From positions 842,624-906,623 of the forward strand of contig NMRA01000109.1 in NCBI GenBank assembly GCA_002633005.1: a DNA stretch of 64,000 nt. Reading direction: 5' to 3'. Shown here in pieces: positions 1-64,000 of the stretch (its first letter is position 1; every line of letters starts with the position of its first letter). This stretch comes from Phoronis australis (lineage: Eukaryota > Animalia > Phoronida). The notes under the pieces are model-generated. The model was not told the DNA's origin and did no database searches. It worked only from the letters and a program-made list of their open reading frames with translations. The translations under genes and the position numbers were made by a program.

Positions 1-175
1 GCGAAATTCCCCTATCGTTAAAATCACTCCTGCCAAATGTTAGTATTGACTTCTTAAAGTATTGTTGATCAGGGGAGGCAGTCGGGAGGTGGTGATTGGG
101 AATTTTTCCCTCAACTGACAAATTCCCCTCACAGAAGACACTGGCACCTTCCCCTCTGGTAAGCTAAGGACATGC
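1..175 (-). repeat. Partial dispersed repeat related to the element at 58234-58514
   Basis: Shared gaggggaatttcgc / gagggaaaatt-type motifs in opposite orientation. Confidence 0.4.
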
Positions 176-2970
176 ATGGAAAGGACCGTCATTTCATTTT
201 TCGTTTTTGTTTTTGGCAGCTTAATACCGAGAAATTGAAGTTTTAAGGATATTACCGAATTAGCCCTAATAACCACCCAAGGGGCTTAGAAAAATTCGTT
301 TCAGAGGAAGGCACTTAATGTAACTAAAGGCGGTTGAAACCCGGTCTCTGAAACGGGTGAAATCGCAAGCTAAGATTAATCATATTTACGCTCTGTGATG
401 TATCTGTAACCTATGACAGACTTACGATACAAAATTGTGGTGCATTGCTATCAAACTTTGCTGTTAAATTACTATCATTTTACAGAAAATTGTGCTGAAA
501 GTGCTGAAATCCCAGGGCGAAAACTCGCCGACTGACTACCTTGCAATCGTCGATATGGCGACTTCAATGATTGAATAAAAAAACAGTTTCGACTCGAGCA
601 AATTCCCTGAAATCCTCCTTAAGTTTTCCTCATAGTGCCCCTAAGACTTTTAAGTTCCCGTGGAATCGGCATAAACGGCAGGTTAAGTACAAATCTGTGC
701 TACATCGTGCCATCTATGATAGGCAACACGAGAAAAATCTCTGGACCAGAACACACCTTGTTGTCACGTGACGTTTGTTATGAAGTTCGTCTGCATGTGT
801 GAGTAAGCGAGAGCATGCGTGTCACCAGAGTTCATTTGCCAGAGTAAACGCAATCAACAAGCTAGATGTGCATTGTATCTAAATAAATTAGCACAAGCAG
901 TAGGCCTAAAGCAGAACGTGTTTCATTCAGCACTTGCCGGTCTCATGTGCTGAAAACGTTCGACATTTGTCTTGGTGAGGCTTTAGTCGCCGTGTGGCTG
1001 AATGCATACGTGACTACCTGACAGATATTTTTCAGTGTAAGGGTGTGTAAGCATTCACTGTCAGTGGTCATTTTATCGGATATTTGGCTTAAAAACACCA
1101 TGATTAATCAAACAATCTCTCTTAAAAATAACGCTAACATTTTTACAGTATTAGAAACTGTCGGAAATTAGTGCCAATATTCATTTCTTGTCGATGCTAT
1201 GCTACCCGTTTCTTGAATGGATAGCTCCCGACTAACGTCTTTGATGACAGATACATGTATGTAGCGCGGCTTCCTGGCGACGTGCTTTTAACACTGGCCA
1301 AGTTTTTTACTGGTCTTCCAATTCGGTTCGTGGTTTTCACGTGTACAAAGAAATTTGGATTCCTGCTGAGGGCAGGAAATATCCACAATACAATCCCGTT
1401 GACAAATACACTACATCTGTTCTGAAAGGCCTGACCATAGTGGGACACATTCCTTGCAAATCAGCAAAACTTTTGTGTTCCTTTTGAGGCACGGCGGAAG
1501 TTTGAAGTGTATAGTCACAGCTAAATATCGACATAGCGGCGAGGCTCCTGGTCTACAATGATTCTGCGCACAATATTTTTCAGGACTGTCGGATATTATT
1601 GATAAATTGAAGACGTTACAGTAGAATTTTAAGACTGTAAGAAAGCATTTTTCGCACGTACACGTTCATGGGCCGGGCGCTTATTTTAGCAAAGTCTGAA
1701 AACGCGTGGGGGTGCTTATAGGGGCAGGTGCAGTTATTAGGGCGAAAACAGTATTTAATTTTCAATGTAGAAATTTAAGTCATTTTTATTTTATCTTCAC
1801 ACAGTTACTGACAAGAGATGTCGATGAATATATTTCCAACAAATAGGATGTTATTAACTACCTTCAGTAGATGCAAAGCAAAGATGTGTGGTAGAACAGT
1901 TTGATTATGCAAATGAATAAGACTCATTAGCAGGATCATAACAAGATACCATGGCAACTACTGACAACCAAACCTAGAATGTGGCGTGTTCATTTCCAAA
2001 CTTTTTGGATTAAAGCTTTGTATATCAAATGGGATCCAAACAAACCAAGTCATGAAAAATTAACAATGGCAGACACTTCATTTCTTACTGGACAGGAAAA
2101 TAGCTACGGTCAGTCGACACTGATATCCAAACGGGTCGCATCACTGCAGATATATTCAACCTTGGGCAATCAATAAGTCTTTTCATGCTTTCCGATAATA
2201 CAACCTGGGGGTAGAGTCTCTGTACACTAAGTAGTCATTATTTTCATATCAAACACAGGATAATCGAATTAGGTAAGCCCCTTGCATACCAGCTTCAAGC
2301 TAATGCAATATTCCCACCAAAATCAACCAACACTTGTTCACTAACTAAATGGCTAACGTTTCCGCTAGCACTCTCCCCAGCAACAAAATGCTAGTAATGT
2401 GAAAAACGATAACAAATGTTACCTTTACGTGCACTTTGCTGGAGGTTTGAGTTACTCTTAAACTTCTAGCGTTTTAGAAAGCACTTTTGTAGCCAGACCA
2501 CTTATTTAAACCGACACATATGTGCAGCAGTGAAGGGCAAGGGGTCCTTATGGGACCCATTGAAGGTGTTTTGACATCAAGTTTTGCTTAAATCAAAACA
2601 ATTTGGGTGGTGAGGAAACAAACAAGCTACAGGTAAACATGAGCCCTTGGAGGAGAGATGATCTCTGTGACCAAAACCCTAGTGTTTTCACTAGTGTTTT
2701 AGTCACTTATCAGAACCTAGTACAAGTGATATATTAAGAGTTTCTCAAAAATTTTACCAGAGGCTGATATTCTTTTCCCACAATTTGATTCTAAGGCAAG
2801 GTTAAAAAATTCCACCAACAGCAGTTGGTTTTAAACTGTTCCATTTTTGACAAGAGGCTATCAAAAATGGACGCTTAAAGGTTACAGTCTGATAAAAATT
2901 TCAAGTTCCTATGAATGTACCTTTCTTCTTGGTAAATTTTACTAAAAAACATGGTCACGAGACCAACTCG

Positions 2971-3044
2971 ATGGCAGACCGGATTCGAACCTGGGCCTCA
3001 AGAGTTTCGAGTCGCCGACTTTACCACTACACCACTCAGTGGCT
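2971..3044 (-). mobile_element. tRNA-derived SINE head or tRNA pseudogene
   Basis: A box TGGTGTAGTGG and B box GGTTCGAATCC, but the anticodon stem does not pair. Confidence 0.65.
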
Positions 3045-3590
3045 GACGTCATCGAACACGAAAATAGAATACTTAAATGAGCACGCGCAACAATCGCATG
3101 TTCAGCAAAGGGCATTACACCGACATATATACGCTATGAAAAATAAGACGCATAATTTCCATAAAAACGATATAGTAATTCAGTGAAATTTTTCTCTCGG
3201 GTGTTCTCTCACTTTTAAATCACCAATCTCCAATTTGAATGCGGTTATCGTGTCGTCGGGATCCTTTGACTTGAGAATTATAGTCAGTTACTAGTGGTAA
3301 CCTACTTTAGCAGATGATATTTTCCCGGTCGAAGCTTAGCGTGATAAAATGTGTAGTAAGCTATAATAGTTGCGAAACCTTAATTTATAGATTCATTTTA
3401 TTTCTCTTTTGTCTAAATTTTCAATTGGTTTTGAGTATAAGCATTATTTGACAAAAATAGCTCGGTTTTTCTTAAAAGGTCACGACCTCCGACCCCGGGC
3501 CTCTGACATAGAAAGTAGTTACAAAGCCGAGGCGAGTCGAGAAAGGTAGATCGATTCATTGCAATGTTTCTCGTTCAGTATGTGGTATAA

Positions 3591-3725
3591 ATAGATTATT
3601 ACATGTTCTCAGTCGTTATCCCCCGTTATCTAGAGCCCTCGTGGATTTTGGAGAATTCTCGTTCTCCAAGATCCACTCAGGCTCTAGGTAACGGGGGATA
3701 ACGACTTCGCCATGTAATAATCTAT
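3591..3725. mobile_element. 135-bp palindromic MITE (foldback hairpin)
   Basis: Arms ATAGATTATTACATG...CATGTAATAATCTAT with pairing through most of the length. Confidence 0.75.
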
Positions 3726-5383
3726 ATATATAATCATGCATTACCAGTAACCACTCAATAAATGAACTCTAAATGTAACGTGCAATTGTTACTTATAGAA
3801 CTGGGGAATGGAAATGACAAAATATAGTGAGTCCGGAATGTATATCAGAATGTAGGCTTGGAACCAATAACCACAGTTTGAAATGAAGACCAAAGTAAAA
3901 ACAACATGGCAAATGTATCTTTTGGCTAGCAATCCCAGAGTCAAGTGTTTCACCCAGTTTTAAGAAAAGCAAACTGGGAATGGGCAGGCCTAGGAGCAAA
4001 AATGTCCATCTGTTGACAGCTGCTAAAACATAAGGTTAGCCAAGAATGTGGTGTTATGAAGGAAAGGAAAAACAAAGGTGGCAGTGTTGGGCTATGTTTT
4101 TATGAAGAGTTTGTGGTAACAAAAACAATTGCAAGTAGGAGCTGTTTGAAGGCAATGCATGAATGGCCTCGCAACCATGGCAACAAAGATGGCACTTAAG
4201 TTGACCATAGTTTGCACGTAACTCAACCATAATTTGCACCCAAGTCGACCATAGTTTTGAGCACAAAAAATCAGGTGGAGTGCTAAACAACTTAAGTGTT
4301 TCAACTCACAAGTGATTTCATTGGTAGGACTTTTAAATGCAATGACTGGAATTCATAAAAACAACAGAAAATCAAGAGAACCTGAGGCCAGGAGCCCCAA
4401 AAATTGCTGCATTAGAGCAAACTAAAAACAGCAAGGACAGATCCCAAATTATAAGAACACTAGACCTCTACATCCAAATAGATGTTGAGCCATGACAACT
4501 CCATTCTCAATGACCAGGGTATTTATGAGCTTGGTCATTAAGTTGGTCAAAACTACCCAGTATAAAATACTTGAAATTCCATCAACAGGCCTAAGGAAAG
4601 ATATAAAGCTGTTGTGCAACCCCCTTCCCTGGCGAAAAAACAATTTCTGATTTGGACCATTTACTATTATATAAGTGATTTAGAAAAGATTCTTCAGCTT
4701 TGGAAAAATGAGTTCCTTATTGTTCAGACAAGAGATTGATGGACTTGTCATTAATGCCCTGAAAGCATAGACAATAAATAGGCTGGTTCCATCAGTAAAC
4801 AGCTAATGGAGTCACTACTTTGTACATTGGGGACCTTAATCATATGAGTTGAGAAAACCATTTTTACAGGCAAAGCATTAACATCCACGCATCAGTCTAC
4901 ACCAGGACAATTTCAAATAAACGAGGAAGTGGCATTAAACCTGTGCTTTCTGTCAAAAAAGTTTTGAGTTTGGCCGCTTATGTTGTGACGTGAAATTTTT
5001 GTGCGCTTGTTCTAATGTAACACAAATCGTTACTTCTTCCCGATCCCAGAGATGATTTCCAAACCGAGTAAGGAACAAGACATGGTAAGGGACCTTAATC
5101 AAAATTTGTTTTCTGACAGAAAAAATGGGTTTATGCTTCTTTAAAGATTTAAGTTGACTTGGCCCCAGCCAATTACTTAACTGCAAACTGTGCAGCTGAA
5201 CAGGGCTCCGCCCCAAACTGACCACTCTCAGATGAAGCTTTTCAGAGGCAGACCACAGTTATTTCATGTGGTATGAGTGGCTACAAGAGGTTATTGGAAA
5301 TCAATTGTTTCCAGAGTTTCAGCAAAGGCTATGAGTGGGGTTTCATAAATGCGTGGGAATAACAAATAGTGCCGTGCAGGAGA

Positions 5384-5497
5384 TTCACAGTACTATGCTT
5401 GAGGCTTCACAGTACTATGCTTGAGGCTTCACAGTACTATGCTTGAGGCTTCACAGTACTATGCTTGAGGCTTCACAGTACTATGCTTGAGGCTTCA
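5384..5497 (+). repeat. Minisatellite, 22-bp unit TTCACAGTACTATGCTTGAGGC x5
   Basis: Five perfect head-to-tail copies. Confidence 0.95.
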
Positions 5498-5977
5498 GGT
5501 GTACGTTAAAACATACCCATGAAAGGTTTCACACCATAAATGAGAAAAGCTGTACATTTCTCTTCTGCCTAATTGGAATAGAACGCCCATGAGAAAATGC
5601 ATTACGTGTGGATGGTCATCTCAGCATAAAGATACGAGAGATAGTAAATATCAAGAAGTCCAGCACAAGTGATAAGCGTTACAACTCTTTAAGTTGCATG
5701 CAACCAATGGATCACGCAGCCTACTAAACAAACTAGCATAATGCTGGAAGTCCAGCACTAAACAATATAAAGATTTTGAAACTTGGGTGTGAGTAAAGAA
5801 CAGACCATAACAGAGGACCCAGCTTGTTTTTCCAACGGTCACACGTGCGATGTAGCAAAAACGGTCCTAGGCTAAGTGACTGCAAATGCTTTTCTATCAT
5901 AATTCACATTTTAAAAAACAATCAACCCACAACAGAAATCACTTTTCTGAAATTTAAGCTATACCATTTCAGCTGTA

Positions 5978-6221
5978 TCGAGGAGGCAGTGTGGCCTGGT
6001 TGACTAAGTGCCCGCTTTCTTTACTCGAGGTCGTGGGTTCAGATCCCACCAGGTCACACTGCTAAACCCTTGAGCCAGGTTTCTAGCTCCTCAGCTCGGT
6101 TTTAACCATATATTAATAAAGCATAAAAATATTTCCAGGTGATCAGTGCAATGGGCCCACATGCGAGGCCTGCGCACGTCTGGTACAACGTGTATTAGAC
6201 CGCCTGCAATTATTTTTTTAT
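5978..6221 (+). mobile_element. tRNA-headed SINE with 12-bp TSD
   Basis: A-box-like TGGCCTGGTTG, B box GGTTCAGATCC, AT-rich tail; TSD ATTTCAGCTGTA at 5966-5977 and 6222-6233. Confidence 0.85.
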
Positions 6222-6284
6222 ATTTCAGCTGTACCACCTTTATCGACAGGCCCTTATCTGAATTGTCAGTAATGGCTGACTTAC

Positions 6285-6374
6285 CGAGACCTGGAACGTT
6301 GGCATGGTGTCGTCCAACAAAAGCACCTTACACTTGACCTGTTTACCACGAGGCACTGCACCACTGCTCGTCAT
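6285..6374 (-). CDS. FARP1: First coding exon of a FERM-domain protein, FARP1/2 (CDEP)-like (MTSSGAVPRGKQVKCKVLLLDDTMPTFQVS); whole exon about 6285-6460
   Basis: FERM N-terminal strand like FARP1 PSGKLVSIKIQMLDDTQEAFEVP; ATG with in-frame upstream TGA; phase-0 GTAAGT donor; tttcag acceptor before 6460; located downstream of IPO5. Confidence 0.68.
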
Positions 6375-7363
6375 CTTGACGTCTTTTTCTCGTTCCTTCT
6401 CAACAGCAGATCAGCAGATAGGTCAACTCCGGACAATCTGATTGGCTGTCATCTTCAGCTCTGAAACACAACAAACATAGGGCATTACATTTAATATGCA
6501 AACAACAGTAATCACTAGTTACAAAACCAAAACAGTCCCCCAGTAAACAATTTTGCTGACAAACAACATCTTGCACACTTTACAATCCTGTCAAGAACTT
6601 AAGTTAAAATGGTTATGAACCTCAACAGTTCCAAAAGTTTCCATCAAACTTTCACATGAACTGTAAGAGGCGTTGCACACGAGTATATAAATACTGTATC
6701 GCCACCTAGACCTGATCTAAACAGCTGGACAGACAATCTTATTCCTGAACAACGATAGTGAGTGAAACTCAGAAACTGCTCAGTCAAAACAGAAAGAGAG
6801 ACTTAATTGACAACTGTATCACCAGAACCGAAACTAATGGTCTTTTCTTCATCTCACCTCATACATCATTCTAGTTTCAAACTTCACCACATTGAGTATC
6901 AATCAACAAACTACTTATCTGAGCTCAACAACCACAGGCAAAAGCCCTATTTATATGTTAAATTGAGAAAACTGCGTATTAATTTTTTACCTAAATCCGC
7001 TTTTAATTTCGTTAATGCGACCATTCTCATGTGTTCAGTTTCCTTAACGAAACCCGTTTTTTTAAGACGCCCTTGTCATTGACTTTGGTAACTACTGCTC
7101 TGGAGAGCAACGCCAACTGAGTTGAAACTGGTAAAGAATGCGTAAAGAATGCCTGTCAGTAAACCAGTCATGGATTCACTCTAGGGGGCAAATGTGACAG
7201 TTTACCAGCAGCTGTTTAAAACCTCTCAAAACATTGAAAACCTACAATAAATTTCATCTAATCTTTTCTCCCATTGGGCATATATCACATTATCGCTCCT
7301 GATACCAGACAACCCTCCGGAGACCTGGGACTTGCTCCACAAAGAGATCAAGAAGCACATGTA

Positions 7364-7424
7364 TAGATTTTTCAGTACATAGATTTTTCAGTACATAGAT
7401 TTTTCAGTACATAGATTTTTCAGT
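7364..7424 (+). repeat. Minisatellite, 16-bp unit TAGATTTTTCAGTACA x~4
   Basis: Direct tandem copies. Confidence 0.9.
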
Positions 7425-10377
7425 CTACATGTTGTTTTCAACTCTGCAAGAAATGTAGCTTGTAATGTGCTTGCGCGAAGTAAGGATTTCCGTTACTGTA
7501 AATGCTTCGTTTGGTGTTCGCTGCCGCGTATCAAGTAATGCAGTCATTAGCGGTAATATACCTGCCAAACTTGCCGCACAGGAAAAAAGCGCTATTCCGA
7601 GTAGTCACAAGCAAGTAAGAATACCGCTAATGAGAATAGCGAGTTTCCAAGTATTTACGCGGTAACTGTGTGCACACGTACCGGCCTACAACCATGAGTA
7701 GGTTGTAGACCAATGACGACAACAAACAATCAACACAGACGAGGGCTCGATATGAGTGAGTACATGCTCGAATATGAGCGGAAAAAGTACAATGCGAGTA
7801 GAAAATTGACCTCACTCGCACGGGCGCCCATGAAGATTAAGACACTTTACTCCAACCACATGGGTTGTCAAATTTTGAAGTTGCCCAGGAAGACATTTTT
7901 GGGTCTTTTTACAAACACCGATTTCAAATTGTCACAGTCCAGAATTTTCCATTTAATTGTACTACACTACATGTCCATTTGGGAAGACAAAAATTTCATA
8001 ACAACATTGCTTTCAGACAAAAAACGACCTTCAAATTAAAAACAAAAGCCAACCTGCAAACTAATTAAAATCCAAAGCGCAGACATTAAAAATATTCTGT
8101 TTGATAAAGACAGGTGAAGAATGGACAGGAAAGCCAGTGAATCCATTTGGTCAATCATGGGTAATAATGGAGTGAACACAACAGGGGTTTGGCTAGAATC
8201 AATATTATGATAACTCCTTCAGTCATACATTACAAAGCCTGGTGACTTGGGCTAAACATTGCAGCCATTCAGGCAGAGGCCATGCTGGCTTTAGGCACCC
8301 ATCAGTGGCAGAATGAGCAACTGGGATCTCTGTGGTGACATGTGCATTACATGGGCACACAGAGACAGACATCATTCAATTAATTAGCAGAGACGGATAA
8401 TAGCTGTGGTGAGTGAGCAACTCTGGTCAGGGAATTAACAGCAAAGGACAGCCAGATGTTCCCTTCACAGAACCTAGTTCACTGTATGGTAAACAACTCA
8501 CCAATACAGGAGACAATATGGCGTACTGCTGAACTTTATTTTTTCATTTTTACATAAGAACATGTTGCACCATTTGAATTAAAGTTTTACTACGTTCAAT
8601 TTTTTATGATATCTATAATCACACAAACTTTTGAAAACTGGGCACATAGACCAATGTAAGGAGACATTGAAAAATGAGAAGGGCAATTGTTTTTGTCTGA
8701 AACTGCTGAAATTTTATCGTACTTACTGCAAGCTGGTGCTGGCATGCTATAGATAAACAGACAGCACAGACAAAAGTGCCAAGTAATATAGGAAAAAACG
8801 GAGAAAACAGTAAAGTTTCAATTTAGGATATAAATAATTTTAGCTACAAATGATAAAACTCTTATCAAATGTTGTTTGGTGAGTGCTGAAACAAAAGAAT
8901 CTAAATTAATAACTGAACAGTAACTATTGGTTCAGAAATTTGACTAAGTAAAATTTTTCTTGTCAAGTAGAAAACTTCAAAGCTCACTTCACTACAAAAC
9001 CTGAATATTATGGATCGTCTCGAACACTCAGCATCACATCATGGCCAACAAAAGTTTCAAACAGCATCATTGAAAGTTTTCAATCAAAAGAAAGCCTGGA
9101 TTTAAACTAAATGATGATGAAAGCAGACCGATGCTGAGCTTCCAAAATCCTCAAGCAGCTAATGTATTTTGTTTGTTTGAGTTACCTATCACTCACATGA
9201 AAAATTCCAAGGTGCGTGTGCGTGCGTATAATATTCGTGTGCCTTTTCAGTTGATTTTCTCATGCAAAACAACTTCGACTTTCATGCTTCGGGATCAGAA
9301 ATGTTCTCACTTCGCAATCATCTTCAAATGTGACAAGGGATAGATGGGCTTTCCATATCCTGCCTTAAACAATTCACTGAATATTGACAGAACAAAAGCT
9401 GCATATTTCATCAATGAAGCAAAGCAGCACAGCAATGACCCTGTTTTTTCTTGAGGTTAACTAATCTGATTTGAAGTTGACATTGACTGATGGACATTCT
9501 AGACTATTGACAAGTGAAAGCTGCTGAAAATACATACCGGTACATACATACAATTGAGGATCTAAAATTTGTAGATTAAAGTACATTTCGCCTCCTAAAG
9601 CTGACTGATAAAATGTGTGACGTAGATAGGATTCTGTTTCCGTAACAAACTCAAGTCAACGGCAATGTGCACATGCGCCACTTTCATATTCACAATTTTA
9701 TGGTTTGTCAATTGCAATAAATTCTGAAGCGTTTTTATTTGATGGTTTCAGTGTTCGTGCTGGTACTGGAAATAGATCCCTATCACCGTAAGGAATATTA
9801 GGAGATAGATTTTATGAGAGTTGAAAAGGCTCGATTCAATTTTCATTTTTACGCAAGCTAAACAGGGTGAAATGTAATCTTAAACTTTGATAAAACAAGT
9901 GCTGAAACAAGTTAACCCCGCAAAAACACTGCCCTGGACATAGCACAAACATTGAAACTAGAAAGAACTAAGGTACAACCAGAATCACACACTATTTTGA
10001 CAATAAATGCAAAATCAAAACAAGACTTGTTATTGAAAAGCCACAAGACATGTGGCCAAAGTGACAGGGAGGTAGAGCCCAAGAGAGAAGTTGTAACACT
10101 AACATGCTAATGATGTTGATAACTGTTGGATGATAATCAAACTGCCTTGCATTCCATCAACAAGGTGAGTTGGAGATGGTGGTAGTAATTAATGACATGA
10201 ACTCTGGATAGACAAACCAGAGTCAGGTTCACCAAGGGTAGGTAGGTCTGACATGCATCATTCAGTACATATGGCACAGATTTAAGAACTGTTTTGTATA
10301 AAACCTGTGGATACAGTAAAACTAATTCAGACAAAAATTATACGCAGAGCTGTTTTCATGTTTCAAAGGCTTCTAAC

Positions 10378-11900
10378 AGGGATATACCCAGGTTTCAAAA
10401 CCCTGCTTGCTTGCTGGGCAAGTGAGCCAGAAAATCTACTCGCCCAACCCGAAGTTCTATCGCCCGGCCGTTTTGCGTCGCTCACCACAAACTTGCTACC
10501 AACATCAATAAAAATGATCGTTTCGTGCGTTGATGTCACCATCTGTTAGAGCTAGCATCGTTTTTAGAAAATGCAGAATTTCTACAAAGAAACTTTCGAC
10601 GTCGATGAATTCTCAGCAACGCAAGACGTAGCCTTGGTGCAAAGTCAAACACAATGTACTAATATACCCAACTATGCGCCGATGTGGGTAAAAGACTGAC
10701 CAGATAAAATCTGACTCACAATTAGTGTCATTAAAACTACACTCTTCCTTGAGTACACTAAATTATTTACCGTTGTTGGAATAATTGGCGTTCTACCATT
10801 ATTCTGCTGCTAAAATTGCAGCACTACCTTTGCGTCGGCTTTCGGCGCCATGAAATATTGCATCACCCATTCGCTAACTTCTTTGTTCGCCAATTCCCCA
10901 ATCAACTGTTATTCTTTCACTAGGTTACGTACACGGTACAACAAATTATTGTAATTGGTTTCACTTCATTATAAGTTTTTAATATTTTAATACCAGCAAC
11001 CGAAATTTCAGAACATATTTTGCTGTAATCTTTTCCCCGAGAGATGTCGTAAAACTTCAAGGAAATGGCAAGTGCGCGTGTCACAAGAGGACCGTTTTCA
11101 AAACCATGACATACTTTTCTTTGTTACAAAAAGGCAGAGAATGACCTAAGAAAGTGTTCTTCATTTAAAAGGCTGCAATGGGCAAGGTGGGTGGCGGTTG
11201 ACTCCTAGATTTTACATGCACCCCCCCCNCCCCCCCCCCCCACCGTCAGTCTTTAGCTCTACATGTTATACTAGTTTCACGACGAGATGACAAGCAGAAC
11301 TACCCAGGCTGTGTGCAATTTCGAGGACCGTCGGAGCTCAACACAGTGGTACCTAACTTTATTTTGACAATAGTCTTCCTACAGCTAGCCGGCTGGCTAC
11401 TCAAGATACATCATCCAACACAGAACAATCATTTTAATTCAAATGTGTTTTCAATGTTATTATTTATAAAATAATCTTGGCTAAAATTACACTGTTTTGT
11501 ACAATAAGAAGTCAGTTCCAAGAAATATGGTTTTTCACTTGCACATGGACAGGTCTTCCGTCTCTCTCCCCTTTTTCTCTGCTTCGGACCAGTCCACCAA
11601 TTCCTTTGTACAGGACTCACCAAATGTTGCACTCACTGTAACCTTTTGTCTTGAGGAATCGAATAACTGGTGACATCTACTAACTTGGTAGGAGTGCACT
11701 GCGCCGTAACCTTGAATTCATGATAAAAACAGCACAGGGAGGAGAAAATTTATTCATGATCATCTGGGAAACGATAAAGTGCTTTTCCACTCTGAAAATT
11801 CGCTTGCCACCTGGATGACTGGCAAGTGAACTTCTACTTGCCCAGCAGCCCAGCACCACTTTTACTCGCATTGGCAGATAAAATTTCACTTGTTCCCTTG
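10378..11900. mobile_element. Possible degenerate hAT-like non-autonomous element
   Basis: CAGGG start, clustered (c/a)ctcgcc/cttgcc/ggcaag motifs at both ends, CpG-rich interior; no clean TIR or TSD found. Confidence 0.3.
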
Positions 11901-12339
11901 GCCTTATTGTGTCCGATGATGATCAAATCAACCTTGGCAATATATTCAGCAACAATTGTTGAACAATTCTGACGCTGAGTGAAGGTTATGTGGGACCCTA
12001 GACAATGTCCAAACCTCATAAATAATGACTGAATAGATTCATCTGAAACTTTCTTTAAATAAAGAACAATTATTTTTGTGATTTTCTTAGAAACCACATC
12101 TTCCCAACATTGGCTTCCAGCCATTTGGTAGGATTCATTGAATCAGGGACGCTCGGCAACACCGGTATTTTACCCTACTAATAAAGCTATGGTCATGCAT
12201 TTGAATCAGTTTTGGGACCGATCTCAAATACACAACATCATAGCCAAATGTCACTAGCTGCCCAACAAATAAGTACTTTCTGATATAGCCAGGAAGTGGT
12301 AACAGTGACAGGCCCCTCACTTTAGTTAAGTGCCTGCTG

Positions 12340-12570
12340 AAAGTCTCCCATTATAGTGCTGTTTACACTACAAAAGTTGACACAGATCAGCTGCCCACCC
12401 TACCCCCCACGGTGAAAACTTTTGTCACCCGTTTGTGAAGTAGAGCAACTCGTGTCCGATCATCTTTCTCCATGTCAACTATATGTCTAAATGTGAAACT
12501 GGGGCAAGACGGATCATCTCTATTGTGCTTGCACCAAAAACGCACATATATACAGGTGATAATTTTCACG
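12340..12570 (+). repeat. Dispersed repeat family, copy 1 (others at ~16800-17060 reverse, ~19100-19235, ~27820-27920)
   Basis: Shared core ttttgtcacccgtttg..tagagcaa..ctcca..gtcaa..gtctaaa..aaactgggg. Confidence 0.7.
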
Positions 12571-13486
12571 CAATTTTTACGATTTGCCAGTCAGCAGTCC
12601 AGTGCCTGTCCATCTAATTTTAACCCTGACCACCATTTATTTCATTAGGAAATTGTCACATTACACACAGCTTACAGTGAATACCGGGTTCATATCACAT
12701 GCTTGTTTATGTACAGTGGGCCAACTGATGAAAGCATTGATCAGGTGCTAAGAACAATCATTGAAGCAAATTTCACCTCGAATTACGTACATTTGGAGGG
12801 AATTAGAAGCACCATAACAACAAGTATAACAACAACAGTAATAATTGTAATAATAATAATGAACTATGACTGGACCGCAATTTGCATTTTTGTGCAAGAG
12901 CACTCCACATCCCTGCCTACAACTACAATCATCTTGCGCCGTGTCAGTTGAAAGTTTCAAAAGATTTTACTTATGAAACACCATTAACATTAAGTAGATA
13001 ACTCATGAAAAAGCCGTCCAATACATAGACAAGTAATAAATAGATAAAATTGAAATACAATATAATTTCTTCAGTCGGTTGCAACTGTGAACATTTACTG
13101 TACTGCATTTTCATAACGATTCTCTGAATATTAATTGGGAGAACAGTGATGCAAAATACGATGTAATTACACGGTACACCAAACACCAAGTGTAATTGTT
13201 AAACATACCCAGGAGCAAATTCTTTCAGGTATTAACCAACTTCATCAATGCAGAAGTAAAAAAATCAGTAACCACAGAAATCAATCAACCATGGAAATTC
13301 TAATTTGACTTTGCAGTATAATTATTCTGTTTACTACAGCAAGGCTTAAAGGTATTACCAGAAAGGTCTTTTCAATTACATTTGTCCCATATCATTTGCT
13401 AACAAATGTGTAAATTGCACAAGATTCCTATATTAAGTAGAGGTCAAGGTCAAGCAATGGGAAATCCTGAAGATGCAACAACAACT

Positions 13487-14031
13487 GAAGCGTGTTCAAC
13501 AGAGTGAGCGCCCGCTAGCGTGTACTCGCGAACACAAGGAACAGCTCCTGAACAGCTGTGAGCGCTCACTGTGCGATCCAGTATGGCGACTTTGAAGCAG
13601 ACTGTGTTGAACGTCTTAGCCGATGAGCTTAACACTAACAGTCCTTCCTATGGCGTACTGAGCTATAAATATGATTAATCTTTGCCAATAATTATTAACA
13701 TCGGCAGCCCCAAGACAACAACCGTGAAGGCTTTGGCCCGACAAGAATCGAAAATTACGTCGAGGAAACTGTTCCTCGCTACAGCGACCCGCAATTTAAG
13801 TCGCAGTTTCGGATGAGTCGGTCAACTTTTGAGGTTAGTTTTCGTGTTGCAGAACCATAATGGGTTCATATGTTGCAGACGTGAAGCCTTCGCAGGATGC
13901 CATCTTGGAAATCTAAGCGAACATGCTCTCGAGGTTGTTCGCGAGCGCTCGCGAGCGCTAACGTGAACACAGCTGTTCAGGACGAGGGCGCTCAAATCGC
14001 TCGCGGGCGCTCACTCTATTGAACACGCTTC
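13487..14031 (+). mobile_element. Internally deleted PIF/Harbinger transposon
   Basis: TIRs GAAGCGTGTTCAA(C/T)AGAGTGAGCGCCCGC; 13726-13833 encodes ...VPRYSDPQFKSQFRMSRSTFE, the Harbinger transposase N-terminal motif, followed by a GT donor. Confidence 0.85.
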
Positions 14032-16799
14032 TTCTCATGAAGAACTAGATACTAGCACCCTCTGGAGGACATCAAGGCAGTTTCAATTTTGTTTAAATTG
14101 CAACACGTCTTATCACATACACTGTAAAAAGGTCTTTTAACAAAGTCAAACATGTTCCCTCATGCCACCCGCTGCAAAGGGGAAGTACTTCCAGGTACAA
14201 CCAGGTGGTGAAAAGAGTCACTGGACCCATGTGATCAGATCCCGTTTCTTTCTGAAAGCCTCCCATAAAGGCAAAATGACCAGGGCCAGAGATTAAATAA
14301 TTCCAAATACGGTTATATACAGAAAAAATGGAGGCCCTAACAAAACTTATAAAAGCTACGTTCACAACACAAACTCTTGAGAACCAAAGTCGAGGTGCAA
14401 AGGTCAAAGTATTTTTCAGTCACTCATAGGTGACGCTGTCAATAAGGGTACATGTTGTGGTATAACTTGATATGTTTTCAAATATACATCATTCTACGGC
14501 ATGGTATGTTGGCAGCATTCCACGGCATGATATGTTGACAGAATTCTACCATTGCAAGCAATTCATTGCTTTTATTTTGTAACCATATATACAATACTTC
14601 ATATGTTAGAAATTACGATAAAGTCAATGATCTATGACCAATCTGTGGTAACTTCAGTGTCTGTCAACTAGCAAAGCCAGTCTGAACGGTTCAACTAACT
14701 TCGCAATTTACATGAAAACTTCTTTAATTATGAAATTAAGTTGCTATGGGAGAGACTATTTACAGAAATAAGTTTTCTCAAAAAGGGCATTGCACCTGTG
14801 AGCACTAATAGTACAAGACAAATACTTTGGCAGGTCAAACATACCCAGGTCAATACTAAAGGCATTTAAGCTCGGTAGCCATATCTTACGGTACATTTTT
14901 TATACCTTGGATTAGTACAGATTCACAAAAGGGCCAGTATTCCAGTTAAGAAAACGCGTGTATTCGGTAGACACAGGAACAATGGCAAAACACAAGATCA
15001 CGCAAGACATCGCCACGTATTACAAGCGAAGCATCTACCGCATTAGCTTCCGCCATGAGATTCGTTAGTGTACAAAACTCCCGTTCAAATTATACGAAGT
15101 GCATGCCACAACAGCAATAAATTTGATTGATAAACATTTGACGAAATTTGATGTTATCACATTAAATAAAGGGAGCATATAACACAGGGTGGAGCCAAGG
15201 GGTTTTTCAAATAATTCGGTGGGCGTAACCAAATTTATAATCTGCATTACAGTTTGAAAGACTTCATTTCAACATGATCAGAAAGGGTGTACCAGAAGAA
15301 TCTTTTACACAAATAATTTCTTAATCTATACAATAATTCAATGCATTCTAAAACTTAATTTTTTAATTTTTATTTGTATGTTACAGTAGACCCCTGCTTT
15401 CAACTCTAGTATGCTCAAATGACAAGTGTTGTTATCTGCCATTTCAGGGGATGCTTTTTACAACCCCACAGTCATCCTAAAGCACACAGTACCAGTTGGT
15501 AAAGATCACTCATATTACAAACAACGCAATGTTCACTTCAGACCTTTGAACATGGGTTGAGCCTTTGTTCACCACATGTCCCCTACCTGTAAGTACCTGC
15601 AACCTGCTGGGAAAATTGTGATCAATTTCGAAAGGAGGTGTGGCCATTTTAAGATTGTTTCTACTACTTTAAATTAGGCCAACAACAACAGGTCATGGCT
15701 CAGTGAAACTGAGTGAATGTTCAAGTGGTCAGGTGCAGGAAGCACCTACAAGTGTGATCCATGTATTTTGTGCTACAGTCTACAGTCACCAAAAGCACAC
15801 ATGCAGCAATGCTTTATAAATGCTTGCGTTTGCAGATGTGGCAAACACTGTTGTACAGGAAAACTTGGCATAGTGGTTTGCGCTTCGACCTCTCATGTGT
15901 GTGCGACTAGCTCAAATACAGTGCTGGCAAGATTACAAGCATTATTGGTCAATTGGCTCAATTTTCAGTCTTAACTTGAGTGTGAGAAAGCATTATAATA
16001 ATTCAGCATTGGAACAAAAACCGTGACAAGTTGAGGAAAGTCCCCCCCCTAGCATGACAGCGCATATTATGAGCCATAAAAAATGGCAGTAAATTTACTG
16101 GATATACTGTACACATACTACATGGCTAGGTAAGGAATTTTGGGCCAACCAGATAGATGACACCCTGACCATCCAGCTGCCTCCTTCTAACCAACAGTTA
16201 TGAGCCTCACCTAAATGAATACTCTGCCAGCCCAGTAATAACAACTTTACCAAAACTGTTACCCAATACCATGCAGTTGATGGACTTGAGCTGACATTTA
16301 ACCAGCACTTGAAATAGGATAAAACTTTATACAACCAATGATCCTCATTACAAGTCATGTAAGGTGACACCACAAGGGTCAGATAACACCTGTTTTAACT
16401 AGTCTATACATGGTTTCTGTATCAGGGTACTACTACTAACCTCCAGCGATGACAGACTCATTACAACTGGTGGTAACCCTTCACACTCCTACACCCATAG
16501 ACAGAGCTGTCCGTGTGTATTTCATAACTAGTTATGGTCTTTCTTGACAAGTCCCAGAAACTAAAGTACAGTCACTTGTCCCAAACAAGGAACAGATGTG
16601 AAGAGAAACAGAAAATCTAGAGATAATTTGAAACTAGTTCATCACCATTAGAGATTAATAAGAAGCACAGAGCAAATTTATTGGTGTCAAGTGTCTTTCC
16701 CTTAACACACAACTCACTAACTGTGGCAAGACCGAAATTGTAGGCTGGAGAACGGATCACACGTGCTGCGCAGGTTTACAAATGACGGGAGTTGAAGAG

Positions 16800-17290
16800 A
16801 CAGAGCTGCATTTAGGTCATACATTACACAAGCGCAGTAGAGATGATCCTTTCCGCCTTGCCTCATATTTCGCGTTTAGACACATAATTGACGGGGAACA
16901 CGATGTTCTAGCGCAAATTGCTCAACCTCACAAACGGGTGGCAAAAGTTGTCACCGCAGTGTCAATTTGCTCCAGTTCACTCCCGTTTACACACATACTT
17001 GCGCTGGAAAAACTTGTTCCGTGTCGGCTGTACCGTGTCAACTTTTGTAGTGTAAACGATACTTATGTCATCATTTTCACATTAAAAGGCGGTTGTATTT
17101 TGCCAAGCTCATCCAGAAATTGATTTCACACACGGCAAGTCGGGTAAAACGGGTATAATGTGCCCACATTTTGAGAACCAATTTGATGTCCGTTTTTCAG
17201 TGGATGAAGCCGATTCTCAAAATGCAGGCACGTTCCATCCAACCATGGTAAAAATTCTTCAGTTTGGGGAACAATATGGTGGACAATGTG
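16800..17290 (-). repeat. Inverted diverged copy of the 12.0-12.6 kb repeat
   Basis: Reverse complements such as gtgtcaacttttgtagtgtaaac vs gtttacactacaaaagttgacac. Confidence 0.65.
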
Positions 17291-20200
17291 GTAAGCCTGT
17301 GAAAAATAGAAATAAACTTTAGAATTTTTACTGTATTACCCAAATTTGTCATCAAAAGTGCTAGCATTTTCAATCAACAAAGAGCGGCATATCCTGGTTT
17401 TAATGCACTTCTGTGTCATAAAAGTACATTTTTGGAAACAAGTACTAATTATGCAGCACTGAAATTGCAATCAGGATGAACATGTGGCAATGTCATACGT
17501 CCTGATTGTATATTCAACAACTGATAAAGGCCTGCATCAGGATACTCTATACAGGGACATCATCGTTTTTATGACCAAACACATTTTAGAATGATTATTG
17601 AATGTGATATGCTTCTTGGAGTTATTAGCTGTGACAGAGCTTTAAAACAATAAAACCACTTAGTTTTTGTGACTTTATTACAAATTACCAATTTTCGTCG
17701 TTGTCAGCCGGAAATTCTGCTAAAATCAAGGTCTGTGACTTTGCCATTTGTCGAGTGGAATTGAGCTTTGCCAGCGTAGTGTTTGACTGTGACTGCAAAA
17801 GGTTCCAGGTTTGAATGCAAACTAAAATAATGGCCAAAATCACCAATTTCATTTTCAAAGGCTGCTAATAGCCATAATTTTTTCAAAATAACGTTAGACT
17901 ATAGCTTTGGCCTGGAACTTGAAAATGGTTAAGCATTACATGGGGCTGTGTCTTCCTGAACTGGCGAGATCTTACTGTACCATACTGTACCGGACCGGAC
18001 CGTACTATACCATGGTAGAAAGAATGTGAATAGTCTGTACCACTTACAACAGATTTGTGCAGCACAGAACAGAGTTTGCCTAAAGCTGCAGGTGAACTGC
18101 ACTAGACCAATCAGCAGAATCATATGTATTCAATTTGTGATGACCCTGACCTTTCACCATGGCTTCGAGTTACCACCACGTAACCAGCAAGTCAACAGAG
18201 TACACCCTTACTATAACAAGTATTCAAGAAGATATTTTCTCATCACTAGACTTACAACATTTATGAACCCAACACCTACAAAAGGTTTTGTGTATAAGCA
18301 ACATTGCAACTTTTTCTACACAACACCAGTGTCCAAGATTTAATCTCTACACTGCCAAGTCCTCAAGATTTGAAACTTAAAACCAATCACACAGCGTGAG
18401 TGAGTACAAATTTACTCAATGTGCAACACTTACTTGGCCGAGTTTTGAGAACACCGATTGTACCACAGGCCCAAGATTGCAAAATGTCTCTAAATGAAAG
18501 TGGTCAATTCTAATTTCAACTCTGAAACCCAGAGAAAACTCACACTTATCACATCAAAAGTCCTGAGTGCCTTGTTAAACTCAGCAAGAGAACCATATTC
18601 AAGCTTCCAGCATGTTGTTTCTGGCAAGTCTTAGACAGGAGCCACCTCCCTTGATCACAAGTCCAAATTAATGAGGTCAGCTCTAATTTGTTAGCTCAGG
18701 AACACTCCAGCATTCCACTAATAGGCTCAAGTCCAGAGTCTTCCATAATTAGCCACAGATATCTAAAAGCAGGAACTTCATAAGTGTTAGAGGTCACAAC
18801 TTTGGGAAGGCAACACCTTTTCCTCGGCCTCTCTAAGAACCGACAGAACATACAGTATATGACATTGATGCACGTCCAGAACATAATAAAAATGAATGAA
18901 TTAAAAAATCAGGTGGTAGACATCAGGGTTCAATTATTTTTTTGAAAATTTCAGATAGATGTCAGTGCTACATTAGATTTTGAGAGGTGGGTGGTAGTGA
19001 AGGGTCTCCTGAACAGAGCCCTTGTAAAGCCAGGTTTACATGATGCGGAGTAGCTGATTGGGTGCAAGTATGAGTATAAACATGCAGACACCGAACAAGT
19101 TGACACTGGGGCGGCCACTTTTGACACTGGTTTGAGAGTTAGAGCAAGATGAACTCCATCAGTTGCTCCAGTGTCAATTACACGTCTAAACACAAACTGG
19201 GGCAAGGACAAGGGATTATCTCTGTTCCGCTAGCGCAACAGCTAGCATATATATGGATGATCCATTGGTATTCCACATGGTATGGACGTTCGCTATTGTT
19301 AATGTATGCGAGCATGTGCAAACAGACTTCGTGTATAAGACACGTGCTGACCCAGTTTGCAATAATGTTGTGTAAATGTGACTGAAGTGGACCCACTAGA
19401 GCCAGTGGGCTGTGAGAATTGTTCCTTGTGTATAAACATTAAGTAAAATACTCTAATTTCTCCATGGAAATGAAGATTAAGAAAATTTAAGTCTAGTACT
19501 AGCAAGGCTTGTACTGTGTAGATGTCACAAAACACCTTATGGTAAATTTTCCATTATTTCTCAATGATCAGCCTTTGAAAAGTGGAAAAAAACAGTTTTA
19601 GCAATTATTTTTGTGCAAAGTAGAGAATTACTGTATATTAACTCTGAGTGTTCATTTCACTGCCACTCAAAAGTGGCAGTGAAATATTCTGGTCAGACTC
19701 AGAAGGACAAGTCTGAGCCGTGACAGCTGCCACACAGGAGCTGAAAGGCTACCCAGGTGAAACAGAGAACATGTGCATTACACCAGAAAACACACAGTAG
19801 CACAAAGTCACTGCGAGTGTCCAATCAAAATGACGATTTAAAGGTTCGAATTTCAATGAGTTTCAGAAAATATGATAACAGAATACTGAAACCAAATAAT
19901 TAAGATCTTCCTCTCACCTTCCAATGAATGACTGAATGTGCAAGCTCCAACAAACGAGATTTCGATAAAACAGCAGATTAACTCCATGTTAACTCTATGT
20001 TTAACGGAAATAACAAGTCAATCAATGGCAGATAGATGAGATTAGTTGATATTAAGGATGGAAAGTATCTAAAGAAGACTGACATGTGTGCACACACACA
20101 TCAACTGATGGATACCAAATGTAATTAAGGGAGAAATCAAGTATTGAATGTTTGCCTTCGTGTAAATAAGAAAGGAATATCTCAACCTGGAAGAAATTCC

Positions 20201-22739
20201 ACAACACTTCTTAAGCTGTACTCACACCAAGTGAACCCTGGTGCAACTGTTTCAATAGTTTTAACTGTTGCGTAATGTCGGTTATAACACTTGCAACCCT
20301 AGTTCCAAGCATTCTGATTCACCCCAGTTAGTGCCTTAGTGCAATGTGTGAATGAAACTCAGCTAACCTGTGAGTAATAAACACTAACAGTCATAGATAA
20401 AGCATCATGACTTATTGTCCTACCATGTGTCACACTTGACTCTTGCACACAAATCCAATTCAGCTACTCAAGTGAACAACACACCAGTTTAACCCTATGC
20501 TTGGCATAACACCCAACCCTTGAATTTACAGTTCCCCTTCCCCAAATTAAGCGCCCAGCGTACCAGTAGGATACACAGTAGAGTTCAGCACTGACCAGAA
20601 CAAGACTTGGGCCAGACTGCTGGGCATACTATATGACAACATTCAATAACTGAGCTCAGTACCCTAACCTATGGTGTTTTGTCAGTTGCAGTTATGTAAA
20701 CACTGAAGCATTCAAACGCAAACAAGAATCTTTTTTCTGCATAAGTCAGACAGCCAAAAGGGATCGCCGCACTCACCACAGATGTACAGTGCGTACAGGA
20801 ACATGAATTTTTAACCAAGAGGACGTTAATAAATTGCACAGCACACCCGGAGTACAGTAATCATACATCCTATGAGCACCTGTAATCGATGAAATTAAGA
20901 GAACGTTGCCGAGAAAATATGCCGACAAATAACACCAATGATGGGAAATCATATTAGTATGATGCGTCACACGAGGGAAAACTCAGCCACATCATTCAGA
21001 GGCATCAACAGGAAGTCCACGGATAACAACAGATAATGGAAATGATCATGCATCAAAAATCTATTAAATGCAGAATGTACATGTTTGCTGCTCAATACAG
21101 AATTCCCTCGTCGGAGAAAAAATGATCACAGAGTTTAGACATTTAAATCTGTTTCAGATGGCTGATACAGTACGTTACAGCTGATGTTTCGGACTCCGTG
21201 AATTGAAAATAATTTCGAAAAAAGAACATTAGTGGCAAAAAATTTCAAGGCAAATTACTACTGTATCTTGGAAAGTGAAGATCAAGTTTGTAACAGAAAT
21301 AAAGCAAAAGAATGACCAACTTACTGCTAGCAACTGTTAGTGTACTATGTTGGAAGGAACACTCAATGGGACAAAGATGAGTCTAAACAAAGTTCTTACT
21401 GTAAAAAGAAGGCAGCCAATCCATTTCACACAAACAGCAGTGCTTTTTACAGGTAACCACGTGCTATAGTATTATTCTGAACACAATGAATGAGTGTAAC
21501 ATGGAAAGTCAACATTGCTCCTTATTCATGACTTCTGACAGGATGCTTAACAATGGGGACAGAAGGTATGGTGGTAGAAATTATAACAAGAGACAGGAAA
21601 AAGGTATCTATGGTGACTCATCCAGGTGATAACTTGAGCCTGTACCTTGACTGTCTGAGAACACCTGAGTCACTGTGATAATATTGCTTGTCTGGATAAG
21701 CTATGATAACAGGTAACAACCAGGGACACAATGCTACATCTGTATCAACCAAGGTACAAATACAGGGATGCCCGCAAGGTGATTATTAGCTCATTAATTC
21801 AGTATGACCCGTTATCAATTACGGTACATCCTCTTGCCAAGAGCAAGCCTTCAATGAAGGACATCTAGAGAACAAATCCTCACACATGACCTGAAATGAA
21901 TTTGTGACCTGAAAAAACCAGCATCAAGTAGTCAGCAGGTGTCACAATACAGGTACAGTCATTTACCACCTGTCCAGGGCAACAGACAAACGTCCTTTGA
22001 TAAGGAGGCTGAGCAAATAAGCTGGTGGAAGATTAGGGTACTAAACAGCCAGACATAAATCATGTGTAAGGTGTAAGAACACAGACTTGCACAAAATGGG
22101 GACTATACTTCACCATGAACAACAAAATATGATGAAAAATGTAAAATGGAGTCAATATCTAACGCCATAGCAATTTCATCAAACAGTACCACGATATTAT
22201 TTCCAATCTACTGAATTTCAATACATATAAGTATTTCATACAATCCAAATATCGGCTCATAACAAGCCACCACTGCACAAATGCCACTTTGGAAATTACA
22301 AGACAGACAGGATTGAACGTCGGAAGTTTCTCAGCTTAAAAGCATGATCAACAATGAATATATTGGATTTTCAGACCAAAGATTCCAGTACTTACTGAAG
22401 AGTTTTCTATCCAGCTCTACCGGGAAGTGGCTTCAACAAGCTACTAATTATGTCAATATCCCTGACATTGCCAAGACAATGACTGAGTGACCATGTACAA
22501 ACACAAGGTACCTAAACTACACGGTCAACGGACTCATAAACACGAGCACAAACGCGTGAACACGACTCACGGACCTGCAAACACTGTCCACTGACTCACA
22601 AACACGGGAACGGACTCACAAAACACGAGCCACGCACCCAAATACACGGGACATGGACTCATATTCCCGAGGAAACATGGNAATTATGTCAATATCCCTG
22701 ACATTGCCAAGACAATGACTGAGTGACCATGTACAAACA

Positions 22740-23189
22740 CAAGGTACCTAAACTACATGGACAACGGACTCATAAACACGATCACAAACGCATGAACACG
22801 ACTCACGGACCTGCAAACACTGTCCACTGACTCACAAACACGGGAACGGACTCACAAAACACGAGCCACGCACCCAAATACACGGGACATGGACTCATAT
22901 TCCCGAGGAAACATGGTTAACGCACCGCCAAACACAGTTTACGGACAAAATGGAGATGTCAGCTTACCCATGAAGCCGATGAGTCCGTGACCCGTGTTTG
23001 GCGGTCCGTTAACCGTGTTTCCTCGAGAATATGAGTCCGTGTCCCGTGTATTTGGGTGTGTGGATCGTGTTTTGTGAGTCCGTTCCTGTGTTTGTGAGTC
23101 AGTGGACGGTGTTTGCACGTCTGTTAGTCGTGTTCATGCATTCGTGCCGGTGTTTATGAGTACGCTGACCGTGTAGTTTAAGTACCTTG
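22740..23189. mobile_element. Foldback MITE, ~450 bp with ~205-bp inverted arms made of acacg/gactc subrepeats
   Basis: caaggtacctaaactac... / ...gtagtttaagtaccttg; arms complementary along their length. Confidence 0.85.
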
Positions 23190-23283
23190 AAACAAACCCT
23201 TGGACCACAAACATCAGAAAGGAATGTATAGTCTTTTCTTTACCTACAGTCAAAATGATGGATGACTGGCTTCGGCCAACATA

Positions 23284-24432
23284 CCGTAATCGTTCGGGTT
23301 AACGCCCATGCTCAGTTAACCGCCCACCCCTACTTTAGGTGGATTTTCGATTTAACCGCCCACTGCTCGGTTAACCGCCCCCTGCTATTTTTGAAGATTT
23401 CCAATTAAGCGCCCACCTCTCGGTTAAGCGCCCATCCCCTACTTTTGACGATTGGTGATTACCGCCCTGTGCTAATAGGAAACGCGAATCCCCGACCTTT
23501 TAGATTAAGATCGATGCCATCGATAACATTGAGTGCAACGACGGCCTCAGAGACCGCGGTTTAGCAATGTGAATTATGATACCAGTAACAAATTATTGTA
23601 ACGGGTCATCGATTAACTTCAAAATGTAATACTTGAACACTTTGTCACTTTCTTTTCTTCTCATGTTCGCAAACTTTAGGAACCGCGCTGGCGTCTACAC
23701 CTCCACTTTCAGCCACAATCTCTGCCGCACTGAGTTATCGACTACAGTGCACTNNNNNNNNNNNNNNNNNNNNNNNNNNNNNNNNNNNNNNNNNNNNNNN
23801 NNNNNNNNNNNNNNNNNNNNNNNNNNNNNNNNNNNNNNNNNNNNNNNNNNNNNNNNNNNNNNNNNNNNNNNNNNNNNNNNNNNNNNNNNNNNNNNNNNNN
23901 NNNNNNNNNNNNNNNNNNNNNNNNNNNNNNNNNNNNNNNNNNNNNNNNNNNNNNNNNNNNNNNNNNNNNNNNNNNNNNNNNNNNNNNNNNNNNNNNNNNN
24001 NNNNNNNNNNNNNNNNNNNNNNNNNNNNNNNNNNNNNNNNNNNNNNNNNNNNNNNNNNNNNNNNNNNNNNNNNNNNNNNNNNNNNNNNNNNNNNNNNNNN
24101 NNNNNNNNNNNNNNNNNNNNNNNNNNNNNNNNNNNNNNNNNNNNNNNNNNNNNNNNNNNNNNNNNNNNNNNNNNNNNNNNNNNNNNNNNNNNNNNNNNNN
24201 NNNNNNNNNNNNNNNNNNNNNNNNNNNNNNNNNNNNNNNNNNNNNNNNNNNNNNNNNNNNNNNNNNNNNNNNNNNNNNNNNNNNNNNNNNNNNNNNNNNN
24301 NNNNNNNNNNNNNNNNNNNNNNNNGATTTCTTGAAATTTCACGTTTAAGCGCCCATGTCTGGTTAACCGCCCACCTCCGATTTTTGGGTTCGCCAATTTA
24401 ACCGCCCAGGGCGTTAACCCGAACGATTACGG
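23284..24432. mobile_element. Tc1/mariner-type MITE spanning an assembly gap
   Basis: Perfect TIR CCGTAATCGTTCGGGTTAACGCCC, TA TSD on both sides, subterminal ttaa(c/g)cgccc repeats; N gap 23754-24324 inside. Confidence 0.85.
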
Positions 24433-25193
24433 TAGTACTCAAGACTTCAATTCCACATCATGAAAACTGAGCGCAAACAGAATTCGCCTACACAATAGCT
24501 GTCCATCCAGTCACAAAAGAAAATGACGGGGGAAATAAGCAACGTGGGATCGGTACTCTACACCGGCCCCATTATGGGTTTCAAGATATGAATTAATTTC
24601 TGGATAACACTAAATGATCATCCTTCAATCCGTATCAGTCTGATCAACATTTATAAAATCATTTATGGAAACTGAGTTTGAACAAATTAACAAGACTGAT
24701 GATAAACCTAACATGAAAAATTATATGAGCTGTTCAGACTAAAAAACCATATAGTTAGTTCTGATCTGTACACTGGTACCCCTCATTTTGCAACCTGTGC
24801 TTGCACCCTGACAAAAAACAACAAGAAAAAACATCTGCCCACATCAGACTCGGCTAAGATCTCACGATTTTTTTGAAAAGCTGAATAAAAGCATATAAGG
24901 CCATGCAAGATTTGAAATGCCATGATTCGAGAGGCGATGGGTAAAAAAACAAATCCTGCATCATTTCATCAGGATGGGTTTCCTTTTTTGAAAGAGTGAG
25001 CATCTAAAAAAATACTGCACCATTACCACAGACTTGACTTTCAAAAACATAGACCACAACCAACTATGCTTTTGGCCTAATATGAATTCTTATCAACTAT
25101 TTATATCATATAATATCATTCATATGAATTCATACAAAAATCAAATGTACGTTATGACCAATCAAAACTTGCCTGAGTATTTTGGTAACAACT

Positions 25194-25859
25194 GAAACTA
25201 ATCGCGCGGGATGGGGTTATCAAATACGCTGTGCTAACAACGTCATTGCGGAAGGTAGTGGCTGCCACCATGTATACACAAGCAGTACGCGGATGGACTT
25301 TGAGGCTATACAACGTGCCCTAACCAAGCTGTCACTCCTAGACCTGGAGAATAACACCATTATCTTTGCCACCGAGTCCATGGCAGTGTTGATGAAAGTT
25401 CAATCTGGAAACCTCCCAGCCAACTGGGGAGTCTTCCGATCACGCCACCCTCATCATGTAGTAATCTGGTCTTTCGTACCTGGCCATGCCGGTGTCTTGA
25501 TTAATGAGCGTGCAGATTACCTCGCTGGCTCATGCACCACCAACCAACCCCTCTACTTATATTCGGCTGACGTTAAGCTGCTGGCCCGCAAACGCAACCT
25601 CGATCAGACTGCATCCCAACTGGCTGAGTTCAGTGATATCAGCCGCCTGCTCGAAGTCGGTATTATTTATGGCCATGCTGCGAAGAGTCACAAGAAGAGC
25701 CGTGCCCGAGTGCTGTCTAATCAAATGCTTACAGGCAACGTCAGCCCTGGAGTTCTGCGCCTTCTGCTGTCACGGGGATGGTCTGGGGAGGGGATTAATG
25801 CACCAGCACATCCCCAATGATCCTGTCTGTGACAGGTATTACAGGTATTATTACAGGTA
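25194..25859 (+). mobile_element. 5'-truncated non-LTR retrotransposon carrying an RNase H domain
   Basis: Open frame to TGA at 25820 with AGWG, EAI..AL, W.FVPGHAGV..NERAD motifs; (ACAGGTATT)n tail; TSD TTTGGTAACAACT at 25181-25193 and 25860-25872. Confidence 0.9.
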
Positions 25860-26995
25860 TTTGGTAACAACTTTGACAAAAACGACTACAGCAAAAAGAG
25901 TTTCGTACGCTCTTCATACAAGCAAGGAGGGACAGGAGTATGTCAATCATAGGGAACTTCACAACATTATTCCCACTGCTGCAGTCCCTCCAAAACCATT
26001 TAACTGACACCCACGTCACTACAGTTGAAGGCCAGGCTACAACAGCTGCATAACAAGCCTGAGAAAGTGAGGCACCAAAGCAAACTGTTAATTTTAGAAA
26101 GTCAGTTCATTAGTTGATAATAGTGCAGAACACTTGCCTTTACCTTCACAGAGTACAATACAATGCTCTCAGGGTCTACAACAGAGCTGCTGCGTCAAGT
26201 GGGGATGGTAGACTGCGCTTTATGCTTTAATGGGGATACTTGATGAAATTAGAATTCACGGATTTTATAAATTCTCTACGATCCTGACAAATCGACACTG
26301 CTACACGAGAATGTCCAACATCCCACAATCTTCGTACAGGAAAGAAATTGGGTCATATGAAGAAAGGCACTTTCATGCTCTCCCAACATTAAAGAGTTGT
26401 CAACATTAAAGAGTTGTGTCTACTGTTCCGTACATCAGAAAGGTAGTGTGCAACAACTAGATCCGAAATTTGTACAAAATCAGACTGCCAAATTACAAAC
26501 AACGCTGTAATTACTTCCATGGCTGGATGAATAGGTATTAGGTTTATTATGCAATTATGTTGTCATGGCAACAGACTTAACTAAGTGACTGTTTTCATTT
26601 CAATGCCTACAGAGCCAAAGCAAGTAAATCTGGCTTGAAAGGCACTTCATTTGCCAAGTAAATAGAATTACAAGCAGCAGGATATTTCACTTCAAAAATG
26701 ATCAATTCAGCAACATTCACCACAAAAGAAAAACTTAATTTATGCCTTCACTTATGTAATAGGATACACGACCATTAGAACATCAAGTGTGAGTCTGCAT
26801 ATATATTGAAACAGTGGGCTCTACTCCAAATTGCAAAACCAAATCTGTCAACCACAAGGAAATTGCAAACAGGGTTTCCCAAAAGTGCCCCCCAGGCGGG
26901 TCTGTTACTCCGAAGTTCAGTCTACGCACAGCCTACCCTCCAACAACTTGCACTAGTATAATTTACCTCAATTTTAAAAAGAGCGTACACAGACG

Positions 26996-26996
26996 T

Positions 26997-27033
<37 letters not shown>

Positions 27034-27280
27034 NNNNNNNNNNNNNNNNNNNNNNNNNNNNNNNNNNNNNNNNNNNNNNNNNNNNNNNNNNNNNNNNNNN
27101 NNNNNNNNNNNNNNNNNNNNNNNNNNNNNNNNNNNNNNNNNNNNNNNNNNNNNNNNNNNNNNNNNNNNNNNNNNNNNNNNNNNNNNNNNNNNNNNNNNNN
27201 NNNNNNNNNNNNNNNNNNNNNNNNNNNNNNNNNNNNNNNNNNNNNNNNNNNNNNNNCACCCATACACACACACACACACA
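26996..27280 (+). repeat. (CA)n microsatellite interrupted by gap 27034-27256
   Basis: Direct observation. Confidence 0.9.
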
Positions 27281-27991
27281 TCCGATAACTAGGGTAAGGC
27301 GGAAGTAATTACTTTACTCCCTGCCCCCATTTTGGCGGCCACACAGCGATTACAAGTAGCAAGTTACCCTAGAACAAGTTATGTACTCAACCTCGATAAT
27401 ATCAAATAAGTTGTCACAAGTGGGGTAAGTTGCACTACGGTAGTTTAGATAGCGCATAGACAGCACTCAAACTTAGCAATAACACATTCCAGAAGCTACG
27501 GGACATTTTTCCTTAAAACATTATGGTTAGACCCCTCCCCTTAGACACCCAAGAGTCTACCAGTGTCACAGAGATTTCAATTTTCATAAGGTCCTTTTCC
27601 GTCCAAAGTTCGAGGCTTTTTGAATAATCTAATAGGCTCTTTTGGAAACTTGCATTACTGCCTGTTGGTCCCTGCCTATTCACTTTGACATGAGCAGTTT
27701 AGCTACTGAAAGTAAAGCGGCGCCTTTAGCCGCATTTACATTAGGCGCGTGGGACACACAACAGCTCATCGGGTTCAAGTATGTGTGTGAACACGGCAGA
27801 CATGGAGCAAATTGCTATTGCGGCGGCCATTTTTGTCCCCGTTTGATAGGTTAGAGCAAGTTGCACTCAATCAGTTGCTCCAGTGTCAACTCACAGGTCT
27901 AAACACAAACTGGGACAATGCAGAATGGAATCAACTTTTAATGCCCTTGTCACTTACATAATAGCCTATGCACAGAGCAATCACAATTGTT

Positions 27992-28075
27992 ACTTGGCGA
28001 AATAAATTTCGCCAAGTATGTTGCTCTTCCACTAAGTTTGTTTTTTTTTTACTTGGCGAAATAAATTTCGCCAAG
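27992..28075. mobile_element. Terminus of a hairpin-ended element inserted after TT (Helentron-like), present twice
   Basis: Palindrome ACTTGGCGAAAT-AA-ATTTCGCCAAG(T) at 27992 and 28051, each following T residues. Confidence 0.5.
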
Positions 28076-31000
28076 NCAATGCAGAATGGAATCAACTTTT
28101 AATGCCCTTGTCACTTACATAATAGCCTATGCACAGAGCAATCACAATTGTTTTGTATGTTCTCCAAGGTTATTCCAACAAGCGCAGACTGTCTTCATAT
28201 AATTGACTTCCCTGCGGGTCGGTTTAAGTATAAAAAATTGAGAAATTAATGACATCTAGCATAAATATACATGCCCCATGCCAGGCAGGGAAAGTGATAA
28301 TGAAAGAACACCCACTGGGTTTTTTTAGCCCAGTTTCTGAAAGGGCGCTCCAATAATGGCTCTTGGGGAGGGCTTTTTGAGAAATCTCCAGAACAGTTAT
28401 TCCACCAGGGAGATTTCGCAGTGACTAGGCAAAGAAATTAAAATTTGCTTTGCTGGACTGTGAACATGCAAGCATGTGCAGTTTTATGATAATTGATCAT
28501 GCTGGTCTAATACAGGTGTGAAACAATTGTGCCAGGTGAAGCATGCATTATAGATAAGCCAGCATTAAAATATATCATGTAAACCTCTGAAACGGATTCG
28601 TTAAAGAATACGGCGGGAAATCTCCCCTCCTATTTCACACAGAACCAATCCCCGGATTGGCTATGTTCCAATACTTTTGATGTAAATGATAACAAATGGC
28701 ACAGCTCTTCTTTTTAAGAATCTCATTAAAATGTTACTTATTTGGAGGCATTTCTGATCAATTTGACATATTTTAGTGTCTTTGAAATCTATTGACTTTG
28801 ATAATGCGACATTAATAACCTTCAAAAACGGCTCTGTGAAGCTGTGAGCGAGTCACACAATACAAACACTACATGTGACCAATCCACTGAATTACTATTG
28901 TATTAGCTGAGTTCAGACCAACTAAATCCGGTTGTAACTGTTGTAACCGGAACGTAATTGTTAACGTTCACATTCCCACCAATATTTAAAACTGACGTAA
29001 TCATACGTAGTTCTTGGTATCCGTAGTCGCCATTCGTTCGTGCTACCACTCTCTGATTCACCTCAGATTTGACAGCATCGCCACATACGAGTTATAACTT
29101 GTACACAGAGTTTAAACAATTATAACGTCAGAGAGGGTTATAACCAGGCTAGTTACAACTTTTAAAACCAGTCTTGAAGTGTTCAGACCAAGCTCTAAAT
29201 CACTTTTAAAATTATATCAGCTTTGTGTAGAGAACAGGGCATCAGTCAAAGACAAATTGTTATGAAAAGCGTGAGAATGCAACTTATTCGAAACAATTTA
29301 TGTTTTCAAACTTGCTCACATTCACCACTTGCAGTTAGAGGAAATGCATTTTATAAAATATGGAAAACAGGCCAAAATGATTAAAAAAGGTAACATCTCC
29401 CTTTAAGTAAAACATATCAACAGTTATTATCTACCTTTGCCTATGAAGACTTGGGTCTCCTATAGCCAAACCAATGCCTCATTTGAGGCTGTATGCTAAC
29501 CCTCATGTGTCCACCACACAGCCAGCCTTTCATAACACATCTGGCATGGATAAATATGACAGTTGGGAACACAAGTATTGATTTTAAATTCACACTTGAG
29601 GACTCGTTATTTCACAATCATTCTGTGATGATACAGAGCTCTAGACATCAGTCCAGTTGTACAGGGGGACAATACCGAAACATTATCTAACACACTGGTT
29701 AGCTCATAGAGAGTCCAATTTTCCATTTTTAAAACCTTAAATTCCACATTTTTTGCTTTATAAATGAACAATTTCTGTTTTTATATTTCAAAGAAAAACA
29801 TAAAAATGCCTGGTAATTGCTGTATACTTTTCCACTGCATATATTTCACAGACACCTATTACTTATAATTTACTGTTAGTCATGTTTATTACTTCTCAAA
29901 ACCAGAAACAGACCAGCACAACCTTCAGAAAGAATGAACTATTTATATACATGTCCACTTCAAAGTCATCATCGGTAGACTTGGGGACCAAATCAGTTTC
30001 GCTGAATGGATATTTTAATAACCAAAAACCAAAAATACTAAAAATATGATATCTACAACTGAAATCAGTTCAAATTCCATTCAAAACATTTACTTCCGTT
30101 AAGAAGTGCAATAATGTGAGTTCGTTCTGTGTTCCATTACGCATCCAACATAAAAGTGGTTGACAAAAGCTTCAAGCCTACAGGACTTATGTCATGTATG
30201 AGAACATTATATCATTGGCAAATATCTAGATGAAGCACTTACAACTAAGAATAAGTTTACTTCTCTAAAATAGCTATGAGCTTCATGAGTCTGGAAACTA
30301 ACGCTCAAACAAGGGACAGGAAATCAAATGTTTCAATGAAATATAAACAGGTGCCAGTATTAACTGAACATAGGGTACAGCAGCTGCCTGACATACAACA
30401 CAAAGATCCCTCATGTGAGAATAAATTGCATCAACAAGTTGAGGTACAGGCACACAACCAGGCTACTATGGTTATTGATTCTTCACATTAGCATGCTAAT
30501 CAGCCTTTGAAAAATGGAAAAGTGAAAATTTTGGCAATCATGCTCGTCAACAATTGTAAAGAATGGACAACTGTGAACATAGTCTGTTACGTCACCAGCG
30601 TCAGTGTTCAGCGATTGTTGCCGGGACATTTATATGTAAATGAACCGCTGTGTTGGCCGGGTGCATTCAAATGTTCGACCTGTGTGCGGCAGTCGAGAGC
30701 CAGCCGTGACACGGTGTAGACGTGTCTAAAAGCTGTTCAGAGAAAGTGGAACGTTTGTGTCGACACTAGACTTGTGACATTCAGCGGAAAAAGTGGGGAC
30801 CGCAATATGATGGTGTTCAAAGTCGGATGCTGACCACAAGTGACTGTGCACGAACTGTGTGAAATAAGCTGGACTCCGACTCAGTGATATTAGTTTGGGT
30901 GCCACATGGAGAGCGGTCGACCCAGTTATGAAACATTAATTACATGTGTAAATGTTCGTTTTTAATGTTGAAGCTTCATTAAATATTATTTCTTTTAAAC

Positions 31001-34000
31001 TTGTTATTTTCTACTAAATTGTGTCAATTAAGTCACGTCATGACAATAATGACTGTAGTTTTGGTGCAAAGCTGTATAAAAGTACACCTTTCAACGATGT
31101 GGGTAAAAAGTGAGCAAAATTAAATCAAGACACAAAATTTATGTCACTAAACACGACATTCTTCCTAGAGTAAGACAAGTATGTTATGGGTGCTAAACTG
31201 CCATCATTACTATATTCTGCAGCTACATTTGAGGACCACTCATGAGTAGGCTTTTAGCCAGTTTCTTTGTGATGCTACAAAAATGTGCTTTTCTTCTTCC
31301 ACAGGGTTCTTGCTACAATTAGTTTAACTTTGTTTTTTTTTAAATTTTTAGAAGTTTAAACTGAATTTCTAAGCAAATGTTGCTTCCGTAAAATTGTCAC
31401 TATCAACCAACAGATGCCGCAAGTAATCGACTAAGGATGTCTGTAGTTTGTAGGCAATTACATCGCCCTGAATGCTCCAGGCATACAAGGGCGATAGTAC
31501 ATATCCCCATAAAAAGTTAGCCATTTCAAAATACAGCAAACAAAATCAAATGAAACAGGCAGATATACACATGGAATTATAACTAACCCAAACCATGACT
31601 CTAGATATAATTTAGTAAACATAACTAGAATTCATCCATGAAAATCCGAAGCGGTTCGCTCGAGTTTCTCACCAGGTGCCACACTGAGGATACGGTATTA
31701 CATGTGATCACGCCTGCTAACCAACAAAAAGTCCAAGGGACAAAAATCTTACGAAATTTACCTAATATCTTCTCGTACTGCAAATGTCACGCGCCAGCTC
31801 ACGCGCACTTCGCTCAGTCTCGCCCTAGCCTTTGCCTAACTCACATGACTCAGTTGAAATATTTGGTGGTGTTTACGCACGCGGTGAAAAAGTTAACGAT
31901 GACCAAACAACTGAAGGTGGAATTCTTCGCCAGTCACCATAATTCTCGTACCTATGCTTCATTGAACACTGAAGAAATTAAGTGCTTTTTAATGTGATAG
32001 TTTTAAGTGTAGAATGTATTTTAGATGACGTGAAAACTCTTCATCAGCGAGTGGATTTCACCTACTGCCCGTTTAAAATACACGGGATGAAATTCGTACA
32101 GAAAGCGATGGGAAGTATGGTAGCCCCTAAGGGCCTAACCGGAAAACAGAGGGGCTATGTGTTGCCTACATATTGCCAAACTATTTTAAGTCAATAATAG
32201 ACTTGTTATCTATTTTCACCGTGCCCACAGGGAGCACGCGCAATGTTAACAATGGCCAGTTGCAAATTTGGGCCACTAAATGAAGGATAGCTAGAACAAA
32301 AAGTTTGATTATAGCAGTATTTGTTCGAGTTGGAATTATTAAGAGATCCGACAGCCTCCTAAGCCTCAGGTGTCTCTCTTTGCGCAAAAGGTACTTATAA
32401 CACAGTTTTAATCTGTGTGAGGCATAATTCGCCGAAAATTTCCCGGGCGTACTGTCTCTACTGTGGCCAGCTAGAGTCACTGTCTAGGGCAATACGTGGT
32501 CTGACAACATGGGGAAAAGACCCGAGATCCAAGCCCAGTCTAAGGTCGGGGCACGGGAAACCAGTTTTTATCTTACGTCGCTTCAACCTTACAAAGGACT
32601 TGGTTTTCGAAACCACCAATTAATATTGTCGTAAATCTAAACAATACTTACCACTTAGTTTTCTTGATCATCGTCGGAAACTTTGAAAGAAATAACCGCG
32701 TAAATCCGGTGCGCAAGCCCACATGAAAAACGACAGGCTACCAATAAAATGTAGGTCATTGGCAGCGTAAAGTTCCCCCTCGTAAAATGAATACCGCTTT
32801 CGCAACAAAGCGGTCGGGGCAAAAATATTTTGTTTGATTTAATTTAATGCTTTTAAGTTTTTATTTGTCTTTCGCTGTGTATATTTCACACATCACAACA
32901 CAAAGCAGGCGTGCAAAACAAAGTAAACTCACGATTCACTGAGGGAGGAATCTTCAAAATGCAAGAGCAATGCAGAGAGTACCCGCCGTCTAGCCACGGT
33001 TTCGTACTTTGTCTCTACGCAAGCGACATCTTGTGTTTCGTTGCAAACAAGGTCAGAAATTATCAGTACTGCCTCTTTTCTAACCCTGGTACATAAAAAT
33101 GCCACATTTGCCTTTTTGTAAAAAGAAATAAATGAAATAACGTAAAAGACAAACTTACCTCTTGCGACAATACATAAAGCAATGGTTTGGTCAGTAATAA
33201 AACCCGAGTCAAGACTGCCAGAATAATCATTGGCCTATCACTTACTACTTGAGAAAGCTTCGCTGTGATGATCCCTGTTCTTTTGGTCTTCGGCAGTGTA
33301 AACAAATAAGATTGACTATGTTTGTGATTTACTGTAAGCCTGGTGTACTAGGGGGCTGTATGCCAACTTACCTTCACGTGTTAAAGTTCGTCGGGAACAA
33401 CTATATTATTACTTGCATTCTTGGGACACCTAGTCGAATAATACACAATAAACCGTTTCTAGACAAAATAATGAAAAATTGTGACGAATTCGCTACTGAT
33501 AGAATATTTCTTATTCATCGATGGATAACATCACCACCGCCATAGAAACACACTTCAAATCTGTTACAGAATCTCCGTCGGTGTCCATGATCACCACCAG
33601 AATGCGTGCGGAGTAATTAACATGATTCCTCCCACCCAGTATCAGTAATTTCAACAAAATGCGTCCTCACTAAAATACGCCATGAGCCCATTTCCTCCTA
33701 AACTGCTAAACGTAGATGCAGTGTCTCGGCGTTATACTTATTAGATTCAGTAGAGATACCAAAAATGCACCAATCAAAAGAACAGAGTGGCTTGTAAAAC
33801 TTGTTCAGATAACAGATTTTTTTAATGTCACACTTAATTGCCAGTTCAATGATTTTGGACGTGTGTACTTGCAAGATCCGTGGAAGAACATGGTTTCCGA
33901 AAATGGGCCCAGGGCATATTTTCGATTTGCCTTCTTACCTTTGCTGCAGTGCACGTTTTTAGAAATTAGATTGAACTTGGGGCGACCCAATTTTGCTTGC

Positions 34001-37000
34001 TCATCCACTGGTCTGTGTACTTGTGGTCGTGTTAATTCGCACTCCATGGTATCCCGAGATTAAGATGAATCCCGACAAGGACACCGGGACCCTATCTGCG
34101 GCGACTAAGAAAATCCTCCACCAATCATTTCGAAAAATGACAAGTCAGTTGAATCAGATTTGGTAGTCGTTGCTTCTTGAGGCCGTAGAGGTAGGCTAAC
34201 AAGAATACAGGACCTGGAGTCCGATGCAACGGGCCTGGAACCTGATAGGTGTTTCTGACCGGGAGTTCCATATCTACTTTCCACAGGACCTTGTCTTCTT
34301 GTCCACGTCACCGCCTTCAGTTGATGGTTTTGAGACAAAAAAGAAAAGTGATCTTAAACTACCATGCTTTTTGTATTACTAAGATAGTTTTAGAGGCATT
34401 CAGGTGTAAGTGTATTTAATTGTGTTTGATTCGAAAGAGATGACTGTTACATTGCTAATTATTATTGTTCTATTTTTACCCGAGGTGATACCTTACTTGC
34501 AGCAAGGGTAAGTAATTTTGGGAAGTATTACCGGCGATTTCCGTATATAAGTTCGGGAAACCAAACGTCTTATGTAAAAATACACCAGGGCCTATACTCG
34601 GCAATGTCGAATACACGAACACAATACTGTAGTAACTCACCCTAAGTATATCCTACTATTATTTTTAGATTTCAAGCATGCATTTTTATTCTCAGATATG
34701 CATCCCAGATATATTTTAGGGAAAAAATTTAAGGTACGCAAATTGGGCATATATTCTGCTGGAAATCTACGGTGGATCTTTTTAAACCTGTTAACCATGA
34801 AAATTTCATTGGGACAGTTTTGTTCTACTAACATGTTCAACTAACATTCCGTTAATGTAAGTCGGTCAGTACGTTCGCGTTTAAGGCATTATTGCAACAG
34901 GTAAGTGTTGTTTTGATTTTTGTTTGGTGTTTCCATATTTTATTTTGTTATTTATTCCCATCTTCAGATAGTCACTGTTATTCTTCAACAACATTTCTGT
35001 ACTGATAATGAGACTTCAGTAAACTCGCGACTGTTTATACTTTAAATGTTAGCAGAAGTGTGTAGCGTCCATCAGCAGAGACCTATAGGAAGAACTATTT
35101 GCATATAAATGACACAATGAAATGAGAACGGTCGACAAAGAAGGATTGTAATTGGTTAAGTATTTGTTAAGAAAGAAAATTAAGTATATAAGTAGTAGAC
35201 TGGTTCTTGAATTGCCTGGTTTACGTCCTTCATGAGTTCAAGCTGTCCCAAATTGAATGTTTTCGTTTTTCTTTTCAGGTCGTCACTAGTCGATTCTTCT
35301 GACTGTCCTGATCTGCCCAGTAGCCTATTGTATCAACGTGTGCAACGGTCTTGGCAGGGGGGGTGCACCTAGCAGACTCCCTTAGAATTAGTGGCACAAA
35401 CTCGACATTGATGTGCAGCAGGAGGCCGGGNGGGGGGGGGGGGGTTGCGGCGTAAATTAGTAGTGACTGAGGGAGACTGAGGTGCGCGAAATTGGTGACG
35501 ACCATGGACGGCGTTAAACTGGTGACGATCAGAAGAAACGGCCCTGTTATCTTCCACGCATATTATCAGAAAATGTTAAAGATTATAAGATTATCAGTTT
35601 CATTTCATCCACAAACAGATTTCACAAGTCAGAGTTTTCACAGTGATTAAAAAGGTAATCGAACACAGATGTGTCATTTGTGTCACCTCAGTTGCATGAA
35701 GACGCGCCAGTGTATCCATGAGTTAACATCGGGCGTTTCAAAGGCTGTGGATGAGAAAAGTTTTAATTGTAAAAAACGGTTGGGTGAATTTGATGTTAGT
35801 AGCATTTGAAATGGCATTCGCTTTCTAGCAGCACTGTACTAGTCGGCGCATTCCCATCGTTTGCAGTACGCCTAAACATGTAGAACGACAGCGCTTCTTC
35901 AACAATTCAGATGACTACCAGGACGACGAATTGGAATCACGAGTAGATGAGAAACTACTCATTTTACTATCATGATTGCCTTTGTAATCTATTTTAGGTA
36001 ATTGTTCATTCGAAGTTTTCATGTTGAAACTGAGCTTTCAGTTAATATGGAAATAAACGTGTCAGTGTTAACTTGCGTTTCGGTTTGTAACCAGCAGACA
36101 ATGCATGAATACGTTTAACAAATATAAATATATGCTATGTTCTTGTCATTGTTCATCACTTTCTTCATTGAACTCGTTCCCACATCCATTACTGTTACGT
36201 TTAATGCAAAATTCGTTAAAATTGAGAAAGCGCATGTTTTGATGGTCGGAAACCCTCTTTGTGCGTCGAATACGCAAGTCCAGCTTTTTATTGTGAAACC
36301 ATGCGTTGACAGCGCAAACTCGATATTTTTTATTGAGAAAACGCATTTTTACAAAAGAGAATCAGTTGTCTGCAACGTTTCATGTGCGTCAACAACGCAA
36401 ACCAGACCCTCTCACTGGAAAGCCCATATTTGTCACCAGGAACTCTTTTTTCACAACGAAGCCCGATATTTCAAGTGAGATAGCGCATTTTTGAAGATTC
36501 CGTCACTCGCCAAAAACGGTTTTTGAGCATCGGCAAAGCCAGCCGAATATTTCATGTTGAGAAAGCGCATCTCTGAAAAGAAGAACCAACACTTGTCGGG
36601 AACGGTGTTCGTGCGTCGACAACGCACATTTCTTATTGGGAAAGCCAGATTTTCAAAAATTAATCGCGCAGACCATTTGAGTCTCACTGACCTGCAATTA
36701 TACTGCTATCAGACGACCGAGCCAGCAATATTGATACTACGACCGCTCATCGAAATAATGTACACCCACGAAATTCGGACACTTAAGCGCGCAAATCCAA
36801 ATTAGTGGAGGTCCGCCAAATTCGGACGCCACAAAAAATTAATGATGTTTCGCGAGATTCGTCCAATAATGATTTTTTTCTATTGCAATTAATTTTCAGT
36901 GTCCGAAAATCACGCGACTTTACCGTAGCTCCACCAAACGAACCAGGCGGGACATTGACAAAAAGTAAAACTAACACAGAATACAATTTATAAAGAAAAT

Positions 37001-37005
37001 CACAT

Positions 37006-37011
37006 TTTATT
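37006..37011 (-). promoter_or_regulatory. Candidate polyadenylation signal (AATAAA) for IPO5
   Basis: AATAAA on minus strand followed ~20-40 nt later by a GT/T-rich tract; implies a ~2.6-kb 3'UTR; not confirmed. Confidence 0.35.
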
Positions 37012-39649
37012 ACGAGTCTCAGTTGGCAAATCACAAACTGGTCATCTTTAAAACACCAGGCAGAATACAATATGAAATCAACATTTGCATGGAGCATGCA
37101 AAATAACAAGGTTTTTAACAAGAAAATAAAATTTTGAGGGAACCCAGAGACATGCAGGGAACATTTTCTCAGTGCACATCAGCACCGAATGACACCTGTA
37201 CTTTTCTACACAGAATACAATGAGCCTAGAGATAAGACTCATCAGTTAACAGCGCCATTTGTTTGAGCATATGAATTTGACAAAAAACACTCTAGTTTCA
37301 CACACCAAAACCAAATTTAGAGTCATCAAAAATGGAAATAATCTTTAAGTTTCAGAGAGACAACCTTTCTAGTTATAGTATACTTTTTAATCTGCACAAA
37401 AACATACACACACCTTCAAATCGAAAAACACCTTTAATACAGGGTTGATTGGTCCATGCCCTGGACACACCAGAGCAGTTGACCAGACATTCTTTGCTTA
37501 GCCAAGAAAAGACCTTGACATATGTGGCAACAGAAGCGAACTTGATTACAGTCAGCATTCAAATCCAAATCAAAATACACTATAGAAGATCAGCTGGATG
37601 ATGGATAAATCAGTGATACATTCATAGGCTGAATTATAATATTCTGTTGAAAATGACATTCCATTTACACCTAACAGCCTCTAACATATAACTATTGCTT
37701 AAGAGAGATTAAATTTCCTATGACCAAGCCAAATCAACAACTGTTAACTTTCTTTAGACTAGCACCAATACCGGTTCAACATACATTTTTACACTGCCAC
37801 AAGCACTTCTCTGGCAGGTACTGTGGTCATCTGATTTTACCACCACAGACAAAATTGCGTGTTTTGAATTCAGAAACATGAGCAAAAACTATGCAGTAGT
37901 GTACACCGTCACTTTCCCATTAGCAAAACTCCGGTCTATCAGAACTCTCCTCATCTTTCCCAATTAGTCCTCTAAAGCAGCCACATCAGTGTTAAAGCTA
38001 GTTCCAGGTATTAAACACCAGATGGCATAATTGAATCAAACTATCAATTGAATGTGTGTATCGAATGTCGTGACCTCTAACTGAGTGGACCTAACCTTTC
38101 CCATTCCAGTTTAATTCACCAATTTTGAGATGAGACGAGTAGCAATGGCTATTTGAAGTCCACGAGTTACCCTTTCCAACTGGCCAGTGGAGTTGCAGGG
38201 CTGATGGGAAAGTGACATAATGCAAATCACAAACAAGATGTGAGGTCTTGAGAGATTCTCAGGGACTATGCAGAGCCCATGATCACGCCAGTCTTCATTC
38301 ACTGACACTTGTACATATTCTACGAAACAAACACCTCTACGCATACACAGCGTGGTGTTTTTGTCTACAAGACGATTACACTTTTAAAACGTCCCACAAT
38401 CACTACACGTGCAACTTTTCGACATATCAGCGAACAGGTCCAGGAATATAAACTTAGAAAACATGCTCATAATTACAGTCCTGGATAATGCTTAAGAGTT
38501 GACAAAAATGCAGGCAGATCAGATAACTAAGGTTAATGACAAGAATCAGTAACTTTATTACAGCAATTAACTGAACCATCAACATTCCACCTTGTCATGT
38601 AACAGTGCATTTACATTTGCAGTGACACAGTACCCAGGTTAGATATCCAATACTATATATAAAATTTGATAACACTACTTGAAAATTAGTCCATGAATTT
38701 AAGAAATAAATTAAATTGTCCATACATCTCATTGTCTAGGCAACACTTTCCTGTCCGTTAGGGGTACAAGGATGCGCCCCTACATAGCATAGGTAGGTAT
38801 ACAGTAAGTGTACGCATTTAGGACCAAGTGCCAGCACGTGAAGTTGTGTCTGTGAATTTTGACAAGCGCCCTTATGAACCACAGCAACTGAACGAAATCA
38901 ATGTAATATGAAGATTGACTTGATCAGATGCCAGATGCTGGCATGTTTTCAATTCAAGATTACAAATCCATTGAAACACATTAAGAACACACAACCATTC
39001 TAAAAATGCAAGTGTAACAGTGTTCATGAAAAGTGACTTAAGAATAAAGTCAGAATTTTGTCACAACTCTCTGCACAACTATCTCACTTGAGCAAAAATG
39101 CAGCCTGAGAATATACCCATAACTGCTAGTTACTGAGATAATTTTCCTAAATTATTTCTCGACTGTGACGCGCTGATTATTAATGGTTAAACCACGCTCA
39201 GTAAACTGCGAAGTGGGTACCTAAGACTGAATTTCTGACTTACGTTTTAAGACACTTTCACGAAACAGACCTCAGGAAACCAGTTTGTGCCTAAGTGGTG
39301 TTAGTATACGAGAACGTACACGCAAAACACTTAAGCAAAAATAACTTTCTGAAAAACTATTTCATGCCTGTGCCTAAATATGTACACTAACGAAATGTTT
39401 GAATGAAATAAATCCATGCTATCATATTTCATTCACAAAAGGCAGTATCGCATACTCCAAACAAAAAAGCCATATGAAAAGCTTTTGCAGATTATTAACT
39501 CTCCAGGAAAGTATTGGCAGAATGAACATTTTTGGTTATAAAACGAGGAAGATATTTCAGGCCTTCAGCGGCACGGTCATGTCTGACAGTGGGCTTTGTA
39601 CTCCATGGCGTGGCAAATGATTTCTCTTTTGTGTCCTCCAACAATCCCT

Positions 39650-39726
39650 TTAGACAAGTGCTGCTTGTATTGCTGTGAGCATGGAGTTAACTGCATGGTG
39701 CACTCTCGGAACACATCTGCGTTGGT
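39650..39726 (-). CDS. IPO5: Probable importin-5 terminal coding exon (TNADVFRECTMQLTP / LTAIQAALV*), apparently lesioned
   Basis: Resembles the IPO5 C-terminus (EC..QL.P....AIQ) after a pyrimidine tract, but the acceptor reads CAA and the two halves are in different frames. Confidence 0.6.
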
Positions 39727-40244
39727 TTGGAACAAAGAGAAGACAACAATGAAACACAAACATTAGACTCCAATGACAAGTTGTTCACAAAAGCTTTGCA
39801 TACAAATCTGCTTACAAAGTTTGACATTGAATATTTTTTGGCTAACAATTCTACAGCATCTCGAGTACATTTCGATGTGAAAAGACACATTGCCAACTAA
39901 AAATGATGGCGCTTTGACTGAGTGACACTTGATGAAATCGACTAAATAAGGAAGCCAATGAGTAATGATGAAAATACTGCCTCCTTAGACAACAATGAAC
40001 ACGTCACCTCTGATGAAACAGAGAATGACCTTGACATCGCCCCGTCAATAGATGTCGGAGATACGGCACCACAAATCAATAAATGAAGGATCACTTCTCA
40101 GAAAATGTCAAATTAAAACTGGTAAGCTGTAACGAAATACAGACGACACACTCCAGATAGCCCTCGATGAGGCCTATCTGCGTACTAACTTTCAGAATAT
40201 TGCCACAAAGGACTGCACAGCCGGAGTTCCACAAATGATTCTTC

Positions 40245-42207
40245 AAACAAGAGCAACGCAGAGCGTTGAAATGCGCCCACAATTGCACCGTATATGGTAT
40301 CCTTCTAGGGTTGTTTATTGGTACCATAAAGTGGCCAGTAGAGGGTATATATGTAGTATGCTGTACTGTGCAAAATGGAAAGGGATGGTCATTGTCTCCT
40401 CAATAGGCTAGGGGCAAAATGTGAGTGATCTTCATAATACAAGCACATCCTATACATCAGTTGCTTAAAGCACCACAGAAACATAGAATTAAAAACAAAT
40501 TTACCAACATAGGAGATTAGCACAGCATTAGAATGCCAGAAACAAATTTCTACTTGGAACTTTTCCTTCATAGTCACGAAGAAACACAAAGTATACACCT
40601 GAAGACCTATGAAAATACAGAGGTCAATGTAAAATACTAAAATTGCCACTAGAGGCATACCAGTAGTCAGAATCATCCTAAAGTCGTCATCGTCCGTTGT
40701 CAACATCACATAAATACACTTGCTAAATTTAGTAAAGATCCTGCAAACGGTTTGGGAGATACAGCCATGGGCGCAAAAAAAAAAATGCCACTAGGAGGCG
40801 CCACAGTAGTCCAAATCGTCTGAAAATCATTGTCAGCTGTCTTCCTTATAGTAAGCACATACACGCCAATTTTCACAATCATCCTTTGAGCGGTTTGGTT
40901 GATAGAGGAGTGGACGCAAAAATACAGACTCGAAAACAGTAAAAATGGCCACTAGGTGGCGCAAACTATGTCGAATCCATCTGAAAACGGGAGGATAGCG
41001 TCATCTCACTAATAGGTGCCTACATACCAAATTTCATGAAAATCCGTTCAGGACTTTTGAAGATACAAAGGTAAGCGTAAAAAACTAAAATTGCCACTAG
41101 GGGGCACACCGGTAGTCGGATCCGACCAAAAGTCGTCATCTTCCGTTGTTAACATCATATAAATATACTTACACAATTTGTAAAGATCCTGCGAACGGTT
41201 TAGGAGATACAGCCATAGGCGCAAAAAAACAAAACTGCCACTAGGAGGCGCCACAGTAGTCGAAATCGTCGGAAAATCATCGTCAACCATCCTCTACATA
41301 GTAAGCATATACATGCCAATTTTCACAATCATCCTTTGAGCGGTTTGGTTGATAGAGGGGTGGACGCACAAAAACAGACTCGAAAACACTAAAAATGGCC
41401 ACTAGGTGGCGCAAACTATGTCGAATCCATCTGAAAACGGGAGGATAGCGTCATCTCACCAATAGGTGCCTACATACCAAATTTCATGAAAATCCGTTCA
41501 GGACTTTTGAAGATACAAAGGTAAGCGTAAAAAAATTAAAATTGCCACTAGGGGGCACACCGGTAGTCGGATCCGTCCAAAAGTCGTCATCTTCTATGGT
41601 TAACATCATATAAATACACTTACACAATTTCGGAAAGATCCTGCGAACGGTTTAGGAGATACAGCCATAGGCGCAAAAAAAACAAAACTGCCACTAGGAG
41701 GCAGCACAGTAGTCGAAATCGTCGGAAAATCATCGTCAACCGTCCTCTACATAGTAAGCATATACATGCCAATTTTCACAATCATCCTTTGAGCGGTTTG
41801 GTTGATAGAGGGGTGGACGCACAAAAACAAACTTGAAAACACTAAAAATGGCCACTAGGTGGCGCAAACTATGTCGAATCCATCCGAAAATGGGAGGATA
41901 GCGTCATCTCTCTAATAGGTGCTTACATACCAAATTTCATGAAAATCCGTTCAGGACTTTTGAAGATACAAAGGTAAGCGTAAAAAACTAAAATTGCCCC
42001 TAGGGGGCACACCGGTAGTCGGATCCGTCCGAAAGTTCGCACATGCTGTCCCATTCATGAATGGAACATAAGTGCCAAATTTCATGAATGTATGTCAAAG
42101 GGTTTTGGAGATAGAGCAGCGGACGCCGGACACCGGACGCCGCCCGGACGGACGGACGGAGATGACGGCATAATGCGTCCATATATAAATATGTGGGCGC
42201 ATAAAAA
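40245..42207 (-). mobile_element. Helentron-associated non-autonomous element (HINE/DINE-1-like) with ~450-bp tandem cores
   Basis: Terminal hairpin CAACGC-AGA-GCGTTG; subTIRs ATGCGCCCACA (40271) / TGTGGGCGCAT (42192); inner inverted copy; (CGGA)n microsatellite; core period 448-452 bp; A-run termini. Confidence 0.88.
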
Positions 42208-42844
42208 TTGCTACCAGAGCGCCATCTTGCATCAGATTTTACCCAAAAACGATAGCCCTCTAACATTTCACGAGATACATCGTGTGTAAATTTCATGTAG
42301 AATGGACGAAACATGTGACCTAAAGCATGGTACAACAGACCCAACAAAAAGCAATAAGGAATCAGTAAATAAAAGAAGTCCAACAACTCGATAACAACAA
42401 GTCAGAGCAGAGAACAGATTGCGCGATGTAGATATCGTTTGAAGAGATTTATTCAAATTTCTGCAGGATCCATCACGGGATTCTGGAGATGCGACATGAG
42501 AAATCAATCAATGAATAATGTCACTGTAAAAACTTGAATAACTCGAGAAAGAAAAGTTGACACAAGGAAGAGATAGCCCTCGACGAGATATGTTCACATA
42601 AAATTTCAACAGCCTACTTAAAGGACAGCAGAGCTCTAGCGAAAGGTCGGAAATTGGCAGTCACAACACAATCTTTGGACCAATTTCGCCACAAAACATT
42701 GGGCCTCGAGCTTTCAATTAGATACACATTGTGTGTCAATTCCATGTTGATTGGACACAAAATGTGACTTGTAAGTTGCGTACATAAAACAAACTACACG
42801 AAAAAACATCATTTTGCTATTAATAACCATGACAACAACCTCAC

Positions 42845-42986
42845 CTGTATCTGCTTGAGAATATTGATGACCCGGTTCATTGTATCACCATCTTTTTCAA
42901 ATGCTTCTTTAGTCAGTGGTTCAGTGAATATCCTCACGAAAGCGGGTATGTTGGACATCATCTCTTTTAGCACTACAGGGTTATTG
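42845..42986 (-). CDS. IPO5: Importin-5 penultimate coding exon (NNPVVLKEMMSNIPAFVRIFTEPLTKEAFEKDGDTMNRVINILKQIQ)
   Basis: Manual translation; gacag/GTGAGG; 142 nt, phase 2 to 0 fits. Confidence 0.85.
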
Positions 42987-43807
42987 CTGTCAAGAGAGGC
43001 AGTGTTATGTATTCCATAAAGCCAAATGTATGGTGGTATATTTCACCAATAAGAGAATCTCAACACGGAGCTTACAGCGCACACCAAAAAATCTGACAAA
43101 ATACCATTTCCTTGTTAATGACAGTTAATATGTTTACAGCAAAAATCACTAAAAAACTCAGGCAAAATCCTTAAAACAGAATAATATTTCTAAAGTGCCA
43201 ATTTTCTGGTAAATGTCTGGACATTTCTGTATGACGATGACTTCCACTTAGACCTGCCATCACGATGGGGAATTCCACGTCATTTTGTCCCATTATTTTG
43301 GCATGTACTGAATGTCCTTTAAAACTTAGGTACTCCAGTAAGACAGAGATGCCCCTCTCCGTTCACTGTATTGGCATGTGAAAATGATGTAATGTTCACC
43401 AATCACTGCGTGACGTGGTCATTGATTGGTTGAAGCTATCATGTGATTGGCTGATACTGAGTTCCACTATACATCTTGTCAAGGGGTGTGATTGGCTGGA
43501 GATTTTCAAACTTAAAGGAGCCCCTACCAAGATAGACCCGCTAACAATATTGTTTAGGAAACGAAGTAGGATGAAGTCCCTATGTAGAAAGCTTCAGGAT
43601 CGTTTTGTCAGGCAAAGGAGGCATGTGTGGAGAATATGGACAAAATGTCAATAGTTGGGCTCTTCAAAAATTGATTGGAGTTCACGAAAAAATCTGATCC
43701 ACGATTATTATGCGAGAATGCACGCATTTGGTATAATTTGAATTTTAGCCACCTCATTCAGAAACTATGGTCGAATAAGTTTCAGAGATAACTGCAGTTG
43801 AACCCAC

Positions 43808-44036
43808 CTCTCCACCTGATCACACAGGTATCCATATATGTGCTCAGCCTCGTCCTTGTCCTCCCAAGTCGGCAGCCATTTCAGCCAATGGGCGAGCACC
43901 TCATCAACTGTGACTGACTGCGGGGCGTACTTGAGGATCTTTGCGACGGCAGATATTGCGTTTTCCGTTGGCGAGACATTCTCAACAGATCTAGAGTCAG
44001 GATGGTCGACTGCCGCAATCAAACGCGGCAATGCTT
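43808..44036 (-). CDS. IPO5: Importin-5 exon (ALPRLIAAVDHPDSRSVENVSPTENAISAVAKILKY...WLPTWEDKDEAEHIYGYLCDQVE)
   Basis: TEN.ISAV.KI and WL.WLP..EDK.EA motifs; AG/GT; 229 nt. Confidence 0.95.
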
Positions 44037-44662
44037 CTGCAATAGCAGGGAAAGTGAAGCGAATCAATTAAATCGCTATTAACAAAGTTCTGACCAGGTG
44101 TCAAAAACAACTATCATCACAAGAGTAATTGCTCTATCAAAGTTAAGTTATCTTGTCATTCTGCGCTTGAATTGAAATTGGATGCAAAAAAATGCCTGAA
44201 ATTGCCCAGACAGTCATACTGCTTCGGCAGCTGAAAGTAACCCATCGTGAGAACGAAACTTCACGAACATGGTCTGACTAAGTTTCAGTTCTTCTGAAGT
44301 CCAAAAATGATTTCTAAACTGAACGAAAACAAGGTGAGGCCAGTTCTATAATGCTTAAAGGACAAGTGTACCTATAATGCTAAGTGGACAAGTGGTTCTT
44401 TAATGCTAAGTGGTCTGATTAAGTTATCAGAAAAATTGCTTTACCGAGTAAACTTTCGCATTTCGTGCAATGTCATTGGTTAAGTTTTGAGTGGAGCTTA
44501 GTGGTCAGGTGCCAAGAATTCAATGTATTCAAAAACATTTAAGTAGTTTACATACGTTAATATGATATTACTACATGAGTTACAGATTTTTGAAGTATAA
44601 GGTGTTATAATTATCACACAATCATTTACAATAAATCACTTATCATGGTGCCATACACGCAC

Positions 44663-44807
44663 CAGCGAAAACTCCATGGTAACCCTCTCCACCATTCATG
44701 GCCGCCACGCCAATACCATAGGAGGCCGCCTGTCGCACCTCACCGTGAGGGTCTGACAGGCACTTGACGAGTGTTTGAAGGAAATATTCCTGGTACTTCA
44801 ATGACGT
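44663..44807 (-). CDS. IPO5: Importin-5 exon (TSLKYQEYFLQTLVKCLSDPHGEVRQAASYGIGVAAMNGGEGYHGVFA)
   Basis: EVRQAA.YG.GV.A motif; ttccag/GTGCGT; 145 nt. Confidence 0.93.
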
Positions 44808-45055
44808 CTGGAAAAAGCCAAACAAAAAGGAGGGCAAAAACTTTAATAATGTGATCGTGGGAAACTTAATTGTGACTAAGGGAGAAATTTTGACTCCCTT
44901 ATAGGTGTTTTCTGATGGTTCGCAGTGCAGTGAACTAGTAATCTAGGGGCAACGAAAGCCATTGTGAAAGATTTCGGAAAAAAGGATGAATTGCATTTGA
45001 CCTACAATTTCACAAATTGTAGCCAACTTATCAATCACTTCATATATACACTTAA

Positions 45056-45442
45056 AGCCTAACTTCAACGGAATTTTATTTTAGATGTATTGGGGTAAAC
45101 AGATAGTCCTTGCAAAGTCTTAGTAAAATAAGAAAACCCGAGTTCAATCGCGCAAATGTGAGCCCGTCAAATGACAAGTGTCACCGCGAGATCCCAGCAC
45201 AAGCAACACAAGGCTGATAACAGTTGTATTGAATGGGGGTCTGAATAGAACACCACTGCGTGCACGTGTAATTCGCAGCTGTTTAAATTAAAAGGTGATT
45301 CTCGCGGTGACGTAGATAAAAGCAAATCAATACGCCTAACAGCTCGTTACATTTGGCAATTTATGGAACTAGTGGAATCAGAGCAATTCTCTTAACATAC
45401 TGTAGGAACTAAATTTACAGGTGTTACCGTTCAAGATAGGCT
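45056..45442. mobile_element. Kolobok-type MITE
   Basis: TTAA TSD on both sides; TIR AGCCTAACTTCAACGG vs AGCCTATCTTGAACGG. Confidence 0.75.
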
Positions 45443-45628
45443 TTAAAGCACTATTACCAACGAAAGTCATAAATTGCAAAAATGAAAATGACAACTTCTT
45501 GAATCTAATACAAATTTCTTTGAACTTTGAACCGAGAGTTTAAAAGCGGGTCCTCTTCAACAAAAATCTACGCAACAACAACCACGGTATCAAGGAGGAC
45601 AACCAATGTCCTCAAGTTATCAACGTAC

Positions 45629-45703
45629 CTTCCCAGTGTGTTCAATCACATCATCCCAGATACACAGACCCCATTGTCGGTCTGGCCATGGACGGTCTTC
45701 ACC
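45629..45703 (-). CDS. IPO5: Importin-5 exon ([25 protein letters not shown])
   Basis: [18 protein letters not shown] motif; CAG/GTACGT; 75 nt. Confidence 0.93.
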
Positions 45704-46455
45704 CTGCCAGGGAAAACAGGATCAAGTGCTGACAATGTCTTAAAGTCCATTAACTCAAATTGACCGTGAACAAGCCAATGATACAAACAATGAGATTCTA
45801 TATTTACTAAAGTTGAGAGCTTATGTAGGAGCATAGAAAAATGTACAAATATGGCTGACTTTGGAACATTATATTTCAGAAATATCTGTTTGGATTCATA
45901 TGAAACTTTCAGGTGCCATGCCTTATACATTATTCTCCAAAACAGTGTTAAGAATGTGGGCTATCAAAAATAGGACCTCTTTGATTCACGAAAAAATTGA
46001 TTGCACAAAAATAACGAAATGATAATTTAGAAAACTTTACAGCACTTTTGAGAACTCATCTTGACGTTTACATTCAATAAAATTTGATCATGCTATTGAT
46101 ACTATTGTTATTACAATAATGTACCTTTCGTTTTTTGCTCAATTTTACTTAAAAGACAGTCGCATGATTCAATTACTGGCAGATCGTTAAAATGTGAAAA
46201 ATCAAATTCTTCAGACTTTTTGCTTTAGAGGTATAATCTATAGTTTAGTAGATATTTGGCTAAATAGGCAGACATGGAAATAAGCTCTTACAAAGCCTCA
46301 AGACAGCCGCCTGACAAAGCAATTTCACGCTAAATACACAGGCAAAAATTGCTTTACACATGTACTCCCTGAAACACTCCCAAAAAATTCCATGGCATTT
46401 CTGACCACTCCTGTATAACTTCTAATGTTGTACTTTGTTCAGATTGCTCACTTAC

Positions 46456-46578
46456 TAATAACTTGACAAAATGCGGCAAGAGTGAGTCAAAGAAGGGCAG
46501 AATGGCTTCCTTGTGTGTCCCCAGTAGAGCGTGCATGATGTCTGATAATTTACTCAATATGTATACATCTTCGTCATC
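46456..46578 (-). CDS. IPO5: Importin-5 exon (DDEDVYILSKLSDIMHALLGTHKEAILPFFDSLLPHFVKLL)
   Basis: DVYIL.K.SDI.H motif; tttag/GTAAGT; 123 nt. Confidence 0.93.
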
Positions 46579-47031
46579 CTAAAATGAAGTCACAATACAC
46601 AAAAATCAATGCATGCAGACGAATGACTTAGCAGACCATTACGCAATACAGAAGAGGACCTTTACAGACACAATGCGTTTCACCATACACGGCAACACAA
46701 TAGCAGGCTATATTTGGTATCTCAACATACACAACAGCACAATAACATGCTACACTTGACATTTGAAAAAGGCAAGAGGAGTCAGCCAGAGATACAGCAC
46801 AAGACAAAAGTAATCAGACAAAAAACCGTTTTCCCGTCATGACTACTAATTCTGTTCACAGCAAAAATGATTTGTAATAACTATTAGGGTGGTGAAATTC
46901 TAATTACAGAATGGCTTAGCCACATTACAAATTTTCCTGTTAATTCCCTTTCATTCTCGGTCATGACAGAACACTGACCAGGAATTCGGCTCCTGCCCAG
47001 CCTTCACAGTGGGGAATCCAGATCATTTTAT

Positions 47032-47136
47032 CTGTCACATAAGTATTCAATACTTCTGGCTTTTACCTGTCACATAAGTATTCAATACTTCTGGCTTTTA
47101 CCTGTCACATAAGTATTCAATACTTCTGGCTTTTAC
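47032..47136 (+). repeat. 35-bp tandem repeat x3
   Basis: CTGTCACATAAGTATTCAATACTTCTGGCTTTTAC perfect copies. Confidence 0.95.
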
Positions 47137-47278
47137 TGCACCATCCGTAACTACTTTCAACTTTACATGTTCCATTCACTGTACATCCATCGTCCATAAA
47201 AAATGGAATTTCTCCAAGAGGTAATACAAATCTGATCATGCCCCAATACATAAAATTTCCAATAACTAATAACCTTAC

Positions 47279-47334
47279 TTCATCTAAGAGACCTTCTTCA
47301 ACCACGTCATCATAATCTTCATCTTTTCTTTGCT
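47279..47334 (-). CDS. IPO5: Importin-5 small acidic exon (EQRKDEDYDDVVEEGLLDE)
   Basis: R.DEDYD..VEE.L.DE motif; ttttag/GTAAGG; 56 nt, phase fits. Confidence 0.9.
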
Positions 47335-47848
47335 CTAAAAAGAGAAGAAAAAGAAACCAAACTCAAAATTTACTACATGGAAAGAACCATATATATATAG
47401 TCATCATTTAGAAAGACATTCCTGCATTCTACAGCTTACCATACCTCGAAATTGAATTCCCCCAAAAAAACCGAACGAAAATATTTGGTTTTAATTTTGA
47501 CCTCACTAGGAATGGTGACAGGAACGTGGTATATAGTGTCCTGCGGGTTCACCATCAAAACTTGGTCACTAGACAAATTTGGAAATCTAAGTACTCATGT
47601 CCTCATTTGGAATCTAATTGTTTATCGCATTTGAAATAGGCATGGAACGATTAACTGTTGTCCATTTTCTGTGACCTGATTAACTTATCAGAGTTAATTT
47701 GTGAATCAGCTTGTATCATACTAATTCATACTACTTTCTTCAAATTTCAACACAAGCCATTTTGGTATCAGGCTTTCTGAATCACTTCCTATTCTTCACC
47801 ATGAAAGATTCCAATCACACATACCCACGTCAACATGACATTACCCAC

Positions 47849-47960
47849 CTTGTCGTGCAGTCTGCCTATCAAAGTGTTCCTGCATTGTCTTGTCCAGTAA
47901 CTGACCCAGCTCCATCAACTGTTGTTCACTTAAGCAGCCCACACCAAGTTTCTCAATACA
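47849..47960 (-). CDS. IPO5: Importin-5 exon (CIEKLGVGCLSEQQLMELGQLLDKTMQEHFDRQTARQ)
   Basis: Manual translation; CIE..G.GCL motif; ttgcag/GTGGGT; 112 nt. Confidence 0.92.
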
Positions 47961-48463
47961 CTGCAATAAGAAGGTGATAGTCCTGGTCATGTGTGAATGC
48001 ACATCCTAGACTAGCAACTACTGTGACAATTATGTTGGGAAGTTTATGTATTTCCATTAACCTCTTTACAGATAGATAGCCTGAGATTTCATCTACACAA
48101 AGGATTGTTGGATAGCGGTCATCTAAAGCAGCCTCATTGATAGATGTGCATAAACGGTCTTCAGAAATCACTTCGTTTTAATTCGCATTTCAAACAGCAA
48201 AAAGTTCAATTTACCATGCAAATAAACAGATAGAATGTAATACCTAAAATCAACTACCAGCTTACGAGCAAGACGATTGTCTGCACAAGTCTTTCTGAAT
48301 TTTGGATTAGGTGACTTGTTTCCCAAAAATCTCTTCTCTAGGATGTGCCCAAATCGACTTTCGCTATCCAAAAGCCAACGGTGATCCATTTTTTGTATTG
48401 AATTTGTATTTGCTAAAACAAATTTGCAGTAAAACACAAACATGACTAGTTTTCCTAAATTAC

Positions 48464-48636
48464 CTGAGAAAACGACTCAAAATGTGCAGCTTTAGCTAAG
48501 TGATCGGGTTCCGTGGCCATCGCTCTCAATAGCTGCGGACAAATATACGCCCAGACATCATGGACAAACAACTGTCCCAGAATCTGACTACAGCCTATGA
48601 GATGGGGCATGATCTCTGAGGCTGCCACTCGAACAT
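48464..48636 (-). CDS. IPO5: Importin-5 duplicated exon, variant B (DVRVAASEIMPHLIGCSQILGQLFVHDVWAYICPQLLRAMATEPDHLAKAAHFESFSQ); candidate mutually exclusive exon
   Basis: Same 173-nt length and phase as variant A; 29/58 aa identical with no indels or stops; U12-like branch TTCTTAAC (48653-48646) then AA; CAG|GTAATT donor. Confidence 0.8.
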
Positions 48637-50047
48637 TTGGGCAATGTTAAGAAGAAAAAATTAAACTATAAAATTGGTTGAGTTATCTATCGGTGGTAAC
48701 AGAATCGTACAGTTAAAGTCTCATCCGATTTCTATCAAGGTTTTCATCATAACTTTGATAAAGTCAGACGAATTTCGACGATGATCTTCAACTTTTTTGA
48801 AAACAACTGCAGCATGTATGGCAGTAGAGTGGATTGCAAAAACAACCACTGAATGAAACTAAAAAATACACATGCATGTTTGTTCTTGAGAGGGTAAAGT
48901 TACACAGCTTAAGACCCATCCACACTCAGCTGACAGAAAGCAGGTTTAGATACAAAGAAAGCTTGTATGATGGCAGACTCTCAGAAAGCAATGGGAGCTC
49001 ATCACGCGGGACCGGTGACTTTATCGCCACCTGGCTGCACCGAGAGGTACTGCTTCTTCGCAGCGGGTGACATGGGGGTACATATTCGTGAAATGACCAG
49101 TAAATCTGATTAGATGCAAGGTGCTTTAAAAAACAGCGAAACTGCCTTCTCATCCTCAAGAAGCCATTGTTAGCTGCTCCCACGTGATCAGCTGCCAAGC
49201 TGCTACTTGAAGGTTTCCCATAGTGATTATTAGTCATGCATGAAATGTGTGGAATACTTTGCCATCACGACACCAGTTCCATGAGAACCAGAGTCCCATC
49301 TATAATCTCCACACTTGAACTACACAATGGTTAACGTTCTAAGCCGAGTTTGGGCTTGGTAGTGGTTAAGTGTTAGAGTCAAAATATTCTGTCATCAGTG
49401 AGGGTTTGAACTAAGCAGAAAACTTTAGTTTTTATTGGATATGAAATTAATTTTGAAATTCATGTTTTTTTACACCTGGACTCAAAATGTGAATTTTCAT
49501 ACGTATCTCTAACACAGGTGCCAATTTAAAGTCTCTTTTTTTGTTTCACACATCAGTCGAGAACTGATTGTGAAATATCTTACTAAACGGAATGACCAAA
49601 TAAATGCTATTGGTCTCAATAAGAATGTACAAACTTTGAAGTCTTTATCTCATAAAACGTAGGAACTGTAGCAATTTAAAATTTTCAAAAGCGATTTCAA
49701 ATGCTGCAAGCCACTGGCGACAAATGAATGGAGTTAGAAAGTACTAGCTTGAAACATTTTAATGATTTTTTGTGTTCAAAGCCAACCAGGTGCATTGTAG
49801 GTAATAAAGAAATCATTGTAAAAGACCTAAATATCGTGTAACCATGGGTTACAAATTTCCAAGTTTCTAAAATTAGTAGTTTTGGGGTTATAGAGTTCTC
49901 TAAAAAGTCAGAAAAAATAATAGGAAAAGGATGAAAACCCTACAACAGTACTCTGTGCTGGAAGGCGCAATGTCAATTACACCATATTCAGGTTACATAA
50001 ACTGCATCAAGTGCAAGCCCAAAGAACCACACCTAGCCACAGCCTAC

Positions 50048-50220
50048 CTGACTAAGTGAGTGCATGTTCTCCGCCAGGATGTCTTTCTCCGGCTCCGTTT
50101 CGATAGCCTTGAGCAGGTTAGGACAGATGTAGTTCCACATATCCACCACAAACTGGTCGCCGTTGATACGCGCGCAGTCAATCAAGAAGGGCAAGCTCTC
50201 AGCAGCAGCCACTCGACACT
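50048..50220 (-). CDS. IPO5: Importin-5 exon, variant A (ECRVAAAESLPFLIDCARINGDQFVVDMWNYICPNLLKAIETEPEKDILAENMHSLSQ)
   Basis: RVAAAES.P...C and AI.TEP motifs; U12 acceptor, GTAGGC donor; 173 nt. Confidence 0.93.
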
Positions 50221-50351
50221 GTGCAGCGTGAGTTAAGGCAGAACATGCTAGGCAGGTGCGCGTGCCAGTGAAAAGGAGACATTAGCATACTTGCAACCCA
50301 TGACATGAGAAGCATCTGCTGATGATCCCTCAACTGTTCTGGTTTCTTTCG

Positions 50352-50563
50352 TTTTATGTTTACCAGTGAGTTACAACACCATACACAAGGCTGACAAATG
50401 TGTCCCACCATAGGATGAATTCATCATTACCCAAATTTTCCCATTTCTGTCAGACTTTTATGTTTACCAGTGAGTTACACCACCATACACAAGACTGACA
50501 AATGTATCCCACCATAGGATGAATTCATCATTACCCAAATTTTCCCATTTCTGTCAGACTTTT
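50352..50563 (+). repeat. ~104-bp tandem duplication inside the U12 intron
   Basis: Two near-identical copies starting at 50352 and 50456. Confidence 0.9.
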
Positions 50564-50751
50564 GACTGATTTTAACCAGTATAAATACGGAGCAAGCCAC
50601 AGTATGCTGGTCATGAAACTGGCCAACTGTTGAGAGGTCACAAATCTCATGTTTGGAATCTTCATATCCAAACATGTGTAACTGCAGTCACTGTTGCTGA
50701 AAAATGTTAATAGTAGGGACCAACTACTAACCAGCCCATAATACTTCAAAG

Positions 50752-50910
50752 ATCAACCAACATCCACGTCTGTATATAGAGATTAGCCACCACCCACGTG
50801 CATATATAGAGATTAAACACCACCCAAATGATTAGAGATTAACCACCACCCACGTCCATATATAGAAATTAACCACCACCCATTTCCACATAGATTTACC
50901 ACCACCCTCC
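50752..50910 (+). repeat. Degenerate ~30-bp minisatellite (accaccacccacgt..atatagagatta)
   Basis: About 5 imperfect copies. Confidence 0.75.
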
Positions 50911-51173
50911 TTCATATACAAAGAATAACAAACACATGTTTTGACTTCAATCTGAGCTCAAGATTATCAAACTTTACTTAAGACTTGACTTAGAAGTTAA
51001 CTATTTGCTTAGACTGGATACATTTCGAGTAAACTTCTCGAGTGAATTGTAGTGGCCTCAGACAGATTTCATCGTAGAGTTAGCTTCCAGTCTTCAATAA
51101 CTATGTAAACTAAAACATTTAGGCTGCACATATTCTACTGATGTGCGTGATCAGACATGCTGCGCAAGGATAT

Positions 51174-51330
51174 CATCGTTGAAGTAGAACTTGAGCAGCG
51201 GTACCATGATCTTTACCACCTGTCCTGCGTACTCAGCGAAGCCTTCCTTGAGCTCTCGGGCGTAGCAGACCAACATCTGGCAGGCAGTGGCCTTCTCCTC
51301 GAGGCCTGCTGTGCGGATGCCAAAACTTTG
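51174..51330 (-). CDS. IPO5: Importin-5 exon ([52 protein letters not shown]), ends at a U12 AT donor
   Basis: Manual translation; TAG acceptor; followed by ATATCCTT minor-spliceosome donor; 157 nt. Confidence 0.95.
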
Positions 51331-52001
51331 CTAGAACAACAAAAAAACAACAGTTAACAAAGCTAACTTAAGTTCGCAGAGCACAACGAATTATAGTTAC
51401 GAGTAGTCAAATTTGGCGCAAAAGGATATCGTCGGTTCTTTCACACATTACTCCCTGAGTTTTCAATTGGAATTAAAATTGTTGAGACAAATAGCAAACT
51501 TTAACTCGAAACAAACTGCACTGAGACTGAACAATGGAACATGGCGCTCTATTAGACGTTATTAGCCAGAAACATAATTTGAAACAGCATTACAGTATTG
51601 TAAAGTAACCAACATCAACTTCACCTGGAAAGCAGCCCGTCGCCAAAACTTAGGTTGGAAAAGCAAAGAATTTTTTAGAGAAAAAATAATCAACCGAAGG
51701 CAACATGAGGCACATTGTTTTGAAGATGCCAAAATTCTCGAAAATATGTATTTTTGACAGCCGAGCTCGTGTTCTTAACAGAAAATCTCAGACATGTTTG
51801 AACAAGGTTGTGCTCAAAACAACTAAAAAATTACCAGTTGAGATTCATTTTACTTTATACTACGAGACCTAAAAACCTCATCAACTGCTTCTGAGGACAC
51901 AATCCATCAAATTGAGATTTATTCTGGCTTGAAGTTGTCAAACCAAATAATTGACATATGAGCTTCAAATTCAAGAACACCTGACAACCCGATACATTTA
52001 A

Positions 52002-53653
52002 AGGAGATTGTCACCCCACTGAATCAAGTCTTTTTTACCGTCTTAATCGGTCTATATCCACATCGCCTCTTATACGGTCGACCTCACCTTGCCGAGAGGT
52101 GTAGCGTTAACCTAAGAGGAAGGTGAGAAACGACGCAGCGACGTCAGCGGTTCATTTGCAGAGTGCATGCCACTATATTACGGTTTATCATTCCCGCTTA
52201 TCCGAACTATGAAGATGCGAAGTAAGCGGGTATATCGTTTTTTCGACTTCCTCGAGAGCCCGAAATCCTTAGGAAGTGGCTCGCAGTAGTGAAGAATGAA
52301 ATTTACGCTATTAATAGCAAGCATGAGGCCGTGAAAAATCTCCGTTTCTGCGGCCGGCATTTCGTCCACAGTGATTTCTCTGACAAATTCCGGCTTACCA
52401 AAGAACTATCCATGCGTTCCGTTGCCTGTGCATGTTCACGGCGCCTCTCTAGTATTTCTTGATCAGTGTACTCCGGTTCGAACTGATAGCCTGTGAAACC
52501 TAACAATTCGACACGTGAAGCCTTCGTCAGATGAGCTCTCGACTAAGTCGGGATTGGTGCCGGGCGAGTTGCCTCGCAGATGTTTATTATTCCGCATTGT
52601 GTTTTAAAACGAATCATCCTCATCCTAACCAATGCTTTTATAAAACTGAAACAAAGTCTGTCTCATTAGATGCAATTTCGAAAGCCTTTGGAGTATTCGC
52701 GAGTGCAAATGTTTTGAGAAGACAGCAATGAATAAATAGCTGCGTTATCGGCTTAGTGCAGTAAAGGTAATTGACCAGGCATCGAGGCCGTGTGAGCCCA
52801 TGCTAATTCAGTGTTTGCCGACAGAAAGCTGTTGTGAAACAATAACTCGATTTCATATGCTATGGTCACATGTAAGGGGAATCTTTATTTAGAAATACAA
52901 ATACATTATTCAAATCATTGTTACTGCACAACCTTTGCCCTGATGGTTCTGTTGAAGGGGAACCTGACTTCGCGGCCCCTGACAAGTGAGTAGATTTTCA
53001 GTTTCGTGGCTAATTCACCTAAATAATTACGTGCACATTATTCATTTGGCTAACTGTTATAGTCTTTTTGTGACTGGAGGTTTAGTTTCCAACTTAAGCT
53101 GGTTTATGTTCGTGATTTCCACTCCCGGCGGCCACAACGGGCCTGATCGGGTTCTGAGACACTGGCGGGAGTAACAAGCGTTTTGTGTGTTTAGAACTGA
53201 AAAAATCGCAAGTCTTAACGTACAACACAAAGCTATGCTCCCCGTCTGTATTTCACAGAAGAATGATTCGAATTTATCACCAAACAGACCCAAACTCACG
53301 CGATCGACCATGGTAAATTGGCCTACCGAACTCTGCAGGCTACGGTACATTCAAATACCTATAAATCCGTAACAACATGTTTGTTCAAGAACTCGATGTA
53401 TTTGTAAGGGGTTTACATCGAATTTTGATGATGTACTGGTGTAAAACGATGAATTTAAGCGATAAGTTGACACCAGTAAGCGTGTTCTTAACGGCTGAAC
53501 AGACTGTGTTCGAACCGATTACGTCATTGTTTAATTTCAACACCTCCGTCTGCCGTTAGGTGTCAGGTAAAACAACTGAACTTGCTGTTATCAAGTGGAA
53601 CTACTTGATCTAAGTTGATACAAAATAGGTTGTTTTTTGGGTGGCATTCTCCT
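52002..53653. mobile_element. Internally deleted Kolobok DNA transposon with THAP and KolX remnants
   Basis: TTAA TSDs; TIR AGGAGATTGTCACCC / AGGAGAATGCCACCC; + strand 52226-52378 THAP-like GISFFRLP...RKWL...FCGRHF; - strand GYQFEPEYTD (KolX/P2X7-tail-like N-terminus). Confidence 0.85.
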
Positions 53654-53717
53654 TTAAACAGATGAATATTGCTAACGCCTAAGCTTGCAGGCAACACACC
53701 GAAAACCAATCACTTAC

Positions 53718-53779
53718 CTGGTCTCCGAGAGTAACAAACTGCCAGTCCTGGTCACCCTCAAGAGATTGCACCTTCTCAT
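53718..53779 (-). CDS. IPO5: Importin-5 small exon (EKVQSLEGDQDWQFVTLGDQ)
   Basis: W.FV.LGDQ motif; ttcag/GTAAGT; 62 nt, phase 1 to 0 fits neighbours. Confidence 0.9.
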
Positions 53780-54311
53780 CTGAAATTAGAAACATGGAAA
53801 TGAAGGCGAGTTAACACAGCTGCTCAACAAGTCACCCTCAGCCATACCTTGATGAGCCTTGATCACGCTTTGCACCATAAAATGCTCTCTCCTGGTATTA
53901 GCCTTCAATGCATCTTTCAAATGAAACAAAGGTAATAAAATTCAAAAAATATTTGTTTTGAGATTAATTTAAGAAATTTCTTATAAAATTGCATATTACA
54001 CATTATGTTGACGAACACCTTTTGTATTCAGGATAAACAAATTGCTTGGTAACAGTCCTTCAATCAAACACACTTTGATAAAAACATGACAAGAGTTGTC
54101 ACATACAATGTTTTATTTGTATTCGCCCCAGTTTTGTAGTGAAGTCTTGTCGGTTAAACCCAGGGCCCAAGGCTATACTCTAGCACCCACAGCTTGATGG
54201 ACTAAGGATCCTACAACACACAACTTCCCAGATTTTAAACATTTACTCTTTTTCTTTTAAACTCACCAATTTAGAACACAGCAGGAGTTTCATCAAAATA
54301 AAAATGTCACT

Positions 54312-56758
54312 ACAAGAGCAACACAGATCGTTGAAATGTGCCCACGACTGNCACCACAAACGGTGTGCTTCTAGGGGGGTTTAATTGTCTCATAAAAATG
54401 GCCACTCGATTGCTCAGAATAGATTGAACATATTTAAAAATGGGAAGGTGTCGTTGTCTCTCAAAGTTATTTGCCAAATTTTATGGAAATCTGTCAAAAA
54501 ACATAGGAAAAACGTAAAAAAAAATCTGTCATTTAGAACCACAGCAGTAGTCAAATCCATCCATCTGCTGTCAAGTTGATAGGAATACAATAAAAATTGC
54601 AAAATTTCAAAAACATCTTGCAAGGAGTTTAGGAGATACAGTTGTAGGTGCGAAAAATGTCACTAGGGGGCACCACCATGGTTGGACCCATTTGAAAATC
54701 CATGACAACCATGCTCTTGTCAGTAAGAACACATCTGCTAATTTTCATAAAAGATCCTCTATGCAGTTTGGCTGATACAGAAACAACAATAAAAACAGAC
54801 TATAAAATAATTAAAATGGCCACTAGTTGGGGCAGAATACGTCGAATCCATCACAAAAAGGAAAGATGTTGTCGTTTTCATAAATACCCCATTTCATGAA
54901 AAAGCAATAAGGAACATAAAAATAAAAATGCCATTAGGGAGTACAGCTGTAGTTGGATTGGTCTGAAACTCACCGTCATCTGTATGGGTAAAGGAGATAC
55001 AGCCGTGGATGTAAGAAAATAAAATTGCAACAAGGGGGGCCAGAGTAGTTGAACAAACTCGAAAATCGGTTTTCTCATCAGGAACACATCTCCTAATTCT
55101 AATGATGATCCTTCAAGTGGATTGGTAAAAAAGAGGGTGATGTCAAAAATGCACTCAAAACTTTTTAAAATGACCACTGAATGACACAGAATACGTCAAA
55201 ACCGCACGAAAATGAGAAGACGTCATCGTCTCCTTAATAGAAACCAATTTTCAAAACTTCATGATAATAAAAACAGCCATTACATGTTAAATCTATCTGA
55301 AAACTATTTATTTCATAAAAATTTGTCATGGAGATTCAAAGATACAGAGGACAACGAAAAAAACATTGTCACTACGGGGGGCACAGCGGTAGTCGAATCC
55401 ATCCAAAAAAACTACCACTATGCGACACCACAGTACTCTGAGTCGTTCAAAAATCCCCGTCAGCAGTCCTCTTCATAGTAGAAGCATAAATGCCAATTTT
55501 AAAAATCATTCTCTGAGTGGTTTGGTTGAAAGAAGGGACCAGAAAGACTAGTGAAACAGTAAAAATGGCCACTAGATAGGGCAAAATACGTCGAGTCTAT
55601 CCGAAAACGAGAACATGTCATTGTTTCTCTAATAGAAAGCTATTTGCCAAATTCATAAAAATCTGTCAAAGAAATCAAATTGCCACTAGGGGGCATAACG
55701 TTCGTCGGATCCGTTGGAAAGTTGTCATAGTGAAATTCATATGAATACACTTGTTAAATTTAATGAAGATCTTGCAGAGAGTTTAGGAGAAATTGCCATG
55801 CAGGCAAAAAAAAACATAACTGCCACTAGCAAGCACCACAATAGGCGAAGTCGTCGGAAAATCATCGTCAGTCATCCTCTTCATAGTAGGAATTTACATA
55901 TGCCAATTTAGAGTGGTGACAGAGGGCAAAGGCCAAAAAACATACTAAAAACTGTAAAAATGGCCACCAGGTGGTGCAAAATACCTCATATCATTCTGAA
56001 AACAGTATAGCGTCACCTCCCTAATAGGGAGAACCTGTGAAAATAGAGGTAAACATAAAAAACTAAAATTGCCACTAGGGGGAGGGGGGGGGGGCACACC
56101 AGTAGTCGGATCCGTACGAAAGTCGTCAAAGTTCGCCACTAGGGGGCCAAATCAGTGAGTAGTCAGATTTGTTCGAAGGTCGTCATCATTCATTCCCAAC
56201 TTCATATAAATACACTTGCTAAATTTAATAACGATCCTGCAGAGGGTTTAGAGACAGCCATGGGCGCAAAAAAACTGCCACAAGGAGGCACCACAGTAGT
56301 CGAGGTCGTCAGAAAATCGTCAGCCATCTTCTTCACAGTAAGAACATATCTGCCTATTTTCACAATCATCCTTGGAGTGGTTTGGTTGGTACAAGGGTGG
56401 ACACCAAAAACAGACTTCGAAACAGTAAAAATAGCCACTATGTGGCTCAAAATACCTTGAATCCATCTAAAAGTAGGAGGAAAGGGTCATCTTACTTAGA
56501 GATGCCTATTTGACAAATTTTATGAAAATCCACTGAGGACCTTTGGAGATACAGAAGTAAACGTAAAAACTAAAATTGCCACTAGAGGCACACCAGTAAT
56601 CGGATCCGTCCAAAAGTTCGCTCATGTCTTCCCATCCGTTAAAGGAACACATGTGCCAAATTTTATGAACATACATCAAAGGGTTTTGGAGATAGAGCAG
56701 CGAATGGGACAGGAATGACGGCATAATGCACCCACTTACAATCTGTGGGCACATAAAA
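54312..56758 (-). mobile_element. Older HINE copy of the same family with degenerate tandem cores
   Basis: acaagagcaacacagatcgttgaaatgtgcccac start and tgtgggcacataaaa end; repeated gccactag cores. Confidence 0.8.
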
Positions 56759-56909
56759 CTACCAACATTTCGTAACTTTCAGCTCTATCAGTGTTTGCCT
56801 TATTTTACTATTATTTAATAAGCCAATTTTGGACATTCTCCTGAAGCCCTACATAAATTTAAGTTTAACTATTGCCATCAGGAGATAATCGTTAACATCT
56901 AACACTTAC

Positions 56910-57042
56910 TATCGACCACGGCCACCTCAGGCTTGATAGAGGCTGCTTTCAACACAGGACCCATCACCAGGGGAAGGTACTGCATGAAGCCCTTGCCCAT
57001 AATCTTGCACATTCGCGCCCAAGCTGAGATCATGTATGACAT
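56910..57042 (-). CDS. IPO5: Importin-5 exon ([44 protein letters not shown])
   Basis: Manual translation; [20 protein letters not shown] motif; CAG/GTAAGT; 133 nt. Confidence 0.95.
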
Positions 57043-57204
57043 CTGGAGAGATTAAGAGGAGACAACTAATAACACCAAATGAAATAAAAAAGAAAAATGG
57101 CTGCCACAGCGCCATCTTGCATCAGGCATTTTTTTGTGTGAATGTGGTGTCAACTTGATGAGAGTCCTCAAAGAAATTATTATTTTGACTGGTTTTGAAT
57201 AGTT

Positions 57205-57713
57205 CAGGGCTTGGAATGACCAATGACAAAAAACGCGGAAACTTTTACGGCCCAAAACGCGCTACCCAGCCTTGAAATAGTCGATGTGAACCTTTCGCCA
57301 ACAAAAATTGGGAGGACTTAGAAAAAAAAAGAAAGAAAAACGTTACCACCATCAGTAGCATGCGCCTGCGTCTTTTTAGACCGTCCTCTCCCACCCCCCC
57401 ACACACATTTTTGGCTGCAGAGCCGTAGTATTTGTCACAGCGGTTTACAATCACACGAGACGCCATTGAAAATCCAACCACGCTATCCCAGATGTCCCGG
57501 CAATGTTGACAATTTACGTTCCTCCGAAACATAAAGAGCAACTTCCGCTTTTCGAGGTGAACGTCGTCGGCAACGCCGCGGTAAGAAAGGAATTTGCCGC
57601 GGAAATTTTATATCAAATCCAATTTTTTTTTACCCGGAAATATAATAAAATGCGCGGACAGAACATTTGAAAAAAGCGGAAATCCGCGTTTCCGCGGAAA
57701 ATTCCAAGCCTTG
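57205..57713. mobile_element. hAT-like MITE
   Basis: TIR CAGGGCTTGGAAT / ATTCCAAGCCTTG; partial TSD atagtt; subterminal cgcggaa motifs. Confidence 0.65.
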
Positions 57714-57990
57714 ATAGTTTGTAATTGAGACAAGACAAGTTTTCACTACTTTTTACAAAGGTTTAAACTTTTCCGCGGTCACTGGCATTTCATACGTTTA
57801 TGGAGACACTGATTAAATTTTGTCCACAGGACTATGGGAATTTTTGTACCCGAATCAAATACATTGATTTGTTTCGATATATAACATACAGTAAATTCGG
57901 CATACTATCAATTTCAACTATCTTATTTGGCAAACCCATGTCCGGAAATTTTGAAATCAATGTCCATGTATTTGACCTGTGGTCACTCAC

Positions 57991-58192
57991 CTGGGGATCA
58001 TCTTCAGCCATGTCCCCCTCCTCCACCTGTGTCTTGAGCAGTAGCTGCATTACATCACTACAGTCAGCCATGAACTTCTCCTGCCCCACAGCCAGCCCAA
58101 TCAGACTGATGCACTCGATCGTCTTGCCACGCAGCAGCTTCAGTTCTGGGCTGGTGGCATTTGCCATAATAAGCTTAAGGTTGGGCATGAAC
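57991..58192 (-). CDS. IPO5: Importin-5 exon ([40 protein letters not shown]...DDPQ)
   Basis: [17 protein letters not shown] motif; AG/GTGAGT boundaries; 202 nt. Confidence 0.96.
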
Positions 58193-58233
58193 CTGAAGGG
58201 AGTGAAAAAGATATGACGACACAAACCATATAA

Positions 58234-58514
58234 TACAGGGCCCTGGTTCACCTGAGGGCAAAGGCAGCTGTACCTTATGAAGGGTGAATTTTTGGTGAGG
58301 GGAAAATTTCCTCTTCCCAAATCATCACCAATTCCAACCCCCAGGATTCCCTCATGAACTTATTTTTGCAGAAGTGATTCCAACTTAGAATGAATTTTTT
58401 AATCATTGGAGGGGAATTTTTGGGTCTGATGAGGGGAATTTCGCGTGATCTTCTAATACTTTTCACGGGGAACGAGGCTTTCAGCCCAAAAATCGCGTGA
58501 TTGAGGGGCCAGTA
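58234..58514. mobile_element. Small MITE-like element
   Basis: Imperfect TIR tacagggccct / aggggccagta; related sequence at the window start. Confidence 0.4.
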
Positions 58515-59960
58515 ATATCAAACCAGCTTTAGAAGATTTGTTCCCTCACTCGTCTGAAATGGATGGGTACAATTAAGTCACAAGTATTAAGACAAAATGA
58601 CCAGGAATTACACGACTGAGAATGAAGGGGAATCAACAGTAAGGTGGCTAATCCATTCTAAAATTACAATTTTGCTGCCCTAATAGATATTAACAGTACT
58701 TTTACTTACATGTATTACAATGCAATGTTAATACCAATTTCGTTTTCAACAATGTTAATTCGAATGACCTGGACACATGGAGGAGGATACCTTTTAACTG
58801 CACAAGACACGAAGTTGCATCGGTTTTAGTACCGCCTAATTCACAGGATATTGCCAACCAATAACTTTTTGCATAAAATTAAAGTAAAAACAGACAACCT
58901 ATGTTTTTTTTTGTGGAGAGCACAGTGAAACTTTTCTTCATTTGTTTTGGGAATGTCATCTTGCATCTCGTTTTTGGCTCCTGTTCACTTTTGTTAACCT
59001 CGTTAAATTACATCCTGAAGTGTTATCTCTTAATTAGTCATGATGATCCATGCTGTTTTGCTATATTTTTTCATCTCCTCGTTTTTGTAATTTTGTTTGC
59101 TAGAGAAGAATAAACATTTGAAACCTGAAACAAACCTGTAAGTTTACTGTTAACAGAATTAGACATAATGACGGGAAAACAGTATTTTGTCCGACTGCTT
59201 TTGTTTTCTACTCTGAGACAGGAAAACTTACTGGGCGACACACACAATCTGTTCTAATAATACAAATAGCAATACCACTGAATTATTTTTGATAAAAATA
59301 TCTGTTTTGCAAAATAAAATGGATGTTCCTAGATGCAAACATAATATGTCATAGGTTGTGGTAAGGGAAACGAATTTAAATTTTAATTTAGACCTTGGCA
59401 ATAGCAGGCAGTTCAAAATAAAATCTTAAGTGCACTGAGACATTTTATAATAATATTATTGACAAATATTTTATGATGTTGCCTGTATTGTAACAAAATA
59501 TATTTTCTACAGAATTCTACACTAACTATTTGCTTTTTCAAGAACATATTTTTTTGGCTTCAAAGGTCATAGGTCACACTTCAGAGAGCAACGAGAGACT
59601 TGACTCATACACAGGAAATCAATTGAAATGAATGGTATAGCAAGAGTTCACATTAACCATTGATATAAACTTGCATGCATGATTGATGATCAATCATCAT
59701 AATTTATAAGACACATTATCACTGAGCAATGATATATCACTTCATGAATAATAATCAACCAAAGTGAGGGTGTACTGGCAGAAAAAGAGTTTGCTACTAC
59801 AGGAGGCAACCATACTTTAGTGGAAATCTTTGATTAATTCATAACTTCAGAGAAAAAGTTTGCCACTGCAGGGGGCAGACACGTTGTGACAACCATTTCA
59901 AATTACAAAACAACATCAAGCATAAAGTTAGCTACAGCTTAACACAGGCAGGTATATTAC

Positions 59961-60061
59961 TTGTCATAGTACTGTATGAACTTCTCCTCTGCAGTATCGG
60001 CCACACTGGCTAAAGTTGTCACCGCCTGCTCAAGGACTAATTTTTTCCCTTTCTGCTGCAG
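59961..60061 (-). CDS. IPO5: Importin-5 exon ([33 protein letters not shown])
   Basis: Manual translation, not in ORF track; ttcag acceptor, GTAATA donor; 101 nt. Confidence 0.93.
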
Positions 60062-60135
60062 CTGAAACGACAGGATAAGCGTCCAGTGAAATTAAGAGTT
60101 GGCACTGCATACATTTATAAACAAACAGTTCTTCT

Positions 60136-60572
60136 TATAGTGTAATTAAGCGAGAGTTGGTGTCTGAAGAATATTTGTCCTATTTGAGTTTACATCTGCA
60201 AAGTTGTCTCGCTCAGTTCAGATGTTCAGTTCATAAACTAAACATAGAAGTGGGTAGACATCGAGGGTGTTGCCAGGAACGGCAGAATTTGCGATGTATG
60301 CAACCTAGGCAATGTTGAAAATGAGATACACTTTATTTGTCGTTGTCATGCATTAAAGATTTAAGGAAAAAATGCAAACCGGAGGGCAGCTAAAGAAAAA
60401 TGTTAGGTATATTTTTCAATCGAAAAGTCCAGAAGTTATAAAACACCTGTCTTTGTATCTTTATAAAGCAACGATATTGAGAACAGAAAGGCTAACCCTT
60501 TAATATGTTATATAATAACCGTATGCCTGTACATGTAAGTAATGCTTAATGTGTACAATAAATGATTGAATG
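60136..60572 (+). mobile_element. 3' end of a LINE (C-terminal CCHC domain, RTE-X-like)
   Basis: LAQFRCSVHKLNIEVGRH / RICDVCNLGNVENEIHFICRC with one frameshift; AATAAA plus short tail; TSD AGTTCTTCT at 60127-60135 and 60573-60581. Confidence 0.8.
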
Positions 60573-60834
60573 AGTTCTTCTCCAGCGGGTAGCTATTTTA
60601 GCAGTGAAGTCAGACAAGTTCTTTTTCAACATGAATGCACAGACTTATAGATAGGAGATAAAGAGGGAGAAATAGAGTGGATCATTTTTTCCAAAAAACT
60701 CGTTCTTAGAACATTTAGCAACTTACATGCCACTTTATACTCACGCAGAGCCTATATGTTGTAATTCTAACTAATTTGGCGAAATAATCATCGATAGAAG
60801 TGGTTGGCGTAGAAATTAAACTTTAGGTAATTAC

Positions 60835-61008
60835 CTCATCTAATTTATTTGTGAGCATTTTCTCCAGACTAATTATGATTTGGTCAAGGTAGGGTGCCAG
60901 TATGTTCTTGGGACAGTCTTCACTGAAGTTAATGAGTGCTGCGCCGGCGTGCACCTGTACACGTGGGTGGTTGTAGTCCTCCATGACCTGCAGCAGAGCT
61001 GGAACCAC
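60835..61008 (-). CDS. IPO5: Importin-5 exon (VVPALLQVMEDYNHPRVQVHAGAALINFSEDCPKNILAPYLD...)
   Basis: AG/GT boundaries, 174 nt, phase 0/0; RVQ.HA.AALINF.EDCPK motif. Confidence 0.95.
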
Positions 61009-61312
61009 CTGAAACACATGGGAGTCAGAGGTGAAAGGTGAAAGGAAGCACTGAACAAAGTGAGAGTTGAAACGTTAAGGTCACACTATAAACGTGGAAT
61101 AGACATGTTGTCTTTAAATTAAACTAAGAAGGAATTTTGGAACATGCGAGTTTCAACAACTCTTACAGATATTCATAATGTAATATGACTTTTGTTTCCT
61201 CACCACTCAACAAAAATTTCAGAAGTCATATTAGCAATATCACATGAACGATGGGTTACTTATACATTTTGTAATTCAACTGTGATGGAGATCGAAAAAG
61301 CGGAGGTGTTAC

Positions 61313-61402
61313 CTTTTCATGAAACTTTTTCTGTAGCGTGGGTCCAAAATCCGTAGACATCTGACCAATAGCGTTGCACGCAGCATACCTGACGCGAGGA
61401 TG
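61313..61402 (-). CDS. IPO5: Importin-5 exon ([30 protein letters not shown])
   Basis: HEAT motif [17 protein letters not shown]; tttcag acceptor, GTAACA donor; 90 nt. Confidence 0.95.
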
Positions 61403-61470
61403 CTGAAATAGGTATAAACTACTGCACCCTCTGTCACACAATTTAAACTTTTCAAGTATCACCCATAATT

Positions 61471-62860
61471 AAACAAGAGCTACACGGAGCGTTGAAATGC
61501 ACCCACGAATGCATTGCAAATGGTGTGCTTTTAGGGTTGTGTCATAAAAATGGTCACTAGATGGCGCAAAAACGTACAATCCATCCGAAAACAGGAACAT
61601 ATCATTGCTTCTTTAATAGAAAGCTATACACCAAATTTCACAGAAATCCGCAGAAACAAAGGAAAACGAAATAAAATGAAATTGCCACCAGGGGGCACAC
61701 TTTTCATTGGATCCGCCTGAACGTCGTCATTGTATTGTTAGCTTCATATAAATACACTTACTAATTAAATTTAATAAAGATCCTGCAGTGGGTTTAGGAG
61801 ATACAGCTATGGGTGCAAAACAAAACAAAACAAAACTACCACTAGGAGGCGCCACAGTAGTCAAAGTTGTCATGGTCAACCGTCCTCTTCACACCGAGAA
61901 CATATAAGCCATATTTTCAAAACCATCCTTAGAATGATTTGGTTGACAGAGGAGTAGAGTCCATTGAGGACCTTAGAAGATACAGAGGTGAACGGAAAGC
62001 TAAAATTGCCACCAGGTGGCACACAAGTAGACAGATCCATCCGAAAATAGTCGTCGTCCGTTGTCAACATCATACAAACACACTTGTCAAATTTAGTAAA
62101 GATCCTGCAAACGGTTTAGGAGATACAGCCATGAGCGCAAAAAACGAAACTGCCACTAGGAGGCGCCACATTAGTTGAAGTCATCGGAAAATCATCGTCA
62201 GCCGTCCACTTCATAGTTAAAACATACATGCCAATTTTCACAATTATCCTGAAAGCGATTTGGTTGATACAGGGGTAGATGCCAAAAAACAGACTCAAAA
62301 ACAGTAAATATGGCCACTAGGTGGTGCAAAAAGATCGAATCCATCTGAAAACGGAAAGATAGTGTTATCTCACTAACAGAAGCCTGTATGCCAAATTTTA
62401 TGAAAATACGTTGAGGACCCTTGAAGATACAGAGGTAAACGCAAAAAAAATAAAATTACCATCAGTTGGCACACCAGCAGTCAGATCTGTTCGAAATTCG
62501 TCGTCGTCCGTTGTTAACATCATATAAATGCACTTACTAAATTTAGTAAAGATCCTGCAAACGGTTTAGGAGATACAGCCATAGGCGCAAAAAAAAACAA
62601 AACTGCCATTAGGCACCACAGTAGTCAAAGTCGTCGGAAAATCATCTTCAACCATCCTCTTCACAGTAAGAACATACATGCCAATTTTCACCATCATCCC
62701 CAGAAGGGATTGAATGGTTGATTGAGGCAGAAGCCAAAAAACTGACTCAAAAACAGTAAAAATGGACACCAGGTGGCGCAAACTACGTCGAATCCATCCA
62801 AAAACGGGATGATACTGTCGACTCACGAATAGATGCTTATATACGAAATTTTGTGAAAAT
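61471..62860 (-). mobile_element. Truncated HINE copy with ~3 core units
   Basis: aaacaagagc...gcgttgaaatgcacccac terminus and ~450-bp cores; other terminus not seen. Confidence 0.8.
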
Positions 62861-62930
62861 GAGAGTCACAAAGCATGGATGAAAACCATCTATGTCTACA
62901 ACCTGGTAGTTCACATGTCACTATACACAC

Positions 62931-63055
62931 CTGATCCAGCAAGAACGGTAGAACGGAATCGACTACGCTGCTCAGCACAGTCTCCATCTGTTTATGACAG
63001 CCCTCGCCGCATGCTGAGATAGCCATCAGACCACCATGTCTGTAGCGCCAGTCAG
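62931..63055 (-). CDS. IPO5: Importin-5 exon ([41 protein letters not shown])
   Basis: TAG acceptor, GT donor, 125 nt, phase matches neighbours; IPO5 WxYRH..LMA.SA.GEGC motif. Confidence 0.93.
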
Positions 63056-63601
63056 CTAGAAGGCAAGAAAAAACACATTAATGTCACTTTCCTATTAAGG
63101 AAACTCCAGCCTATTGAAACTCTGCTTACCTTTCTCACTAATGTTAAAAATATGTAAAACACACTTATCGCTTGTTCTATGTGGTAAACACCAGATGGCA
63201 TAGTTGATTCACAGTCTTGATAGAGCATGTGATTGATACTTCGAGACTGGATTCAACCCTTCCCACTAACTGGGTTTTCGCAGCTCCACAGTTTACTATA
63301 ACTTAGTAATTTGAGGAATTTAACCCAGGGATTTACGCTTTCATACTGACTGAATTCCTTGAAACAAGAGTTGCGATGCAAGTGTGAAAGTGACATACTT
63401 ATGACAGACTGAATCACTTGTGCACTTATGAGGCATGCGTTCTAGCAAGACAGTGAACTCAATAGGTTATCACTAACTTGACAGTGTTGAGGGTGTGTCA
63501 TAGTAAAACAGACAGCTGACACCCAGATGTTGTTCTACATCAAGACTAGAACAGCAGTCCATGGCACGGTGTAGACAGAATACAGCAATAAGAGTACTCA
63601 C

Positions 63602-63708
63602 CATTGTTCAACATCTGTGGCACAGTAGAAATGATGTGAGGAAGCATTGTCTTTCCACCTAAACCACATGCCAGGCGGTCCAGGGCACTCTCACCGGCTA
63701 TTGGGTTA
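63602..63708 (-). CDS. IPO5: Importin-5 internal exon ([36 protein letters not shown]); most 5' exon in the window
   Basis: [14 protein letters not shown] motif of IPO5; CAG acceptor, GTGAGT donor; 107 nt, phase 2 to 1. Confidence 0.93.
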
Positions 63709-63924
63709 CTGGAAATGGAGACAAGCATTGCATGTTCAGTAAACCTACTACGGATTGCACGTAGAATGTGGCGATACTTAAGATAAGATAAAAAGTACAA
63801 TGCAACAGTAACTAGATTTAGCCCCAGCGGATTTCAAACAGGAAAAATGAGTTGAAATGAACATTGCCATTGATTTGAAGCTAGCAAACATCTCTCTTCA
63901 GTTTGCGGTTTTATCACCTGTAAT

Positions 63925-64000
63925 ACAAGAGCAACGCAGAGCGTTGAAATGCGCCCACAATTGCACCGCATACGGTATCCTTCTAGGGTTGTTTATTGGT
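63925..64000 (-). mobile_element. Terminus of a fourth HINE copy, cut by the window edge
   Basis: Near-identical to 40247-40322, including hairpin and subTIR. Confidence 0.85.

Follow-up and report, generated by a model that had tools for sequence, protein, structure and literature searches.

The question raised by this locus is whether the importin-5 gene of Phoronis australis carries two alternative copies of one exon that are kept out of the same message by an intron with a donor of the major (U2) class and an acceptor of the minor (U12) class. Such a cassette had been proposed from the letters alone, in what we call the sequence-only reading. Here we examine it within the window, that is, the whole stretch of 64,000 nucleotides whose positions are used throughout. 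The two copies are named exon A and exon B. Papers are cited by their PMC identifiers, and what is said of each refers to the part of it that was available.

An importin-5 gene with a duplicated exon

A mollusc IPO5 (P0003) matched the window by tblastn in collinear exons running from 63713 to 42848 on the minus strand, with the 5' portion of the gene lying outside the window. Residues 716-775 of this protein matched twice, at 50221-50048 and at 48634-48458, and human importin-5 PDB chains were matched by both exon A (E=1e-16) and exon B (E=3e-7). The gene shows the succession of HEAT-repeat exons expected of an importin-5/Kap121 homologue, and the PDB-chain matches together with the collinear mollusc exons confirm its earlier identification as importin-5. 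Of 17 exon peptides, all but the one from the exon at 63713 were compared, and none revealed another duplicated exon. The features used below are the following.

42845..63713 (-): importin-5 (IPO5/RanBP5) gene; exons for about residues 331-1066 of mollusc IPO5, from tblastn and exon peptides
51174..51330 (-): constitutive exon before the cassette; 157 nt, ending in phase 1 in ...FND-G; RNA junctions 53718 to 51330 and 51174 to 50220
51166..51173 (-): U12 5' splice site ATATCCTT; used in RNA and orthologous to that of human IPO5 intron 21
50221..51173 (-): U12 intron of AT-AC type leading to A; length 953 nt, 16 junction reads (X1-X3)
50232..50238 (-): CCTTAAC, predicted U12 branch motif for A; AC acceptor 11 nt further on
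50048..50220 (-): exon A, the expressed copy; homology to human importin-5, RNA junctions
48637..50047 (-): hybrid intron, 1411 nt, predicted to stay unspliced; combines the U2 GT donor that follows A with the U12 branch motif and AA acceptor that precede B
48646..48652 (-): TCTTAAC, predicted U12 branch motif for B; in-frame AA acceptor 9 nt further on
48464..48636 (-): exon B, diverged paralogue of A; intact, with signs of past purifying selection, none seen in RNA
47961..48463 (-): predicted U2 GT-AG intron of 503 nt, between B and the shared exon downstream
47849..47960 (-): shared downstream exon with U2 acceptor TTGCAG; joined to A by 42 reads and to the exon that follows by 28

Other features of the window are noted here for completeness. 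Introns of the gene contain interspersed repeats at 51950-53750, 40600-42300, 54400-56800 and 61500-62800; an element at 52027-53657 has inverted ends, is covered by RNA on both strands from other copies, and is likely a non-autonomous DNA transposon. An open frame of 220 codons at 25158-25820 (+) resembles, by eye, what we take to be a fragment of a retroelement RNase H.

Splice signals of the two copies

Both exons are 173 nt long, run from phase 1 to phase 0, contain no stop or indel relative to each other, and are in frame with the flanking exons. They agree at 29 of 58 residues: the encoded residue is identical at 29 of the 57 whole codons and differs at the split codon, which encodes E in A and D in B. 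In addition, 19 of the 28 identical degenerate residues are encoded by different codons. Aspartate and glutamate number 10 in A (9+1) and 6 in B (5+1), the split codon included. On recheck the coordinates, lengths, phases, donors and branch motifs of the sequence-only reading were all correct, and our recounts of identical residues, acidic residues and differing codons agree with it.

The exon upstream of the cassette ends at 51174 and is followed by ATATCCTTG. The donors are CAG/GTAGGC for A and CAG/GTAATT for B. The branch heptamer YCTTAAC occurs 14 times in the 64-kb window on both strands (the chance of finding it in a given slot of 11 positions is about 0.001); on the sense strand between 39000 and 64000 there are only four, two of which are the branch motifs of A and B. 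An A-type (AT-AN) U12 intron has an RTATCCT donor and, close to an AN acceptor, a branch motif like CCTTAAC; these features are present and spliced in the case of A, and present as signals in the case of B. Likewise, the arrangement of one U12 and one U2 flanking intron is seen in RNA for A, and the same signals surround B. The intron between the two copies has ends of different classes, with a GTAGGC donor, a TCTTAAC branch motif and an AA acceptor.

The acceptor of B lies in the run CCCAAAT, which appears to be its weak point: the in-frame AA stands 9 nt from the heptamer, a frameshifting AA (+1) and AT (+2) follow at 10 and 11 nt, and an AG at +9 is in frame. The optimum spacing between U12 branch site and acceptor is 11-13 nt (PMC3584512). 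Since the orthologous introns of human IPO5 and of three metagenome loci (L054, L058, L059) use 8 nt, the 9 nt of B, as against 11 in A, would be natural for this intron. Human AT-AA U12 introns exist as well, with 10 matches in one table, PIGB and MSH3 among them (PMC8280824).

Conceptual splicing supports the frameshift that had been predicted for joint inclusion: A plus B runs into a premature stop, and so does the skipping of both exons. Among nearby AG sites that the donor of A could use, a stop follows for five of six.

Several further observations concern the surroundings of these sites. A perfect U12-donor-like motif, ATATCCTTT, is found at 51421-51429 (-), preceding the acceptor of exon 51330-51174 by 99 nt; it is the only such 9-mer in the window and sits in a 28-nt stretch with 71% likeness to the genuine donor region. 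With an AG located 25 nt upstream, an in-frame micro-exon would result, and RNA depth in the bin 51440-51696 is zero. The motif is either a product of chance or a U11 decoy. The U12 intron contains tandem repeats at 50352-50559 and 50747-50944 (a 104-nt sequence present twice, at 97%, and a unit of about 30-56 nt present four times). Three TGCATG hexamers, presumably RBFOX-type motifs, flank B on the minus strand, two upstream (49240, 48876) and one downstream (48220), where 0.68 would be expected (P about 0.03, uncorrected). A search for competing RNA structures gave 34 inverted repeats of 11-26 nt, none of them convincing.

The U12 intron of IPO5 is real and old

Human IPO5 intron 21 is an AT-AC U12 intron sensitive to CENATAC, and its dependence on U11/U12/U6atac or CENATAC is shown in the same paper (PMC8280824). 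It shares with the intron of the window its position and phase (FHD-G/VR) and the donor core, and its branch motif lies 8 nt from the acceptor (PMC8280824). For human IPO5 no duplicated exon is listed, unlike the gene of the window. The U12 donor position was also found in L054 and L058. Across 80 metagenome loci (L001-L080, many of them near-copies from few taxa) the acceptor of the orthologous intron is AG in 48 and AC in 4, and the intron is absent from 28, which may be transcripts or cases of intron loss. These data show that the U12 intron of IPO5 is real and old. It is also labile: loci with an AG acceptor and the donor within the contig mostly begin with a U2-type GT, and one (L006) retains a U12-like branch motif before an AG.

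RNA evidence for A and B

We read 18-19% of each of three raw RNA runs from one study (X1-X3), in which tissue identity is coded, and in addition a set of contigs (X4), all under the same species label as the window. Depth was taken in 257-nt bins from reads at least 90% alike. Since X4 contigs show one difference from the exons of the window in 112 bases and none in 111, the RNA comes from the same or a very close species.

The AT-AC junction to exon A (51174 to 50220) was seen in 16 reads (7+7+2 in X1-X3), which establishes the proposed U12 use of the upstream intron for this copy. The junction from A to the downstream exon (50048 to 47960) was seen in 42 reads (18+15+9) and in one X4 contig, and the upstream junction 53718 to 51330 in 16+6+11 reads. 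The sequence-only reading had therefore predicted both junctions of A rightly; its two junctions of B (51174 to 48636 and 48464 to 47960) did not appear among the joints listed in X1-X3 or in the X4 contigs, so that no transcript with B was found in the three raw runs or in the contig set. The two bins over B had depths of 15, 0 and 0 bases vs 3,107, 2,917 and 1,948 over A (total 7,972), and the 15 bases adjoin a repeat. Some depth over the U12 intron in X2 and X3 reflects intron retention or repeat reads. Junctions from A to B and double-skip junctions were likewise missing among the joints listed; as B had no coverage, the predicted absence of A to B joining is uninformative.

With no B among the 42 downstream junction reads, use of B in these tissue-coded samples lies below about 7% (95% upper limit). 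Three quarters of human tandem-duplicate exons are tissue-specific (PMC9741552), so the absence of B from three samples is not unusual. The sequence-only reading would be refuted by an absence of B transcripts from every tissue, and missing reads in samples of coded tissue leave it neither refuted nor cleared of that refutation.

Exon B carries a strong signature of past selection

Identity between A and B is 34/57 at first, 40/57 at second and 17/57 at third codon positions. Synonymous differences are saturated (pS 0.80) while pN is 0.38, and in 2,000 bootstrap replicates pN-pS never reached 0. In 18,000 simulations of an exon B neutral from birth, spread over six divergences, none gave an exon with no stop, at least 29 identical residues and at most 17 identical third positions.

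We also scored B against a profile of the family, built from 48 homologues after the removal of 60 of 108 proteins that had gaps, were truncated or were redundant. The score of B is 70, as against -21 +/- 17 for neutral copies and 83-194 for family members, and none of 5,049 stop-free neutral replicates reached the score of B, with the reservation that this profile is biased, many of its members having been found using B. When the comparison used 10 of 13 proteins, found via another exon, the score of B was reached by 3 of 3,000 neutral copies whose protein divergence matched that of B, and by 167 of 3,000 at a lower divergence. Codon-position identities, simulations and profile scores together argue strongly for past purifying selection on B in the IPO5 reading frame, as had been suggested from the codon differences, and neutrality of B since the duplication is rejected by the codon-position test and the simulations.

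Selection on B appears to be relaxed or redirected relative to the family, because its profile score falls below the family range, it keeps 17 of 28 conserved columns (A keeps 24), and its branch in the homologue tree (57 columns) measures 2.05 vs a median of 0.16. The signature carries no information on present use of B, since a pairwise comparison of A and B averages their whole history. Survival of an intact neutral exon, at an indel rate assumed to be 0.1 of the substitution rate, would be about 0.19 at 0.05 substitutions/site, 0.04 at 0.1 and 0.002 at 0.2.

Searches for an orthologue of B

Exon A falls near mollusc sequences, weakly supported (93/0), on a tree of 57 columns, a position that by itself would point to a probable host among molluscs or other lophotrochozoans. 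The nearest homologous segment to A is identical at 41 of 57 residues, and it was within this range, which makes for a weak test, that we looked for the orthologue of B called for by the sequence-only reading. None was found: a word-index search of longer proteins gave 0 of 26 candidates, a metagenome scan with patterns from B gave 0 of 259 pattern matches, and HMMER over 1.84 billion representatives returned 89 matches, of which 4 are unrelated repeats and the rest are nearer A. Among 68 non-redundant homologous segments, cluster member sequences P0109-P0136 included, none is closer to B than to A. None of the 80 loci has a second full copy of the exon (both flanking introns are present in 23, one of these still AT-AC), and no names of isoform pairs were found among the cluster members of 10 proteins.

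A and B have in common 8 residues that differ from the majority, whereas any of the 68 homologues shares at most 7 with B; for this reason the sequences weakly favour a lineage-specific duplication.

A truncated copy of the same IPO5 exon was detected at L046:770-874, on a contig clustering with sequences of bivalves. The copy comprises the first 33 codons, lies directly upstream of the intact exon, and runs into a pyrimidine tract without a donor. It is dead and gives a picture of the fate of an unselected duplicate.

Predicted protein consequences of swapping A for B

The duplicated exon encodes h16B (the inner helix of HEAT 16), h17A (the outer helix of HEAT 17) and most of h17B (the inner helix of HEAT 17), with helices counted on a predicted model of P0003 and long loops in repeats 8 and 15, as in importin-4 (PMC12933015). 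In B, 21 of 24 hydrophobic core columns are still hydrophobic; a model of B from an alignment of 24 rows, and driven by that alignment, has three helices at pLDDT 90, and a language-model search reads B as a HEAT segment with scores of 0.94-0.97. The lower acidity of B that had been pointed out involves four conserved residues: D14, E40, D46 and E50, acidic in A and in 84-96% of the 68 homologues, are G, A, L and A in B.

The B helices of HEAT repeats line the inner, cargo-facing surface. Isoform B would retain the fold of HEAT 16-17 minus four conserved acidic residues, which could tune ring closure or the binding of RanGTP or basic cargo. The ring of importin-4 closes by a face of h17-h18 on h6-h9, and importin-5 is described in a review as closing similarly (PMC12933015).

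Comparison with known locked exon pairs

The sequence-only reading had taken exons 6a/6b of JNK as its precedent. JNK (MAPK8/9/10) 6a/6b and TMEM87A/B 11/11a are, like the pair of the window, paralogous exons in tandem, flanked by a U2 intron on one side and a U12 intron on the other and separated by a hybrid intron, and in both one exon is the default and the other tissue-specific (PMC1874599, PMC8329584, PMC6717393). Their polarity is mirrored, however: the U12 intron lies downstream, the hybrid consists of a U12 donor and a U2 acceptor (PMC1874599, PMC8329584), and it is the major spliceosome that picks the acceptor. In the window the hybrid consists of a U2 donor and a U12 acceptor, and the minor spliceosome would pick the acceptor, which places IPO5 outside the JNK/TMEM87 subtype.

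The better precedent is human MAPK14 (p38-alpha). For its U12 donor at chr6:36076609 the listings give a pair of acceptors, at 36095986 and at 36100187 (PMC8373072, PMC6717393, PMC8280824, PMC10853781), which directly precede the paralogous 80-nt exons 36095987-36096066 and 36100188-36100267 (PMC8373072, PMC6717393, PMC8280824). No U12 intron is listed after the 80-nt exons in the available parts of these sources, and to judge by those listings their downstream introns are presumably U2. MAPK14 has the same polarity as the IPO5 gene of the window, and an exon length that is also not divisible by three. It differs from it in belonging to a different gene family, in its GT-AG U12 intron (the IPO5 donor of the window is AT, with acceptors AC and AA), and in that both of its isoforms are annotated transcripts with proteomics support, whereas exon B has no observed transcript.

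Pairs locked in this manner are rare: 5 of 629 human clusters (PMC5740500) and six in a preprint, the worked cases being kinases and TMEM87. We found no duplicated exon described for IPO5 in the literature searched, a coverage that mostly leaves out subscription journals; IPO5 had no match in a tandem-duplicate catalogue or in those supplements of PMC5740500 that were searched (n=10), and the available parts of PMC2831892, PMC11347168 and PMC8883539 mention no such cassette. As far as searched, the cassette is new for importin-5 and unusual in pairing AC and AA acceptors, while the switch itself is of a known kind. We provisionally assign the pair to the U2/U12-locked mutually exclusive exons (the MAPK14, JNK and TMEM87 type); the assignment is provisional because spliced transcripts were seen for A and none for B.

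Discussion

Exon B is probably a mutually exclusive exon of rare use, likely confined to certain tissues, with the lock provided by an intron that has a U2 donor and a U12 acceptor. The IPO5 exon that follows the conserved U12 intron would have been duplicated in tandem long ago, copy A being spliced through the AT-AC intron and copy B serving as a rare alternative restricted to some tissue or stage, reached from the same U12 donor through an AT-AA intron. The intron between the copies is predicted to be unspliceable, as joining A to B would pair a U2 donor with a U12 branch site and an AA end, and skipping both would pair the U12 donor with a U2 acceptor; each message would then carry exactly one copy, and the premature stops on joint inclusion and on double skipping would add a second barrier. 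U2 and U12 sites are generally incompatible (PMC3584512). Dual-type acceptors are rare and are reported in GU-AG introns (PMC10853781), unlike the AA acceptor of B. The lock accounts for exclusivity and not for choice. A may win by default, being proximal and having an AC end, and activation of B could depend on a splicing factor that either represses A or favours B.

The missing transcripts could also mean that B was functional through most of its history and has recently been silenced, for example by a change of its acceptor from AC to AA, and now persists as an intact relic beside a constitutive A. Its lack of RNA in all four data sets would then be explained, as would an AA acceptor with out-of-frame competitors at a position where AC is found in the human gene and in each of the 4 other orthologous U12 acceptors from the loci. 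The long branch of B and its lost conserved residues fit relaxed constraint, and the pairwise signal of selection cannot date the last use. Against this, the interval in which a silenced exon stays intact is short (about 0.19 survive at 0.05 substitutions/site), while the selected history spans about 1-3 substitutions per silent site on each branch; catching B within so short an interval is unlikely a priori. The RNA is moreover limited to three samples of one study, of coded tissue, with 18-19% of each run. We regard recent silencing as unlikely, though as the chief rival explanation.

Degraded transcripts would escape RNA-seq too, and B might be a poison target to which the U12 donor is joined one or two bases out of frame, so that nonsense-mediated decay tunes the level of IPO5. 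The choice of 3' sites in U12 introns is described as error-prone (PMC3584512), and joining at the AA at +1 or the AT at +2 would give stops within 11-15 codons of the junction. Yet selection has acted along the entire IPO5 frame of 57 codons, something a poison exon would not require, and we hold this explanation to be very improbable. More improbable still is a B that has been a neutral pseudo-exon since the duplication, or an artefact of the assembly (an allele or a mis-join). The lack of B expression and of an orthologue would suit it, and the truncated dead copy in L046 shows that such duplications arise and decay; however, none of 18,000 simulations reproduced the data, copies with 53% nucleotide identity and flanks that do not align are not alleles, and the splice signals of B are intact and in register.

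A more specific form of the preferred reading, a rare alternative exon, would place the switch in the minor spliceosome itself. An AT donor choosing between an AC and an AA acceptor may respond to the state of that spliceosome (3' site fidelity, or CENATAC, a factor specific to A-type introns), yielding in germ cells an importin-5 whose HEAT 16-17 surface lacks four conserved acidic residues, a switch of cargo specificity. In human and mouse, IPO5 peaks in testis, where it exceeds the next tissue 4- to 8-fold (PMC6717393). We consider this version decidedly doubtful; if true, the cargo specificity of a nuclear import receptor would be set by the subtype of a U12 intron.

If B is dead, the locus would be a snapshot of a long-selected exon just lost, which is of modest interest. 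If B is used, a pair of this kind would be found in a carrier of the importin-beta family, where a single donor would face competing A-type acceptors of two kinds, and would provide a clean natural reporter of the 3' site choice of the minor spliceosome. HEAT 17, which lies in the swapped segment, belongs to the ring-closing face, so the pair could reveal surfaces that set the cargo range of importin-5.
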